Part shown: piece after piece, positions 1-64,000 of the stretch | Layout of the letters: each line of letters begins with the position of its first letter | Numbering within the stretch: position 1 is the first letter of the stretch | Source of the DNA: an uncultured Acidobacteriota bacterium | GTDB lineage: Bacteria; Acidobacteriota; Thermoanaerobaculia; UBA5066 | Direction of reading: 5' to 3' | Length of the DNA: 64,000 nucleotides | Assembly (NCBI GenBank): GCA_963779415.1 | Contig: CAVZYA010000001.1 | Coordinates: forward strand, 1,664,001 to 1,728,000 | The notes under the pieces: generated by a model | The model's input: the letters and a program-made list of their open reading frames with translations, nothing else | Database searches by the model: none | What the model was told of the DNA's origin: nothing | Translations under genes and position numbers: made by a program

Positions 1-171
1 GCCGACCTGGTCGATGGCGATCCGAAGGAGCGGGTCGATCCTCTCGTCGCCGGGTGCGGGAGGCTGGCCGGACACGACGCTGGCCCCGGAGGCCTGGTTC
101 TTTGCGTGCGGAGGCATAGAAAGAACCTGGGCAGGCAACGCAACGAGAATCGACAAGACGAAGAAGCGCAT
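1..171 (-). CDS. N-terminus of a secreted protein (truncated by window edge)
   Basis: ATG at 169-171 (minus) opens MRFFVLSILVALPAQVLSMPPHAK..., which is signal-peptide-like; the frame stays open to position 1. Confidence 0.55.
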   Translation of the reverse strand, partial: MRFFVLSILVALPAQVLSMPPHAKNQASGASVVSGQPPAPGDERIDPLLRIAIDQVG

Positions 172-252
172 TCCCCGTTGAAGGGATGCCGCAAGGCTGA
201 ATCCCTCGACCCGGGGGCTGCTTGATCTTCGCGGGAAGGACACAACAATCTC

Positions 253-1290
253 CTACGGGTAAAGGAAGAAGACCGGATCGTAAATGAGGGCCCGGTTGCC
301 CGGCAGGCTGTGATACGTCTTGGACTGTCCGTTAGTCAGATCCTCCACGAAAATCGAGAATTCCACATCCGTGAAAGTCGGAATGGCAATCCACGCGTGT
401 CCGTTGGGGGTGGCGGTCTGTATCCGGATGAGGTACTCGAACGTGCTCGGGTCCGTCAGCCAGAAGGCTCCCGTGGCATCGGTAATCGTCGTTCTGTTCA
501 GAGTGGAAACGACACCGCCGGCATACTGGTTCGTCCACTGGCTCGTGACCCGATATCGGCCGCCAATCAGGCACATCGTCGTTGAATTTTCGACGCAGGT
601 GGAAACGGTCATGCACGAGGAACCATTGCATTGGACTCTATTGCTGTAAGTCATCCAATCCGTGTAGCCCCAGTTCCCACCGCTGTAATTACTGAGTAGG
701 AGTAGGGCCGAGTACGTCCCGGCCGGAATCGTCGAAGGGTAGAAAGCCACAGTCCCGGAATTGACGTTGTTGTACTGATACCCCGCGAGTAGAGGTGAAA
801 GAACGACGGATGCGGAGAAATTCCAGGCAGAAATTACCTGTCCCCATACCGGAAAGTCTTGAGTAAGGATGATCTTGAGCTGGAGTGACCCTGTAGAGGA
901 CGATCGATGGTTCTCGATGTGATCCACATGGAAAGAGCCCGAATTTCCGGTCCACTGAACCGTCGAGCCGCCGGTCAAGCAGATCGTGCACTGCAACTGA
1001 CTAAAAGGCTGGCGCAGAGATGGCGGCGACGCCTGCCCCTGGAGAAGCGCGTCAGAAGACGAGGCCGGATCCTGGGTCTCCGGCTGAAGTGGCGTGAGCC
1101 CGGAATGGAAATAGCGCGATTCCTGCGACTGAACCTGTTGAGCAGGAAGACCCTGGTTCGCCGGTCGTCCGTCGCCGAGGAGTAAACCGTCGTCTCCCGT
1201 AGATGCACCCCGCAACTCGACGGTCCATGGAACGACGACCAACACTAGGAGCGCCATGGAAAAAGTAAAAGGGCTGGAGGGCACTCGCAT
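253..1290 (-). CDS. Secreted protein with beta-sandwich domain and Cys-initiated C-terminal module (CVENSTTMCLIGGRYRV...YDPVFFLYP)
   Basis: 345-aa ORF with hydrophobic N-terminal signal; C-terminal module resembles those recurrent in Thermoanaerobaculia secreted proteins (from recall); visibly lower GC than the rest of the window. Confidence 0.75.
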   Translation of the reverse strand: MRVPSSPFTFSMALLVLVVVPWTVELRGASTGDDGLLLGDGRPANQGLPAQQVQSQESRYFHSGLTPLQPETQDPASSSDALLQGQASPPSLRQPFSQLQCTICLTGGSTVQWTGNSGSFHVDHIENHRSSSTGSLQLKIILTQDFPVWGQVISAWNFSASVVLSPLLAGYQYNNVNSGTVAFYPSTIPAGTYSALLLLSNYSGGNWGYTDWMTYSNRVQCNGSSCMTVSTCVENSTTMCLIGGRYRVTSQWTNQYAGGVVSTLNRTTITDATGAFWLTDPSTFEYLIRIQTATPNGHAWIAIPTFTDVEFSIFVEDLTNGQSKTYHSLPGNRALIYDPVFFLYP

Positions 1291-1581
1291 CTAAAGCCCA
1301 CCGGAGGTGACGGACACCGCGTTAACTCTGTCGGCTCTCCTGGATTCGCCTCGAGACAGTCCGGGATCCTCCGCATCGGGTCGATCGTTCCCCGTGCGCT
1401 GCGAACGCAAGAAGCTGGCTTCGCATCCCATTCTAAGAGGCGATTCGCGGTTTCTTGATCGGGACTCTACGCCTCCAGCGATTGGCAGTTCAAGAAGAAT
1501 CCCCAAGTGATTCCCGTGGTTCCGGCACACCGTCGGCTAGGCGACCGAAAGCCGAAGGAATTCATGCGACCATTCGCGCGA

Positions 1582-2412
1582 ATGAGACGGTTGAAAGCCT
1601 GCTTCGTCCCGCACTCGTCGTCCTCGGGCTGCGGCCGCCGCCGCCGCCCGACCCCGAGGCGCTGACGGAACTGACCGAGGAGAGCCTCGGGCGGCTGCTC
1701 CTCCGAAGGGACGGTGGACTCGGTCTCTTCCGCCTCGTCCACCTCCTCGATGCGATCCAGCAGCGGACCGGCCCCCCGGACGATCCTCTCCGTCGGAAGC
1801 GGGCTCGGGACGCAGGAGGCTTTCCTGGCGCTCCGCTATCCCGAGGCCGAGGTCGTCGGCGTCGACCTCCGAAAGCCGAAGTTCCTCGCCACCCTCCCGA
1901 ATCTCCGTCTGATACGCGGTGACCTTTTCGACCCCGAAGTCCGGCGATCTCTTCCCGAGGCCGATTTCGACTTACTCGATCGAGTGCCTCGAGCACATCG
2001 AGAACGACGATGCGGTCGTGGAGTCTGATGGCCTCGAGGCTCAAGCCGGGCGGACGTCTCTTCCTGCTGGTCCCGTTCGCCACGGAAGTCGATCTCGCCG
2101 ATCCGCGAGCTCTGCCGGCGCGAACTGGAGGAGAACGAGCACGTCCGGCCGGGCTACGGCGAAGCCGACGCCTCCGGGACCTTGCGACGCGCCACGGCCT
2201 CGACGGAGGAGGAGATCGCCTCCGCCTACCGCTTCCCGCTCCAGCCATTCGTCGCCGCCGGGGTCTCGACGATCCGACTCGACTTCCTTCTCCCGCGCTG
2301 GCGCGAGATCTTCGAGCTCGATCGCGACGGACGTCCGGGACGGGGCTCGTGTCGAGCCGGATGGAGGCGACGGGAATCCGACTCCTCGCGCGGCGTCCCG
2401 TTTCCAGCCTGA
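1582..2412 (+). CDS. Class I SAM-dependent methyltransferase (several frameshifts)
   Basis: Motifs spread over frames: ILSVGSGLG (motif I), VVGVDL, SIECLEHIEND, RLKPGGRLFLLVP; ends approximate. Confidence 0.65.
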
Positions 2413-2428
2413 GACGCCGGCGAGATCG

Positions 2429-3226
2429 TCAGCCTTCTTTCCGGAAGACCGTTCGGATGACGCCCGGCGAGGCTCTCGAGGCGTCGATGAGCGTCGCGCG
2501 CGACCCCGACCGGGCGATCCAGAAGCGGATCTGGGGGAGGCTGATCGGCTTCAATCCCGTTGCGAGAATCGTGTCATAGCGACGGCGAGCCTCTGGCTTG
2601 ACCGGAGAGAACCTCGAACTCAGGAATCGGAGCGCCGTTTTTCGGAGGGGTCCGGGCGCCCACTCGAAAGACCTGAGCCCGGTGTGCAGCTCCGCGTGGT
2701 GATACCGCGTGGGGTACTCCAGAAAGAGATAGCCGCCGCTCTTGAGGACCCGGAGCAGCTCCCGAAGGTAGCCGCGGGGATCGGCCGTGTGCTCGATGAC
2801 GTGTCCGGAAAGGACCACGTCGAAGAAGCCGTCCGGATGCGGGATCATCGTTCCGTCGTAGAGGCGGCAGTCGAACCCCTCGAGCCCCGCGAGACGGCGT
2901 TTCGCCACCTCGACGAAGTACGAATCGACGTCGACCCCGTGCACCGCGCCGAAGCCGTACTCCCGCGCGATGATCATCTCGCCCCCCGCTTCCGTCCCCG
3001 AGACGAAGATGCGCCCCCCGGAATTGAAGACGCCTTCCGGGAGGATTCCGCGCAGGTAGACGAACCGCGAGCGCATCCCGTCGAGCGACATCGACGCTCC
3101 GACGGCGTCCTCGACGTTCCAGTACTGGAGCTCCCGGAAACGGCTGCGGAGAAGCTCCTCGGCCTCCCTCTGGGCCGACTCGTTCAGCCACGACTCGGCG
3201 CCCGGCGGCTGTGTGGCGGATGTCAT
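2429..3226 (-). CDS. Class I SAM-dependent methyltransferase (Methyltransf_11-like)
   Basis: VHGVDVD, FFDVVLSGHVIEHTADP, RVLKSGGYLFLEYP. Confidence 0.85.
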   Translation of the reverse strand: MTSATQPPGAESWLNESAQREAEELLRSRFRELQYWNVEDAVGASMSLDGMRSRFVYLRGILPEGVFNSGGRIFVSGTEAGGEMIIAREYGFGAVHGVDVDSYFVEVAKRRLAGLEGFDCRLYDGTMIPHPDGFFDVVLSGHVIEHTADPRGYLRELLRVLKSGGYLFLEYPTRYHHAELHTGLRSFEWAPGPLRKTALRFLSSRFSPVKPEARRRYDTILATGLKPISLPQIRFWIARSGSRATLIDASRASPGVIRTVFRKEG

Positions 3227-3269
3227 CGTGCGGTACCGTTCTCCACGATACCGCACGCTTCGAAGATTG

Positions 3270-4475
3270 CTAAGGCGCCTTCTCCAGATCCACAACGACG
3301 TCGACGGGCTGGCCGACCTTCGCTTGGACCTCGACCGTCTTCGTCTTGAACCCGGGGCGAGAGACCGTCACGGTCCGTTTCCCGGCGTCCACGATGACGC
3401 CCCGGCTCGAGTTGTTCAGGTCCTCGCCGACGCCGACGAGCTGGTCGTCGACGTAGATCGCCGCGTCCTCCGGCGTCACGCTGAACCGGAGACGCGCACG
3501 GTCGCGGCTGGCGGTGACGCTATGGCTCCGCGGACGCGGCATCTGGTTGCCCGTCTCTTCGGCTCCCAACCAGTCCTCGTCCCCGCTGGCGACGCTCTCC
3601 GAATAGGGCTTGCCGTCCGCTCCGAAGTAGCGGCCGTACGGCGTTCCCTTCGACTCGGGCGGGAAGAAGTCGAGCGCGTTCTTTCCCTTCTCGATCGTCA
3701 GCTTCTTGTCCAGCGTGACGAACTGGCCCGAGTTGATGTTGAGGTCGACCGGGAGCGGCAGATAGTTCACGAGGCGGAGCTCGATCTTGTAGCTCCCCGG
3801 TTTGAGGTAGAGGAAGTCCGGGTAGCCGTCGAAGTCGTCGGCGGTGCCGATGTAGGTGCCGTCGAGCCACAGCTCGGTTTCCTGCGGCTGCACCTCGGTC
3901 TTCACGATTCCCCATGAGCCGCGCGGGGCGGCCGCCCAGTTGTCTTCGATCCCGACGGAGACGCTCGGCCACCAGCCCCATCCCCAGCCCCACCACGGTC
4001 CGCCCCACCACCAGCCGGACCAGACGCTCCACGGATACCAACCCCAGCCGTAGCCGCCGTAGTAGTGATGCCAGCCGTGGCCGTACTGCGGGTAGTGGGA
4101 GTAGTGGTAAGTCATGTGGGAGCCGCCGTGATAGCCGCCGCGATAGCCGCCGCGATAGGCCGTGCTGATCCGGGCTCCGCCAGGGTAAGCGTGGGAAGAT
4201 CCTCCAGGTCCGCGATAGGAACCGCTGTATCCCGACCCGCCGCGTGCGCCTGAGTAGCCCCCGCCCCCATGGGACCCTCCGCCGCCGCCATGGAAGCCAC
4301 CACCGCCGCCTCCCCCATGGGATCCACCGCCGCCTCCGCCCCCATGGGATCCTCCTCCGCCGCCGCGTTGAGCGAGCGCCGGCATCGCGAGGAAAGGTCC
4401 GAAAACCAGGAACGCGGCCGCAGCAAGGGTGATTCCCTTTAGTGGTCCGGTGCGATTGATTTCTCTCCTGACCAT
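3270..4475 (-). CDS. Secreted PEGA-domain protein with Gly/His and Trp/Gly-rich low-complexity N-terminus
   Basis: Signal peptide ending PALA-Q; two PEGA-like domains (VQPQETELWLDGTYIGTADDFDG; VTPEDAAIYVDDQLVG...GKRTVTVSRPGF). Confidence 0.85.
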   Translation of the reverse strand: MVRREINRTGPLKGITLAAAAFLVFGPFLAMPALAQRGGGGGSHGGGGGGGSHGGGGGGGFHGGGGGSHGGGGYSGARGGSGYSGSYRGPGGSSHAYPGGARISTAYRGGYRGGYHGGSHMTYHYSHYPQYGHGWHHYYGGYGWGWYPWSVWSGWWWGGPWWGWGWGWWPSVSVGIEDNWAAAPRGSWGIVKTEVQPQETELWLDGTYIGTADDFDGYPDFLYLKPGSYKIELRLVNYLPLPVDLNINSGQFVTLDKKLTIEKGKNALDFFPPESKGTPYGRYFGADGKPYSESVASGDEDWLGAEETGNQMPRPRSHSVTASRDRARLRFSVTPEDAAIYVDDQLVGVGEDLNNSSRGVIVDAGKRTVTVSRPGFKTKTVEVQAKVGQPVDVVVDLEKAP

Positions 4476-4536
4476 GGCGAACCCCCTCGGCCGGCACCCC
4501 CCCTCCCCAAAAGGGGACGGAATCATGCCGTCCGTA

Positions 4537-5508
4537 TCATGAATGCAATCCATCTGCCCGGGCAGGAGAATGCGGAACCGCTTCCGCATGAGGGCTTGCG
4601 AGAGCCTCCCGAAGCCCGTCCAAGTAATCCCAGCGGAACAATTTGTCGTAAACGACGCCCGGCAGAGGCACGCCAAGCGGGTCCAGCAGCCTGACGAAAT
4701 TTTCCGCGAGCGCGAGAAAAGCCGGACGTGTCGCCTCGAGAGATCGCGCTCCTGACACCCCGAGAGGAGAGGCGAGGTCAGGGCGACGCGTGAGGAGCCG
4801 GGCCGCGGCCTTTCCAGAAGCTCTCTGCCGCCCCCGGAAGCTTTCGACCGTCGTCGGGTGATCGTGGAGCGCCCGGGCCTCCGGCCGGTAGACCAGCCGG
4901 AGCGGCGGCTGCTTCGCCGCCGCCCGGAGCGCGAATTCCACGTCCTCCCACGCGGCGCCGCCGAACGTCTCGTCGAACCCTCCGAGCCGGAGAAAGGCGT
5001 CCCGGGGCAGGGAGACGTTCGAGGCGTAGAAGAACCAGGGGGGGACGTTTTCCGGGTCGTGAATCAGGCCGTAGCCGAACTGGAGCCCCTTCTCTTCGAG
5101 GTGGCGGAGCATCGGGGTCACGCGGATCCGCGACGGATCCCACTCCGTCCGGCCGAGGACGGCCCGTGGCTGGCCCGGCTTCCCGCGATGGGCGGCTTCA
5201 TGCGCGGCCAGGAACCGTGGCTCCGGCACGATGTCGTCGCCGAGGAAGACGAGGATCTCTCCCACGGCTTCCCGCGCTCCCGCGTTCCGGGCCCTTGCCG
5301 GACCGCCCCGCCCGGGAGAGAGAGCCCGGAGGCGCCCCTCCTTCTCATGCGCGGCCAGACGCTCGCCCGTGCCGTCGGTCGACCCGTCGTCCACGACGAC
5401 GATCTCGACGCCCCCTTCGACTTCGCGCCGCTGCGCCTCGAGCGCGTCCAGCGTCCTTTCGAGGCGCTCTCTTCTGTCGAACGTCGGGATGACGACCGAA
5501 AGCCTCAA
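4537..5508 (-). CDS. Glycosyltransferase family 2
   Basis: LSVVIPTFDR, VVVDDGSTDGT, ARNAG, FLGDD, WEDVEF; TTG start overlaps the upstream stop. Confidence 0.88.
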   Translation of the reverse strand: MRLSVVIPTFDRRERLERTLDALEAQRREVEGGVEIVVVDDGSTDGTGERLAAHEKEGRLRALSPGRGGPARARNAGAREAVGEILVFLGDDIVPEPRFLAAHEAAHRGKPGQPRAVLGRTEWDPSRIRVTPMLRHLEEKGLQFGYGLIHDPENVPPWFFYASNVSLPRDAFLRLGGFDETFGGAAWEDVEFALRAAAKQPPLRLVYRPEARALHDHPTTVESFRGRQRASGKAAARLLTRRPDLASPLGVSGARSLEATRPAFLALAENFVRLLDPLGVPLPGVVYDKLFRWDYLDGLREALASPHAEAVPHSPARADGLHS

Positions 5509-6706
5509 CCGACTCCCCCGAGGAGACGCCGGAAGATCCCCGAGGCCCGGGTGTCCTTCCGCCACGGCGCGGCGGCGTAGTCGAGGAGAGGCCGGAGCGT
5601 TCGCTCCCACCGGTAGGACGCGGCGACCTCCAGCGCCCTCGCGGCGGCGGCCGATCGGGCCGCGCCGTCCGTGAGGAGCGCCACGAGGGCCGCGGCGAGG
5701 GGAACGCGATCCGCGGGAACGACGCGTCCCGCCCCCGACTGCGCGACGAGCCGCGCCCCGGCTCCCCCGTCGGTGGTCACGACGGGAAGGCCGGCCCAGA
5801 GGAAATCGAGAAGGCGGGTCCGGAAGGAGAGAGAGGTCTCGAGCGACGGGCGCTGCGCCACGGCCGCGACACGGCACGCGCGGTAGAGCCCGCCCCGCGC
5901 GTCGAGCGGCGCCCACGGGAGGACGATGACGGAGCGCCCGAGCCATCCCTCGCGCTCCGCCCGCGCCCGCGCCTCTTCCAGCCGGACCTGCGGCGTCGAG
6001 GACGCGTTCGGCGTCTCCGAGAAAAGGAGACGGGCGTGCGGAACGGCGGCGAGGACGGCGGGCCAGGCGTCGAGAAGGAGATCCGCGTCGTACCAGTCGT
6101 AGACGCCGCCGAAAAGGACGTCGGCCTCTCCCGGCTCGATCTCGTGGAAGGGCCAGGCGCCGGACGGCGCGGTCTCGTCGACGCCGAAGGAGACGACGTC
6201 GCAGAGCCGCCGCGCTTCGCCGTCCCGCTGGATGTCCGCCGGAGAGAGGCGCCCCGGCCGAGGAGAAGCCCGAGCCAGAAGAGGCGCTGCTCCTCCGTCG
6301 CCGCGAGGACGAAGTCCGCCCGCTCGAGAAGGTCGAAGAGGACCTTCCGGTCGTTCACGAAGACGTTCGGGCCGAGTGATTCCGCGTAAGAGAGGTTCTC
6401 CACGAGGAACGGGTCGTAGAGATCGGCCACGACGGCCCCCGGGAACCGCGAGGCGACGAGCTCCTTCCCGGCGTGCCCCGACACGACGGCGACCGGGAAC
6501 TCTTCCGCCTGTCCGAGCGCCTCCCGCGTCTCGCTCACGACGACGCGCCCCGCGCCGCGAAGCGGAACCTCCCCGGGCTCCGGCGAGGCGAGAACCACGT
6601 CGTGCCCGGCCCGTCCGAGATGTTCGGCGATCCGGAGGGCGCGGATTCCCATTCCCGCCATCCGGGAGCGGACGGGCTCGGGGGAGAGGACGAGAACGCG
6701 GTTCAC
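5505..6706 (-). CDS. Glycosyltransferase family 4-like (frameshifted)
   Basis: N-term RVLVLSPEPVRSRMAGMGIR...DLYDPF; C-term in another frame SFRTRLLDFLWAGLPVVTTDG...YRWER. Confidence 0.75.
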
Positions 6707-7479
6707 GGCGTCACCTCCGCGAAAGGGCTCATCGCCTGCGCGAGGGCAGGGACGCCTCGCGCGAGGTCGGAGCCCGGGACGACGAAATAGCCCTCCGCCG
6801 CCGTCGTCTCCTTCGGGAGCGTCATCCGGCGGTAGGCGTTCAGGCCCGAGACGAAGCCTGCGTAATCGCGTTCCCGGCTCTGCGACACGAAGGCGCTCAT
6901 GGCCCGCCCCTTCGTCTCGGCGTGCCGGCCGCAGTCGAAGAGGAAGTTCGGCCGGAAGGGCTGCGACAGCTCGAAGAACGCCACGTTCGCCCCGCCGAGA
7001 ACCTGGCCGACGCGGGATGACGGCGCCGCCCGCTCCGCCGCCGCGACGAGCGCGGAAGCGGCGGCCCGGTGGTCGGGGTGGATCTCCACCGGTGAGGGGG
7101 CGAAGACGAGATCCGGCTCGGTCTCCTCGAGAGCCCGCTCCAGCGCCTCCCGAAGCTCCGGCTCCGCCTTCCAGAGGCCCCGGTCGGGAAAGCCGGCGGT
7201 CCGGAGCTTCCCGCCGCCGAGGATCGCGAGGGCGACGCCCGACTCGCGGAGCCGGAGGCCGGCGATCCGCTTCCGCTCCGCCGGATCCTCGATCCCTCCG
7301 GCCCCGTCGGTCAGGACGAGGACGACGATCTCCGCGCCCCGCGCCGCGAGATCGGCGAGGGCCGCACCGCAGCCGAACACCTCGTCGTCCGGATGGGGCG
7401 CGAGGACGAGGACCCGCCGCGCCGAGAAGGACGAAGCCCGGTACGGGATGAGCGCCTCCTCGGCGACGAAGGCGGTCAC
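6703..7479 (-). CDS. PIG-L/LmbE family N-deacetylase
   Basis: VLVLAPHPDDE and HPDH metal-binding motifs. Confidence 0.9.
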   Translation of the reverse strand: MTAFVAEEALIPYRASSFSARRVLVLAPHPDDEVFGCGAALADLAARGAEIVVLVLTDGAGGIEDPAERKRIAGLRLRESGVALAILGGGKLRTAGFPDRGLWKAEPELREALERALEETEPDLVFAPSPVEIHPDHRAAASALVAAAERAAPSSRVGQVLGGANVAFFELSQPFRPNFLFDCGRHAETKGRAMSAFVSQSRERDYAGFVSGLNAYRRMTLPKETTAAEGYFVVPGSDLARGVPALAQAMSPFAEVTP

Positions 7480-7597
7480 GGGGAATCTCCGGGACTCATG
7501 TCGGGGCCATTCTAGCGGCCACGCCTTGACACCCCGGAGGCCGCAATCCAGACTGCCCTCGAGCCTCTCCCGCGCTCGCCGAGGAGGATCCGGCCGC

Positions 7598-8659
7598 GTG
7601 GCCACCGCTTTGGGAGACCCGCCGAAGGTCTCCGTCATCGTCCGAACGAAAGACCGCCCGGACCTCCTTGCCGAGGCCATCGGGAGCCTTTGCGCCCAGA
7701 CGTTCACGGACTTCGAAACGCTCGTCGTGAACGACGGCGGCACGATCCCCGAGGCGGCCTTCGGGCCGGCGCCGGGGCGGGGACTCCGGATCGTCCTCCC
7801 GGAGCCTCCGGGGGGACGCGTTCGGGCGCTCAACGCGGGCCTCGCCGCCGCCCGGGGAACGTTCATCGCCTATCTCGACGACGACGACGTCTACCGGCCA
7901 ACCCATCTCGCGACGCTCGTGGCCGCCCTCGAGGGGGAGGGGGACTTCGGAGCGGCCATCTCCGACGTCGACCAGATCGCGCGGCGGCGGGGTCCGGACG
8001 GGCTCTGGCGGGACGAGGAGCTCCTCTTCCACTACGGCCGCTCCTTCGACGCCGACCGGATCCTCTTCAAGAACGACGTTCCGCTCATCGCCCTCCTGCA
8101 CCGGCGCGATCTCGTCGAGAAGATCGGGCCTTTCGACACGGCTTTCGATCTCTTCGAGGACTGGGATTTCCTGATCCGGCTCTCCCGCGTCACTCGCTTC
8201 CGTCACGTGCCGGAGACGACGGCGGTCTACCGCGTCCGGGACGACGAGACGAATGCCACGAGGGCGAACCCGTGGCGAGGGCCTGTCGCGGAGAAGATGC
8301 GCCGGGCTCTCTTTGCCAAGCATGCGGCCCTCCGTACGCCCGAGGCGACGATGGTCGCGGTGGACGGTTTCGACGGCGCCGTCTGGCTGCAGGAGCAGGA
8401 ACTCCGGGCGCTTCGTGAAAGGCTCGACACTGCCGAGGGACGCCTTCGGGAAGCGGCCGCCCGCCTCTCGCGCCTCGAGTCGCTCTTCAAGGAAGAGCAG
8501 GCCGCCGCCGAGCGGCGCCTCGAGGTGGCGAAGGAGCGCGAGGCGGCGATCGCGGCGGAGCGGGACGCGCTCGAAACCGAGCTTCGAAGGGTCCACGATT
8601 CGCTCTGGTGGCGGCTCGCGACCCCCTGGTGGAAGCTCCGGAGTCTTCTCGGGCGATGA
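7598..8659 (+). CDS. Glycosyltransferase family 2 with C-terminal coiled coil
   Basis: GAGGAGG SD then GTG; VSVIVRTKDR, VVNDGG, YLDDDD, EDWDF; E/R/A-rich coil ending SLWWRLATPWWKLR. Confidence 0.88.
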   Translation: MATALGDPPKVSVIVRTKDRPDLLAEAIGSLCAQTFTDFETLVVNDGGTIPEAAFGPAPGRGLRIVLPEPPGGRVRALNAGLAAARGTFIAYLDDDDVYRPTHLATLVAALEGEGDFGAAISDVDQIARRRGPDGLWRDEELLFHYGRSFDADRILFKNDVPLIALLHRRDLVEKIGPFDTAFDLFEDWDFLIRLSRVTRFRHVPETTAVYRVRDDETNATRANPWRGPVAEKMRRALFAKHAALRTPEATMVAVDGFDGAVWLQEQELRALRERLDTAEGRLREAAARLSRLESLFKEEQAAAERRLEVAKEREAAIAAERDALETELRRVHDSLWWRLATPWWKLRSLLGR

Positions 8660-10679
8660 GCGACGGGTCCATCCGCTGCGACGTCGTGGTCCCGGTCCAC
8701 AACGCGCTTCGCTCGACGAAGAACTGCCTCCGGACGCTGCGTCAGCACGCGCCGCCGTGGGCCCGGATCGTCGTCGTCAACGACGCGAGCGACGCGCGGA
8801 CGACGGCGTGGCTCCGCGAGCAGCCCGGCATCGTCCTATTGGAGAACGAGGTCAATCTCGGCTTCGTGAAGACGGCGAATCGCGGCCTCCTCCATTCCGA
8901 CGCCCCGTGGGTCTGCCTCCTCAACAGCGACACCTTGATGACGTCCGGCGCCCTCGAGCGGATGGTCGCCCGCTGTGAGGGGGACCCGCGGATCGGCCTC
9001 TGCTGCCCTCTCTCGAACAACGCGATCAACCTCTCCGTGAAGATCCCGCCCGGCCAGGACGTCTTCTCTTTCGCCGAGCAGGTCGCCCGGACGAGCCCCG
9101 CTCTCTACCCCGACGCCGTCACGGTCGTCGGTTTCTGCCTTCTCGTGAAGCGGGAGCTGATCCGCTCCGTCGGCGTCTTCGACGAGGCGTTCGGACGGGG
9201 ATACGGAGAGGAGACCGACCTCCACTACCGGGCGCGCTCCGCGGGCTTCCGCTGCGTCGTCGCGGACGACACGTTCGTCTACCACCGGCAGGGGGCGAGC
9301 TTCGACGACGCCGACGCGCGGATGCGGAAGAACCTCGAGCTGGTCTACGGTCGCTGGGGGGAGACGCACCGGCTCGAGCTCGCGGCGTTCGAAAGGGAGA
9401 ACGCTCTCGGCACCGTCCGGGATGCCGCCTCGCTCGAGTGGATCCGCCCGGGCGAGGCCGCCGCGCCCCCGGACGTCCTCTTCGTCCTTCCGATGATGGG
9501 GGTCTTCGGCGGCGTCGCGGACATCCTCGAGCTGGCGAACGCTCTCGTCCTCGACGGGGTCCGCGCCTCGGTCGTGATCCTCGGGGAGCTGGAGCGCGAG
9601 TTCGAGATGGAACTCTTCTTCCGCCCGGCCCGGATCCCGCCGGAGCGTTTCCTCGACGACGTCCCTCCGGCGAAGGTGCTCGTCGCGACGGCGTACCAGA
9701 CGGCGCCTCTCGTCGCGATCGCCGCCGCGCGCCGTCCCGGGACGAAATCCGCGTACTTCGTCCAGGACTACGAGGGATGGTTCGGGGCGGACGGCGCCGA
9801 GTACGTGGCATCGACGTACGACCTCGTCCCGCGGATGACGGCGATCTCCGGGCTGGCTCGCCGCCGAGATCGCCTCGCGTCACGCGCACCGTCCCGAGGT
9901 CGTCCCGGTCGGCGCCGATCCGGAGACCTTCTATCCGCGCGGCGACCGCCCCACGGACGGGCCCGTCCGGATCGTCGCGATGCTTCGCCCCGACGAGAGG
10001 CGCGGAATCGGGGTTCTCCTTCCGGCGCTCGCGAAGGTCGGGGCCCGCCCCGACGTCGAGATCGTCTTCTTCGGCTCCCACCCGTATCCCGCGGACGGCC
10101 CTCCCCTTCCGCACCGGCACCTCGGGATCCTCTCGCGTGACGCGGTGGCGCGACTCTTCTCGACGGCTCACGTCGTCGTCGACCCTTCTCTCTTCCAGGG
10201 CTTCGGCCTCGTCGGGCTCGAGGGGATGGCGAGCGGCGCCGCGTGCGCGCTGACCGACAGCGGCGGCATCCGCGAATACGCCGTGGACGGGGAGAACGCG
10301 CTCGTCGTCCCGACCCGCGATCACGCCGCTCTCGCGGCGGCGATACTCCGGCTCGTCGAGGACTCCGCATTCCGCGGCCGCCTCGGCATGGCCGGCGTCG
10401 CGACGGCCCGCCGTTTCTCGTGGGAGCGGACGGCGGAGCGTTACCGGAGTTCCTCGATTCGCTCTTCCGCCCGCCGAGCCGCCGGCGCCGCGGGAGCGCG
10501 CCGCTGCTCGAGCTGCTCGGCCTCGAAGTTGACTGCGCGGAAGCGGACGGCGCGAAGCATCGCTCCGGAGCGAGCTGAGGGCGGCGCGCCAGACGCTCGA
10601 CGCGATCTACGCGTCGCGCGCCTTTCGGTTGGCGGAGCGGTGGCGCCGGATGAAAAAGCTCTTCAGACCCGGAGCGTGA
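8656..10679 (+). CDS. GT2-GT4 fusion glycosyltransferase (WsaE/WsaF-like architecture; frameshifted)
   Basis: DVVVPVHN, VVVNDAS, LLNSD, GYGEETD (GT2); YFVQDYE and, after a frameshift near 9855, FQGFGLVGLEGMASG (GT4); tail IYASRAFRLAERWRR. Confidence 0.8.
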
Positions 10680-11722
10680 CCTCAGCGAGAGCCCGGCCGG
10701 AGGCGTCCGCGACCGCCCGCGCGTGCCACGGGATCTCGTCGAGGAGCGGCCGAAGGCTCTCCGGCGGCGCGAACGCCCGCTCCTCCGAAGAAAGCGGAGC
10801 CCACGCGAAGACGGCGAAGGAGCGCAGCGGGGAGAGCGCGACTCCGAGGGCCGGCCCCTCCCACGCGAGACGCGCGGCGACGGGAAGGTCGGGCCATGCG
10901 CCGGCCGGCGTCTTCGCGAGCGCCTCGAGCGCCGCCGCGCCCCGGGCGCCGAAGTGCGTCGTGAAGATAGCGGCGCTCGGACTCTCCGAACCAGGCCGTG
11001 GCCCGCGGCTCTCCGCCGGTCGTCCGGCCGTAGGGATGGATGGCCCGTGCCGCACCTACCAGGAAGAGATTTCCGCCGGCGCGCCGGAGACGCCGCTGCC
11101 AGTCGTTCTCTTCGTAGTAGAGCCGATAGCCCTCGTCGAACGGCCCGACGGCTTCGATCGTCCGACGGGAGACCGCCATCAGGGCGCCCGGGATCGCCGA
11201 CACCTCGAGCGTCTCCCGGCGCCACAGCGCCGGCGCGGCGTGCAGGGTTCGCCGCAGGCGGCGCGCGAAGACGCGGCGGGCTCCGGCCGGCTCGAGCGCG
11301 AGGCGGCGGCGCGCGAGGTCGAGCGGCCCGGGCTCCTCGAACGGAGGGATCAGGATCGTCGCTTCGGGATCGAGATAGGTCTTCGGGCCCGCGAGGAGAA
11401 GGGGCCCGCTCCGGACGCACTCCGCGAGCGCGGCGACGGCGCCGGGAAGGACGGAGACGTCCGGGTTCATCAGGAAGAGGACGTCCCCCCGCGCCGCCGC
11501 GATCCCCTGGTTCAGGCCGGCGGCATAGCCGAGGTTCCGCCCCGGGTCGATCGTCACGTCGGCGACTTCCGAAACGGCGCGAACCTCCTGCGGGTCCTGC
11601 GAGTTGACGACCGCCACGGCCTCGAGAAGCTCCCCCGCCTTCGCCGCGTCCTCGCGGAGAAGGGCGATGGCGCGCGCCGTGAGGGGCGCCGAGCGGTAGC
11701 TGACGACGACGACGGAGATCAC
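10663..11722 (-). CDS. Glycosyltransferase family 2 (rhamnosyltransferase-like; frameshift near 11040)
   Basis: ISVVVVSYR, NLGYAAGLNQG, FLMNPD, FDEGYRLYYEENDW. Confidence 0.8.
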
Positions 11723-11771
11723 GCGGCGGAGGACTCCCGGCTCTCCGGCGCTACGGTACACTGCCCTCAGG

Positions 11772-12740
11772 GTGGCTGTCCTCGTCCGCCTCGCGGAGCC
11801 TCGAGACCGCGCCGCGATCCACCGCCTCTTCCGAGCCGCTTTCGGCTCCGACGCCGACCTCGCCGTCTGGGAGTGGAAGTACGACCGGAACCCGAACCCG
11901 GCCCCGTCGGCCGTCGCGATCGAGGGAGACCGCGCCTTCGGGTTCTACGGCGGTTGCGGCACGCGCTACCGCGGCGCGGCGGGCGACTTCCCGGGCGCCT
12001 CCGCCGTCGACGTCATGACCGACCCGGAGGCGCGCACCCTCGGGCACCGGTCGCTCTTCCGCGACGTCGGAGAGGAGTTTTGCCGCCTCTGCCGGGAGGC
12101 GGGGATTCCCTTCTACTTCGGATTCCCCAACGAGCGCGCCCGGATCATCGGCGAGCGGACTCTCGGCTACCGCTCCGTGGAGCCGGCGGGTCTCTCGGTG
12201 CGCCTCATAGGCTTGCCGACGCTGTACGGGCGGCTCCGGCGCCGCCTCCTTCGCACGCGGACCGGTGCGTCCTTCTCCGCCGGACACGACGCCCTCGCCG
12301 ACGCGATCCATGCTCGCCCCGGATGGCGGACGGACCGCTCCCGAAGGACGCTCGACTGGCGCTTCTCGCCGCACGCCGGGACGGCCTACCGGATCGTGGA
12401 GCTGCTCGATGGGCGAGCGGCGTCGCGCGGCTACGCCGTCGTCCGTCTCGTCCTGGAACGGGCGCTCCTCGTGGACATGGAAGTGCGGGACGAGGAGTCC
12501 GGGGACGTCGGGGACCTTCTCGAGGCCGTCTCCGGCTCGCTCGAAGGCTCCGGCGCCACCCGTCTGGAGCTTCGGGCCGCCGCCTCCTCGCGCCTCGCGG
12601 CGCGCCTCGAGGCCGAGTTCGGCTTCGCGCGCGAGCCTTCCGACTGCCACTTCGAGATCCGCCCCATCGACCCGGGCTTCGACGCGCTCGCCGCCGGGCG
12701 CGCCTTCGACTACCGCTTCGCCGACCACGAGATCTTCTAG
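11772..12740 (+). CDS. GNAT family acyltransferase
   Basis: WEWKYDRNP, AVDVMTDPEAR, YFGFPN; resembles Acetyltransf_9-type proteins of glycan loci. Confidence 0.8.
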   Translation: MAVLVRLAEPRDRAAIHRLFRAAFGSDADLAVWEWKYDRNPNPAPSAVAIEGDRAFGFYGGCGTRYRGAAGDFPGASAVDVMTDPEARTLGHRSLFRDVGEEFCRLCREAGIPFYFGFPNERARIIGERTLGYRSVEPAGLSVRLIGLPTLYGRLRRRLLRTRTGASFSAGHDALADAIHARPGWRTDRSRRTLDWRFSPHAGTAYRIVELLDGRAASRGYAVVRLVLERALLVDMEVRDEESGDVGDLLEAVSGSLEGSGATRLELRAAASSRLAARLEAEFGFAREPSDCHFEIRPIDPGFDALAAGRAFDYRFADHEIF

Positions 12741-13735
12741 CCCCGGAAGATCGCCTCCAGCCGGTCGAGGACGGGCCCGAGGCGGAACGTCGCGGCCACC
12801 TCCATCCCCCGGCGGCGGCGGGCTCTCCAGAGGCTCTCGTCGTCGAGAAGCCGCACGGCCTCCCGCGCCATCGCGGCGTCGTCCCCCGGCGTCACGAAGG
12901 TCGCGGCGTCGCGAGGAATCGGAGCATACGAGGGGATCTCCGTCAGGATGACCGGCGTGCCCGAGGCCATCGCTTCGAGCGGCGGGAGCGGGAAACCCTC
13001 CGCCTCGAAAGACGGGTGAATGAGGAGGTCGAGGCCCCGGTAGAAACCGGCCATCTCCGTGACGCTCGCGCCGTGACGGTAGAGATCGCTGGCCAGGAGA
13101 ATCCGCTCCGCCGGGGACTCGGGAAGCTGGCTGGCCCGATGCAGCGTGACGGCCCGTCCCGAAGCCTTCAGCCGCGAGATTGCCGCGAGGGCGACCGGGA
13201 TCCCCTTGTTGGCGGCTTCGAAGGGCCCGACGACGCCGATCACCGGAGGCCGGCGCGGCCCGTCCGGCTCCGGCCCGGCCGGACGGTAGTCCTCGGGCCG
13301 GATGGCCTGTGGCAGGACGTGATAGGGCCCCGGATACCGTCCCTCGAAGAGTCCGAGGAGATGGGCCGAGATGAGGAGCTTCGGGATCGGCTGCCCGTAG
13401 GCCTCGTCGATCTCCTTCCGGCGGTGGGCCGTATTCGGATAGATCGCTTCCCAGCCCTGGCTGAAGTGAAAGATCTTCGGCGCAAGCCGGGCGCGGACCG
13501 TCGGGACGACGGTCGGGAACCAGGTGGCGACATGGACGTCCGCCGGGGGAATGGTCGATGCGTCGAACTGCGCCACTTCGGTCACGGGGACCCGGATCGG
13601 GATCCAGGGGTGCCGGGAGTCCCGCGTCACGATGGAGACTTCGTGGCCCCGGGACGCGAGTCCCTCGGCATGCTCGATGATGACCTTCACGCCCCCCGAG
13701 ACTTCCAGGGATTCGACGACGTAGACGACCTTCAT
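12737..13735 (-). CDS. Glycosyltransferase family 4 (WsaF-like)
   Basis: SGGVKVIIEHA, VATWFPT, EGFPLPPLEAMASGTPV. Confidence 0.9.
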   Translation of the reverse strand: MKVVYVVESLEVSGGVKVIIEHAEGLASRGHEVSIVTRDSRHPWIPIRVPVTEVAQFDASTIPPADVHVATWFPTVVPTVRARLAPKIFHFSQGWEAIYPNTAHRRKEIDEAYGQPIPKLLISAHLLGLFEGRYPGPYHVLPQAIRPEDYRPAGPEPDGPRRPPVIGVVGPFEAANKGIPVALAAISRLKASGRAVTLHRASQLPESPAERILLASDLYRHGASVTEMAGFYRGLDLLIHPSFEAEGFPLPPLEAMASGTPVILTEIPSYAPIPRDAATFVTPGDDAAMAREAVRLLDDESLWRARRRRGMEVAATFRLGPVLDRLEAIFRG

Positions 13736-14925
13736 TCCGGATTCATCCGGCCCCAGACGATGGGGACGGACATCAGTCCGACCCGCCAGGTCGCCGACTC
13801 GACGTGAAACGTCTGGTCGCTCCGGGAGTCGTAGAGGGCGAGGGCGTTCTCGTCCCCGATGTAGGCGTGAACCACGAACTCGCCCTTCCCCAGCGGAAGC
13901 GCGTCGAGGCCGATCCGGACCCGGTAGCGGTCTTTTCCGACGAAGGGACCGATGCCGTCGAGACGCGAATCGGCCGAGAAGCAGACGACGTTGTCGCGCG
14001 TGGAGACCGCGAAGTGGATCTGGAGCGGGCGCGTCGCCTCGTCCGGAGAGAAGTCCAGCTCCACGCCCCACGGCTCTCCCGGGCGGAACTCGCTCCGGGG
14101 GGCGCCGTCCGCCCCGACGACCCGGACGTCCCGGAAGCGCGCGTGCGACTCCGCCTGCGGCGCGGCGTGCGGCGGACGCGATTCCTCCTTCGCCGCGAGG
14201 TACTTCTCGTATTCGAGGACGACTCGCTGCGCGTCGCCCTCGCCCGCCACCGAGCCTTCGCGGAGCCAGATCGCTTCGTCGCAGATGGTCGAGACGTAGT
14301 ACATCGCGTGGCTGCAGAAGAAGATCGTCCGCCCCGAGGACTTCAGCTCGAGGATCCGGTCGACGCACTTCTTCTGGAAGCGCCCGTCCCCCACCGCCAG
14401 CGCCTCGTCGAGGATGACGACGTCCGGGAGAGCCGCCGTCGCGACGGCGAAGGCGAGGCGCATCTGCATCCCCGAGGAGTAGGTCTTCACCGGCCGGTCG
14501 AAGAACTCGCCGAGGTCGGCGAATGCCTCGATCTCCGGAAGGGCCGTCCGGACCTCCTCGCGTGAAAGGCCGGTCAGGGCGGCCTGAAGCATGACGTTCC
14601 GCCGCCCCGTCTCCTCGGGATGGAACGAGGAGCCGAGCTCCAGGATCGACGCGACGCGCCCCGGGACGTGGACCGTTCCGGACGTCGGCGCCGTCGTCCC
14701 GGCGAGGATCTTGAAGAGCGTGCTCTTTCCCGATCCGTTCTCCCCGATGAGGCCCAGAACGGCGCCGGGAGCGACACCCCCCGAGACGTTCCGGAGGGCA
14801 TGCACCTCCGCATGGCGGGGGCGCCCCGTCGCCGCCTCCACGAGCCGGTCGCGCGGCGTCCCATAGATCCGGTAGACCTTGCTGACGCCCGAAAAGCGGA
14901 TCCCTTCCCTCTCCATCGCCGGCAT
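13732..14925 (-). CDS. wzt: Polysaccharide ABC exporter ATP-binding protein with Wzt_C domain
   Basis: GENGSGKST, YSSGMQMRLAF, ILDEALAVGD, plus C-terminal carbohydrate-binding extension. Confidence 0.93.
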   Translation of the reverse strand: MPAMEREGIRFSGVSKVYRIYGTPRDRLVEAATGRPRHAEVHALRNVSGGVAPGAVLGLIGENGSGKSTLFKILAGTTAPTSGTVHVPGRVASILELGSSFHPEETGRRNVMLQAALTGLSREEVRTALPEIEAFADLGEFFDRPVKTYSSGMQMRLAFAVATAALPDVVILDEALAVGDGRFQKKCVDRILELKSSGRTIFFCSHAMYYVSTICDEAIWLREGSVAGEGDAQRVVLEYEKYLAAKEESRPPHAAPQAESHARFRDVRVVGADGAPRSEFRPGEPWGVELDFSPDEATRPLQIHFAVSTRDNVVCFSADSRLDGIGPFVGKDRYRVRIGLDALPLGKGEFVVHAYIGDENALALYDSRSDQTFHVESATWRVGLMSVPIVWGRMNPE

Positions 14926-14931
14926 GTTGCC

Positions 14932-14961
14932 AAAAAAATGGCCCGGGCGGGCGCCCGGGCC
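14932..14961 (-). terminator. Intrinsic terminator after the giant protein gene
   Basis: Minus strand GGCCCGGGC-loop-GCCCGGGCC followed by ATTTTTTT. Confidence 0.75.
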
Positions 14962-15006
14962 TGAACGAGGGATACGCCCGATTATTCGGGCCTGGGGAAA
15001 GGGTTC

Positions 15007-18000
15007 CTATTGCTGGGGGCGGCCCACCATCACCATCGAGTCGCCGGTGACGTTGTCATTGATCGACGCGTACGCGCCGATCGTGCCGCCCGTGACCTGG
15101 ACCTCGATGGAGTACTTGTTTCCGGTCCCGAAGTTCGTGATCGCCGGGAAGAGGTTCTCGAGCGACCGCTGGACGAAGGGCTCGGCGGACGTGAGGGATA
15201 GGGTGGTCCCCAGGAGGGGAGGCCCGCCGGAGTTCTGGTAGAGACGCACCTGCGCGGTGCCGGTCGCCCCCGAAAGGAGGACGAGGGCCACGTTCGTCCG
15301 GAAGCCGCCGGCCCCGCCGTTCGGAACCGCGCGCGGGATGAGGAGGCGGCTCGCCGCGCCGGGCGCCGCCGAGGCCCCGTGGATGGCCGCGACGAACCCC
15401 GGTACCTGCGTTCCGAAGTTCCCGGTCGGCGTGGCGTTGTACGTCTCGGCGCGGACGAGGAGCGGATCGGTATCCAGATCCGCGGGCGCGATGTCGATCC
15501 ACGACGTCGTGTAGTCGGTGTCCTCGTGGACGACCACGTCGTTCTGGGTGAGCCACTCCTTCACGAAGTCCTCGAAGACGACCGTCTGCCCGGCGAGGAG
15601 GGTGATGTTTCCGGCAGACGTTCGACGCGGATCGCACGTGGAGGTTCCCTGGACGCACTTCAGGTACGAGAAGGAGAGCTGCACCGTGCGCGCTGCTGAC
15701 GACGGGTTGAACATCACGAATCGGCTCCGGAAGAGCGCCCCGAACTGCCCGTTCGCCCGGACGACGGCCGGGACGCGGTAGCTCGTAGCGATCGACCCGT
15801 CGTTCGTCATGAAGACGGAGTCGGACGAGCCGATGTCCTTGAGCGACGTGTAGGGGACGACCGTTCCGCCCCCCGCCACGCTCACCGTCATGAAGTAGTT
15901 GTCCTCGGGCTGGCCGACGATGTCCCACGCCGCTCCCGTCGGGACGGGGCTCGTGAGCGCCTTCGTGATCTGCCTCGTCTCGTTCGGCTTGAGCGTGAGG
16001 GTCACCTCCGAGCCGAGCTTCTGGAAGAGCGTCGCGAGGCTGGAGGAGTAGAAGTTGACCTTCAGGGTCGTCGAAACGTCGCCGGGGTTCACGAAGCCGA
16101 CGTTCGTGTAGGCCGGGGAGACGTTCGGATAGGAGACGAGCGGGCTCCGGCTGGAGAAGTCCGGAACGTCCCGCAGGCCCGGAAACTCCGTGAGAGCCCC
16201 GGACGAGGCGGACGAGATCGCCTCCGAAAGACGAACGGCCGGGATCGCGACCCCGTAGGTTCCCTTCGTCGGGTCGCCGCCGTTGTTGTTGTACGTGGAG
16301 GCCCAGATCACCGGCGTGGCGCTGTCCGGGATGACGTCGCCCCTGACGATGAGCGCCGTGGCGGGTCCTCCCTGGGCCTTTGCGAACTGGCTCTGGAGGA
16401 TGTTCGTGTAGCTGCGGCTCTCCATCGGCGAGAGCGTGATCGACCTCGTGACGGAGGCCGGGAACGCTCCGTCGGCGAGCGAAAGCGAGAGGCTCATCGG
16501 CTGCGTCGTGCTCGGGTTCTGGATCACGACGTCCGAGACGTAGAACGAGTTCGGCAGGACTCCGGAGGCGTACGCCAGCCCCGGAACGATCCACTTCGGC
16601 GTATAGCTGGCGACGAACGTCGTCGGGAGCGGGGTCGTGAACGTGCTGGCGCCGAGGGTTTCCGTCAGGACGACCGTGTAGCTCCCCGGGGCCGCGTAGG
16701 AGTGCGCGACGTTCGGTCCGGAGCCGGCCGGCGTCCCGTCACCGAAGTTCCACGAGTAGGTTGCGGCGAACTGCTTGTCCAGCGGGACCTGAAAGAGGAT
16801 CACCCGGCCCGGGTCGACGTGGTTCGGGTCGAGGGGACCGCCGTCATACGAGAAGAAGGAATACTCGCCCGTCGGGACCCCCGCCACGGGGAAGACGGCG
16901 TGCGAAACGCTCTGGCTCCCGAATGTCAGCGTGACGACGCGGGGATCCAACGTCGAATAAACATGAGACGTCGGATTCACGGTGTCCGAGCTTCCGTCTC
17001 CGAAGTTCCAGGAGAGGGCCCCGGAGAGCGGCGTCGTCGTCCCCTGCACGACGCCCGTGAAGGTCGTCGACCGCCCCACGACGACGAGGAAGCTCCCGTC
17101 GGTTCCGGGCGCGATGCTCGGGCGTGTCGCGTCGGAGAGGATGAATTCGGGCACCTGCATCGTGCCGCTGATCAGGATGCCGAGGCTGATCGAAAGCGTC
17201 GTGTTCGTGACGGTGGCCGTCCCGGGAGCGAGCGGCGTGAAGGTGAACGCACTCCCGGTTCCGGACGAGGGGCTTGCATTCACGCCGGTCACGGTCCAGT
17301 TGTAGCTTCCCGACTGCTGCACGGAGCCCTGGAAGATGCCGACGGTGATCGCGGTTCCGGTCGTTCCGGTATAGGGCGTCGAGCAGCCGCCGAAGGTGCA
17401 GGGCGACGCCCCCGATGTCGGTGCCATCACGTTCGTCGGCCCTGCGGGGGCCTGAACGTTGATCGTCCTGTTCCCTGTTCCCGAGGCCCCCAGGGAGTCG
17501 GTCACCGTGCAATGGACGTAATAGACCCCCACCGTGCCGTACGTCTTGTTGATGCTGGCGTAGGGAAGGCTCACCGGCGAGCCTCCGTCCCCGGTGTCCC
17601 AGAGGTACGCGGTGTAGCTCCCCGACCCGCCCGTGGCGGCCGCCGTGATCGTGATCGGGGTCCCGGCGGTCGGGCTGTAGCTCGTCGCCGAGAGCGTGAC
17701 GTTCACGGTCCCGCCGCCCCCGCCGCCGCCGCCTCCGACGAGCATGACGAGCGGGCTAGGCAGCGGCGTGATGCCGCTGGTGACGTTGACGTTGATCGTC
17801 CCCGCTGCCGTGGGGGTGAAGGTGAAGGTGGTCCCCGCACCCGAGGCGGAGGAGGCCCCGGTCACCGACCACGAATAGCTCCCCGTCTGCTGTGTCGAGC
17901 CCTGGAAGAGGGCGACGGTCAGAGGAGTCCCCACGGTTCCCGAATACGGCGACGGGCAGCCGCCAAACGTGCACGACTGATACCCGGCAGTCGGAACGAT

Positions 18001-20454
18001 CGACGGAGGGCTGGTTGACACGGTGACCGGCCACGCCGTCGGATCGCCCACGCCGGAGACGTTCGGCTGCCACTGGACGGTCTTGACAGTGCCGTTCGTG
18101 TACTGCACCTTCACCCGGAGCCAGTACGTCCCCGCCGTGGAAGGAGAGGGAATGGTAGTGGAGCCGCCGGAGAACGAGAGCGGAAGGTAGCTCCCCTCCG
18201 TACACGAACCGGCCGAGGCATCGCAGAGGTTGTAGGAGTAGCTGATGTTCGTGCTGCTCCCCGGCTGCGACTGGTTCGTGATGTTGATGGTCCCGCCGAC
18301 ATAGGCGGTCCCGGCGGCAGTGAACGAGGCGACGAAGTCGGTGACGTTTACGACGAAGGAGCCAGCCTTCGGGAGGGTGCAGGGGCTTCCGCAGTCCGGG
18401 GAGGTGTACCCGCCTGCGTACGAGGCGGTGAGCCAGGCGTTGTAGCTTCCATTGGCTGAGAACGGGTGAATACAGGAGGCGCCGGTGCAGCTGCTATCCA
18501 GCGTCAGCGTATCGGACGAGGGCGCCGCGGGGTTCGTCCCGAAATACCACTTGTATACGCCGGAGGTCGGGTGGCCGTCCGAGCCGTCGGTGAAGGTTGC
18601 CGAGCCACCGTTCAGAAGCGCCGAAAGGTTCTGAACCTTGACGGCAGGGACCTTCCAGACGATGTTGAACTGCGCGAGGGGGACTGTCGTCGTGTTGAGA
18701 GCGTTTTCGGCCTCAAAGGCGATCGGGAGCGTGGCGGTCGTCCCTGCCGCCGGTTGCGCAGAGGTGAAGTCACCATTACCGCCGCCGGAGGTGGGTCCCA
18801 CGGATGTCCAGCATCCGGCGCCCGTAGCCGGGTTCCCGCTTTTTCGCGGGTCGCACGGACCAACGAGGGGGAAGGTGGGCGGGTCAGGGTTGCCCGGAAA
18901 AGGATTCGCGCAGCCACTAAGGCAGGCGTCGGGATCTGCGAGCTGCATGAGACCGATCGACCCCGTCTCCGTGGAGGAGTGGTAGTCGAGGTCGAGGTCC
19001 CATCCCGTGACTGCCTGGACCGCGCTCGACGGGGTGACGGAGGGAGCGACGGAGAGCGTATCGCCGACGAAGACGGTCGCGCCGCTCGAGAGCGACGCCC
19101 CGCCGGCGGAGGTGTTCGTGACGGCGAGATGCCCGGTCGCGGGGGTCGGCCCCGCCTGACAGGTGAACTGCGCCGCGAAGGCGTTCACCCCGTCGACGAA
19201 GTACCCGTAGAGATTCGTCTGGCTCGAACGGAGCGACGCCATCTGCGAAATGCTCTTCAGGCTGTTGCCGCCGGAGGTGCTGACGTCCGCGTGGGTGCCG
19301 ATCGCCGTGCCGAATACCTTTGCCGACGTCGCGTCGAGGCGAAGCGTCAGCGTCGTCGGGTTGTAGAACCACATGAAGACGTCGACGTCGCCGCTGTACG
19401 GATTCACCGCGAGCCAGCCCGGCGAGGCTCCGGCGTACTGGCTGAAGGACGAATCGGACGTCGTGTACGGCGGGAAGGTCTGGACGACCGTCTGGGTCGG
19501 CGGGTTGTAGAGGATCAGGGCGAACGAAGGGTTCCCCGTTGAACTCCGGAAAGCGCCGAGAAGGTAGAGCTTGCCCGTCGCCTGGTCCACCGCGCCCGAG
19601 ACCGCGATCAGGACCTGCCCCGCGTTCTGGAAGGCGCTCGCGGGAACCGTCGAGACATGCAGCGTCGAACCGATGCTGCCGGCGGGGCCGGGAGTCGAGG
19701 CGTCGATGACGACGACGTTCTGGCCGTCCTTGGCGTAGAGGTACTGGAAGTTTCCGTACTCCGCGTAGCTCAGCCCCAGCGCGGAGGAGCTGAAGTAGGA
19801 AAGCGTTTCGTGCGAAATGTTTCCGACGGTGTATCCGGGGGTGTTCGTGACGTCCGCCGCGTAGAGATGCCCGAAGCCGTCCAGCTCGTACGCGATGTAA
19901 CGCGAGCCGTTCTTCTGGACCACGAGCCCGTTCGTCGACTCCGGAGTGGAGATCGATCCCATCGCCTGGAAGCCCGACCCGTTCGGGGTCTCGACGACGG
20001 TGCCGGATCCTCCTCCACCGCCCGCTCCGGGAAGATGAAGGGAAAGGAGGGCGCGCTGGCCGTCGGCCGCGACGCCGTATCCCCCGACGTAGTTCTGCCC
20101 GTCTCCGGACACCGTGCCCGGCCCCGTGGGGTCGAACCGGAGATCGTCGAGGACGAGCTGGCTCGGAGTCGCCGTGCCCGCCGTCCCGAGGTCGTAGACG
20201 TTGTATCCCCAGGTCATCGGCACCATCAACCGGTTGTTGCTGCCGCTCTTGTAGAGGCCGACCCACCTCCCCAGAAGCGCCTGGCGGAGCACGGTGCTGC
20301 AGCCGCTGCAGGTGACGATGTTCGGCCCGGAGACGAGCTGGCATTGAGCCGAGGCCGGAGGGGCACTCGCTGCCGCCACCGCGAAAACAGCGAAGAGGAC
20401 GAGAAGAGCCCGACCGATACGGCTGACGCCCACGCGAAGATTCGATCCTGTCAT
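15007..20454 (-). CDS. Giant secreted PKD/Ig-like surface protein (1815 aa)
   Basis: Signal peptide ending PPASA-Q; Ser/Thr/Gly rich; PKD signatures WDTGDG and WNFGDG x2; four C-terminal beta-sandwich repeats. Confidence 0.88.
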   Translation of the reverse strand: MTGSNLRVGVSRIGRALLVLFAVFAVAAASAPPASAQCQLVSGPNIVTCSGCSTVLRQALLGRWVGLYKSGSNNRLMVPMTWGYNVYDLGTAGTATPSQLVLDDLRFDPTGPGTVSGDGQNYVGGYGVAADGQRALLSLHLPGAGGGGGSGTVVETPNGSGFQAMGSISTPESTNGLVVQKNGSRYIAYELDGFGHLYAADVTNTPGYTVGNISHETLSYFSSSALGLSYAEYGNFQYLYAKDGQNVVVIDASTPGPAGSIGSTLHVSTVPASAFQNAGQVLIAVSGAVDQATGKLYLLGAFRSSTGNPSFALILYNPPTQTVVQTFPPYTTSDSSFSQYAGASPGWLAVNPYSGDVDVFMWFYNPTTLTLRLDATSAKVFGTAIGTHADVSTSGGNSLKSISQMASLRSSQTNLYGYFVDGVNAFAAQFTCQAGPTPATGHLAVTNTSAGGASLSSGATVFVGDTLSVAPSVTPSSAVQAVTGWDLDLDYHSSTETGSIGLMQLADPDACLSGCANPFPGNPDPPTFPLVGPCDPRKSGNPATGAGCWTSVGPTSGGGNGDFTSAQPAAGTTATLPIAFEAENALNTTTVPLAQFNIVWKVPAVKVQNLSALLNGGSATFTDGSDGHPTSGVYKWYFGTNPAAPSSDTLTLDSSCTGASCIHPFSANGSYNAWLTASYAGGYTSPDCGSPCTLPKAGSFVVNVTDFVASFTAAGTAYVGGTINITNQSQPGSSTNISYSYNLCDASAGSCTEGSYLPLSFSGGSTTIPSPSTAGTYWLRVKVQYTNGTVKTVQWQPNVSGVGDPTAWPVTVSTSPPSIVPTAGYQSCTFGGCPSPYSGTVGTPLTVALFQGSTQQTGSYSWSVTGASSASGAGTTFTFTPTAAGTINVNVTSGITPLPSPLVMLVGGGGGGGGGTVNVTLSATSYSPTAGTPITITAAATGGSGSYTAYLWDTGDGGSPVSLPYASINKTYGTVGVYYVHCTVTDSLGASGTGNRTINVQAPAGPTNVMAPTSGASPCTFGGCSTPYTGTTGTAITVGIFQGSVQQSGSYNWTVTGVNASPSSGTGSAFTFTPLAPGTATVTNTTLSISLGILISGTMQVPEFILSDATRPSIAPGTDGSFLVVVGRSTTFTGVVQGTTTPLSGALSWNFGDGSSDTVNPTSHVYSTLDPRVVTLTFGSQSVSHAVFPVAGVPTGEYSFFSYDGGPLDPNHVDPGRVILFQVPLDKQFAATYSWNFGDGTPAGSGPNVAHSYAAPGSYTVVLTETLGASTFTTPLPTTFVASYTPKWIVPGLAYASGVLPNSFYVSDVVIQNPSTTQPMSLSLSLADGAFPASVTRSITLSPMESRSYTNILQSQFAKAQGGPATALIVRGDVIPDSATPVIWASTYNNNGGDPTKGTYGVAIPAVRLSEAISSASSGALTEFPGLRDVPDFSSRSPLVSYPNVSPAYTNVGFVNPGDVSTTLKVNFYSSSLATLFQKLGSEVTLTLKPNETRQITKALTSPVPTGAAWDIVGQPEDNYFMTVSVAGGGTVVPYTSLKDIGSSDSVFMTNDGSIATSYRVPAVVRANGQFGALFRSRFVMFNPSSAARTVQLSFSYLKCVQGTSTCDPRRTSAGNITLLAGQTVVFEDFVKEWLTQNDVVVHEDTDYTTSWIDIAPADLDTDPLLVRAETYNATPTGNFGTQVPGFVAAIHGASAAPGAASRLLIPRAVPNGGAGGFRTNVALVLLSGATGTAQVRLYQNSGGPPLLGTTLSLTSAEPFVQRSLENLFPAITNFGTGNKYSIEVQVTGGTIGAYASINDNVTGDSMVMVGRPQQ
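17200..18005 (-). repeat. Duplicated ~75-aa Ig-like module (CTFGGC...FQGS.QQ.GSY.W.VTG...FTFTP) flanking a PKD domain
   Basis: Two copies visible in the translation at about 17780-18005 and 17200-17430. Confidence 0.8.
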
Positions 20455-20656
20455 CTGGTTTCCCCCTGATTCCCTCGAATGGAGCCCGCCCGAGGGCGAG
20501 CGATCAGAAATGGAACCTTCAAAGCGTACCGGGACTTCCCGGAGAACGCAAACGGCGGCTCCCGGGACCGCACGCGTGCCACAGGTCCTGTTCGACTCCA
20601 TTCGACCGTAGTGGCGATTTCGCCGGCGATCTTTCGCCCGTAAGTCCCATCCCGAC

Positions 20657-20693
20657 AAAGAAAAAAGGCGGGCGGCCCTGAGACCGCCCGCCC
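20657..20693 (-). terminator. Intrinsic terminator after the S-layer-like gene
   Basis: Minus strand GGCGGGCGGTC-TCAG-GGCCGCCCGCC followed by TTTTTTCTTT. Confidence 0.88.
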
Positions 20694-20718
20694 GTGGGGA
20701 TGAGAGTTGAAACCCTGG

Positions 20719-22398
20719 TTACTTCGTTGTGGGGCGGACCGCCTTGAGTGCCTGCGTGCCGGCATCGAAGGAGATCGGCGGGTTGCAGTTGAAGTCGCCG
20801 TTGAGGTCCGTGCCCGAGAGGCCGACGCTCAGGAGCGAGCCCGGTCCGGAGTGCTGGACGCCGACCCAGGCCTGGTTGTAGTTGCTGCTGTAGCCGCTGC
20901 CGGCTCCGCCGTTGCGGAAGTAGAAGTCCATCCAGCCCGAGTACCAGCTGTTCGGGGAGAGCGAGCTGTTGCCCCATCCCGGGATGATCTCGAGGTTCCC
21001 GGTGCCGGTCGCAGCGATCCAGAGGGCGATGCGCTGCGTCTCGAGGAAGACGTAGTTGTAGTAGTTCGGCGGCTGATAGCCGGACGGTCCGCCGGACTGC
21101 GGCGAGCTGTAAGAGTCCTCGTCCTCGTCCCACGACGTCCAGTTGAGCTGGTGGTTCGCATCGTAGAAGCCGTCGCCCGCGGCGCCCGCTTCCGTCTTCA
21201 GCCAGTAGCAGAGGTCGACGCCGGAGTTCGCATAGACGTCGCCACGCCAGACCATGATCCAGGAGCGGGTCTGGTCCGTCGGGCTGGCCAGGAAGCGCCA
21301 GCCCCAGTGGTCGCCGAGAGGCTCGCGGCCGTCGCCGCCGAAGACGAAGTCAACCGGGACAGCCGGGTTGCCGGCCGAGACGCCGCCCGTCCGCTCGGCG
21401 GGAGCGCCGGTGCCACCGGAGATCGCGGCCACGAAGCGCCCGAAGAAGGTCCCCGGAGCGCCGGTGTAGCCGTCAAACAGCGGGTCGGTCCAGTTGAGAC
21501 GCGTGTCGAACTCGAGGGCAACGGCCGGATCGCCGCTGATGTTGCCCGCGCTTCCGGCGGTGTTGTCGACGTAGAAGACGTCGCCCATCAGGACGTTCGG
21601 CGTGTAGCCATAGCTGGACCAGCCCGACGTCGCGATCGCGTCGTACTGGTAGAACTCCTGCTGATAGGGGAACCAGTTGGTGCAGTAGTTGACGACGTCG
21701 ATCGTCAGGTAGCCCGAGAACTCGCCCGAGCCGGAATAGGTCTGCCCCGCAGACCCCTTTCCGCAGGCCGGGTTGTCGGAGTCGAGGATGAACGCGCCGC
21801 TGGAGGCCTGGAACTCCGTGATGTCGCCCGACTCGTCAAGGGACTGCATGACGGTCGTGCGGAAGAGCGAGAACGCGTCACCCGAGGAGTACTTGGAGAC
21901 CGCGTACGGCCAGTCATTCTGCGTGCCCGTGTTCGAAAGCGGGTGAGCGAAGCGGATGTAGTCGGTCTGGCCCCAGCCGATCCAGGGCGATGCGTCGTAC
22001 GTCGTCGGCGATCCGAGCTTGACGCCGCAGACGTCCTTGACCGGGAGGACCTGCGTGAACGGGTTCACGTTCAGGTTGCCGTTGAGGACGCCGCTCATGT
22101 TGAACGTCACGACGTCCTTGCCGGTCATCGGGACGTTGAAGTCGAGGACGGCCCGCGAGTACTTGTTCCAGACCGTGACGTGGGCGATGATGCCCGGATA
22201 CGACACGTTCACGAACGCGATCTTGGTGTCGGTACCGACGCTCGTGATGATGCCGGCCGAGTTGACGGTGCCGCCGACCCGGAAGTACGGAACGAGCAGC
22301 GTGGCGCCCGGCACGTTGTCATACGCGCAGGTCACCGCGAAGCCCGTGCCCGCGACCGCCAGAAGGGCGAGCGCAACGAGGACGGAAAGCTTCTTCAT
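20719..22398 (-). CDS. Putative major surface/S-layer protein (559 aa)
   Basis: AGGAG SD; signal MKKLSVLVALALLAVAGTGFA; mature start VTCAYDNVPGATLLVPYF; strongly biased codons (AAC/TAC/TTC/GGC); own promoter and terminator. The S-layer role is inference. Confidence 0.8.
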   Translation of the reverse strand: MKKLSVLVALALLAVAGTGFAVTCAYDNVPGATLLVPYFRVGGTVNSAGIITSVGTDTKIAFVNVSYPGIIAHVTVWNKYSRAVLDFNVPMTGKDVVTFNMSGVLNGNLNVNPFTQVLPVKDVCGVKLGSPTTYDASPWIGWGQTDYIRFAHPLSNTGTQNDWPYAVSKYSSGDAFSLFRTTVMQSLDESGDITEFQASSGAFILDSDNPACGKGSAGQTYSGSGEFSGYLTIDVVNYCTNWFPYQQEFYQYDAIATSGWSSYGYTPNVLMGDVFYVDNTAGSAGNISGDPAVALEFDTRLNWTDPLFDGYTGAPGTFFGRFVAAISGGTGAPAERTGGVSAGNPAVPVDFVFGGDGREPLGDHWGWRFLASPTDQTRSWIMVWRGDVYANSGVDLCYWLKTEAGAAGDGFYDANHQLNWTSWDEDEDSYSSPQSGGPSGYQPPNYYNYVFLETQRIALWIAATGTGNLEIIPGWGNSSLSPNSWYSGWMDFYFRNGGAGSGYSSNYNQAWVGVQHSGPGSLLSVGLSGTDLNGDFNCNPPISFDAGTQALKAVRPTTK

Positions 22399-22571
22399 GT
22401 TTTCTCCTACCAGTTTGTTGATAATTGAAGTGAAGCCCGTTGACAGGTCGTCGTTCGCCCGAACGCGATAGGAAATCACCTCCGGTACTTTATTTAAAAG
22501 CGGACCTGGAGCCGCCTTACTCATCGCAACTATCCTCTTGGAAAGGAAGATTTCCGGCATCACTGGCGGAT

Positions 22572-22600
22572 ACGTTAGGGGCGAAATTCGGGAAAGTCAA
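22572..22600 (-). promoter_or_regulatory. sigma70-type promoter of the S-layer-like gene
   Basis: Minus strand TTGACT-17bp-TAACGT in an AT-richer intergenic region. Confidence 0.65.
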
Positions 22601-22636
22601 GGGGTTCTCCGAAAATTATGCTTTCTGCCCATATGA

Positions 22637-24382
22637 TCACTTGGAGGGCAGATTCCGGAAGAACCGGAACCCCCCTTCCTTCGTCTCGCTGACCGTCATG
22701 TACTGCAGCATCAATACGATATCGGGTCTGCCATCGCCATCCACGTCGGCAATCCGGATGGCCGTGGGGAAGTTCACGAAGGAAGGCTCGAGAGCCGGGT
22801 CCAGCTCTTCGAACTCTCCGGCTGGAGTCTGGAAAAAGACGCGCACCTTGTTCGTCACCCGGTCGGCCACGACGATGTCGTCGAGCCCGTCCCCGTCGAG
22901 ATCCGCCACCGCGATTCCGGGTGAAATGCCCCGATTGCTCCCGAGACGCTTCAGGACGCGGTGGCGCTTCCACTCTTTCCCGTCGCGGTAGTAAATGGAG
23001 AGCCCGTCGCCTGTCGGGTCGGGCAGTCCCCCCGCGGGCCGGTTCTTGAAGTACGAGGTGAAGGCGGCCGGGTGCCCGTGGTACGTCCCTACGGCGGCCC
23101 CCATTCCGACCGAGAAGAGTTCGACGACCCCGCCGCTGACATTCCTGAACGACATCGCGCCGCGGTCGAACTCGTAGAGGAGGTTCACGCCCATCGAGTA
23201 GTTGCAGCTCGTGGCGAAAAAGGGAGCGCCCTTGTCCGCCGGACGGGTTTCGAGGCCGATCGAGTAGCCGTAGCACGGCTTGTCCTCGAGGCCCGCGACC
23301 AGCTCGACGAAGCGGTCGCCCTTGTTGATGTAGGCGCGGACGTCGTATCCCTCGATGTAGCCGCTCGGCCGGGCGCGAGGCTTGTCGACCGCGGCCGCCT
23401 CGGGCATGTCGGAAAGGACGAGGACGTCCGGCTTGCCGTCCCCGTCGAGATCGCCGACGGCGAGCGCGCGGGTAGAGATCTCCCCCGAGAGCCCGTTGCG
23501 GGAGAGCCGGAACTTCATGTCACCGAGATTCCGCCCCGCCCAGACGCCTCCCCCGTGCCCTCCCCAGACGATGTCGGTGCGGCCGTCGCCGTCGAGGTCC
23601 CCGGTCGCGATCGCCCCGTAACCGATATGGAGGGATTCCGGGTTTTCGAGCTGGGGGGTCACCGACCTCCAGCGTTCGCCGTCCCACTTGAAGATCCGGA
23701 GGCCCTCTCCGGAGAGCCGCGGCGGCGGGGAGATGATCTCCGGCCGACCGTCGCCGTCGATGTCTGCGAGAGCGAAGTTCTCGCGCCAGATCCCCCCCTT
23801 GGGGAGGCCCGCGGAATGGCTCTCGAGAAGGATCTTCTTCTTCGAGATCTTCGGCGTGACGATCTCGGCCTCCTCCTTCGGCAGCTCGAGGATCTGCGGA
23901 AGCGCGGCGTCCGCCGCTTCCTTCTCGGCACGCTTCTTCGCGATCTCTTCGGGCGTCGGCGGCGTTGGAGCCGCGACGTAGAAGTTCTCCGCATCCTGCC
24001 GGACGATCGGAACCCCGGTCTGGGTCGGAACGTTGGCGCTGAAGAGGCTCCCGTCCCGCTCCACGAGAGTCGGATCCTTCGGGACCCTCAACAGCCTCTG
24101 CCCCGTGGAGGGGTCCGTGATGGTCTCGATCTTCTTCACCGGCTTTACGCCCTCCTCCTCGTCGTCGTCGGGAGGGGCCGGGGCCTGCGGTTTCTTCGAT
24201 CCGAGAACTGAGTCGGAGAACGCCCGTTGCGCGCTGCCGGCCGGCGCCGGGGCCGGCGTCGGAGTCGGGACGGCCGCCGGGGTGGGCTTCGGCGCGCTCG
24301 CCTGCGGCGGTGGCGCCTGCGAGCAGGAAGCCACGAGAAGGACGCAGAGAGCGACGGAGAGAAGCCGGGGAACGTTGCTCAC
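22637..24382 (-). CDS. FG-GAP/VCBS repeat lipoprotein
   Basis: Lipobox LVAS-C, Pro/Ala linker, five D[IVL]DGDGxxD-like Ca-binding repeats. Confidence 0.88.
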   Translation of the reverse strand: MSNVPRLLSVALCVLLVASCSQAPPPQASAPKPTPAAVPTPTPAPAPAGSAQRAFSDSVLGSKKPQAPAPPDDDEEEGVKPVKKIETITDPSTGQRLLRVPKDPTLVERDGSLFSANVPTQTGVPIVRQDAENFYVAAPTPPTPEEIAKKRAEKEAADAALPQILELPKEEAEIVTPKISKKKILLESHSAGLPKGGIWRENFALADIDGDGRPEIISPPPRLSGEGLRIFKWDGERWRSVTPQLENPESLHIGYGAIATGDLDGDGRTDIVWGGHGGGVWAGRNLGDMKFRLSRNGLSGEISTRALAVGDLDGDGKPDVLVLSDMPEAAAVDKPRARPSGYIEGYDVRAYINKGDRFVELVAGLEDKPCYGYSIGLETRPADKGAPFFATSCNYSMGVNLLYEFDRGAMSFRNVSGGVVELFSVGMGAAVGTYHGHPAAFTSYFKNRPAGGLPDPTGDGLSIYYRDGKEWKRHRVLKRLGSNRGISPGIAVADLDGDGLDDIVVADRVTNKVRVFFQTPAGEFEELDPALEPSFVNFPTAIRIADVDGDGRPDIVLMLQYMTVSETKEGGFRFFRNLPSK

Positions 24383-24449
24383 GAGGACTCCTTGTCGGCG
24401 CATCGATCCCGCGGGCCTTCGGCCGCGCGGGAGAAGAGAACGCCGGATT

Positions 24450-25217
24450 CTAGAGCAGGTCGGAAAAGAGGGGCCGGCTCCGCCGGAAGAGCCGGTGGCA
24501 GGCCGCCGCAAGGAGGAGGAACGCAACGGACCAGCCGAGCAGCCGCCACACCGGCGGGAGCGGTCCGCCGAAGAGGGAGGCCCGGAAGAGGGCGACGAGG
24601 TCCGCGATGGGGTTCAGGGCGAGAACCGGCGCGGCGAAGGAGGGGAGGAGCGAAGCCGGATAGAGGATCGGCGACAGGTAGAGGACGACCGTCAGGATCG
24701 GCGAGATCATCTGAGCCAGGTCGCGGAAGAAGACATCGAGCGTCGCGAGCAGAAGGCAGGGCCCCGCGAGGAGGACGACCTCGAACGCGAGGGCGAGGGC
24801 GAAGACGGCCGGCCGGATCTCGCCATGCCCGAGGACGAGGACGGCCACCCCGAGAATGCCGATCCCGATGAGCTCGAGGACGAGAGCCGCGGCGACGCTC
24901 GACGCCACGAGGAGCTCCACCGGGAACTGGAGCTTCTTGACGAGATGACCCTGCTCCGCGATCGAGGTCGTCGACCGGGAGACCGCTTCCTGGAATCCGA
25001 GCCACGGAAGCAGGCCCGCGAGAAGGAACTCGGCGTACGACCCTCCGAAACCGGACGGCGCATGGGTCTTGAGGACGGCAACGAAGAGGAACGTGTAGAG
25101 GCCGCAGAGGATCAGCGGGTTCAGAAGGGCCCAGAGCGGCCCCCCGAAGCTCCCTGCGTACCGCGTCGAGAGGTCCCGCCGCAGCAGCTCCGAAAAAAGG
25201 AAGAGGACTCGTCTCAC
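24450..25217 (-). CDS. wzm: Polysaccharide ABC exporter permease
   Basis: RDLSTRYAGSFGGPLWALLNPL, LVKKLQFPVE, FFRDL, YLSPILYP, FSDLL. Confidence 0.92.
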   Translation of the reverse strand: MRRVLFLFSELLRRDLSTRYAGSFGGPLWALLNPLILCGLYTFLFVAVLKTHAPSGFGGSYAEFLLAGLLPWLGFQEAVSRSTTSIAEQGHLVKKLQFPVELLVASSVAAALVLELIGIGILGVAVLVLGHGEIRPAVFALALAFEVVLLAGPCLLLATLDVFFRDLAQMISPILTVVLYLSPILYPASLLPSFAAPVLALNPIADLVALFRASLFGGPLPPVWRLLGWSVAFLLLAAACHRLFRRSRPLFSDLL

Positions 25218-25289
25218 GCTCAAGGGGCGTCTCCCCCGGAGAGGCCGCCTCGTGAGAGAATAGCGTGTCCTTCGGGAGGCGAACCGCCC

Positions 25290-25754
25290 GTGCCACCGTC
25301 CAAGAGCAGCCAGATCCGGCTCGTCGGACAGAAGATCCGGCAGATCCGGAAGAGCCGGCACCTGACGCAGTCGGACCTCGCCAAAGAGATCGGCGTGACG
25401 CAGTCCGACCTTTCGAGGATGGAGAACGGCGAGTACAAGGTCGGCCTCGACGCCCTCTTCAAGATCCTTCAGATCTTCGAGCTCTCGATGAGCCAGTTCT
25501 TCGGCGAGCCGGTGCCGGCCGAGGCGTCGCCCGCTCCCGGGGCGTTCCCCGGGGACTCCGATCTCGCGCGCGACTGGGAAGCGCTCTCCGTCGAGGCGCA
25601 GCGGGAGGTCCGCGAGTTCGTCGCCTTCAAGAAGCTCCAGACCGAGTTCCGGCGGCCGGTTTCGCCCCCGGAGATTCCTCGTGCCGTTTCCCCGAAACCG
25701 GAGCCGGAAAATTCCGTTCCGCTCGGGGACGACGAGGAAGAACCCGAAATCTGA
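25290..25754 (+). CDS. XRE-family HTH transcriptional regulator
   Basis: VGQKIRQIRKSRHLTQSDLAKEIGVTQSDLSRMENGE; GGAGG SD; divergent from wzm. Confidence 0.88.
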   Translation: MPPSKSSQIRLVGQKIRQIRKSRHLTQSDLAKEIGVTQSDLSRMENGEYKVGLDALFKILQIFELSMSQFFGEPVPAEASPAPGAFPGDSDLARDWEALSVEAQREVREFVAFKKLQTEFRRPVSPPEIPRAVSPKPEPENSVPLGDDEEEPEI

Positions 25755-25782
25755 CGAGCCGCCCGGGACCTTCCCTTTCTTC

Positions 25783-26783
25783 TCAGATTCCGTCCGGGAG
25801 ACCCGCACGGGGGTCGCCATCGTAGAGATGGGAGAACGTCTCGGCCGCGGCGCGCCCGTCGGCCGTCTGCCGCCTCGGAAGAACGACGTGGACCCGATAG
25901 TAGTGGTCGCCCGGAGCGGACGCTCGCGGATTCGAGATGCCGTACCCCTTGAGTCGAAAACGCTGGCCGCTCGCCGTGCCGGGGGGGATCTTCGCGCGGA
26001 CGGGACCGCGGATCGTCGGGACCTCGATCTCCGCGCCGAGATACGCTTCGGAAACCGTGACCGGGACGTCCGCGTTGATGTCGTCCCCCTCGCGGCCGAA
26101 GTAGGGGTGCGGCTCGACGGTGAGGGAGAGGTAGAGATCGCCCTCCTCCGTCCGCCCCTTGCCCGGGAGACGGATCTTCGAGCCCGTCGCGACGCCCGGC
26201 GGGACCCGCACGGTCACCTTCTCGTTCTCGACGAGGCTGCGCGAGCCTCGGCAGGCGGGGCAGACGCCGCCCCCCGCGCGGCCGGTTCCGTTGCAGCGGC
26301 GGCACCGGCGCGAGAGCCGGGCCCGAGAACGTCACGGTCCCCCCGAGGACCGCGTCGCGAAAAGGGATGGTCAGTTCCGCCGCCGCGTCCTCGTCCTCTT
26401 CCTCGGCTCCGAAGGGGATTCCGCCGAAACCCCGGCCCCTCACCCGAACGGGAAAAGAGCTCCGAAAAGAGGTCGCCGTAGTCCCCCTGCCAGTGGAATG
26501 CCCCTCCGGCCCCCGGGGCGCCGCGGAACGGCCCGCCCGCGCCGGGCGGTGGCCCCGCCGGAGGAACGGTGCCCGTCTCGCCCGTCCGGTCGAAATGCTC
26601 GCGCCGCTTCGGATCCTTGAGAACTTCGTATGCGGCCGCGATCTCCTGGAACTTGCGCTGCGCGGAGGCGTCTCCGGGGTTCACGTCGGGGTGGTGCTTC
26701 CGGGCGAGCCTGCGGTAGGCCTTCTTGATCTCCGCGTCGGTGGCGCGGCGATTCACTCCGAGTACTTCGTACGGGCTTTTCAT
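25783..26783 (-). CDS. dnaJ: DnaJ/CbpA-like co-chaperone (frameshifted)
   Basis: J-domain YEVLGV...HHPDVNPG; CRRCNGTG and CPACRGS; C-terminal VPTIRG...IPPGT. Confidence 0.8.
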
Positions 26784-26891
26784 GAAGAAGATCGCGCCCA
26801 AAGCGCGGCGTCGGACCTAAGATTAGACCGTGGCCGCACGCAGGGCCAGACCGCCTTTCGAAAATCGACCCGGACGGCGGTGGGAGCGTTC

Positions 26892-28189
26892 GTGAGCATC
26901 GCGCATCATCGCGACATCCTTTCGATGGTTCTCGCCGGAGGGATGGGCGAGCGCCTCTTCCCTCTCACGCGCGACCGCGCCAAGCCGGCGGTGCCGTTCG
27001 GGGGCCGCTACCGGATCATCGATTTCGTCCTCAACAACCTCGTCAACTCGGGCCTCAGGAAGATCAAGGTTCTGACGCAGTTCAAGTCGAACTCGCTCAT
27101 CGAGCACATCATCCGGACCTGGCGCCTGACCTTCGACATCGGCGAGTTCGTCGACCCGGTTCCCGCGCAGATGCGGCGCGGACCGCACTGGTTCCGCGGC
27201 ACGGCGGACGCCGTCTACCAGAACCTGAACCTGATCTTCGACGAGGAGCCGCGGCACGTCTGCATCTTCGGCGGCGACCACATCTACACGATGGACGTCA
27301 ACCCGATGCTCCAGTTCCACCAGGAAGGGGGGCACGACCTGACGATCGCCGCCTTGCCGGTGCCGATCGCACGAGGCCTCACGCTTCGGGGTCCTCGAGG
27401 TCGACGCCTCGGGACGCGTCATCGGCTTCGAGGAGAAGCCGAAGGCGCCCCGCTCCCTTCCGTCGGCGCCGGGGCTCGCCCTCGCCTCGATGGGAAACTA
27501 CGTCTTCCGCGCGAATTTCCTGATCGACTCGCTCGAGCACGACGCGCTGCAGGACACCTCGCACGACTTCGGCAAGACGATCATCCCCGGGGCCCTTCGC
27601 GACGGCGCGCGGATCTTCGCCTACGACTATCTCGACGAACCGGGTGCCGGGCGAGGAGGATCTCGCCCCGTACTGGAGGGACGTCGGAACCGTCGACTCC
27701 TACTGGGACGCGTCGATGGACCTGATCTCCGTCACGCCGCCGCTCAGCCTCTACAACCCGAAGTGGCCGATCAAGAGCCATTCGCCCCAGCTCCCGCCCG
27801 CCAAGTTCGTCTTCGCCGACGCGGTCTCCCAGCGCATCGGCCTCGCGACCGACTCCATGGTCGCGTCGGGCTGCATCATCTCGGGCGGGACGATTCACCG
27901 GTCGATCCTCTTCCCCCGCGTCCGCGTGAATTCCTTCTCGCACATCGAGGAATGCGTCCTCATGGACGGCGTCGAGGTGGGGCGCTACGCGCGCCTCCGC
28001 CGGGTCATCGCCGACAAGGGCGTCAAGATCCCGGCCCGGGTCGAGATCGGATTCGACGAAGAGGAGGACCGTCGCCGGTTCCACGTCTCCGACGGGGGCG
28101 TCGTGGTCCTGCCGAAAGGGAGCGAAATCGTCGACTCCGGCGGCCCAGGTCGCGATTTCGGGTTGATTCGCCCCTCCGGCTCCAAATAA
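26892..28189 (+). CDS. glgC: Glucose-1-phosphate adenylyltransferase (frameshifted)
   Basis: [61 protein letters not shown]. Confidence 0.9.
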
Positions 28190-28224
28190 AATTCGGGCGG
28201 CGCCTCAAAAGGCCCGAATTTTTT
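28188..28224 (+). terminator. Inverted repeat / probable terminator between glgC and the Lrp gene
   Basis: AAAATTCGGGC...GCCCGAATTTTTT. Confidence 0.6.
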
Positions 28225-28683
28225 ATGGACGAGATAGATCGTCAGATCCTCGATCTCCTTCAGCGCGACGGGAAGATTTCGCAGGCCCGGATCGCGGAAG
28301 CCGTCGGCCTGACGACGCCGTCCGTCAATGAGCGGATCAAGAAGCTCGAGACCCGAGGCTTCATCCGACGCTTCACGGCCCTGCTCGATCCGCGCCTTCT
28401 CGGAATGCCCCTCGTCGCCTACGTGGACGTGGGTCTCGAGCATCCCCGTTTCGAGCGCCCGTTCCTCGAGGAGATTGAGACGCTTCTCGACGTCCAGGAG
28501 TGCTGTGCGATCTCCGGAGATTTCGGCTACCGGCTCAAGGTACGCGCCCGCGACGTGGACCACCTCGAGCGGATTCTCCGCGAGAGGATCCAGACGCTCC
28601 GGGGCGTCGTCCGGACTCGCGTCGAGCTCTCCCTCTCGGTGAAGAAGGACTCGACGCTCCTTCCGGTCACGGAAGGGGCCTGA
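28225..28683 (+). CDS. Lrp/AsnC family transcriptional regulator
   Basis: MDEIDRQILDLLQRDG...AVGLTTPSVNERIKKLE; RAM domain. Confidence 0.92.
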   Translation: MDEIDRQILDLLQRDGKISQARIAEAVGLTTPSVNERIKKLETRGFIRRFTALLDPRLLGMPLVAYVDVGLEHPRFERPFLEEIETLLDVQECCAISGDFGYRLKVRARDVDHLERILRERIQTLRGVVRTRVELSLSVKKDSTLLPVTEGA

Positions 28684-28831
28684 CGCCCCAAGGTGCTGCC
28701 TCCGGGCGTCATTTCGTCAGCGACCGACCCCCAAATGGGATGAGCGACCGACCGGCTGATCGGTCAATGACATGTCTCAACTCTCTCAAAAAAAAAGGGT
28801 TGAAGACGCCGGGCCCGGTGGACAAAACCGA

Positions 28832-28846
28832 AGGCACCCGGTTTGC
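28832..28846 (+). promoter_or_regulatory. sigma54 (-24/-12) promoter
   Basis: AGGCAC-CCGGT-TTGC versus consensus TGGCAC-N5-TTGC; upstream A-tract (28788-28796) and repeated AGCGACCGACC. Confidence 0.6.
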
Positions 28847-28857
28847 GTAAAAGAGAG

Positions 28858-29090
28858 CAGGAGATCGAAACGACATCAGGGAAACCGAAATGCACGAGAT
28901 CTTCAATTCCCGCCCCAGCACCCGCTGGCTCTTCAGCCTTCGGGCCCACCTCCACCATCCTTCCTGATCCTATTCCGCACATCTGACATCCCGCCGCCGC
29001 AACCCCCGCCCGATCCGAAAGATCGGGTGGGGCCCGCCGCATTCGGAGAGCCGAAGTCCCCCGCACCGCACGCTGAATCGGGACGCCGTC
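28858..29090 (+). ncRNA. Candidate sigma54-dependent sRNA or micropeptide transcript (25-aa sORF 28890-28967)
   Basis: Follows the sigma54 motif; 12-bp hairpin at 29004-29032; no long plus-strand gene before the convergent OMP gene. Confidence 0.35.
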
Positions 29091-29091
29091 T

Positions 29092-29674
29092 CTAGAACCG
29101 GTACCCGAAGCCGCCCGTCAGGAAGAAAAACTTGTGGTCGAGTCTGTGTCTTCGGCACGTCGTACGAAGCCTCGACCCGGAAATCGAAGCGCGGAGTGAT
29201 CCGGAATACCGCCTGAGTCCCGACGCACCACCCGAAGACGGTCTGCGCCGGGTCGGCGGCCACCTGATCGGTTCCGGGCGCCTTGGGGGAGACGTCGAAG
29301 ACGCCGAGCCCGGCGAGGAGCCCCGCTTCCCACCACGGCTCCCGATAGCGGTAGGTGACGATGACGAGGCCGGAGTTCACCTGGATGTCCGGGGCGCCCG
29401 GCGCGCCCCCCGGAAGCGTGACGAACTGCCCTCGCGCCTGCAGGAGGACGTCGTTGCGCGCGCCGTAGGTCTCGAGTGAGGCTTCGAAGAAGACGTAGCC
29501 TCCGAAGTGACTGAAGCTGTTGTCGGTGACGTTCGCTCCCACGTCGGCGATGGCGCCGCCACCTCCGCCCGCCGCAAACGTCTGCGCGGCGGCGGGCGCG
29601 GCCGCGGAGAGGAAAAGCGCGAAGGCGACCACGCAGAGGCGGCGGAGAGCAGCAGAGCGTTTTGGGCGGCTCAT
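29092..29674 (-). CDS. Small outer-membrane beta-barrel protein (C-terminal frameshift)
   Basis: Signal peptide ending PAAA-Q; alternating strands; corrected C-terminus DHKFFFLTGGFGYRF* (beta-signal). Confidence 0.75.
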
Positions 29675-29744
29675 CTTCCGTTCAGCATAGGCGCCGGGAA
29701 TCCGGAGCGTCAATACCGCCACGAACGGGAACGCCTCGACTAGA

Positions 29745-30511
29745 ATGCCCCGACGTGACGTTTCTGGACGCCCTGTCTTCCCCCCGGGTCCCCACGCCCG
29801 CCGTCATCATTCGCTCTCTTCCTCTCGCCTGATCGCCCCCTCGCGCTGCGCCGGCTGTGGCGGGCCTCGGCGCGAAGCCGGCGGCGGCGGGTTCTGTCCC
29901 TCCTGCTGGAAAGGCCTTCCCCGCTTCGAGACCGGTTCGACCTGTCCCCGATGCGCGATCCCGACGGGCGGCACGCTTTGTCGGGGGTGTGCCGCCTCGG
30001 AGCCGCCCGTCGAACGGGCCGTGGCTTTCGGCCCGTATGAGGGGGGCTTGAAACGGCTCGTCCACGCGGTGAAGTTCCAGGGCTACGACATCGCCGCGGC
30101 GCCCGCCGGCGCCCTTCTTGCGGACGCCGTGCGGGGCGAGGGGATCGACGCTCCCGACGCCGTCGTGGCCGTCCCTTCGACGCGCCGCCGAAACCGGGAG
30201 CGAGGCTACGACCCCGGAGCCCTCCTCGCCGAGGAGCTTGGCCGGCGCCTTTCCATTCGCCTCATCCCCGCGCTTGCACGCGTGAGAGAGACCCCACCCC
30301 AGTCCGCGCTGGGAGCTTCCGAGCGGCGCTCCAACGTCGCCGGCGCCTTCCGGGGCCGCCCGATTGCCGCCGGCCGGTCGCTTCTTCTCGTCGACGACGT
30401 GATGACGACGGGAGCGACGGCCTTCGCGGCCGCCGGGGCGCTCCGGGACGCCGGCGCGAGACGCGTCGACCTCGCCATCCTCGCGCGGACTCCGGAGCCG
30501 GAGATGCATGA
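29745..30511 (+). CDS. comF: ComF family phosphoribosyltransferase-like protein
   Basis: Zn ribbon CAGC/CPSC/CPRC/CRGC, RERGYD, LLVDDVMTTGAT; true stop obscured by a probable frameshift. Confidence 0.8.
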
Positions 30512-31423
30512 GCCTTTTCGACCGACTCGTCGTCGCCTCGATCCCCTTCATCCCGCGCGGCGTCGTCCACCGGGTGGCGCGCCGATACGTCGCGGGGGAG
30601 ACGCTGGAGGACGCGATCGCCACCGCGCGGTCGCTCGCCGCCGAGGGGGCGATGGCGACCCTCGACGTCCTGGGCGAGAGCGTGACGCGCCCCGAGCAGA
30701 CCGAGGCCGCGCGAGACGAGTACCTCCGGGTGCTCGACGCCATCGCCGCGAGCGGCCTTCCGGCGAACACGTCGGTCAAGCCGACGGCGGTGGGGCTCAG
30801 CGATCGACCCCGATCTCGGCGCGCCGCAATCTCGCGGCGATCTGCCGGAAGGCGGCCGGCCACGGCATCTTCGTCCGCCTCGACATGGAGGACACCCCCT
30901 ACACGGAAAAGACGATCCGCCTCGCGCTCGACCTGAAAGCGGAGTTCGGAAACGTCGGGACGGTTCTGCAGGCATACCTCCGCCGAAGCCTCTCCGATCT
31001 CGACCGGCTCGGTCGAGGCGCAGATGAACGTCCGGATCTGCAAGGGGATCTACAACGAGAAGCGGGAACTGGCCTACAAGGGCCACGACGTCGTCGTCCG
31101 GAACTTCGCCGCGATGGTGGAGAAGCACCTCGGCTCCGGCGGCTACGCGGCCATCGCGACCCACGACGAGGCATGCGTCCAGAGCGGCGCTCGCGACGAT
31201 CGACCGGCTGAAGCTCCCGGGGAACGCCTACGAGTTCCAGATGCTCCTCGGAGTCGATCCGCTCCTCCGGCGCGTCCTGATCGCCTCGGGGCACCGGCTT
31301 CGCGTCTACGTCCCCTTCGGGCGCGACTGGTACGCGTACTCCACGCGAAGGCTGAAGGAGAACCCGTCGATCGCCCGCCACATCGTGAACGCCATGCTCG
31401 GGATGGGGCCTTCCGGAAGCTGA
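30508..31423 (+). CDS. putB: Monofunctional proline dehydrogenase (frameshifted)
   Basis: RRYVAGETLEDA, LDVLGE, RLDMED, VLQAYLRRS, RICKGIY, IATHD, QMLLGV, YVPFGRDWYAYSTRRLKENP. Confidence 0.85.
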
Positions 31424-31487
31424 CCTCTGGTTTCCCCGGTTGACGTCCGGAGGAGAAGGGGACGATGATTCCCGGCGGGAAACGGCC

Positions 31488-33362
31488 GTGCAAAGACTGC
31501 GGAGCCCCTTCGCCTGCATTCTGGCCTGCGCGGCGGCGTTCCTCGTGGTCCGGAGCGCGGACGGGGCGGAGACGCCGCGTGGCGCGCCGATCTCGGGGAT
31601 CGTTCGCGCGGGAAAGGTCGCGCTCTCCGGCGTGACGGTGATCCTCCGCACCGTGACGCCGGGCGGAGAACCCTCCACGCGCATCGTGGCGTCCGACCGG
31701 GACGGGACGTTCGTCGTCCCGAACGCCCCCGCCGGCGTCTACACGCTCTTGGCCGCCGTGCCGCGGCTCCCGTTCGCGGTGGCCCGCGTGCTTCACTCGC
31801 CGTCTCCGGACGCCGTGACGTTCGTCCTGCTCGATCTCGGCGAGGCGCCCGGCATCCTTCCCGGGACGCCGCGCGGAAAGGCCGATCCCTTCGTCGCCCG
31901 CGCCGTGACACAGGGAGACGTCCTTCGCGACGTGGCGGCAATCCTTTCCGCCCTGGATGCCCCCCCGCCGGAGACCAAGATCCCGGCGACGGGCTCGCAG
32001 ACGACGACCTCGGCAACGCGTCTTCCGGTTCGTGCCTCCGTCGCCTCGACGGCCGGCTTCGGCACGGCCGGCACCGCCGCCCGCAGCGACACGACGGTCG
32101 AAGTCGGGGGCGAAATCGGGGAGCGGCTCCGCTGGGGCGTCGACGGGCGTTACAGCCGTCTCGACGCGGGAGACGGCGTCTCGGGCGGGGACGCGTCGCG
32201 CTTCGACGTCAACCTCTCCTCGGGGGAGTCGCAGAACCTCCACCTCACCACCGAGCGGCAGGTCCGCCTCCTCGACGAGAACGATCCGGAGCGGTTCGCG
32301 GCGCAGACGCTCGACTGGTCCGCCTCGACCGGGGAGCGATCGCAGGCGAGCGTCACGGCCCGTCTCGTCAGCCAATCGAACGCGTTCCGGCAGGGAGCCG
32401 TGGGGGCTCTCTTCGCCCAGGCCTCGGACCAGATGGATCTTTATGCCGGCTACCGGACGGATCTCGGCGACCGCTGGTCGGTGAGGCTGATCGCCGCTTA
32501 CCGGCATGCCGTCGCCCCGGAGTCCGGCAGCGCGACGCAGATCGTCGACAGCGAGACGCGCGTCGGGGCCGTCGGCACCGCGAACATCCTCCCTGCCCTC
32601 TCCGTCGAGGCGGGGGCCACCGGCGATCTTTCCGACCGGACGCGAGGCGTCACTCCCGAGCTCACGATCACGCTCCATCCCGGCTCGCGATTCCGGATCT
32701 ATGCCTCGGCGGCACGCCGCTTCGAGCAGCGACAGGACGACGGAACCCCGTGGGCACAGGCGAGCTCGGACGTAGCGGATCTGGCCCGGATCAGCAGCTC
32801 CCTTTACGCCGGGGGCCTCCGGTACGACTCGCCGGCGGGCGCCGCCTTCCTCGTCGAGGCGAGTCGGCGCAACATCACCGGAATCCAGCGTCTCCTGCTC
32901 GATCCCGACTTCTTCGTGAGGCAGGATTCCCTCTACTTCCTTCCGGGAGACGTCGCGACCGAACTCTCCTCGTCGGCATCGGGCCGGGTCGGACCGGGCA
33001 TCGAGGGCCGGCTGTCGGCGCGTGTCGGACGCGTGACGGGAGAGAGCCCGTCCACGATCGGGGAGGATTACGGGACGTGGACGATCGCGTCGGCGGGGCT
33101 TTACCTCCTCCCGACCGGAACGACGCTCGGCATCGGTTACCGCGTCGTCTCCCAGAGCCTCGTCCGGGGCGAACTGCTGATCCAAAACGATCTCGCCGCC
33201 TTCGACGTGAATCTCTCGCAGTCTCTGCCGGTTTCGCTTATCCAGTCTCTCGCCTCCGACTGGCGGGCACTTCTCTCCGTCGGGGTCGGGAAGAGACGGG
33301 ACGGCGCTGAAGAGGAGAGACCGAACCGCCGTCTCGCAGGGGGGCTGGCCGTTTCTTTCTAG
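31488..33362 (+). CDS. Outer-membrane protein with N-terminal carboxypeptidase-regulatory-like domain and C-terminal beta-barrel
   Basis: Signal peptide; ISGIVR...GVTVIL...SDRDGTF...GVYTL; ends GGLAVSF. Confidence 0.75.
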   Translation: MQRLRSPFACILACAAAFLVVRSADGAETPRGAPISGIVRAGKVALSGVTVILRTVTPGGEPSTRIVASDRDGTFVVPNAPAGVYTLLAAVPRLPFAVARVLHSPSPDAVTFVLLDLGEAPGILPGTPRGKADPFVARAVTQGDVLRDVAAILSALDAPPPETKIPATGSQTTTSATRLPVRASVASTAGFGTAGTAARSDTTVEVGGEIGERLRWGVDGRYSRLDAGDGVSGGDASRFDVNLSSGESQNLHLTTERQVRLLDENDPERFAAQTLDWSASTGERSQASVTARLVSQSNAFRQGAVGALFAQASDQMDLYAGYRTDLGDRWSVRLIAAYRHAVAPESGSATQIVDSETRVGAVGTANILPALSVEAGATGDLSDRTRGVTPELTITLHPGSRFRIYASAARRFEQRQDDGTPWAQASSDVADLARISSSLYAGGLRYDSPAGAAFLVEASRRNITGIQRLLLDPDFFVRQDSLYFLPGDVATELSSSASGRVGPGIEGRLSARVGRVTGESPSTIGEDYGTWTIASAGLYLLPTGTTLGIGYRVVSQSLVRGELLIQNDLAAFDVNLSQSLPVSLIQSLASDWRALLSVGVGKRRDGAEEERPNRRLAGGLAVSF

Positions 33363-33450
33363 GCGCCGCGATTCAATAGACCCGAAGAACTCTCCAAGAA
33401 TCAGAAGGCTCCGCCCGCCAAATCATCCTGTTGCGCTCCAACCGGCCTTG

Positions 33451-33502
33451 AAACAGTGGTTTAGATCACTCCGAACAATCGAACGAATGGCACCCTGATT
33501 GC
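33451..33502 (+). promoter_or_regulatory. sigma54 promoter (TGGCAC-CCTGA-TTGC, 33488-33502) with upstream IHF-like site (33451-33463)
   Basis: Exact -24/-12 consensus; AAACAGtggtTTA is one mismatch from WATCARnnnnTTR. Confidence 0.75.
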
Positions 33503-33518
33503 GTGTCCAAACAACAGG

Positions 33519-36272
33519 GTGCCATCTCCCCTCAGAAGATTCGACCGACTCCTGACCGGGTTCCTCGCTCTGATCTTCGTCGCGAGCGTGGTGCCGCTGG
33601 CCTTCGTCGTCTCGCGGAAGATCGCGCTTGCGGGCCGCGCAGACGTCCTGGTTCAGAGGGAAGCTGAAGGTCTCCGGGTCCTGAAAGTCGGCCGCAGTGC
33701 CGAGCCTTCCGGGCTGAAGGCCGGGGACCTCGTCCTTCTCGTCGACGGCGCCGATGCCGCGGCAGCCGGAGATCCGTCGTCGTGGCTCGCCCGGGGCCCG
33801 GCGGACGTCTCGATCCTCCGCAGCGGAGAGGTCCGGACGCTGCGAACGCGGCCCGTCCCTTCGCCGTGGGACATCCGGTACTTCTTCCTCTTCGCGACGG
33901 CGGTGGCGTTTCTCGTCACCGGAGCGACGGCCCTCGCGACGGCCTCGCGGTCTCCGCAGGCCGGGGCTTCACGGCTCTACGCCCTGTTCGCCTTGACGGT
34001 CGCGCTCGTCTTCGGCCTCACTCCGCTCGCGCCGATCGATCTCCTCTTCCGCGTCTCCGTTCTTCTCGAGGACGCCTCGCGCGCTCTCTTCCCCGCGCTG
34101 CTTCTCCTCCTCGTCCTGAGCTTCCCGCGCCCGACCCCCCGGGCCCTCCGCTTCGCCCCGTTCCTGCCCGCCGCCCTGCTCCTCGCGGCAACCGCCGCGA
34201 TCTACTCCGGCGCCGCCTTCGCGGGCGATCCCGTGCACGCCGTGGAGACTCTCGACCGGCTCCAGACGATCTGGATCGCCGCCGCCGTCGGCCTCTCGCT
34301 CCTCCGGCTCGAACGGCTCTGGCGCCGGCCCGGGGATCTCCTCGCCGAGAAACAGGCCCGCTACCTCCTGCTCGGCACCGGAATCGGCCTGGCGCCGGTC
34401 GTCGTTCTGAACCTCCTCCCGGGGCTCCTCGGGATCTCGATACCGATCCTTTCCTCCCTTTCGATCCTGCCGCTGGCGCTCGTTCCCTTCGCGTTCCTCG
34501 CGGCCCTCACGAATTTCCGTCTGTGGGATGCGGAGGTGCTGGGGAGGGAAACTGCCGCCCTCGTCGGCGCGGGTCTCGCCGGCGCGGCACTCTTCGCCGG
34601 GACGCAGATTCTCCTTTCGAACCCCGTCGTCCCCCTTCTCCCGTATGCGAGAGGAACCCTGCAGGCTGCGGCCGGCCTCGTCATCGCCCTCAGCTTCGTG
34701 CCGGTGCGGCGGGGGCTCTCGGCCGCGTTCTCCCGAATCCAGTACGGCGAGAACTGGAGCGCCCGTGAGGAGCTTCTCGCCCTCGTCCGCGAGCTCGCCG
34801 CGCCGCGGGCGGCCGGAGAGATCGAGCAGCTGCTGGTCACCCGCGCCGCCCGGGCCCTTTCGATCGGTCCGGCGGCTCTTCTTCCCGTCACCCGGGAGGG
34901 TCGGCTTCCGGCCGGAGCCGTGGACGGCGGGGAGGATCTGCACCTCGAGGAGCTTCCGGAGGAGGCCGCGCGCCACACGGTGCGCCTCTCGAGAAGCCGT
35001 CTCGACGAGAGCCAATCCGGGACGATCGAACGGCTTCGGGCCGCCGGCTTTCGGACCCTCGTACCGCTCGCCGCATCCGGGAAGCTCCTCGCCTTCTTCG
35101 CCCTCGGCGATCGGCTCGGCCGCGTGCCGCCTTCCCACGAGGACCTCGAGCTTCTGGAGACCGTTCTCGCCGCCGCGGCACTCGCCCTCGACCACGCGCG
35201 GCTCTACGAAGAGGTGAGGGCGCAGGCCGAGAGCTACCGGACGCTCAAGGAGTTCCACGAGGATGTCGTCGCCGGATCGGCGGCGGCGATCGTCGTGACG
35301 GACGAGGCGGGCCGTGTGGCATCGGTGAACCCCGCCTTTTCTCTCCTCGCGGCGCGCTCCGCCGCGGAGCTGATCGGCCGAATGGAGACGGAGGTCCTCC
35401 CGCCGGCGCTCCTCTCCAAGGAGTCGCCCCGGCGGCTGGAGGCGGACCTCGGCGGCGGCCCGCGCGTCCTCGACGCGGCCGTGTCGCGCTTCCCCGGGGC
35501 TCCGGCCGGGGCACGCGCTCGCGTCTTCGTCCTTCACGACGCCACGGAGACTGCCCGGCTGGAGCAGGCCCTCGCCGAGCGCGAGCGGATGGCCGCCCTC
35601 GGCTCGCTCTCCGCCGGCGTCGCTCACGAAGTCAATACGCCCCTGACGGGGGTGACCGGCTTCGCCCGCGTCCTCCTCGACGAGACGCCCGCCGACGATC
35701 CGCGCCGCCCGCTTCTCGAGAAGATCGAGCGGCAGGCCTTCCGCGCCTCGCGGCTCGTCGGAAGCCTCCTCGACCTGGCGCGCGGCCGTCCGCGCGAGCG
35801 CGTCGCCATCGATCCCCGGAACCTCGCGCGGGAGGCCGCCCGGGTCTTCGAGGAGGAGGTCGGGACGCACGGCGTGTCGCTGACCCTCTCGCTTCCCGCC
35901 GAGGCGCCTCCCGTCCTCGGGCACGACGACGCCCTTCTGCAGGTTCTCGTCAATCTCCTCAAGAACGCCGCCGAGGCCGCGCGCTCCGTCCGGGAGCGCG
36001 AGGTCCCGGGCGGGCCCGCCGTCCGGCTCGCGCTCGACGCCGAGGAGCGGTTCGTCCGGTTCGTCGTGGAGGACAACGGCCCGGGCCTCCCGGCCTCCGG
36101 AGCCGATCGCCTCTTCGATCCGTTCTTCTCGACGAAGACCGCCGAGGGGGGAACCGGGCTGGGGCTGACGATCGCGCGGGATATCATCCGGGCGCACGGC
36201 GGGTCTCTCGACGTCGCGCCGCGCCCCGAAGGCGGCGCCTGCTTTACGGTCCTCCTGCCGCGCGGCTCCTGA
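33519..36272 (+). CDS. Multi-TM sensor histidine kinase (PDZ-like, GAF, PAS, HisKA, HATPase)
   Basis: SGLKAGDLVLLVDG; AGVAHEVNTPL; QVLVNLLKNA; DNGPG; FDPFFSTK; GTGLGL. Confidence 0.92.
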   Translation: MPSPLRRFDRLLTGFLALIFVASVVPLAFVVSRKIALAGRADVLVQREAEGLRVLKVGRSAEPSGLKAGDLVLLVDGADAAAAGDPSSWLARGPADVSILRSGEVRTLRTRPVPSPWDIRYFFLFATAVAFLVTGATALATASRSPQAGASRLYALFALTVALVFGLTPLAPIDLLFRVSVLLEDASRALFPALLLLLVLSFPRPTPRALRFAPFLPAALLLAATAAIYSGAAFAGDPVHAVETLDRLQTIWIAAAVGLSLLRLERLWRRPGDLLAEKQARYLLLGTGIGLAPVVVLNLLPGLLGISIPILSSLSILPLALVPFAFLAALTNFRLWDAEVLGRETAALVGAGLAGAALFAGTQILLSNPVVPLLPYARGTLQAAAGLVIALSFVPVRRGLSAAFSRIQYGENWSAREELLALVRELAAPRAAGEIEQLLVTRAARALSIGPAALLPVTREGRLPAGAVDGGEDLHLEELPEEAARHTVRLSRSRLDESQSGTIERLRAAGFRTLVPLAASGKLLAFFALGDRLGRVPPSHEDLELLETVLAAAALALDHARLYEEVRAQAESYRTLKEFHEDVVAGSAAAIVVTDEAGRVASVNPAFSLLAARSAAELIGRMETEVLPPALLSKESPRRLEADLGGGPRVLDAAVSRFPGAPAGARARVFVLHDATETARLEQALAERERMAALGSLSAGVAHEVNTPLTGVTGFARVLLDETPADDPRRPLLEKIERQAFRASRLVGSLLDLARGRPRERVAIDPRNLAREAARVFEEEVGTHGVSLTLSLPAEAPPVLGHDDALLQVLVNLLKNAAEAARSVREREVPGGPAVRLALDAEERFVRFVVEDNGPGLPASGADRLFDPFFSTKTAEGGTGLGLTIARDIIRAHGGSLDVAPRPEGGACFTVLLPRGS

Positions 36273-36276
36273 AGTC

Positions 36277-37665
36277 ATGACGATCCTCATCCTCGACGAC
36301 GAGCCCGTCATCCGGGACGTGCTCCGGACGATCCTCGGAAAGGCCGGCTTCGGCGCGGTCGAGGCCGGGACCGCGTCCGAGGCCCTCGAGCTTCTCGCGA
36401 GCGAGCCCGTCGACCTCCTGCTCCTCGACCTGATGCTCCCGGACCGCCCCGGGCTCGAGGTCCTCACCGAAGTCCGCGCCCGCTGGCCGGAGCTTCCCGT
36501 CGTCGTCATCACGGCGTACTCGTCCGTCGAGAGCGCCATCGCAGCGATGCGTCAGGGGGCGTACCACTACCTCCCGAAGCCTTTCCGGAACGACGAGATC
36601 GTGCACGTCGTCCGGCAGGCCCTCGAGAAGCGGCGTCTCGTCGCCGAGAACCGCGAGCTGAAGTCCCGTCTCGACGGAGCGCGCGGCGGCCTCGGCGAGA
36701 TCGTCGGGCGCGGGCCGTCCATGGAAAAGGTCTTCGACACGATCCGGCAGGCCGCCAACGCGAGATCGACGATCCTCGTCGTCGGCGAGAGCGGCACCGG
36801 AAAGGAGCTCGTGGCTCGGGCGCTCCACCGTCTCTCGCCGCGGGCCACCGGCCCCTTCGTGACGGTGAACTCGGGCTCGCTGCCGCCCGACCTTCTCGAG
36901 TCGAACCTCTTCGGCCACGTCCGCGGTGCCTTCACGGGCGCCGTCGCGGACAAGAGGGGCCTCTTCAAGGTCGCCGACGGAGGGACGATCTTCTTCGACG
37001 AGATCGGGACGATCCCGCTCGAGACGCAGTCGAAGCTGCTGCGCGTCCTCCAGGAGCGGGAATTCCTCCCCGTGGGGGCCGTGGAGCCGATCCGCTCGGA
37101 CGTCCGCGTCGTCGCCGCGACGAACGCCGACCTCACCCGCTTCGTCGCCGAGGGGCGCTTCCGCGAGGATCTCTACTACCGGCTCTGCGTCATCACGATC
37201 CACCTCCCGCCGCTCCGCGAACGGAAGGAAGACATCCCGCTTCTCGTCGAAGCCCTCGCGGCGCGGGCCGCTGCCGAGAACGGGCGCGCCGTGCCGCCCG
37301 TCACCGCGGCCGCGATGAAGGCTCTCCTCGACTACGACTGGCCGGGAAACGTCCGCGAGCTGGAGAACGTCCTCGAGCGCGCTCTCGTCCTCGGGCCCGG
37401 CATCATCGGCGCGGAGGAGCTGCCGGACGCCGTCCGCCGCGCCGTGCCGCGCCCGGCCGCAATCCCGTCCGACGGGATCTCGTTCCAGGACGCCGTGGAC
37501 GCCTACCGGCGATCTCTTCTTTCGGCCGCGCTCCACCGCGCCGGCGGCGTCCAGAAGAAGGCGGCGGAGCTTTTGCGCCTGAAACCGACGACGCTGAACG
37601 AGATGCTCAAGCGCCAGGGCATGCTGTCGCGCGACCGCGACGACGGGGAGAAGCCCGCCCGCTGA
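36277..37665 (+). CDS. NtrC-family sigma54-dependent response regulator
   Basis: REC domain, GESGTGKE, GAFTGA, FFDEI, WPGNVRELEN, Fis-type HTH. Confidence 0.95.
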   Translation: MTILILDDEPVIRDVLRTILGKAGFGAVEAGTASEALELLASEPVDLLLLDLMLPDRPGLEVLTEVRARWPELPVVVITAYSSVESAIAAMRQGAYHYLPKPFRNDEIVHVVRQALEKRRLVAENRELKSRLDGARGGLGEIVGRGPSMEKVFDTIRQAANARSTILVVGESGTGKELVARALHRLSPRATGPFVTVNSGSLPPDLLESNLFGHVRGAFTGAVADKRGLFKVADGGTIFFDEIGTIPLETQSKLLRVLQEREFLPVGAVEPIRSDVRVVAATNADLTRFVAEGRFREDLYYRLCVITIHLPPLRERKEDIPLLVEALAARAAAENGRAVPPVTAAAMKALLDYDWPGNVRELENVLERALVLGPGIIGAEELPDAVRRAVPRPAAIPSDGISFQDAVDAYRRSLLSAALHRAGGVQKKAAELLRLKPTTLNEMLKRQGMLSRDRDDGEKPAR

Positions 37666-37671
37666 AGTCTC

Positions 37672-39333
37672 CTACCCTTCGCGGCGAAGGAGGACGAAAG
37701 TCCGATCGTCGGCGTAGGGGACGCCCCGCACGAACGCCGCGAGCGCCGCGAGGACGTCGACCTCGATCTCCCCGACGGCCTTTCCGCGCGAGTCCCGGAC
37801 GACCGAGAGCAGCCGGTCGATCCCGAATTCCTCGTCCTCGGGGTTCGACGCTTCCGTGATGCCGTCCGTGTAGAGGGCGATGAGGTCTCCGCGAGCGAGA
37901 GTCAAGTTGCCGGCGCCGTACGCCTTCCCCGGGAAGAGCCCGAGCGGAGGACCGTGCGCCTTCAGGAGCTCGTGCGTCCCGTCCGCGCGGACGAGGATGC
38001 CGGCGTTGTGCCCGGCGTTCGTCCAGACGATCCCGCCCGTGTTCGGCTCGTAGAGCGCCGTGATCATCGTGATGAACTTTTCCGGGCTCGTCTTCCGGAA
38101 GACGAGGTCGTTCAGCCGGGAGCAGAGCTTGTCGAGCGGAAGGTTCTCTCCGGCCCACGCCTGATAGGCCGCCTGCACCGTCGCGGCGAGGAGCGACGCC
38201 CCCATCCCCTTGCCGCAGACGTCCGCGACGACGACGTCGACACGACCGTCGGGGCGCTCGTAATAGTCGTAGTAGTCCCCCGAGACGCGGCGCGACGGCA
38301 CCGTCCGGCCGAGCATCGCGGTCCTCGGCAGCTCCAGATCGCGCTCCGGAAGGAGCCGGCGCTGGATCTCCCACGCGACCGACATCTCCCGCTCGAAGCG
38401 CTCCTTGGCGATGGCGCTCTCCCGCAGCCGAAGGTTCTGGATCTTCACGGCGGCCGTGTTCGCGAGGGACGTCAGGAGCCGCAGATCCTCCTCGGTGAAG
38501 CTCTTCCGGCCTAGCCGCACCTCGAGGTAGACGAGGCCGATGACCTGGTCGTCCACGAAGAGAGGCGCCGCCATGCACGACGTGACCCCCTGGATCCGGA
38601 TCGACTCGGCGGCCGCGAGCGGTCCGTCCGAGGCCGTGTCGATGACGAGAATGCCGTTCTTCCGTTCCACGACCGTCTGGACGAGGGTCTTCGAGAGGCG
38701 GATGTCGGCCGGGTCGACCCCTTCGGCGAACTTCACGAGCTCCGGCTTCAGCTCCCCCTTCTCGTCGGCGAGCATCAGGAGCCCGCGGTCCGGCTGGAGG
38801 TAGGTGAAGACCTTGTCGACGACGAGTTCGAGGAGCCGCGGCAGCGGGATGTCGGAGAGGAGTTCGACCGACACCTCGTTCAGGATCCGGAGGGAGGCGT
38901 TCAGCCTTGCCAGCTCCTCGGCGCCGAGACGACCGCCGCTCTCTTCGCGATGCGACCGGACGAGATCCCGCGACGACTGGAGGAAGGTCGTCCGCCGGAG
39001 GCTGTCGTCTTCCTTCGCGTCGATCACGACGCGCGTCGTCGACTCCTCGAGGATGTCGATGACGGTCTCGCCGAGCTGGATCCGGTCGCCCCCCCGGAGC
39101 GTGACCGGGTCGGAGATCCGGGTGCTGTTGACCATCGTCCCGTTCCGCGAGCCGAGATCGACGACGCGGATGAGCCCGCCGTTGGCCTGCTCGAGGCGCG
39201 CGTGGACGCGGGAGAGGGTCCGGTCGGAGAGCGGAATGTCATTCGTGGAGGAGCGGCCGAGCGTCATTGCCGGCCGTTCGAGGCGGAGTCGGCGCGGAGG
39301 CTCGCCGGGGACGCGGACGTTCAGGAGAAGCAC
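37672..39333 (-). CDS. FHA-GAF-PP2C (SpoIIE/RsbU-like) phosphatase
   Basis: LGRSS...SRVHA...DLGSRNGT (FHA); [26 protein letters not shown]. Confidence 0.9.
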
Positions 39334-39441
39334 GGCGGGGAGTCTAGCAAGGCACCGCCCGGAGGAGGGCCCGTCGAGCCGCGTGGTATCCTCTGCGGTT
39401 CCGCGACGGCTCACGAAAAGCGGCCGGTCGCCGAGGAAGCC

Positions 39442-39669
39442 ATGAAACCCAAGATCCATCCCGAGTACCACGAGGTCAACGTTCACTGCGCCTGCGGGAA
39501 CACCTGGAAAACCCACAGCACGAAGTCCGAGCTGCGCCTCGAGATCTGCTCCGAGTGCCACCCCTTCTTCACGGGGAAGGCGAAGCTCGTCGACACCGCG
39601 GGACGCGTGGAGCGCTTCCAGAAGCGCTACGCGAAGGCCACGAAGGCCGCGCCCCCGGCGTCCGCGTAA
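39442..39669 (+). CDS. rpmE: 50S ribosomal protein L31 (Zn-binding type)
   Basis: MKPKIHPEY...CACG...[11 protein letters not shown]...GRVERF. Confidence 0.97.
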
Positions 39670-39728
39670 AGGCCGAGCCGGGCCCCCTCCCGGCCGCGGG
39701 CCTCCCCGTCGCCCGCGCCCCCAAGACG

Positions 39729-40811
39729 ATGTTCGAGAAGCTCGCCGAGATCGAACGGAAGTACCTCGAGCTGAAGGCGCGCTCGGAATCTCCGGAGGTC
39801 GCCTCCGACCACGTCGAGTACGCCAGGGCCGTCCGGGCGATGAAGGAGATCGCACCGATCGTCGAGAAGGTGCGCGAGCGGCGCCGCCTCGAGACGGAGA
39901 TCGGCGGCGCGAAGGAGCTGCTCGACACCCTTCCCCCGGCCGATGAGCTGCGCCCCGTCGCCCAGCAGGAGTTCGACTCTCTTCGCGAGCGGCTGGCCGC
40001 CGCCGAAGAGGAGCTGAAGGTCCTGCTCCTTCCCAGGGACCCGAACGACTCACGGAACGTCGTCCTCGAGATCCGGGCGGGGACGGGAGGGGACGAGGCC
40101 GGGCTCTTCGCCGCCGAGCTCTTCCGGATGTACGTCCGCTACGCCGAGTCGCGCCGCTGGAAGGTGGAGGTCGTCGAGCGAAGCGACGCCGGGGGAGTCG
40201 GGGGCATCAAGGAGATCCAGGCGATCGTCGAGGGCGAAGGGGCCTTCTCGCGGCTGAAGTACGAGGGGGGAGTCCACCGTGTCCAGCGCGTTCCCGCCAC
40301 CGAGACGCAGGGGCGGATCCACACCTCCGCCGCCACCGTCGCGATCCTTCCGGAAGCGGAGGACGTCGACGTCACGCTGAACGACAAGGAGATCCGCGTC
40401 GATCTCTTCTGCGCCTCGGGCCCCGGCGGTCAGGGGGTCAACACGACCTACTCCGCCGTCCGGCTGACGCATCTGCCGACCGGGACGGTCGTCCAGTGCC
40501 AGGACGAGCGGTCGCAGATCAAGAACAAGGCCAAGGCGATGCGGGTCCTGAAATCGCGCCTCTACGAGGTCGAGCGGGAGCGGCGCGACGCCGCGTACGC
40601 CGCCGACCGGAAGAAGATGGTCGGGTCGGGAGACCGGTCGGAGAAGATCCGGACCTACAACTTCCCGCAGTCGCGCGTGACGGACCACCGGATCGGATTC
40701 ACGTCACACCGCCTCGCGGAGATCCTCGACGGCCGCCTCGACGAACTGATCGACCCGCTCGTGGCGTATTACCAGGCGGAAAAACTCAAAGCCGAACTGG
40801 CAAGGAGCTGA
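39729..40811 (+). CDS. prfA: Peptide chain release factor 1
   Basis: VQRVPATE (PxT), [17 protein letters not shown]. Confidence 0.97.
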
Positions 40812-40817
40812 GCCCCT

Positions 40818-41114
40818 CTACTTCTTCGTGCTCTTCGCGGCCTTGGCGTCCGTCTTCGCCTCGATGTCGACGGCGTACATCTTGTAATGGACCGTGACCT
40901 TGGCGCCGACCTTCGCGTCGCCCGTCACCTTCGTCGCGGCGTCCTTCGTGATGTGGAAACGCTCCTTCCCCTTCATGACGGTGATCGAGGTGTCGTCGAC
41001 GGCGCTGACGGTGCCGGTCACCTGGAAGCTGTCGGTCTTCAGGTCGACGGCATAGGCCGGCGCGGAGAAGACGACGAGGACGGCGACGGCGAGGATGACG
41101 CGAATTGCTTTCAT
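40818..41114 (-). CDS. Small secreted OB-fold-like protein
   Basis: Signal peptide, VTGTVSAVDDTSITV...KVGAKVTVHY; AGGAG SD. Confidence 0.75.
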   Translation of the reverse strand: MKAIRVILAVAVLVVFSAPAYAVDLKTDSFQVTGTVSAVDDTSITVMKGKERFHITKDAATKVTGDAKVGAKVTVHYKMYAVDIEAKTDAKAAKSTKK

Positions 41115-41163
41115 CGAGCTTTCCTCCTTCGGACTGAATTTCAGCGGACTCTAGCAGATCGGT

Positions 41164-41940
41164 TCAGCGCCCCGACAGAAGGTAGACCGGTCCCGAAGGC
41201 CGGACGGCGACGCTCTTCACCTCGTATCCGGCCGCAAAGAGCGCCCGCGCCGAAAGGGCGAATCGCCGGCGGGCCCGAAGCGTCCCCGCGTGGTCCGTCC
41301 GGTAGATCCCGGGTGCGCCCGCCGGGAACGGGAGCGCCACACGAGGGGCGCCGGGGACCGTCTCTCCCCGGACGAGCGGGATCGTCGGGTCGTCCTCGGG
41401 GAGGGGGACCTCCTCCCCGCTCGCGGCGGCGACCACCGCCCCGTCGTCGAGACGCCACGTCACCTCGAAACGGTCCGTCGGGAGGTTGCCGTAGATCCCC
41501 CCCATGAAGCCGTAGAAATTCGGAAGGAAGCCGCGGACGACGGCGCGGAGGCGGATGACGTTGAGCCTCCCGTTCTTGAGGAGGAACGGATCGTAGGTCC
41601 AGGTCACGAGCCGGATCCCCCGGTCGAGACACCACGCCCGCTGGAACAGCTTGAGCTTCACCGAAAGGCCGCGCCCCTGCGCCTCGGGACGGACGGCGAG
41701 AAGATGGGAGTGGTGCGCCGGCTCGCCCAGGTTCGTTCGGGGGAGGCCGTGAACGAAGCCGAGCATCCGCCCCCCCTCGAAGGCGCCGGCTGTCATGCCC
41801 CCGGCGTGGGTCCCGGCGATCAGGTCCGTCCAGGGGGAGAGGACGCGGTCCACGAACTTCCAGGCCTCTTTCGAGACGACGACCGTCTCGTGATACTCGT
41901 TCGCCGACTTCAGCTCGCGTATGACGACGCGGCCGCTCAC
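41164..41940 (-). CDS. GNAT acyltransferase (putative D-amino-acid N-succinyltransferase)
   Basis: HSHLLAV...GRG..LKLFQR...WTYDP...NFYG...TDRF; operon context. Confidence 0.8.
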   Translation of the reverse strand: MSGRVVIRELKSANEYHETVVVSKEAWKFVDRVLSPWTDLIAGTHAGGMTAGAFEGGRMLGFVHGLPRTNLGEPAHHSHLLAVRPEAQGRGLSVKLKLFQRAWCLDRGIRLVTWTYDPFLLKNGRLNVIRLRAVVRGFLPNFYGFMGGIYGNLPTDRFEVTWRLDDGAVVAAASGEEVPLPEDDPTIPLVRGETVPGAPRVALPFPAGAPGIYRTDHAGTLRARRRFALSARALFAAGYEVKSVAVRPSGPVYLLSGR

Positions 41941-43082
41941 GCGGGGACCTCCTCGAGGAGGGCCGCGAGAAGGGCGGCGCGCCGGGGAAGGTCCTCGACG
42001 AGCAGGTGCTCGGAGCGGGCGTGGGCGCCGCCCCCGGACGGGCCGAGGCCGTCGAGCGTCGGCACCCCGGCGTCCGCCGTCAGGTTTCCGTCGGACGCGC
42101 CTCCCACCCGCGCGGACGCGAGCGGGAACCCGAGGCGGCCGGCGAGCGCCGCCGCCGTCTCGTAGAGCGCTTTCGTGGCGCCGCTCTCCTCCATCGCCGG
42201 ACGGTTCATTCCTCCGGTCATCTCGACCCGCACGCGCGGATCGGCCGGGCGATAGCCCCGGAGCGCGGCCTCCACGCGGGCCGCCTCGGTCCGGGACCAG
42301 AAACGGAAGTCGACCGTGATCTCGGCGGACTCGGGGACGACGTTCGCCTTCGAGCCGGCGCGGGCGAGCGTCGGGACGACCGAGGTTCCGATGGCCGGGT
42401 CGGCGACGGCCTCGGCGAAGAGAAGGAACCGCGCCATCTCGGCGAGGGCCGAAGCTCCCTTTTCCGGCTCGAGGCCCGCGTGCGCCGCGAGGCCGGCGAA
42501 ACGGATCGTGGCCTGGCCGATCCCCTTCCGTGCGACCTTCGCCGCGCCCCCTTCGCCGGCCGGCTCGAGGACGAGGACGCGGGCGTGGCGCCTGGCCTCG
42601 GCCACGAGGAGAGCTCGCGAGGCGGCGCTCCCCGTCTCCTCGTCCGGCGTCAGGAGGAGCGTAAGGCCCCGCGCGGGGCGGACCTCCCCGCGCCCGATGG
42701 CCTCGAGCACCTCGAGCGCGACCGCGATTCCCCCCTTCATGTCGAAGACGCCCGGCCCCTTCGCCCGCGGCCCGTCGATCCGGAACGGGATCTCGGCGAG
42801 CGTCCCGGCGGGCCAGACCGTGTCGAGATGTCCGAGAAGCAGCGTCCCTCCCTCCTCACCGAGGCGGACCCGGAGGGCATCGCCCCGCCCTTCGCACGGC
42901 ACGCATTCCGCGGGGAGCTCCGCCGGGGAGAGCTTTACGGCGAGATCGCGGGCGAGAGCCGAAACGAGCGCCGGTTCGTCGGAGGGGCTTTCCGCGCGAA
43001 CCAGTTCGCCGAGGGACGCGAGAAGGTGGGGTTCTTTCTGTTCGAAAAGGGCCAGAAGCTCCTGCGGGCGACTCCCGGTCAC
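41937..43082 (-). CDS. M20 family metallopeptidase / desuccinylase
   Basis: GHLDTVW, GPGVFDMKGG, DEETGS, GGASDGN, GGGAHA. Confidence 0.9.
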   Translation of the reverse strand: MTGSRPQELLALFEQKEPHLLASLGELVRAESPSDEPALVSALARDLAVKLSPAELPAECVPCEGRGDALRVRLGEEGGTLLLGHLDTVWPAGTLAEIPFRIDGPRAKGPGVFDMKGGIAVALEVLEAIGRGEVRPARGLTLLLTPDEETGSAASRALLVAEARRHARVLVLEPAGEGGAAKVARKGIGQATIRFAGLAAHAGLEPEKGASALAEMARFLLFAEAVADPAIGTSVVPTLARAGSKANVVPESAEITVDFRFWSRTEAARVEAALRGYRPADPRVRVEMTGGMNRPAMEESGATKALYETAAALAGRLGFPLASARVGGASDGNLTADAGVPTLDGLGPSGGGAHARSEHLLVEDLPRRAALLAALLEEVPA

Positions 43083-44185
43083 GGGGCAAACTCCGCCCGC
43101 TCGGCCGTGAACCGGTCGAGGACGTCGCGCCGCACCTCGACGCCGATCCCGGGCCCCGTCGGGACGGGCATGAGGCCGTTCGCGGCCTCGAGCGGCGGGG
43201 CGACGATGTCCTCCTCGAAGTAGCGCGAGGAGGAGGAGGTGTCGCCCGGCTTCGAGAAGCCGGGAAGGCTCGCGATCGCGACGTTCTGCGCCCGGCCGAC
43301 GCCGGCCTCCAGCATCCCGCCGCACCAGAGAGGGATCCCCGCCCGCGTCGCCACCTCGTGGATCCGGAGCGCCTCGCCGTGTCCGCCGACGCGGCCGATC
43401 TTCACGTTGATGACGCGCCCCGCGCCGAGGGCGATCGCCGCGCGCGCGTCGTCCGCCGACCGGATCGACTCGTCGAGGCAGATCGGCGTCTTCAGCCGCT
43501 TCGCGAGGAGCGCGTGCGCGACGAGGTCTTCGTGGTGAAGAGGCTGCTCGATGTAGTCGAGGCCGAACGGGTCGAGCGTCTGCAGGTGGTCGGCATCCTC
43601 GAGCGTGTAGGCCGCGTTCGCGTCCACCGTCAGGGCGATTTGGGGGAACGCCTCCCGGACGGCGCGCACCCGCTCCACGTCGGTTCCCGGCTCGATCTTC
43701 AGCTTGATCCGGCGATAGCCCTCGGCCACGTGACGGCGGACGTTCTCGACCGCTTCGGCGACGGACGGCGCGATCCCGAGCGAGACCCCGACCTCGATCG
43801 CCGTCCGGGTGCCGCCCAGAGAGAGGGAGAGCGATGTCCCCGAAGCCTTCGCGAAAAGGTCGCGAAGCGCCGTCTCGATCGCGGCCTTCGCCATCCGATG
43901 CCCCCGAACCCGCGCGGCGCGAGCCTCGAATTCCCCGGGCGAGGCGACCTCGCGCCCCACGACGAGAGGAAGCAGAAAGCGGGAAAGGACGTGCCCCGCG
44001 GTCCCGATCGTCTCCGGCGAGTAGTACGGCCCCTCTTCGGCGACGCACTCCCCGAATCCGGAAAGGCCCCCGGACTTCAGCTCGACGAGGAGGAACGACT
44101 TCTCGGTCGTCTCTCCGAACGAAGTCCGGAACCGGAACTTGAGCGGCATCCGGACGGTCCGGAGGACCGCAGCCTCGATACGCAT
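43079..44185 (-). CDS. menC: o-succinylbenzoate synthase / N-succinylamino acid racemase (enolase superfamily)
   Basis: IKLKI, DANAAY, IEQP, LDESI, INVKIGRVGG, WCGGMLEAGVG, PGDTSSSSRYF. Confidence 0.9.
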   Translation of the reverse strand: MRIEAAVLRTVRMPLKFRFRTSFGETTEKSFLLVELKSGGLSGFGECVAEEGPYYSPETIGTAGHVLSRFLLPLVVGREVASPGEFEARAARVRGHRMAKAAIETALRDLFAKASGTSLSLSLGGTRTAIEVGVSLGIAPSVAEAVENVRRHVAEGYRRIKLKIEPGTDVERVRAVREAFPQIALTVDANAAYTLEDADHLQTLDPFGLDYIEQPLHHEDLVAHALLAKRLKTPICLDESIRSADDARAAIALGAGRVINVKIGRVGGHGEALRIHEVATRAGIPLWCGGMLEAGVGRAQNVAIASLPGFSKPGDTSSSSRYFEEDIVAPPLEAANGLMPVPTGPGIGVEVRRDVLDRFTAERAEFAP

Positions 44186-44343
44186 GGAAGGGATTCTCAC
44201 CGAAGATCGCTTCCGCGGGGCGACCCGGGCGTCGCTTGACCGAATCGGTCCCCCGGACGATGATCCCGCCTCTTCCGGGAGGCGGCCACGGCCACGGAGC
44301 CGCGCCCCGGCGGAAAGAGGGGGCGACGCTCACGGGACCGGGG

Positions 44344-46209
44344 ATGGAGTCGACGAAAGCGCGTACGGTACGGATCTCGGCCCGCGTCGCGGCGACGGCG
44401 GTCTTTCTGCTTCTCATCGCGGGCGCTCTCGTCACCTCGACCGAGTCGGGCCTCGCCGTCCCGGACTGGCCGCTCGCCTACGGAAAGCTGATGCCGCCGA
44501 TGGTCGGCGGGATCCTGTACGAGCACGGTCACCGGATGATCGCCGCCCTCGTCTCCTTCTTCGTCGGACTTCAGGCCGGGATCCTTCTCTGGGGCGAGCC
44601 CCGCAGGAGCGTGAAGCGTCTTGGCCTCCTCGCGTTCGCGGCGATCCTCGCGCAGGCGCTCCTCGGAGGGCTCACGGTCCTCCTGCTTCTCCCGCCGGCC
44701 GTCTCATCGGCTCACGCGGGTCTCGCCCAGATCGTCTTCGCCCTCGCCTCGGCGATCGCCCTGATGACGACCCGGAGCTGGACGTCGGGGGAGATCACCG
44801 GGAGCGTGTCGCCTTCGGATGCGCCGGCTCTCCGACAGGCGTTCGTATGGACCGTCGCCGCGACCGCGGCCACCTACCTCCAGATCCTCCTCGGGGCGGT
44901 GATGCGCCACACGGGCGCCGGCCTCGCGATCCCCGATTTCCCGCTCGCCTTCGGCGGCCTCGTCCCCTCCGCTTCCGAGTTCACCCGCCCCGGAGTCCCG
45001 ATCCACTTCGCCCATCGCGTCGGGGCGGCCGTCGTCACCGTTCTCATTCTCTTCGCCCTCCGGGCGTCCTTCCGCCTCCGGGACCGCCTCCCTCTCGTGT
45101 CGTCGCTCTCCGCCTGGTGGGCCGCGGCGCTCGCCCTCCAGCTCACGCTCGGCACCTTCTCCATCTGGACCCGCAAGGCCGCTGCCGTCACGGCCGCGCA
45201 CCTCGCGGTCGGCGCCCTCGTCTGGGTGACCGGTGTCCTGCTCGCTCTGACCCTGGGCCGCGCCCGCGCCACGGCCCTCGCCGCACTTGCGAGCCGGTCC
45301 CGGGAGAGTTCTCCGGCAGCTCTTCCGAGCGCCTCGATGCTCGCCCGGCTCGCGGACTACGTCGCGCTGACGAAGCCGCGCATCACCCTCTTCGTGGTCC
45401 TGACGGCCTTCGTCGGATTCGCGGCGGGAACGCCCGGGCGGCTCGATGCGGTCGACCTCCTCCTCCTCGTCCACACGCTCCTCGGAACGGCTCTCGTCGC
45501 CTCGGGAACGAGCGCGTTCAACCAGCTCTCCGAGATCGTTCTCGACGGCCGGATGCGGCGGACGGCCGAGCGGCCCCTCCCCGCCGGCCGCATCTCCCCG
45601 GCAGGGGCGTTTCTTTTCGCGACGGCCCTCTCCGCCGCCGGGGTCGCCGAGCTGGCGCTCGCCGTCAACGGACTCACGGCCCTTCTCGCCGCGGCGACGC
45701 TCGTCAGCTACGTCTGCCTCTACACGCCGATGAAGACGGTCTCGCCCCTCTCGACGATCGTCGGCGCCGTTCCGGGCGCGCTCCCGCCGCTCGGCGGGTT
45801 CACGGCCGCCCACGGCGCGGTCGCGGCACCCGGCCTCGTTCTCTTCGCGCTCCTTTTCCTCTGGCAGCTCCCGCATTTCTTCGCCATCGGATGGCGCCAT
45901 CGGGCCGACTACGGCGCCGCCGGAGTCCGGATCCTCCCGACGCTCGACCCGACGGGACGCCGTACGTCCCGCCACGCCTTCTTCTGGTGCCTCGCCCTTC
46001 TCCCGGTCAGCCTCCTGCCCTCCGCGATCGGGATGGCCGGAAACGTCTACGCCTTCGGCGCCCTCGCGGCGACGCTCCTTTTCCTCGCGGCCTCCTTCCG
46101 CTTCGCGCGCGCCGCGACGGACGAGCGGGCGCTCGGCCTCTTCCTCGCCTCGATCGCGTGGCTCCCCGCGGTTCTTCTCCTCCTCGTCTTCGACCGCGTG
46201 GCCGGGTGA
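44344..46209 (+). CDS. ctaB: Heme A synthase (CtaA/COX15) - heme O synthase (CtaB/CyoE) fusion
   Basis: SGLAVPDWP, EHGHRM, HFAHR; then LTKPRI, NQ..E...D..M.RT..RP, YTPMK, WQLPHF. Confidence 0.88.
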   Translation: MESTKARTVRISARVAATAVFLLLIAGALVTSTESGLAVPDWPLAYGKLMPPMVGGILYEHGHRMIAALVSFFVGLQAGILLWGEPRRSVKRLGLLAFAAILAQALLGGLTVLLLLPPAVSSAHAGLAQIVFALASAIALMTTRSWTSGEITGSVSPSDAPALRQAFVWTVAATAATYLQILLGAVMRHTGAGLAIPDFPLAFGGLVPSASEFTRPGVPIHFAHRVGAAVVTVLILFALRASFRLRDRLPLVSSLSAWWAAALALQLTLGTFSIWTRKAAAVTAAHLAVGALVWVTGVLLALTLGRARATALAALASRSRESSPAALPSASMLARLADYVALTKPRITLFVVLTAFVGFAAGTPGRLDAVDLLLLVHTLLGTALVASGTSAFNQLSEIVLDGRMRRTAERPLPAGRISPAGAFLFATALSAAGVAELALAVNGLTALLAAATLVSYVCLYTPMKTVSPLSTIVGAVPGALPPLGGFTAAHGAVAAPGLVLFALLFLWQLPHFFAIGWRHRADYGAAGVRILPTLDPTGRRTSRHAFFWCLALLPVSLLPSAIGMAGNVYAFGALAATLLFLAASFRFARAATDERALGLFLASIAWLPAVLLLLVFDRVAG

Positions 46210-46240
46210 CCGGATTGCCCTTCGGGAGCAGACTCCGCTC

Positions 46241-46903
46241 ATGAGCGCCCCGAAGACCGCTCCCCGCCGGGCCTTCCCGCTCCTCCCCCTCGGCCTCGCC
46301 GCCCTCGGCCTCGCCGTCTCTCTCTCCCTTCTCCTGTACGCCTGGCATCTCCGGAAGACCGCGAGCGAGTACGGGCGCGTCGATCTGCCCCGCCTTTCCG
46401 AGGTCCCGGACTTCGCCGCGACCGCGGAGAGCGGCGCCACGGTCCGCCGGGCCGACCTCGGCGGAAGGGTCTTCATCGCCGACTTCATCTTCACGACCTG
46501 CACCGGGATCTGCCCGGGGATGACGGCGAAGATGAAATCGCTCGCGGAAGAGCTCCGGGACGAGCCGCGGATCCGTTTCGTCTCCTTCACGGTCGACCCC
46601 GACCACGACACGCCCGACGTGTTGCTCCGGTACTCCCGGGAGCACGGAGCCGATCCGGCTCGGTGGAGCTTCCTCCGGATCGAGAAGGCGGGCCTCCGGC
46701 GGCTCGCCCAGGAGGGATTCAAGCTCGCCGTCGAGGACGGAGGCGCCGGCTCGGCCGAGGCGATCCTCCACTCCACGCGGTTCGTCCTCGTCGACGCCGC
46801 GGGCGTCATCCGCGGCTACTACGAGAGCGACCGGCCGGGAGCGATGGCGGCGCTCGCGGCGGACGCCCGGCGCCTCGCGGCCGGGAGCGCGTCGCGCGGA
46901 TGA
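46241..46903 (+). CDS. SCO family copper chaperone
   Basis: FIFTTCTGICP, TVDPDHDTP, HSTRFVLVD. Confidence 0.92.
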   Translation: MSAPKTAPRRAFPLLPLGLAALGLAVSLSLLLYAWHLRKTASEYGRVDLPRLSEVPDFAATAESGATVRRADLGGRVFIADFIFTTCTGICPGMTAKMKSLAEELRDEPRIRFVSFTVDPDHDTPDVLLRYSREHGADPARWSFLRIEKAGLRRLAQEGFKLAVEDGGAGSAEAILHSTRFVLVDAAGVIRGYYESDRPGAMAALAADARRLAAGSASRG

Positions 46904-47325
46904 CGCTTCGGGATCTGCCGACGCTCAACGCCCTTCTGAACGGCACGAGCGCGGCCCTCCTCGTCACGGGCTGGTTCCTGATCCGGTCGGGACGGAGAGA
47001 GGCCCACCGGAAGGCGATGACGGCGGCTTTCGTCGCTTCCGTCCTCTTCCTCGCGTCGTACCTGACGTACCACGCCTTCGTCGGGAGCATCCGCTTCCCG
47101 GGCACCGGCACGGCCCGCGCGGTCTACCTCTCGATCCTCCTGACGCACACGGTCCTCGCCGCCGCCGCCGGACCGCTCGCTCTCACCGTCTTCGTCCTCG
47201 CGCGCCGGGGGCGATTCGGGACGCACCGGCGCCTCGCGCGCTGGACGCTTCCGATCTGGCTCTACGTCTCCGTGACCGGCGTCGTCGTCTACCTGATGCT
47301 CTACCGGTCGGCCTGGGGCCGCTGA
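46900..47325 (+). CDS. DUF420 family membrane protein
   Basis: LNALLN...AHRKAM...YLTYH...HRRLARWTLPIWLYVSVTG. Confidence 0.88.
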   Translation: MTLRDLPTLNALLNGTSAALLVTGWFLIRSGRREAHRKAMTAAFVASVLFLASYLTYHAFVGSIRFPGTGTARAVYLSILLTHTVLAAAAGPLALTVFVLARRGRFGTHRRLARWTLPIWLYVSVTGVVVYLMLYRSAWGR

Positions 47326-48779
47326 GGGACGACCGCCGCCATCCCGCCCCACCGGTCGACGAGATCCCGGATCCGCGCGAGCGTCACGGGCTTCGTCACG
47401 AAGTCGTTCATCCCCTCCACCTCGCAGCGCCGCCGGACATCTTCCGAGGTGAGCGCCGTCAGCGCGACGACGGGGAGCGCCTCGCCGACGGGAAGGGCGC
47501 GGAGCCGGCGCAGGACCTGGTAGCCGTCCATCTCCGGCATCTGAAGGTCGAGGAGGACGAACGAGAAGGGCTGGTGCGACGCGGCCTCGAGCGCCTCGCG
47601 CCCGGAACTCGCTCCGACGACCTCGGCCCCCCGGGAGCGGAGCATGTGGGCGAGGAGCTCGCGGTTCTCGTCGTTGTCCTCCACGAGGAGGACCCGGGGC
47701 GCCGACGGACGCCGGCCGATCCTCACCGCGTCGATCCGGCGCAGGAACTCCCGCGTCGTCTCCGCGAGGTCGATCTGGGCCTTCGCCTTCTGGACCGGCC
47801 CCGACCGCTCGTCGTGCGCGCGGCGGACGGCCTCCGCGACGCTCTCGGCCGAGACGCGAAGCTCCCGTGCCGTCGACTCGATGGCGTCGGCGGCGGCGCG
47901 CCGCGCCTCCACGAGGGCGCTTCGGGACGCGGCCGCCTCGTCGAGAAGCGCCTTGCGGGAGGCCCCGTCGACGAGGACGACCGAGGCCCCGCCCCCCTGC
48001 CGTGCCGCCGCCAGGACGTGCACGGGACGCGGCGGGCCTTCGAGCGGGAGAAGCTGCTCGTCGAACTCGGTCACCGCCGCAGCTTCGGCCGCCCGCGTCG
48101 TCTTCCGGGAGAGCGCGTCGAGCGCCGCACCGAGGCCCGGCGGGAAAATGTCCGCGCGCGCCGCTTCCATCCCCTCGAGGATCTCGATCCGCCGGCCGGT
48201 CCACTCCGAGAGACGCCCGCCGACGGTCTCGATCCGCCCCTCGCCGTCGAGGCCGAGGAGGGCGATCGGCGCCTCGTCGAGGAGGCGGGCCTGCCGTTCG
48301 TCCCCGCCGCCGGCACGGGTCTCGACGAAGACGACGGCCACCTCGACCGTCTTTCCGTACCGGATCACCGGCAGGAGCGTCCTCGCGACGTCGACGCGCC
48401 GGCCGAATTCGTCCGCGACCGCGGCCCGCCGGCCCGGCCGTGCCCGTCCGCTCGTGAAGACCGCGTCGACCTCCTGAAGGAACGCCCTCTCTTCGTCCAC
48501 CGGAACGATGCTCCCGGCGGAGGGGAGCCCCTCCATCTCGCGGGCCGGCCGGCCGAAGAGCTTCGCCGCCCCGGAGTTCCAGTACGTGATTCTTCCGCTC
48601 CGCTCCACGGCGCAGACGGCCACCGTTTCGGCCGCGTCGAGCGCCGGACCGAAGGCAACCCGCACCGCCGGTGCCGCCTTCGAGCCCGCCCACCAGTCCT
48701 CGACGCGGGACCCGAGGAAGAGCTTCCTGGCACCCGTCGCCATGGAGGACATCCAGTTCAGAATGCGGCCGGCGGACAC
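47301..48779 (-). CDS. PAS-PAS-receiver signalling protein lacking an HATPase domain
   Basis: ITYWNSGAAKLFG (PAS); VLLVEDNDENR, LLDLQMPEMDG, FVTKPV (REC). Confidence 0.82.
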   Translation of the reverse strand: MSAGRILNWMSSMATGARKLFLGSRVEDWWAGSKAAPAVRVAFGPALDAAETVAVCAVERSGRITYWNSGAAKLFGRPAREMEGLPSAGSIVPVDEERAFLQEVDAVFTSGRARPGRRAAVADEFGRRVDVARTLLPVIRYGKTVEVAVVFVETRAGGGDERQARLLDEAPIALLGLDGEGRIETVGGRLSEWTGRRIEILEGMEAARADIFPPGLGAALDALSRKTTRAAEAAAVTEFDEQLLPLEGPPRPVHVLAAARQGGGASVVLVDGASRKALLDEAAASRSALVEARRAAADAIESTARELRVSAESVAEAVRRAHDERSGPVQKAKAQIDLAETTREFLRRIDAVRIGRRPSAPRVLLVEDNDENRELLAHMLRSRGAEVVGASSGREALEAASHQPFSFVLLDLQMPEMDGYQVLRRLRALPVGEALPVVALTALTSEDVRRRCEVEGMNDFVTKPVTLARIRDLVDRWGGMAAVVPQRPQADR

Positions 48780-48826
48780 GTCCCCATCTTATCCAGCCGG
48801 GGGCGCTACCGCGAAAGGAGAACCGG

Positions 48827-49714
48827 CTGACGAAGGGCTCCGGGACGAGGCCGGACGACGGGACGTTCCCCACGTGGGGAGCGCTCCTCGCCGAAGCCCG
48901 GCGACGCCTCTCCTCGCCGGAGCACCCCGCCTTCGAGGCCGAGGAGCTGCTCGCGCGGGCGACCGGCCGCCCCCGGGCCTGGTTCCACGCCCGCCGCGGC
49001 GAGAAGGCCGACGAGGCCGACGTGGGCGCCTTCCGCGCGCTCGTCGGCCGGCGCGCAGCCGGCGAGCCGCTCCAGTACCTTCTGGGGGAGTGGGAGTTCC
49101 TCGGCCGGACCTTCCGCGTCGACCCACGCGCGCTGATCCCGCGCGGTGAGACGGAAGGGATCGTGGAGGCCTCCGGACGCGCGGCACCCGCGGCCCGCCG
49201 GATCCTTGACCTCGGCACGGGAAGCGGCGTCCTCGCCGTGACGCTCGCCCTCGAGCGGCCCGGCGCCTTGGTCGTGGCCCTCGACCGGGCGGCCGGGGCG
49301 CTCGCCCTCGCGCGGGAGAACGCGGTGAGGCACGGGGTCGAAGAGCGGGTTCGTCTCCTCGCCTCGGACTGGCTCTCGGCGCTCCGGCCCTCCCGCCCCT
49401 TCTCGCTCGCCGTCGCGAACCCGCCCTACGTCCCGATCGGAGACGCGCCGCACCTCGAGAAGACCGTCTCGGAGCACGAGCCGCCGCTCGCGCTCTACGG
49501 GGGTGAGGATGGGCTCGACCCTCTCCGCGGTCTTCTCCGCGACCTGCCGCTCTATCTCGCCGCCGGCGCCCCTTTCGTCTTCGAGTTCGGCTACGGGCAG
49601 GCTCGCGACGTCAGCGATCTCGTCGAGGCGTCGGGCTTCTTCCGCCTCGTCGCCGTGCGGCTCGACGCCGCCGGTATCCCCCGGACCGCAACGGCGCTCC
49701 GGACCGCGCGATAA
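48827..49714 (+). CDS. prmC: Release factor glutamine methyltransferase
   Basis: GEPLQYLLG, ALIPRGETE, LDLGTGSG, NPPY; start probably CTG after AAAGGAG. Confidence 0.92.
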   Translation: MTKGSGTRPDDGTFPTWGALLAEARRRLSSPEHPAFEAEELLARATGRPRAWFHARRGEKADEADVGAFRALVGRRAAGEPLQYLLGEWEFLGRTFRVDPRALIPRGETEGIVEASGRAAPAARRILDLGTGSGVLAVTLALERPGALVVALDRAAGALALARENAVRHGVEERVRLLASDWLSALRPSRPFSLAVANPPYVPIGDAPHLEKTVSEHEPPLALYGGEDGLDPLRGLLRDLPLYLAAGAPFVFEFGYGQARDVSDLVEASGFFRLVAVRLDAAGIPRTATALRTAR

Positions 49715-49721
49715 TCGCCGG

Positions 49722-50081
49722 GTGAAAAGCGCCGCAAAGAGCGACCCGTCCTGCCTCTTCTGCCGGATCGTCCGCCGGGAGATCCCGTCGACGCCCGTCT
49801 ACGACGACGAGGATTTCTATGCCTTCCGCGACATCGCGCCGAAGGCCCCCACGCACATCCTCGTCATCCCGAAGACGCACCTTCCGAGGCTTTCCGCCGC
49901 GACGACCGCCGACGCCCCTCTCCTCGCGCGTCTCCTTCTCGTCCTGGCCGGAATCGCCAGGAGCGAGAAGGCGGACGACTACCGGCTCGTCGTGAACAAC
50001 GGGGCCGACGCGGGGCAGAGCGTCGATCACCTTCACCTCCATCTCCTCGCCGGGCGATCGTTCAATTGGCCTCCCGGCTGA
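49722..50081 (+). CDS. hinT: HIT family nucleotide hydrolase
   Basis: CLFCRI, AGQSVDHLHLHLLAGR. Confidence 0.9.
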   Translation: MKSAAKSDPSCLFCRIVRREIPSTPVYDDEDFYAFRDIAPKAPTHILVIPKTHLPRLSAATTADAPLLARLLLVLAGIARSEKADDYRLVVNNGADAGQSVDHLHLHLLAGRSFNWPPG

Positions 50082-52420
50082 GCCTCCCGGCGTTCGCTCC
50101 CCTCGCCGCCTTCACCGCCCTCCTCGCCCTCGCCGCGCCCGCCGAGCCGGAGCGCGACCTTGCACGCGAGGCGACCTCGGCCGCGCGCGCCGGCGAGTGG
50201 GAAAAGGTCCTCGAATCGCTCGAGAAGCTCCGCCTCGAGAACCCCGACCGCTACGCGGACGGCCGCTTCGACTACCTCGCGGCACGGGCTCTCGCCGCGA
50301 GCGGCCGCCCGGACGAGGCGCTTCCCCGGTTCGAGCGCTTCATCGCGCCGGGCGATCTCTTCGACGTTCCCGCACGGCTCGCCGCCGCGCAGCTCCGCTT
50401 CCAGACGGGGGACGGGGAAGGCGCCTTCGACCTCCTCCTGCCGCTCTTTGCGCGGAAGGGGACCTACGTGGCGCGGCGTGCCCTGCGGATCACCCTCGAC
50501 GCGCTCGAGACGAAGAGCGACGCCGTCGTTCTCTCGCGTCTCGTCGCCGCGCGGCTTCCCGCGGCCCCGAGAGAAAGGCGTCGCCTGACGGCTCTCCGTG
50601 CGGACGCGCTCGAGGCTTCCGGGGAGACGGCCCAGGCCGAGGCCCTCCGCGAGGAGCTGCTCCGCGAAGGGGGGCGCGACGATGCGGCCGCCGTCGTCCT
50701 CGCGCGGGAGATGCGTGGCACGGACGCGGCGGCGATCCCCGAGCCCCTTCTCCGTCTCCTCATCGACACGGCGCGCGCGCAGCGGGACCTCGAGATGGCC
50801 GAGCGGCTTCTCGTCGAGCGGGACCGCCGCGCCGCCGCCGGAACCGACGTCGACGAGCACGAGCTGGCCCGGTTCGATCTCGGCCGCCTCTACGCTTCTC
50901 GCGGGCGCTTTGCGGAAGCCGCCGCCGTCTTTCGCGGCCTCCTCGCGGATCGGCCGGCCCGGCTGAAGCGCGGAAGAACGCGGAGCGCCGACGCCCCCGG
51001 CACGGCCGGTTTCTTTACTCGCGTCCGCTTCAACTACGCCGCGGCGCTCGAGAAGCTGGGGAACGCCGAGTCGGCGATCGTCGAGCTTCGGCGCGCCGAG
51101 ATCGAGCGGACCGGCCCCTGGAGGCTGGCGATGCTCCAGCGGGCCCGGATCCTGACGCGGACGGAACGCTTCGACGAGGCCGAGGCGATTCTTCGCGACC
51201 CCGTCCTTCAGCGCGAGCCGGGCCGGGTCGAAGGGCTCCTGACGCTCGTCCTCCGCCGCTCCGAGACCGGAGATGCCGCCGGAGCGCGCCGGGCGCTGGA
51301 AAGCGTCCTGGCGCTCGCCCGCGCCCGAAGGCTCCCGGAGCCCTGGAAGTCGGAGATTCCGTTCTGGCAGGGCCGCGTGGCCGAGGCGGGAGGCGACGCG
51401 CGCTCGGCGCTCGCGGCCTACGCCCGCCTCCTCGCGGAGCACCCCTCGTCCGCGGCGGCCGACTTCGCACGCGAACGGGCGCTGGGGCTTCCGGAACCGC
51501 TCCGTGCCGCCTTCCTCAGGCAGCGCCGCGCCCTCGGGGAGGCGGCCCTCGCACGGGGATCGCCGCGCGACGCTCTCGCGCCGCTCCTTCCGGCGACGCG
51601 GCTCGGCGACGACGCCGCCCGCGACCTTCTTCGCGTCGCGTACGGGGCCCTCCCGGCCTACTCGGAGATCCTCCTTGCGCCCGAGCTCGGCGCCGAGACG
51701 CTCCCGACGCTCTGCGGCGACGCGGGGGCGTGCCGGCTCCTCCAGCTGGGCCTCGCGGAGGAGGCCGCGCCGATCGTCCGCGACGCCGCGCGCCTCGATA
51801 CGCTCCTCGGCTGCATGGCCTCCGCGCGCCTCGCGGAGCAGGCCGACGCCGGCCCCTTCGCGCTCGAAGCGGCCGAGGCGCTGGCCCGGAAGATCCCGAA
51901 GGACTTCCTTCTCGAGCTCGCGCCGCTCCCGGTCCGGCGCGCCCTCGCCCCGCGCCCGTTCGACCGGCTCGTCGCCGACGCCGCGCGCGAGAGCGGCGTG
52001 CCGCACGATCTCCTCTACGCCGTCATGCGGCAGGAGAGCGGCTTCGACCGGGAGGCCGCCTCCCCGGCCGCCGCCCGCGGCCTGATGCAGCTGACGCTCC
52101 CGACGGCCGGGGAGGCGGCTCGCGAGCTTTCGGAAGAGCCTCCCGCCTACCTCCAGCTCTACGAGCCGGAGCGCTCCCTCCGCCTCGGCGCGCAGACGCT
52201 CCGCGGGCTTCTCGCGCGCTTCTCCGGCGATCCGGTGCGCGCCATCTCCGGCTACAACGCGGGAGCCGGGCAGACCGCGATATGGGTCGGGGCGGCCCGG
52301 ACCCCCTCGGAGGCGCTCTTCGCCGCGATCACCTACGCACAGACCCGGACGTACCTGCGCCGGGTCCTCGTACACCGGGACCTCTACCGGCTCGCCGAGA
52401 CCGCGCCTCAGCGCCGATAG
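50066..52420 (+). CDS. slt: Soluble lytic transglycosylase with TPR-like helical region
   Basis: VMRQESGF, ARGLMQL, GYNAG; signal peptide. Confidence 0.88.
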   Translation: MASRLSLPAFAPLAAFTALLALAAPAEPERDLAREATSAARAGEWEKVLESLEKLRLENPDRYADGRFDYLAARALAASGRPDEALPRFERFIAPGDLFDVPARLAAAQLRFQTGDGEGAFDLLLPLFARKGTYVARRALRITLDALETKSDAVVLSRLVAARLPAAPRERRRLTALRADALEASGETAQAEALREELLREGGRDDAAAVVLAREMRGTDAAAIPEPLLRLLIDTARAQRDLEMAERLLVERDRRAAAGTDVDEHELARFDLGRLYASRGRFAEAAAVFRGLLADRPARLKRGRTRSADAPGTAGFFTRVRFNYAAALEKLGNAESAIVELRRAEIERTGPWRLAMLQRARILTRTERFDEAEAILRDPVLQREPGRVEGLLTLVLRRSETGDAAGARRALESVLALARARRLPEPWKSEIPFWQGRVAEAGGDARSALAAYARLLAEHPSSAAADFARERALGLPEPLRAAFLRQRRALGEAALARGSPRDALAPLLPATRLGDDAARDLLRVAYGALPAYSEILLAPELGAETLPTLCGDAGACRLLQLGLAEEAAPIVRDAARLDTLLGCMASARLAEQADAGPFALEAAEALARKIPKDFLLELAPLPVRRALAPRPFDRLVADAARESGVPHDLLYAVMRQESGFDREAASPAAARGLMQLTLPTAGEAARELSEEPPAYLQLYEPERSLRLGAQTLRGLLARFSGDPVRAISGYNAGAGQTAIWVGAARTPSEALFAAITYAQTRTYLRRVLVHRDLYRLAETAPQRR

Positions 52421-53088
52421 ACGAGGATGCGGGTCGACTTCCGGAGATCGTCGGTCCAGCGCGCGATCGCCTCGTTCAGCTTCCGCTCGCGGATCAGCTC
52501 GCGGACCTCGTCGGACACCTCCGCGAGCGGCGGGAGCGTCTCGATCCCTTTCTCGCGCGCCTCGTCGCGGAACGGACCCTCGTAGAACGCGCGGATCTCG
52601 TCGTCGGTCACGCGCACCGTCGGGGCGAGCCTCTCGCGCGTGAAGTTCTCCAGCATCAGGCCTCTCCGGACGAACGCCGTGACCTCCCCGCGCGAGATGC
52701 CGGCGCTCCTCAGGACCTCTTCGAAAGGCATCCCGCGCTCCTTCTCCACGCGCTCGGCGAGCGCCTTCACGCGCCGGTCGACCTCCCCCGGATCGGGTTC
52801 GAGCCCTCCCGTCTTCCGGAGCTCGCGCTCCCGGAGCGCGTCCGTCACGAGCTCGTCGAGAACCCGGCCGCGGTAGGCCTGGTCGCTTTCGTCCGGAAGG
52901 GGGCGCAGGAAGCGGACCGCGACGAGGTTCCGGACCTCGCTCTCGAGGATGATCTCGTCGCCGACGACCGCCGCGATCCGGTCGACGACGACTCCCGGCG
53001 AAGAAGGCGTGGCGGAGGGGGTCGCCGGAGGCGTCGTCGTCCCGAGGGCCAAGAGGAGAGCGAGCGGGGCGGCCGACGCCGGGATCAC
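52408..53088 (-). CDS. SurA N-terminal-domain periplasmic chaperone
   Basis: VVDRIAAVVGDEIILESEV, VTDDEIRAFY. Confidence 0.8.
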   Translation of the reverse strand: MIPASAAPLALLLALGTTTPPATPSATPSSPGVVVDRIAAVVGDEIILESEVRNLVAVRFLRPLPDESDQAYRGRVLDELVTDALRERELRKTGGLEPDPGEVDRRVKALAERVEKERGMPFEEVLRSAGISRGEVTAFVRRGLMLENFTRERLAPTVRVTDDEIRAFYEGPFRDEAREKGIETLPPLAEVSDEVRELIRERKLNEAIARWTDDLRKSTRILVYRR

Positions 53089-53123
53089 GGCGCGATCGTA
53101 GCAAGGGGCGCTACGATGCCGGC

Positions 53124-53861
53124 GTGAGCGGACGGCTCCTCGTCGTGGCGACGCCGATCGGGAATCTCGACGACCTCTCGCCGCGCGCCCGCGAGGCGCT
53201 CTCCGGCGCCGCGGTCGTCTACTGCGAGGACACGCGTCGGACCCAGCACCTCTTCGCGAGGTGGGGCATCGCGACGCCGCGCGTCTCCTGTCACGAGCAC
53301 AACGAGCACCGGCGGATCGCCGAGGCGCTCGCCCGCCTCGAGCGGGGCGAGGCGGTCGCGCTCGTTTCGGACGCCGGGACGCCGGCGGTTTCGGATCCGG
53401 GACAGCGCCTCGTGGCCGCCGCGGCGGCGGCCGGCCACCGCGTGGAGCCGCTGCCGGGCCCCTCGGCCGCCCTCGCGATCCTCTCCGTGAGCGGCTTTCC
53501 GGCGGTCCCCTTCACCTTCCTCGGCTTCCCGCCGGCGCGGCGCGGAGAGCGAGACCGCTGGTTTGCGGCACGGGCCGAACGCGGCGGGACGGTCGTCCTC
53601 TTCGAATCGCCCCACCGGATCGTCGAGTCGCTCGCCGCCCTCGCTGCCGCCTGGGACGATCCCGACGTCGCCGTCGGGCGCGAGCTGACGAAGGTGCACG
53701 AGGAGATCCTCCGGGGCCGGGCCTCGGACGTCGCGAAGCTCCTCGCGGCGCGCCCGGGGGTGAAGGGCGAGCTGGCCGTGGCGATCGCCCCTTCACGTGA
53801 AGCCGAAGCCCCGCCGCGGGAGAGCGCCGCTTCTCAGGACGCGGAGCGGTCCTCGAGCTGA
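53124..53861 (+). CDS. rsmI: 16S rRNA C1402 2'-O-methyltransferase
   Basis: VATPIGNLDD, CEDTR, SDAGTPAVSDPG, FESPHR, RELTKVHEE. Confidence 0.95.
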   Translation: MSGRLLVVATPIGNLDDLSPRAREALSGAAVVYCEDTRRTQHLFARWGIATPRVSCHEHNEHRRIAEALARLERGEAVALVSDAGTPAVSDPGQRLVAAAAAAGHRVEPLPGPSAALAILSVSGFPAVPFTFLGFPPARRGERDRWFAARAERGGTVVLFESPHRIVESLAALAAAWDDPDVAVGRELTKVHEEILRGRASDVAKLLAARPGVKGELAVAIAPSREAEAPPRESAASQDAERSSS

Positions 53862-54346
53862 AGGCGACCGTCGGCGGCGAGTCGCGAGGCGAGCGTCCGC
53901 CAATGGACGTCGGGCTGGGCGGCGAACGCGTGGAGGTAGATCGCGGCGTCCCGCGCCGGGAAGCGTGAGAGAAGCGCGTTGACGGCCGCGTCCAGCGTCG
54001 CCTCGGGGGGCTCGGGGACCTCCCCTTCCAACGACAGCTGCGCGCCGTCGTGCGGAAGTCCGGCCGCCTCGAGGAACGTTTCGATCAGCTCCTTCTTCTT
54101 CCGGACGAGCGCGGCCGAGAGGACGAAGAGACCGAGCTCGGAGGCGCGCCGGTCGCGGAGGGTCCGCCTCACGTACGCTTTCCGCGTCTCCTCGGGCAGA
54201 CGCCCGAAGCGGGCGAGGCTGATGTTCTGGAGGGAGAGGACGGCGCCGGCGAGCCGGTCCGGAACGCCTTCGTCCTCGCAGGCCGAAAGGACGATCGCGG
54301 CCGTCTCTTCGGAGGAGAGGGAGCGGAAGAGCTCGTGAGGCTTCAT
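53834..54346 (-). CDS. Hypothetical helical protein
   Basis: 170-aa ORF with coding-like composition, divergent from SNF2. Confidence 0.65.
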   Translation of the reverse strand: MKPHELFRSLSSEETAAIVLSACEDEGVPDRLAGAVLSLQNISLARFGRLPEETRKAYVRRTLRDRRASELGLFVLSAALVRKKKELIETFLEAAGLPHDGAQLSLEGEVPEPPEATLDAAVNALLSRFPARDAAIYLHAFAAQPDVHWRTLASRLAADGRLQLEDRSAS

Positions 54347-54407
54347 CGACGCGGAGGATAAACCGGACCATTTCCGGCGCGGACGGGCCCCCTCGCTTTC
54401 TGCGACA

Positions 54408-57400
54408 ATGGACGGCTTGATTCTTCTCCACGGCGTCTACGTGCCGGAACTCTCCGAGCCTCCTCTCACGGGCTTTCTCCTCTGGGCCGAAGGGGAAGCT
54501 CCGGACGCGCCTCCGCCGGATCGTCACCCGCGCGCCCTTGCGCCCGCCGTGCTGGAGGAGGCGCTTCGCCCGCTCGGCCTCGGCAACGCACCGGCCGGAG
54601 GGGTCCGGGCGGTCACGGCCCGCCTCGCGCTCCCCTCGCGCGGGGGCTGGCCGCTCGCCCCGGCGTCGTTTCTCCGCGATGCGGGAGCCTCGGGTACCCC
54701 GTCTCTCCGCTGGTTCGAGATCTTCGGCCTCCGCCTCACCGCGATCGAGACGCTCGATCTCGTGCCGAACGTCGCGACGAGCCTGCGGGCCCGCCCCCAG
54801 CGGCTGCGATCCGGCGACGACCTCGACTACTGGGCCAAGGCGGCACGATGGGCCTTCGACCTCCTCTTTCGCCGTCGTGTCGCGCCGTCGGCTGACGCCG
54901 TCGCCCCCCTGTGGAAACCCGTCCTTTCCGATCCTGCCGAGCGGGAGCGCCTGCAGCGCTTCGCGGCCGCCCTTCCCCCCGCCGCGCGCACGGCGACGCA
55001 CGCCGCCGAGCACGGTACCGCGCGAGCCGGATCGCTCTTCCCCTCGCCGGTTCGGACCGTTCGCCTCTTTCTCGAGGAGATCACCGACGCGGCGGCCCGC
55101 GAGTTCATCCGGGACGTGGTTCCGTCCGAGCAGCGCCGCGCGGGGAGCGGACCGGAAGCTGTCGTGGCCGCCGCGCTCGCCTCGCCGCCCGGACCTCCTC
55201 TCGAGCCGGAGATCCTCGCGCGCCTCTTCGACTACAGTCTTGGACTTCTCGAGCCGCTTCCGGAAGGAGCGCTCGCTCTCGGGATCCGGGTCGTTCCTCC
55301 TCCGGGTGATGCACCCGACTCGCCGTGGCGCCTCCAATACCACCTCGTCGCCTCCGACGACAACACGATCGAGCTGGACGCGGCAGAGATCTGGGGAATC
55401 AAGGAGGGGGCGATCCGGCGCGCCGGACGGCTCTTCGCGGCGCCCCAGGAGGCGCTCCTCGCCCGCCTCGCCACCGCGTCCACCCTCTCGCCGGTCGTGG
55501 CGCGAAGCCTCGAAGAGCGCCACCCGGCCGACGTTGAGCTGACGCTCGAGGAGGCCTGCGCCTTCCTGACGCGGGAGGCGCCGCTGCTTTCGGAGTCGGG
55601 AGTCCGGGTCCTCCTGCCGAACGAAGGGCGGCTCGCGCGCGTTTCGCTGCGGCTTCACGCTGGCGACGGCGGGCGAGGCGGGGCGCTGACCCGGTTCGGC
55701 CTCGAGACCGTCGTCGATTTCGACTGGCGCGTCGCGGTCGGGGAGACCGTCCTTTCGCCCGAGGAGTTCGAGGAGCTGGCCGCCCGGAAGATCCCGCTCG
55801 TCCCGATCCGCGGCGAGTGGGTCCTTCTCGACCACGAGCATCTCTCGCGAACGCTTCGCCTCTTCGACCGGCGCCCCGCCGGACGGACGACGCTCGGCGA
55901 GTTCCTTCGGCTCGCGAGCGGCCTCGACGCCGAGGCGGGCTCCTATCCGGTGGAGGCCGTCTCCGGCGAAGGATGGCTGAAGGCCTTCCTCGATCCGACG
56001 GAAGCGCGGCGGGAGATCTCCGGTTTCACGGCGCCGGCCGGGCTCGTCGGGACGCTCCGCCCCTACCAGAGCCGGGGGGTCGCCTGGATGCGGTTCCTGA
56101 CGGCGCGCGGCCTCGGCGCCTGCCTCGCGGACGACATGGGCCTCGGCAAGACCGTTCAGTACCTCACGGTCCTCCTCGCAGCCAAGGAGGCGGGAGAGGT
56201 GATCCGCCCTTCCCTGCTCATCTGTCCGACCTCCGTCGCGGAGAACTGGATTACGGAGGCCGCGCGTTTCGCCCCGTCCCTCACGGTCGCCGTCCACCAC
56301 GGTCCCGACCGCGCGGCCGGCGCGGCGTTCGGCGCGCTCCTTCAGCGAACCGACATCCTCGTGACGACGTACGGCCTCGCCCATCGCGACCGCGCCCTCT
56401 TCGGACCGGTCGACTGGCAGTACGTGGCTCTCGACGAGGCGCAGAACGTCAAGAACCCCGCCGCCGCCCAGTCGCGGGCCGTCCGGGCACTCAAGGCGCG
56501 GCGCCGCGCCGCCCTCACCGGGACACCGATGGAGAACCGGCTCTCCGAGCTGAAGTCGATCTTCGACTTCCTGAACCCCGGCCTCCTCGGGACGGACGAC
56601 GAGTTCCGGAGGAGCTTCGCCCTTCCGATCGAGCGCCAGCGGGACCCCGCGGCGACCGAGCGACTCCGCCGCCTGACGGGGCCCTGTCTGCTGCGCCGCG
56701 CGAAGACCGACCCCGGGGTCGTGGCGGACCTCCCCGAGAAGATCGAGACGAAGGAGTTCGTCGGCCTCACCCGCGAGCAGGCGGCGCTCTACCGCGCGAC
56801 GACCCGGGCGCTTCTCACGGGAATCGGGATGGCAAAGGGACGCAGCCGGCGCGCACGGGTCCTTCTCCTCCTGCTTCGCCTGAAGCAGATCTGCGACCAC
56901 CCGGCTCTCCTCGATCCGGCCGAGGGACGCCTCGCCGCGCGCTCGGCGAAGCTCTCCCGCCTCCTCTCCCTGCTCGAGGAGACGAGCGCCGAGCGGCGCC
57001 CCGCTCTCGTCTTCACCCAGTTCGCGCAGATGGGAAAGATCCTCGTCCGCTGCGTCGAGGAGCATTTCGGAAACGAGGTTCTCTTCCTCCACGGCGGGGT
57101 TCCGCGGCGGGCCCGCGCCGACATGGTGCGCCGTTTCCAGGAAGACCTCGACCCGCCGCTCGTCTTCGTCGTCTCGCTTCGCGCCGGCGGGAGCGGCCTG
57201 AACCTGACGCGCGCCTCGCACGTCTTCCACTTCGACCGCTGGTGGAATCCCGCCGTCGAAGAGCAGGCGACCGACCGCGCCTTCCGGATCGGGCAGACGC
57301 AGAACGTCCAGGTCCACAAGTTCGTCTGCCGTGGCACGCTCGAGGAGCGGATCGACCGCCTCCTCGACGAGAAGAAGTACCTGGCCCGGACGATCGTCGG

Positions 57401-57496
57401 CTCCGGGGAAACGTGGCTCGCCGCCCTGACGGACGACGAGATCGCCGATCTCGTTCTCTCTCGCGCGAGGCCGTGGAGATGGAGGCCGACGGATGA
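54408..57496 (+). CDS. SNF2-family helicase/ATPase (frameshift near the C-terminus)
   Basis: LRPYQ, ADDMGLGKT, LDEAQNVKN, LTGTPMENR, FDRWWNPAVEEQATDRAFRIGQ; probable true end VLSREAVEMEADG* overlapping the next ATG. Confidence 0.92.
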
Positions 57497-58311
57497 CGGC
57501 GAGGAGTCCGAGCCTCATGTCGCTTCTTCCGGGCTGGAGGGAGCGCTGGGTCGCCACGCTCCGGGGTTTCGGCTGGGCCGTTCCACTTCCGAAGGGGCGA
57601 ACGGCGCACCTCGAGACCGGACCCGAAGGGGTCGTCGCGACGGTCCGCTCCGGAGGGGCGCCGAATCGCGTCCGGGTCCGCCTCACGCCGCTTCCGCGCC
57701 GCACGTTCGAAGCGGGGATGCGGAAGCTCGCCCTCCGGGCGGCGTCCGCGGCGAGCCTCCTTGCCGGCAGCCTTCCCGCCGACGCGGACTCGGCTTTCTC
57801 CGGCATGCGACACGGGCTTCTTCCCCGTCGTCCCGAGGAGGTCGAGCAGTCATGCAGCTGCGGCGAGGCGCCCCCCTGCAGTCATCTCCTCGCCGTCCAC
57901 TCGGCCATCGCGGCGCGGCTCGCGTCGGATCCTCTTCTTCTCCCGGAGCTTCGAGGCCGGCGCCGGGAGGAGATCGTGGAGACCATGAGACGGCTCCGCC
58001 AGATCGATTCACCGATTGCTTCGGGACCGGCGCTCTCGGGCGGCGCGCCTCGGGAGGAGGCTCCGGCACCTCTTCCGGAGGGGGCGTTCGAGCGGCCCGA
58101 ATGCTTCTTCTCGCCGCTCCTCCCTCTCTCGTCCCTCGTCATCTCTTCGTCCTCGGGCGAGCCGACCGACACGATACCGGCGCGCCTCGGTCCTCCTCCG
58201 TTCTCCGATCCGGAAGCTTCCCGACTCGTCGAGGACTTTCACCGGGCCATCGGGCTCGGTGCCGCGGAGCGCCTCGCGGAGTGGGATTGGCGGCGCGCGG
58301 GGAAGAGCTGA
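57493..58311 (+). CDS. SWIM zinc-finger protein
   Basis: CSCGEAPPCSH...DPLLLPELRGRRREE; ATGA overlap with SNF2. Confidence 0.8.
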   Translation: MTARSPSLMSLLPGWRERWVATLRGFGWAVPLPKGRTAHLETGPEGVVATVRSGGAPNRVRVRLTPLPRRTFEAGMRKLALRAASAASLLAGSLPADADSAFSGMRHGLLPRRPEEVEQSCSCGEAPPCSHLLAVHSAIAARLASDPLLLPELRGRRREEIVETMRRLRQIDSPIASGPALSGGAPREEAPAPLPEGAFERPECFFSPLLPLSSLVISSSSGEPTDTIPARLGPPPFSDPEASRLVEDFHRAIGLGAAERLAEWDWRRAGKS

Positions 58312-58315
58312 GGAT

Positions 58316-59758
58316 TCAGCGCCCGGCGCGGGCGAGAAGCCACGCCTCCATCAGCAAGAACCCTCCCCCGATGCCGCTCTTGGCGCCACGATCGACGCCG
58401 GAGAGGTCCCGGAGCGACCGCACCAGCTCCTCGAGCGTCCAGCCTTCCAGCGCTTGAAACGAGCGGAAGAGAAGGTACGGATGAACGTCGGCGGAAAGCG
58501 GTGGCGCGCCGTTCCGGACGGCGCGGAGCGAGGGAAGGAGTCTGTCGGCGAAACCGCGGTAGTCGAGCCGGCGCCCTTTTCCGGGCTCGATCCCGCGGTC
58601 GGCGAGCGCGGCCTTGAGGAGGAGCATTCGCCGCAGGTCGGCCGCGAGAAGGCCGAGGATCGGGAAGAAGGCCGACTCCCCTCGCGGCCCCTTCCGCGGC
58701 GGGGAGCCGTCCCCGCGTCCTCCCGTCGGGCGGAACGCCGTGAACTCGCCTCCCGAGAGGAGCCTCTCCAGGATCCGGATCGCCTCGACGAACCGTCGGC
58801 CCGCGACCGCCTCGACGAAATCCGAGCCGTACTCCTTCCGTTCGTCCGCCACGAGCCTCCCGGCGTCCTCCTCCGTCACACGCTCTCCCCCCGCCCCGTC
58901 GATGAGCCGGTCGAGGTCGAGAAGAAACGCGCGCGCGGCGAGCCGGCCGCGGGAGGTCAGGAGGGCGAAGACCTCGGCGTCGACGAGCGCTCCCCGCTCG
59001 ATCGCCCGCTCCGCGCCGAGAGCGACGAGCCGCTCCTGCCGCTCCTCGTCCGAGCCCGCGGACAAGTCCGCCGCGATCCCCGCACGCCGGAGCTCCCCCG
59101 CGATGCCGTGCTCTGCGTCCGGCGAGACCGCGAAGACGACCAGCGCGTTGTCGCCCGGGGTGGAGCGCGACGCGTAGTCGGCGAGCGGCGCCGCCGAGAC
59201 GACGCCGGTTGCGCCGGACTCCGCCGCGAGAACGAGGAGGCGTGAGAGTTCGGCGGCCCTCTCGCTCCGTCTCACCCTTCCCGCGAGACGCCGGGCGGCC
59301 TCCTCGGGATTTTCGGACGCGTCGATTCCCGCCGCGGCGGCGAGCGCCGCGGCGCGGCGGGCGGCACGCAGGTGGGCCGCCGTTGCGGAGCCGCCCGGCT
59401 CCGCGGGCTCGGATTCCGCCGCGTCGTCCAGCACCGCCTCCAGCTCCTCCGCCGTCAGATTGCGGGCCCGGAGGATCTCCGTCGCGTCGAGGACGACGAG
59501 CCGGTTCGTCGCGAACAGAGCCACGGTCGCCGCGTCCGCGACGGCCTCGCTCACGCCTCCCGCCGAGCCGTCGTAGGAGGCGACCTCCCCCTCGACGAAG
59601 GCCTCGCGAAAGGCAGCGGTCAGCCGCCGGACCGCCTCCGAGACGATCCCGTCGTCGTCCCCCGCGACGAAGAGGAGAGGAGGAAGCGGAGAGCGCCGTA
59701 CGGCCGCGAGAAGAGGCGAAAGCGCCGCGAAGGGATCAGACCTCGAACGCGAACTCAC
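58316..59758 (-). CDS. holA: DNA polymerase III delta subunit-like protein
   Basis: LLFVAGDD, TVALFATNRLVV, DLDRL, DRGAKSG; longer than usual. Confidence 0.65.
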   Translation of the reverse strand: MSSRSRSDPFAALSPLLAAVRRSPLPPLLFVAGDDDGIVSEAVRRLTAAFREAFVEGEVASYDGSAGGVSEAVADAATVALFATNRLVVLDATEILRARNLTAEELEAVLDDAAESEPAEPGGSATAAHLRAARRAAALAAAAGIDASENPEEAARRLAGRVRRSERAAELSRLLVLAAESGATGVVSAAPLADYASRSTPGDNALVVFAVSPDAEHGIAGELRRAGIAADLSAGSDEERQERLVALGAERAIERGALVDAEVFALLTSRGRLAARAFLLDLDRLIDGAGGERVTEEDAGRLVADERKEYGSDFVEAVAGRRFVEAIRILERLLSGGEFTAFRPTGGRGDGSPPRKGPRGESAFFPILGLLAADLRRMLLLKAALADRGIEPGKGRRLDYRGFADRLLPSLRAVRNGAPPLSADVHPYLLFRSFQALEGWTLEELVRSLRDLSGVDRGAKSGIGGGFLLMEAWLLARAGR

Positions 59759-59850
59759 CAGGCCGATCCTATGACGTGTGACGGGGGGAGCGCGGGGGGT
59801 GCGAACCCGGCCTCATGGTTCGCGCCGACGGACCACGCACCCTCCGCGAA

Positions 59851-60240
59851 TCAGATCAACCCCTTGTCTTGTAACTCCTGGCAGTCGAGGCAGTGGCGCG
59901 CCCACGGAACGGCCTCGAGCCGCTTCTCCTGGCAGGGCTGGTTGCAGTGGACGCAGGTGCCGAACGTCCCCGCGTCGAGACGCTCGATCGCCTGCTCGAT
60001 CAGGAGGAGGATCCGGCGGTCGTTCTCCGAAAGGGAGTAGGCGAACTCCTTCGTGTAGGCCGACGTCGCGCGGTCCACCATGTCCTGGGCGGACTCGTCC
60101 GTCGTTTCGTCGGTCACCTCGCGGTTCTTCGCGAGGTCCTTCAGGAGCTCCTCCCGCTTGGCGAGGAGACGCTTCCGGGCCTTTTCGTGCCCGTCCTTCT
60201 TGGCGATCTTGACTGCCACCGTGGCGCTCTTGGGAGCCAT
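59851..60240 (-). CDS. dksA: DksA/TraR family transcription factor
   Basis: DMVDRA (DxxDxA) tip, CVHC...RLEAVPWARHCLDCQ. Confidence 0.88.
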   Translation of the reverse strand: MAPKSATVAVKIAKKDGHEKARKRLLAKREELLKDLAKNREVTDETTDESAQDMVDRATSAYTKEFAYSLSENDRRILLLIEQAIERLDAGTFGTCVHCNQPCQEKRLEAVPWARHCLDCQELQDKGLI

Positions 60241-60257
60241 CGTCTGGAATCCCCCGG

Positions 60258-60724
60258 TCACTTGGAATACGCGACACCCCGAAGCGTCGCGACCGCCCGA
60301 TAGACCTGCTCTACCAGAACGAGCCGTGCGAGCTGATGGGGCAGGGTCATTCGGGAGAGCGGGAGGATAGCACGCGCCTGCCGCCGGAGAGCCGGGTCCA
60401 GCCCGTAGGCGCCTCCGACGGCGAAGACCACCGCCGAAGGGGAGGAATCGAGCCAGAGCCGGAGTTCCGCGGCAAACTCGCCGCTCGTCCGCTCCGGACC
60501 GGACTCATCGGCGAGAACGAGGAGATCCCGGGGCCGGAGGGCCGAAAGAACCCGCTCGGCCTCGGCCTTCCGGATCCGCGCCGCGTCCGGCTTCGACCCC
60601 GGCTTCTTTTCCTTCACGACGGCGATCTCGGCAGGGACGAAACGGGAGATCCGCTCCACGTACCGCGCGATCCCGCGGGCGTACTCGGCGTCGTCGCTCT
60701 TCCCGACGAAGAGAAATCGGATCT

Positions 60725-60728
<4 letters not shown>
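60258..60728 (-). CDS. rlmH: 23S rRNA pseudouridine-1915 N3-methyltransferase
   Basis: FVGK, VGGAYGL, LSRMTLPHQLARLVLVEQVYRA. Confidence 0.93.
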
Positions 60729-61675
<947 letters not shown>

Positions 61676-61679
61676 CGCC

Positions 61680-62107
61680 CTAGCTGAAGCGAGCGGTCGC
61701 GTCGGGCGCGTCGCCCCAGAGCCGGTCGAGTCCGTAGAAGCGCCGGGCCTCCTCGTGGAAGATGTGAAAGACGGCGTCGCCGTAATCGAGGAGAATCCAG
61801 CGGGCGCGCTGGTAGCCCTCCTTCGAGAGCGGTCGCCGCCCTTCCGCCTTCATCGCCTGCTCGACGGCGTCGGCGAGCGCCTGCGCCTGCCGGTCGCTCG
61901 TGGCCGACGCGAGGACGAAGTAGTCGGACATGGCCGTCAACCCGCCGAGGTTGAGGACGACCAGCTTTTCGGCCTTCTTGTCGAGGAGCGCGGCCACGGC
62001 GCTCTTCACCTGCGCGACGAGCCGATCGTCGGCGGCCGCCGCGGCCCCGCCCCTTTCGGGCGGGGGCTCCGGAAACGGAACGGGAATCGGCGGAGGAGCG
62101 CCGGAGA

Positions 62108-62111
<4 letters not shown>
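61680..62111 (-). CDS. rsfS: Ribosome silencing factor
   Basis: DKKAE, SDYFVLASATSDRQ, WILLDYGD..HIF...RRFYGLDRLW; start uncertain. Confidence 0.92.
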
Positions 62112-63810
<1,699 letters not shown>

Positions 63811-64000
63811 TCAGTTCGACGCGGGGGGAACCGGCGTGACGCTGATGAAGCGGCCGAGACGACCCTTGTCGTGGAACTGGACGATGCCCGGCACCTTCGC
63901 GAAGAGCGAGTCGTCCTTCGCGCGTCCGACGTTCGTTCCCGGCTTCAGGGGCGTCCCGCGCTGGCGCACGAGGATCGATCCTCCGGTGACGAGCTGACCC
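63811..64000 (-). CDS. rpmA: 50S ribosomal protein L27 (5' truncated by window edge)
   Basis: [42 protein letters not shown]...; upstream of obgE. Confidence 0.95.

Follow-up and report, generated by a model that had tools for sequence, protein, structure and literature searches.

Introduction

The A-layer of Aeromonas salmonicida is tethered by O-antigen. The O-antigen cluster of this species, as described in PMC4483657, has the S-layer gene vapA and a dedicated T2SS inserted between its wzm and wzt. In Caulobacter crescentus and Campylobacter fetus, the S-layer proteins RsaA and SapA bind the O-antigen of LPS by their N-terminal part, which tethers the S-layer (PMC8559796). The slg cluster of Geobacillus stearothermophilus carries WsaB, a Wzy_C oligosaccharyltransferase, according to PMC2943079.

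Here we analysed a window of 64,000 nt from an uncultured Acidobacteriota bacterium of the class Thermoanaerobaculia (GCA_963779415.1 CAVZYA010000001.1:1664001-1728000), which contains a candidate coat-protein locus. Like the Aeromonas A-layer locus as presented in PMC4483657, it comes from a diderm, has a gene for a signal-peptide protein (here a 559-aa protein, p559) between a split wzm and wzt, and would serve an O-polysaccharide of the ABC-transporter pathway. The initial annotation had considered such a layout undescribed in diderms, a view that the position of vapA and secretion genes between the Aeromonas salmonicida wzm and wzt contradicts (PMC4483657). The Aeromonas insert contains about 10 T2SS genes, whereas the present cassette has no secretion genes, T2SS included, and holds instead genes for an FG-GAP lipoprotein and a giant PKD protein; the former layout is described as an insertion within one species (PMC4483657) and the latter is common to a class. 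The Aeromonas subunit is an S-layer protein of ~50 kDa, and p559, at 58 kDa, is a candidate only, likened to it by gene layout. Thermoanaerobaculia are widespread in soils and sediments. We found no literature description of their cell envelope, and searches for literature on Thermoanaerobaculia S-layers and on Acidobacteria S-layer proteins with O-antigen yielded no paper on this locus.

Results

Three genes for secreted proteins separate wzm from wzt

Pfam scans of the window located all the genes named in the initial annotation where it had placed them. On the minus strand the order is wzm, the FG-GAP lipoprotein gene, p559, the giant PKD gene and wzt, followed by GT4, GT2, GNAT and methyltransferase genes. 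The features are as follows.

25290..25754, plus strand: XRE-type HTH regulator (HTH_3, 52.6 bits; 154 aa from GTG 25290, picked among the in-frame starts)
24450..25217, minus strand: wzm, ABC-2 permease of a glycan exporter (ABC2_membrane PF01061, 54.3 bits; cut-off 26.9)
22637..24403, minus strand: FG-GAP lipoprotein (FG-GAP_3, 125 bits; FG-GAP, 82 bits)
22572..22622, minus strand: putative p559 promoter (AGCATAATTTTC element, TTGACT as -35, 17-nt spacer, TAACGT as -10)
22476..22483, minus strand: invariant GGAGGTGA in the ~160-nt p559 leader, ~80 nt upstream of the start codon
20719..22398, minus strand: p559, secreted acidic protein and candidate coat subunit (559 aa; signal peptide)
20666..20693, minus strand: p559 intrinsic terminator (12-bp stem with 10 GC pairs, and T-run)
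15007..20451, minus strand: giant secreted protein (1814 aa; PKD, 78 bits)
14940..14961, minus strand: terminator-like hairpin separating wzt from the giant-protein gene (9 GC pairs and a T7 run)
13732..14925, minus strand: wzt, ABC ATPase carrying a carbohydrate-binding domain at its C-terminus (ABC_tran, 77.9 bits; Wzt_C, 43.2 bits)
12737..~13720, minus strand: GT4 glycosyltransferase, start approximate (Glyco_trans_1_4, 68.9 bits)
11772..12740, plus strand: GNAT-like gene (Pfam match)
10682..11761, minus strand: GT2 gene (Pfam match)
8608..10140, plus strand: GT2 gene (Pfam match)
2429..3295, minus strand: SAM methyltransferase (Methyltransf_11, 65.9 bits)

The exporter pair is not adjacent: wzm and wzt are 9.5 kb apart with two terminators in between, and ORF and Pfam scans showed that only three genes occupy the insert. 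The XRE gene is divergent from wzm, as annotated, and lies 72 bp from its start; small HTH_3 orthologues are likewise divergent from wzm in related loci L020, L021 and L027. NCBIfam matches of wzm to KpsM and Wzm/RfbD were weak and below cut-off. The genome has four Wzt_C matches (three over cut-off), one of the four being the window wzt, and the exporter can therefore be dedicated to the cassette. The hairpin at 14940-14961 ends 15 nt ahead of the wzt ATG.

The lipoprotein gene starts 46 nt past the wzm stop. Its product has a signal peptide ending in the lipobox LVAS-C, a Pro/Ala-rich linker, a charged region and a C-terminal FG-GAP beta-propeller with DxDGDG repeats. The giant protein (182 kDa mature, 23.5% Ser+Thr) consists of an N-terminal region, PKD/Ig repeats and a conserved C-terminal beta-sandwich array, whose 545 aa at the C-terminus were modelled with a pLDDT of 85.7.

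The GT2, GT4 and methyltransferase genes are found downstream of wzt, in agreement with the initial annotation, and the downstream Pfam scan gave three GT2 genes in all, plus PIG-L. Since wzt carries a Wzt_C domain, the methyltransferase is a possible chain-capping enzyme. With its ABC-2 permease, Wzt_C-bearing ATPase and nearby glycosyltransferases and methyltransferase, the locus resembles E. coli O9a-type export (cited in PMC2943079), from which it differs in its non-adjacent exporter genes with three secreted-protein genes between them. It also has in common with the slg clusters of G. stearothermophilus NRS 2004/3a and of Paenibacillus alvei the Wzm/Wzt pair, glycosyltransferases and, putatively, a methyl-capping logic with chain-end recognition by Wzt; in the slg clusters described in PMC2943079, however, wzm and wzt are adjacent or one ORF apart. 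The genome encodes LpxC and two secretins (matches at C2:1513934 and C1:1316787, outside the locus), which would allow for an outer membrane with LPS and for export by way of a secretin.

The linkage of the cassette to wzm is conserved across the class

We then compared the locus with those of relatives, the check that the initial annotation had proposed, and the comparison bore out an ancient linkage of the secreted-protein genes to wzm/wzt and glycosyltransferases. The genes for wzm, the FG-GAP lipoprotein and p559 occurred in the same order on one strand in 20 of 20 order-level loci, which represent three families, and in 7 of the 8 loci that came from the other orders in the class. Because this arrangement recurs in 27 of 28 related loci, it is not due to chance, and the gene orders indicate that the wzm-cassette-wzt layout is old and conserved and not a recent insertion. 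The FG-GAP gene stood immediately 3' of wzm in 27/28 loci, and a giant-protein orthologue was present in 20/20 order-level loci.

The split of wzm from wzt was also seen in most relatives. The wzt gene was within the fetched span in 22 of 28 loci and absent from it in 4/20 order-level and 2/8 class-level loci; three of the four order-level genomes lacking a linked wzt have a 65-66% identical orthologue on another contig. The GT4 gene comes after wzt in most relatives, beside whose loci GNAT-like and GT2 orthologues also lie. Of 41 genomes from the order, 38 contained relatives of p559; among the 301 genomes searched in a phylum sample, 25 had a p559 match, 21 of them in this class. All 80 relatives among the matches listed are metagenome-assembled genomes.

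p559 is a secreted acidic protein with signals of high expression

We found no Pfam or NCBIfam family for p559, no SLH, CWB2 or other known anchoring domain in it, and no sequence match in the PDB (0 matches), and on this sequence evidence it represents an undescribed protein family. The mature protein is 57.8 kDa with a pI of 4.3 and 16.9% Ser+Thr. Its Sec signal peptide has an AxA cleavage motif and is kept in 19/19 orthologues; RsaA and SapA, by contrast, lack a signal peptide and are exported by type I secretion. Family members occur as fusions to PKD, BACON or Calx-beta domains, all of extracellular types.

Conservation is highest over the N-terminal ~100 residues (mean column identity 0.59-0.86, versus 0.26-0.70 later), and the N-terminal part (first ~115 positions) is the only region common to p559 and many of its paralogues, which form tandem arrays with variable C-termini. 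In this they resemble the sap family, whose paralogues have a common N-terminus. p559 thus appears bipartite, with a conserved segment and a divergent remainder, as S-layer proteins are. A conserved N-terminal anchor, a variable remainder and non-covalent attachment to O-polysaccharide, as we propose for p559, would be features in common with RsaA and SapA, and the conserved N-terminus matches, by analogy, the conserved-anchor/variable-lattice logic and N-terminal O-antigen binding set out for diderm S-layers in PMC8559796. The structure search and PDB sequence search revealed no sequence or fold relation of p559 to RsaA or SapA. The alignment also contains at least 5 conserved cysteines, and Asp, Glu, His or Arg occupies many of its 47 invariant columns; this is unusual for an S-layer protein, and an enzyme or a calcium-binding protein would also fit.

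Several expression signals accompany the gene. As to the claim that p559 has its own promoter, a TTGACT-17-TAACGT match (22600-22572) can be read by eye, and its -35 box is kept in relatives, the A/T element and TTGAC box being present in 20/20 loci and nearly invariant upstream of p559 in their alignment (A3). A simple consensus promoter scan did not list a p559 promoter. The claim of an own terminator was confirmed by the hairpin and T-run directly 3' of the stop, an equivalent of which follows p559 in 20/20 loci. In the leader, GGAGGTGA is identical in 20/20 aligned loci; it is Shine-Dalgarno-like, no start codon stands at working distance from it in the window, and it may act as an mRNA stabiliser. 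The CAI of p559 (0.731) equals the median of 26 reference genes (for ribosomal proteins, elongation factors, IF-1 and RpoA) and lies at the 89th percentile of 2371 ORFs, which is high and not extreme; its two neighbours in the cassette rank at the 30th and 35th. Promoter, leader, terminator, CAI and acidic pI together are typical of secreted structural proteins that are made in very large amounts, and by these proxies p559 may be abundant.

The best structural matches of p559 and the giant protein are TM1070/ASRT folds

The AF2 model of p559 had a pLDDT of 82 and a pTM of 0.87, with residues 17-25 below a pLDDT of 50; a conserved cysteine at mature position 3 lies on this low-confidence N-terminal stretch. 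In a structure search of 48,161 chains, the p559 model and the giant C-terminal part had identical top two matches, 1nc7 (TM1070) and 2ii7. p559 matched 1nc7 with a Z of 7.6 (rmsd 3.0, 110 aligned), which is within the "common" range of the search tool and weaker than the giant-protein match, and 2ii7 with a Z of 5.2; the next unrelated row was at 3.6. The giant C-terminal domain matched 1nc7 with a Z of 11.3 (113/116 aligned) and 2ii7 with a Z of 8.2, the next unrelated row being at 7.1. In the predicted models, the TM1070/ASRT beta-sandwich is thus the best structural match for the core of p559 and for one C-terminal domain of the giant protein.

Members of the ASRT/TM1070 superfamily are described in PMC2739507 as predicted sugar binders, with cell-surface and extracellular lipoprotein versions. 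p559 differs from the superfamily (PF07100) in lacking a sequence match and in its interrupted sandwich, into which ~125 residues are inserted, within a 538-aa protein. Pfam scans of p559 and the giant protein gave no PF07100 (ASRT) match, and in the PDB profile search 2ii7 appeared only at E 1.5 (alignment A2). Between p559 and the giant C-terminus, hhalign found no relation (probability 1.1%), nor did BLASTP.

Discussion

The reading that we favour, tentatively and by analogy with Aeromonas salmonicida, is an abundant coat-protein system held non-covalently on an exported glycan. The module would form the core of a class-wide envelope system of Thermoanaerobaculia, in which the glycosyltransferases would assemble a polysaccharide on a lipid carrier and Wzm/Wzt would export it, the C-terminal domain of Wzt recognising the chain end. 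p559 would be made in quantity from its own promoter, with a long leader and terminator, be exported by Sec and become a major coat (S-layer-like) protein on the polysaccharide, to which the conserved sandwich core near its N-terminus, similar to TM1070/ASRT, would bind non-covalently. A minor component on the same glycan would be the giant PKD protein, which has a domain of this fold in its conserved C-terminal part, and the FG-GAP lipoprotein would be a membrane tether or assembly factor. The absence of secretion genes from the cassette, the incomplete linkage of wzt and the hairpin before wzt speak against this reading, as do the conserved cysteines and invariant charged residues of p559, its modest fold match and the lack of a sequence relation to the giant C-terminus or to ASRT. 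The initial annotation had regarded an LPS O-antigen identity of the glycan as refuting an S-layer; it would not do so, because diderm S-layers are typically O-antigen-tethered (PMC8559796).

A more specific form of this proposal, possible and somewhat doubtful, is an undescribed diderm coat standing on a dedicated capped polysaccharide. Its parts would be an acidic 58-kDa family of new fold, a giant PKD protein that shares the sugar-binding-type module of this family, and a propeller lipoprotein resembling integrins; the leader box would be an mRNA stabiliser of the STAB-SD type outside Firmicutes. In that case the exporter genes would have flanked the protein genes for as long as the class has existed, so that glycan and coat would be inherited as one unit. 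If p559 is the coat protein, the locus would be a second and far older case of S-layer genes inside a split wzm/wzt, would suggest that distant diderms inherit a coat together with the glycan that anchors it, as one module, and would give S-layer structural biology a new protein family. p559 would then also be a marker and, as an abundant antigen on the cell surface, a target for enrichment, for imaging or for quantification by metaproteomics.

It is rather unlikely that p559 is abundant and secreted and forms no lattice, being part of a matrix, sheath or fibre or simply a major protein of the periplasm or one associated with the outer membrane, placed here by shared XRE regulation and not by physical coupling. 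In keeping with this, subunits could be joined into fibres by the cysteine at mature position 3, and the XRE gene is kept beside the locus. However, the order- and class-wide fixed position beside wzm is hard to ascribe to regulation alone, and the sugar-binding-type fold common to p559 and the giant protein also speaks against this reading.

We consider it improbable that the three proteins are periplasmic or outer-membrane machinery for handling the glycan, taking up, processing or translocating what Wzm/Wzt export, with the propeller lipoprotein as receiver and p559 as enzyme or chaperone. The close succession of wzm and the FG-GAP gene, the invariant acidic, His and Arg residues of p559, the predicted sugar-binding-type folds and the lack of OPX or PCP genes among the ORFs scanned are consistent with such a role. 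However, p559 is a separate transcription unit with a ribosomal-protein-level CAI, compared with the 58th percentile for wzm, and its stoichiometry is for that reason ill-suited to a transporter accessory. The 182-kDa PKD-repeat protein resembles surface adhesins and not conduits, and the varying C-termini in the tandem paralogue arrays suggest a protein that is exposed and diversifying.

The initial annotation had the glycan decorate the proteins, and a Geobacillus-like transfer of the Wzm/Wzt chain by an O-oligosaccharyltransferase onto Ser/Thr/Tyr of p559 and the giant protein would suit the Ser+Thr contents of both, the six Wzy_C matches elsewhere in the genome, the slg-like set of Wzm, carbohydrate-binding Wzt, glycosyltransferases and methyltransferase (PMC2943079) and the TPR gene that adjoins the XRE gene in other genera, TPR partners accompanying the Geobacillus and Paenibacillus transferases in PMC2943079; but covalent glycosylation is quite unlikely and unsupported, because the locus has no Wzy_C transferase, the nearest to the window being ~119 kb away, and positions 1-14000 yielded no ORF with multiple membrane spans. 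The slg clusters described in PMC2943079 have their Wzy_C gene (WsaB/WsfB) in the cluster and come from monoderms, whereas the present host has LpxC. The TPR gene of this genus lies on contig C2, away from the locus.

Gene content and genomic setting of the locus

The initial annotation had placed genes for secreted and surface proteins between wzm and wzt, with glycan genes downstream, and our gene and domain assignments bore out every item of this gene content and layout. The source genome comprises 4.36 Mb in 3 contigs with ~70% GC, and the genes of the locus are as follows:

25290-25754: XRE gene, divergent from wzm (HTH_3, 52.6 bits)
24450-25217, minus strand: wzm (ABC2_membrane, 54.3 bits)
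22637-24403, minus strand: FG-GAP lipoprotein gene, with lipobox LVAS-C, a Pro/Ala-rich linker and an FG-GAP propeller (FG-GAP_3, 125 bits)
20719-22398, minus strand: gene for p559, a 559-aa secreted protein with no Pfam or NCBIfam family
15007-20451, minus strand: gene for the giant PKD protein (1814 aa)
13732-14925, minus strand: wzt (ABC_tran, 77.9 bits; Wzt_C, 43.2 bits)

Beyond wzt lie genes for a GT4, a GNAT-like protein, three GT2 enzymes, a PIG-L protein, another GT1-type enzyme, a PEGA-domain protein and a methyltransferase. The PEGA-type protein (468 aa; 3270-4676, minus strand) is encoded at the distal end of the glycan gene run; the PEGA-type domain (28.9 bits) is C-terminal, and the protein has a single hydrophobic segment. 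A hairpin that resembles a terminator and carries a T7 run (14940-14961, minus strand) ends 15 nt 5' of the wzt start codon, at which a Shine-Dalgarno sequence was not visible.

The source genome carries LpxC and two secretins, and LpxC together with this genome context leads us to expect an LPS-bearing outer membrane. Four Wzt_C matches were present in the genome, three of them above the Pfam cut-off, so the exporter of this locus is not the sole one of its type.

Conservation of the split layout

Relatives of p559 were found in 38 of the 41 genomes of the host order in Thermoanaerobaculia, the unpublished G025 and G030 included; the misses were G001 (75% complete), G009 (96%) and G038 (51%). 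We compared ~19 kb around the p559 match in 20 genomes from three families with the proteins of the window. All 20 loci carried the genes on a single strand, from DnaJ through to wzm, FG-GAP, p559 and the giant protein, and wzt came next in 16 of them. In the other four (G021, G017, G008 and G011) wzt lay outside the fetched span; three of these genomes had a wzt orthologue, 65-66% identical, on another contig, and the best wzt matches in G011 reached 45% only. Eight further loci came from outside this order but within the class; seven kept the wzm-FG-GAP-p559 arrangement, six had wzt within the span (two of them on the opposite strand) and four had a giant-protein match. Across a sample of the phylum, the p559 profile matched 25 of 301 genomes (E<=1e-10, unpublished G025 included), 21 within the class and 4 outside it.

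From the order, class and phylum counts, wzm is linked most tightly to the genes for the lipoprotein and p559, and linkage to wzt is common yet breakable. Foreign DNA or a recent insertion was ruled out by the conserved synteny, and on this gene-order evidence the split layout is ancestral rather than inserted.

Several loci showed variations of their own. The class-level exception, G312 (L120, G312:C1:2398000-2417500), carries FG-GAP and three p559-like copies followed by adjoining wzm and wzt, indicating that the cassette is able to adjoin an unsplit exporter. One order-level locus (L018, G014:C2) has two tandem giant-protein paralogues of 1675 and 1298 aa at 8673-17663, where other loci have a single copy. 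Loci of other genera carry, after the XRE gene, genes for a TPR protein and an unknown 372-aa protein (L012:1654-3691), both of which in the host genus are relocated to another contig (G000:C2:248102-250068). Ten of the 20 loci have a radical-SAM/SPASM gene between that for the giant protein and wzt, with Pfam confirmation in 3; examples from related genomes are:

L023:13694-14791: radical-SAM/SPASM gene
L027:13584-14654: radical-SAM/SPASM gene
L014:2805-4373: radical-SAM/SPASM gene

A tblastn search of the whole source genome did not find this gene. It is therefore dispensable for the module in this genus, for which radical-SAM modification of p559 as a requirement was ruled out.

Expression signals of the p559 gene

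Reading by eye, we noted a putative promoter (TTGACT-17-TAACGT, 22600-22572) with an A/T-rich element 5' of it; a simple consensus promoter scan did not list it. The A/T-rich element and the TTGAC box were near-invariant in the alignment of 20 loci. A GGAGGTGA box (22476-22483, minus strand), ~80 nt 5' of the p559 start, was invariant in 20 of 20 loci (the window and L011-L029, the loci fetched from related genomes). A second Shine-Dalgarno sequence, the real ribosome-binding site, is present at the p559 start, and no start codon was found in the window at a working distance 3' of the GGAGGTGA box. The box may be an mRNA stabiliser resembling a STAB-SD, here outside the Firmicutes; the STAB-SD concept reportedly goes back to Agaisse and Lereclus in 1996, a work cited in PMC3997798. 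A structured, riboswitch-like leader was ruled out, as the leader folded no better than shuffled sequence (z -1.14). A search of the window against Rfam found no family.

Beyond the p559 stop codon is a 12-bp GC hairpin and its T-run; 20 of 20 loci have an equivalent hairpin. The CAI of p559 (0.731) equals the median of 26 reference genes (ribosomal proteins, elongation factors, IF-1 and RpoA) and ranks at the 89th percentile among 2371 ORFs; the FG-GAP (30th), giant-protein (35th) and wzm (58th) genes are ordinary. Judged from these signals, the p559 gene appears to have the design of a high-output structural gene.

Features of p559 and the giant protein

Mature p559 has 538 aa, 57.8 kDa and a pI of 4.3. 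An AxA signal-peptidase site followed by a mature N-terminus of V/I-T-C was present in 19 of 19 orthologues examined. A lipoprotein is unlikely, as the invariant Cys is preceded by [AG][VI]T with the AxA signal-peptidase I site before it. Conservation peaks in the signal peptide and residues 21-100, and among 61 aligned sequences 47 columns are invariant, including ones with Cys, Asp, Glu, His and Arg.

The AF2 model of p559 was confident (pLDDT 82, pTM 0.87). Foldseek gave 0 PDB matches for this model at E<=0.001, and the p559 profile gave 0 among PDB sequences at E<=10. In an exhaustive structural scan, TM1070 (1nc7) ranked first (Z 7.6, rmsd 3.0, 110 residues) and ASRT (2ii7) second (Z 5.2), the row after scoring 3.6. 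The conserved C-terminal 545 aa of the giant protein were predicted as an array of beta-sandwiches (pLDDT 85.7), for which Foldseek returned generic Ig/macroglobulin-domain arrays only, with TM scores near 0.1. Their scan was headed by the same two chains as that of p559: 1nc7 (Z 11.3, 113/116 aligned) and 2ii7 (Z 8.2), the row after scoring 7.1. Sugar binding has been predicted for the ASRT superfamily, which has cell-surface members (PMC2739507). p559 and the giant protein appear unrelated at the sequence level: BLASTP between them gave no match and hhalign a probability of 1.1%, and homology through a 'VPxx...TxxxxxN' motif seen by eye had no sequence-level support in either comparison.

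At E<=0.001 the wider family comprises 1602 representative clusters; tightening the limit to E<=1e-30 leaves 354. Many members have only the first ~115 positions in common, and some carry the module in duplicate or with PKD, BACON or Calx-beta domains. Tandem arrays of paralogues occur in some genomes; L112 (G032:C113:3500-12000) holds four secreted paralogues of 426-441 aa with a PAATLLLPYFEVD-type N-terminus and no N-terminal Cys. The best 80 genomic relatives were all metagenome-assembled and labelled Thermoanaerobaculia, Acidobacteriota or Holophagales, except three oddly labelled bins.

A possible coat anchored on exported glycan

The proposal we favor, with a probability a little short of even, is that the p559 system forms a coat whose proteins would be held on a polysaccharide exported by Wzm/Wzt. 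Diderm S-layers such as those of Caulobacter and Campylobacter fetus are described as binding O-antigen via a conserved N-terminal part (PMC8559796). An anchored coat fits better than a Geobacillus-type glycoprotein because of the conserved p559 N-terminus, the predicted sugar-binding-type core common to p559 and the giant protein, the expression design of p559 and its fixed position beside wzm.

p559 might instead be abundant without forming a lattice, which we consider unlikely. A homodimer prediction (two copies of residues 22-520), run without controls, scored 0.06 against a mark of 0.42; it is neutral and gives no verdict. It is improbable that the three proteins form a glycan-handling machine. 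Covalent glycosylation of the Geobacillus type is equally improbable: its hallmark is a Wzy_C transferase inside the cluster (PMC2943079), and this locus lacks one, the six Wzy_C genes of the source genome all lying outside the window, so that a transferase for protein glycosylation would be unlinked to the locus. A GT-C-type membrane transferase near the locus was ruled out, as no multi-spanning ORF was found at 1-14000.

Both the exporter and the split arrangement belong to kinds already known. A diderm precedent has been published: in Aeromonas salmonicida, vapA, which encodes the S-layer protein, sits together with its secretion genes precisely between the wzm and wzt genes of the O-antigen cluster (PMC4483657). 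Nothing in the literature searched described the leader box, these protein families, the lipoprotein and giant protein that go with them, or the age of the layout across the class.

Assembly features of the window

The DnaJ/CbpA-like gene (25783-26801, minus strand) is broken across two frames (J domain, 26214-26801; DnaJ_C, 25783-26217) and is a single ORF in relatives (e.g. L012:490-1521); the split reflects a frameshift or else an indel in the assembly. A GT4-type gene (5505-6706, minus strand) is also seemingly in two overlapping frames (5777-6706 and 5505-5861), and the two split genes together hint at indel errors in the assembly. At positions 1-2000 of the window GC falls to 0.60, against about 0.70 elsewhere.

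Follow-up and report, generated by a model that had tools for sequence, protein, structure and literature searches.

The DNA analysed here, referred to throughout as the window, is a stretch of 64 kb carried by the source genome G000; other G-numbers denote relatives of it. By direct reading of the sequence, the gap of interest extends from the stop codon of a gene of the AsnC/Lrp type (lrp) to the stop codon of a convergent gene encoding an outer-membrane beta-barrel protein (the OMP gene). A preliminary description of the window had proposed that this gap contains an unannotated small RNA (sRNA) gene with an enhancer-type sigma-54 promoter. All of the features listed in that description were found in place, and its statement that the next gene is convergent is borne out by the list of open reading frames (ORFs) and by the comparison of loci. 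The RNA predicted from the gap is not a leader, because the downstream gene is convergent. The lrp gene is syntenic with the sRNA in nearly all members of the family, which consists of uncultured Acidobacteriota, and the OMP gene probably lies outside the RNA unit. The coordinates of the features are given in Table 1.

In G000 the C-terminal part of the OMP gene (...GYRF*) ends at 29092-29094, in a frame different from that of its N-terminal part. An aromatic ...F motif ends the nearest convergent frame, 3 to 132 nt from the RNA, in 24 of 36 loci, and the gene appears, from its sequence, to be leaderless. Other split or fused genes nearby are a glgC-like gene and comF, which is joined to a piece of proline dehydrogenase. 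Because several nearby genes are split or fused, the three-contig G000 assembly probably carries indel errors, and the length of the A9 tract described below and other single-base details of G000 should therefore be treated with caution.

Table 1. Features of the sRNA locus and of the candidate regulator operon, in window positions
Feature	Position	Strand	Evidence or remark
AsnC/Lrp-family regulator gene, upstream neighbour	28225..28683	+	Pfam HTH_AsnC-type 8.6e-18, AsnC_trans_reg 2.8e-15
Two upstream boxes, GCGTCATTTCGTC (28706-28718) and CCCCCAAATGGGATG (28728-28742)	28706..28742	.	about -150 to -115; candidate activator-binding sites
Imperfect palindrome GACCGACCGGCTGATCGGTC	28746..28765	.	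overlaps direct repeat; candidate enhancer site, about -110 to -93, lineage-specific
Sigma-54 promoter, GGCAC (-24) N5 TTGC (-12)	28833..28846	+	invariance, fixed distance to the RNA, rpoN
Predicted sRNA, about 181 nt in G000	28858..29038	+	covariance model R1 match 28855-29038, 181 bits
5' domain: helix P1, GGAGATC (28860-28866) with GATCTTC (28898-28904)	28860..28904	+	encloses variable inner hairpin P1a
25-codon ATG ORF MHEIFNSRPSTRWLFSLRAHLHHPS	28890..28967	+	ORF list; codon and frame comparisons
Hairpin P2, CCCG..GGCT / AGCC..CGGG	28921..28944	+	5/7 pairs with two-sided pairing-preserving changes
G-poor C/U-rich tract, presumably single-stranded, candidate seed	28945..29003	+	invariant columns
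Terminal GC-rich 12-bp hairpin P3, terminator-like	29004..29032	+	100% paired; 3/9 pairs with compensatory changes
Convergent outer-membrane beta-barrel gene	29092..29674	-	weak Pfam OMP_b-brl match; syntenic neighbour
Candidate cognate regulator operon: sensor kinase (33519-36272) and NtrC-type sigma-54 activator (36277-37665)	33488..37665	+	domains, synteny

The sigma-54 promoter and the region upstream of it

The sigma-54 promoter with a transcription start near 28858, as proposed in the preliminary description, agrees with the comparison of relatives. The GG of the -24 element and the TTGC of the -12 element are invariant in all 19 aligned genomes, and in 51/51 family loci (L001-L051, a set that includes repeat fetches of the same genomes) GGCAY-N5-TTGC is found a single time, always at the same distance from the RNA. 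The GG and GC dinucleotides, on whose conservation the proposal had been made to depend, are thus both invariant. The 11-nt spacer that follows TTGC is variable, and in the 19 genomes the sequence becomes invariant again with CAGGAGATCGAA, precisely at the predicted +1, 28858. The spacing is that of the canonical TGGCAC-N5-TTGC, but in G000 GG is preceded by A instead of T. The 64-kb window contains two occurrences of GGCAY-N5-TTGC as against 0.37 expected, a count reached by 7 of 100 shuffled sequences, and there are 36 matches to the promoter pattern in the whole G000 genome; the pattern alone, in one window, is weak evidence. The gene rpoN is present (PF04552, 218.7 bits, G000:C1:443751-444224). 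No overlapping sigma-70 promoter was found at the sRNA locus.

In the alignment of 19 genomes, the 140 nt upstream of the promoter block cannot be aligned beyond the closest relative. Boxes related to the two upstream boxes of Table 1 (GTGYC followed by A/T-rich sequence, then GTCYCC/GGAC followed by A/T-rich sequence) were recognized by eye at the same place in several genera when 29 upstream regions were aligned, and they yielded no consensus; box A, GCGTCATTTCGTC, may alternatively be the tail of the lrp terminator. The direct repeat AGCGACCGACC (28719-28729 and 28743-28753) and the inverted repeat which overlaps it were correctly reported but are not conserved. The counterpart of the palindrome is a perfect 20-bp palindrome in the closest relative, G001, is partial in G006 and is unrecognizable in other genera. 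The A-tract had been regarded as IHF-like or bend-like. An A9 tract does occupy 28788-28796, between TCAAC and GTTGA, but A9 is not conserved and no IHF consensus, WATCARNNNNTTR, with one mismatch or less is found within 3.4 kb around the sRNA site; the idea of an IHF site was dropped for that reason. Relatives commonly have A/T-rich sequence, judged by eye, at about -55 to -80. The second hairpin of the preliminary description, TTCGG-AGAG-CCGAA, is present in G000 at 29042-29055 but again is not conserved. Because of this lack of conservation, the direct repeat, the palindrome, the A9 tract and the second hairpin are possibly due to chance or specific to the lineage.

Conservation and predicted structure of the RNA

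A query of 1475 nt was compared with 41 genomes, including G000. All seven other genomes of the same genus matched it contiguously across the gap, and other genera gave a separate match to query positions 600-813, corresponding to 28825-29038 of the window. The same limits (gap positions 142-355) were obtained when the fetched loci were searched by BLAST with the 412-nt gap. The conservation in related genomes that the preliminary description had called for is therefore found in this block, which is kept at 68-80% identity in several genera; the 140 nt upstream of it and the sequence downstream are not conserved. The conserved part begins some 7 nt before the -24 element and extends to a few bases past the 12-bp hairpin. 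It had also been considered that relatives might carry a full gene here, lost or deleted in G000, and the same gene-free gap was found in them.

The covariance model R1 has exactly one full-length match in 59 of the 62 other family genomes, with E values of 1e-19 to 1e-52. A 60th genome, G011, has a copy that is diverged and scores 39 bits when filters are off; this copy has the promoter GGCAT-N5-TTGC and is located between glgC and the OMP gene, lrp being missing. Two genomes gave no match: in G075 the expected locus falls at a contig start, and in G044 the contig with the activator gene looks too short to reach the locus, which is probably off the contig. An order-wide search with R1 gave no match in the seven genomes of family f3 and one in the 81 genomes of family f2; the latter is a spurious match inside a coding region of G087.

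A wider scan covered 185,579 species, with one genome per species, for the exact pattern of promoter, 5' block and CCGYCGC. Of the 48 matches, 46 are homologous; every one of these is a MAG, and they are labelled mostly Thermoanaerobaculia, Acidobacteriota or Holophagales and in one case (a G006 contig) Acidithiobacillales; L082 and L109 do not align and are chance matches. No cultured strain is present among the exact-pattern matches from these 185,579 species. In a pattern scan of metagenomes, the 36 of 120 stretches that have the promoter were used and the 84 without it were dropped as chance matches; the promoterless stretches that were inspected read like unrelated GC-rich coding sequence. 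A cmscan of 28500-29300 against Rfam release 15, GlmY/GlmZ, Qrr, CrcZ, NrsZ, Pxr and 6S included, with E values up to 10, gave only three chance matches, to eukaryotic or archaeal families.

The 5' end of the sRNA was placed using the spacing from the promoter and the onset of the invariant block CAGGAGATCGAA, and the 3' end using the terminal hairpin and the conserved CCCRCC tail. The predicted length is about 181-190 nt, or ~185 nt, which, being set by the limits of conservation, replaces the ~230 nt given previously. The helices were derived from RNAalifold and from R1, which was built on 19 sequences. Base pairs were counted in 39 sequences aligned to R1, a model-fitted alignment that favours the structure; in these sequences 98.5% of the cells are paired, compared with 31-53% when the partners are slid. 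Eight pairs have double changes as against 2.0 expected, and none of 500 shuffles reaches eight. Five of the covarying pairs belong to P2, three to P3 and none to P1, so that the check on covariation suggested in the preliminary description has a positive outcome for helices P2 and P3. The full-length G000 RNA folds only slightly better than shuffled sequences (z = -1.44).

Helix P1 is paired in 99% of the cells and is invariant in sequence, which results in zero covariation. Since P1 never varies, it has no support from covariation, and its conservation has another cause or adds nothing. In the inner hairpin, P1a, the AUG of the short ORF pairs with a conserved CAU in five of the eight representatives that were folded; the other three have a different inner stem, and two of those three come from genera without the AUG. 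The 12-bp hairpin noted previously (P3) is present, conserved and covarying. After it comes a conserved CCCGCC; G000 has no U-run there, and several relatives have T-rich runs after the CCCRCC tail. A simple terminator scan of G000 did not call P3, which may also serve as a terminator for the convergent OMP gene. The unit nevertheless has its own promoter and terminal hairpin and no co-directional gene downstream, as is characteristic of an sRNA gene.

Between P2 and P3 lies the pyrimidine tract that had been singled out for its anti-Shine-Dalgarno-like motifs. The tract is present, about 60 nt long, C-rich and almost free of G, and contains invariant columns. Its motifs are CACCUCC and CCUUCC, which are anti-Shine-Dalgarno-like, and the invariant CCGCCGCAA at 28994-29002; CCCACCGCCGCA is retained even in the most diverged copy, that of G011. 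The helices leave out the invariant CCGCCGCA and further C-rich columns, as expected of a conserved unpaired seed.

A related RNA is found in the sister family f2. With filters off, R1 detects three f2 loci next to lrp, which have TGGCAC-N5-TTGC and a C-rich RNA of similar length. The terminal hairpin is very similar and has the same GCCCNCC tail; the RNA is convergent with lrp, that is, inverted relative to the family of G000. BLAST with one of the f2 loci matched 43 of 101 f2 genomes from six genera, 38 of them at E < 1e-10, and two large f2 genera gave no matches or only marginal ones. The arrangement of promoter, RNA and terminator is present in 28 of 30 fetched f2 loci; the 28 sequences include L123, from the unpublished genome G025. 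RNAalifold missed a P2-like hairpin in the f2 alignment, although the hairpin is visible by eye. From these resemblances, the f2 RNA is a probable distant homologue.

In a search of sequencing runs, no run contained at least half of the words sampled from the stretch. Four libraries labelled as metatranscriptomes, two of which are probably DNA, contain small shares of these words; from three of the four, single low-depth contigs (depth about 2-5) belonging to relatives were obtained, and from the other, X19, none. One contig starts upstream of the promoter and two run past the terminal hairpin, and the contig ends do not match the predicted ends of the RNA. These contigs may represent DNA or read-through and are neither for nor against a discrete transcript.

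The short open reading frame and the function of the RNA

The 25-codon ORF had been put forward as a possible micropeptide gene. The ORF is present in G000, but peptide constraint is absent and the ATG is missing from some of the copies. The comparison included 81 distinct promoter-bearing copies from the family, 49 derived from genomes and 32 from metagenomes. An ATG ORF of 25-32 codons (53 in one broken copy, which reads on) is present in 65 of the 81, and the remaining 16 lack an ATG altogether. Stop triplets are scarce in C-rich sequence, and for this reason both of the other frames of G000 contain ORFs over most of the stretch (28843..28986 and 28772..29095). In genus g4, three different frames run across the same nucleotides of P2. 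The third codon position varies least, both in one clade (0.100 vs 0.167 and 0.126) and in another (0.203 vs 0.239 and 0.264), and the synonymous share of single-base differences is 0.22 and 0.28 in the ORF frame as compared with 0.25-0.41 in shifted frames. Peptide-level constraint is likewise absent in f2. By these measures the ORF probably does not represent a conserved protein gene; there would be no conserved peptide, and the ORF may be translated in some lineages.

The indels give a different signal. In f2 an ORF of 28-33 codons is present in 28/28 copies, with its AUG only ~8 nt from the predicted RNA start, and 26 of these ORFs stop at a conserved TAGG and two elsewhere. The gap runs inside the f2 ORF within genera are 3, 6, 3, 3, 3, 3 and 1 nt long, and 13 of the 15 gap runs outside it are not multiples of 3. 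In the family of G000, four lineages (g3, L239, L046/L089 and L013/L161) have a pair of frame-shifting indels whose summed length is divisible by 3, and two lineages have frame-shifting indels without such compensation. The events are few and of common ancestry, and for this reason no P value is given. The reading frame tends to survive indels within the ORF, a tendency not predicted for a purely non-coding RNA.

These observations bear on the reading that the RNA is dual-functional or is simply a translated small ORF of 25-33 codons, in which the act of translation or a fast-evolving peptide matters, together with base-pairing or instead of it. The presence of the ORF in most copies of the family and in every f2 copy, the gap runs of f2 and the four lineages with compensating indel pairs are in its favour, and so is the leaderless appearance of the neighbouring OMP gene, as translation from short leaders may then be common in the host. 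The codon statistics of both families, however, point the other way, and the 16 copies that lack the ORF keep the RNA. The reading also has to contend with the three frames used across P2 within a single genus and with the ORFs in both other frames of G000; pairing in P1a accounts for the AUG, and the indel events are few and not independent. On balance, a dual function is unlikely. It is similarly doubtful that a translated ORF of 25-33 codons is under selection for its frame and end point, not for its amino acids, in such a way that the passage of ribosomes through P2 and the anti-Shine-Dalgarno-like tract would gate the regulatory activity.

Two other readings dispense with mRNA pairing. 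In a protein-sequestering RNA comparable to CrcZ or CsrB, repeated C-rich motifs would titrate an RNA-binding protein. Similar motifs (CCACC, CCUCC and CCGCC) do recur along the long unpaired tract, and CrcZ, a protein sponge, is sigma-54-dependent; the motifs, however, are not regularly spaced repeats in loops, the RNA has one copy per genome and no paralogues, and we know of no bacterial protein that binds such C-rich motifs. Sequestration of a protein is for these reasons improbable. The RNA could otherwise be a cis element of its neighbours, either a processed 3' UTR of lrp or a bidirectional terminator or antisense unit for the OMP gene, the promoter match being incidental. It is true that the RNA is always situated between two gene ends, that the GC hairpin and the OMP stop are 3 to 132 nt apart in those loci, 24 of 36, in which that frame was recognized, and that the RNA-library contigs run through both ends. 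Such an element is nonetheless very hard to reconcile with an invariant promoter and a conserved block that starts at +1, with the copy that G011 keeps without lrp and with the related f2 RNA, inverted relative to lrp; moreover, termination by itself would not account for the conservation of 185 nt that include invariant unpaired motifs. A cis element is thus very improbable.

The reading we prefer, and consider probable, is that the plus strand from 28858 to ~29038 is the gene of a ~185-nt non-coding regulatory RNA, which is transcribed by sigma-54 and pairs with mRNAs via its C-rich motifs. The main proposal of the preliminary description, an sRNA gene with an enhancer-type sigma-54 promoter, has the support of the invariant promoter, the covariation of P2 and P3, the single copy throughout the family and the gene-free gap. 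Most likely, the product is a new regulatory sRNA under the control of a signal. In the proposed mechanism, a signal would cause an enhancer-binding protein of the NtrC family, located at the upstream elements at about -150 to -90, to open the sigma-54 promoter. The RNA would fold into a 5' stem-loop (P1/P1a), hairpin P2, an unpaired G-poor tract of ~60 nt and the terminal hairpin. The exposed CACCUCC, CCUUCC and invariant CCGCCGCAA would then pair with G-rich ribosome-binding regions of target mRNAs and lower their translation, probably together with Hfq. Pairing of a C-rich seed with G-rich ribosome-binding regions is plausible from the motifs themselves, and hfq is present in the genome. 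A scan of the genome with 12-13-nt complements of the invariant motif gave matches at chance level, two of them near start codons, one of which is that of purL. The OMP mRNA, as a target via its ribosome-binding site, was set aside since the gene appears leaderless.

The activator could be encoded a short distance downstream. The second sigma-54 promoter of the window (TGGCAC-N5-TTGC, 33488-33502) precedes the sensor kinase gene and is conserved in 5/5 relatives. In all five relatives checked, from three genera, the activator ortholog is located 7.2-7.3 kb downstream of the sRNA on the same strand; its identity is 77-85% and that of the next best paralogue 48%. The f2 ortholog (60-61% identity) lies ~7-8 kb from lrp in 5/5 cases. 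The relatives contain 21 to 29 or more activator paralogues. No enhancer motif common to the sRNA and kinase-operon promoters was found in six genomes, the best 12-mers agreeing at 10-11 of 12 positions, the same as in shuffled sequences. The kinase/activator pair at 33.5-37.7 kb is the best candidate regulator, although the assignment is weak because the gene order is conserved order-wide and the two promoters have no motif in common. Of the two connections suggested in the preliminary description, that with the NtrC system has conserved synteny in its favour but no such motif; that with Lrp has its position, but the genus of G011 keeps the RNA without lrp.

Relation to known RNAs and significance

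Several sRNAs are known to be driven by sigma-54. CrcZ and CrcY (with CbrB) and NrsZ (with NtrC) of Pseudomonas are under two-component control; the A-rich motifs of CrcZ trap Hfq/Crc, and NrsZ is processed into repeats. The RNA described here differs from CrcZ and NrsZ in having C-rich motifs and matches neither of them in Rfam. SgrS/SgrT and RNAIII/hld are structured regulatory RNAs with a short ORF whose peptide is conserved and functional; here, in contrast, the peptide sequence is not conserved and the ORF is missing in a fifth of the copies. The Qrr sRNAs are Hfq-dependent base-pairing RNAs of about 100 nt with a conserved unpaired seed, present in several copies and adjacent to luxO. 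In Vibrio, where they operate with LuxO, they are described as dependent on sigma-54 and an NtrC-type activator (PMC10162802). Unlike them, the present RNA is ~185 nt long and single-copy, belongs to another phylum and has no Rfam match.

GlmZ activates glmS, and GlmY is a decoy for RapZ. The account of GlmY/GlmZ in Enterobacteriaceae describes a sigma-54 promoter, the response regulator GlrR and IHF (PMC3045617). By that account, the predicted gene is like GlmY and GlmZ a stand-alone sRNA gene of similar size with a sigma-54 promoter; the upstream activator sites and the two-component activator reported for them are both only candidates here, and the TGTCN10GACA sites and the IHF consensus are absent here. 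Further differences from GlmY/GlmZ are that there is no Rfam match in sequence or structure, that no overlapping sigma-70 promoter was found, that the candidate activator gene is 7 kb away and that the tract is C-rich. The control of transcription would therefore resemble that of the known sigma-54-dependent sRNAs, while the predicted RNA belongs to none of their Rfam families. Full-text literature searches on sigma-54 and small or non-coding RNAs in Acidobacteria, and on small RNAs in Thermoanaerobaculia, returned no description of it. On the comparative sequence evidence, the locus is a real, conserved and previously undescribed sigma-54-driven sRNA gene.

To our knowledge, hardly any regulatory RNAs are known from Acidobacteriota, since most lineages, this one included, are uncultured. 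The predicted RNA adds one more family to the short list of sigma-54-dependent sRNAs, and its promoter, its extent and its candidate activator are defined well enough to be testable in a heterologous host. The conflicting signals from the ORF make it a test case for the evolution of short ORFs inside sRNAs. If ribosome gating were true, its ORF design would be common to two divergent families of sigma-54-driven RNAs next to lrp, across one order within the Thermoanaerobaculia. A sigma-54-controlled RNA which is near-universal and single-copy in the family, and which has a related form in f2, points to a core circuit, in which a sensor kinase would act through an NtrC-type activator on the sRNA, and the sRNA on the translation of its target mRNAs.

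The OMP gene convergent to the sRNA

The convergent gene encodes an outer-membrane beta-barrel protein (OMP) and is divided between two reading frames. Its N-terminal ORF, which begins at 29674 with a signal peptide, extends into the sRNA region, and the canonical C-terminus, ...FFFLTGGFGYRF*, lies in a different frame that stops at 29092-29094. The same C-terminus is found in an unbroken frame in G001, a relative of the same family, and the frame change in the window is probably an assembly indel. Further genes at 25783-28189 and 29745-31211 appear to be split or fused, among them an isolated DnaJ C-terminal piece, a glgC-like gene present as two overlapping ORFs, and a single ORF with both ComF-like and proline-dehydrogenase domains, which suggests that indel errors are frequent in the three-contig assembly of this genome.

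The OMP mRNA looks leaderless or almost leaderless, judging from the position of its sigma-70-like promoter (see table) and from a TATCCT, TATTCT or TATGCT box that, by eye, many relatives (OMP starts in loci L003-L051) have about 8-12 nt upstream of the ATG.

Coordinates of features at the sRNA locus, in its relatives and in the kinase-activator region
Feature	Position	Strand	Remarks
OMP beta-barrel gene, convergent	window 29092-29674	-	frame change near 29130-29150
Sigma-70-like promoter TTGACG-18-TATGCT	window 29672-29713	-	ends 9 nt upstream of OMP start codon
Second sigma-54 promoter TGGCAC-N5-TTGCG	window 33488-33502	+	immediately 5' of the operon for the sensor kinase and the NtrC-type activator
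Gene for a large FHA-GAF-SpoIIE (PP2C phosphatase) protein	window 37672-40053	-	immediately past activator gene, opposite strand
Diverged RNA copy, G011	L145:6528-6735		between glgC and OMP gene
Related sigma-54-driven C-rich RNA, sister family f2	L058:1765-1975, L059:1648-1860, L115-L144		convergent to lrp

Diverged and related RNAs

One genus of the family (G011) has lost lrp at the RNA locus and kept a diverged copy of the RNA, in which CAGCTGATCG replaces CAGGAGATCG. The related RNA of the sister family contains an ORF of 28-33 codons that starts about 8 nt past the predicted +1; nearly all indels in this ORF are multiples of three, and its substitutions are without codon-position bias.

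Candidate targets and the kinase-activator operon

A perfect 12-nt complement of the invariant sRNA motif is located at codons 4-7 of a purL-like gene outside the window (contig C1, about 1304830-1304870, minus strand), and a second such complement closely follows the start of a gene whose product is predicted to be exported (C1, about 842376). Such complements occur at chance-level frequency, and the two genes are candidate targets in the sense of leads. The sigma-54 promoter of the kinase-activator operon is kept in all five relatives checked, which suggests that the operon is autoregulated or under the control of a different activator.
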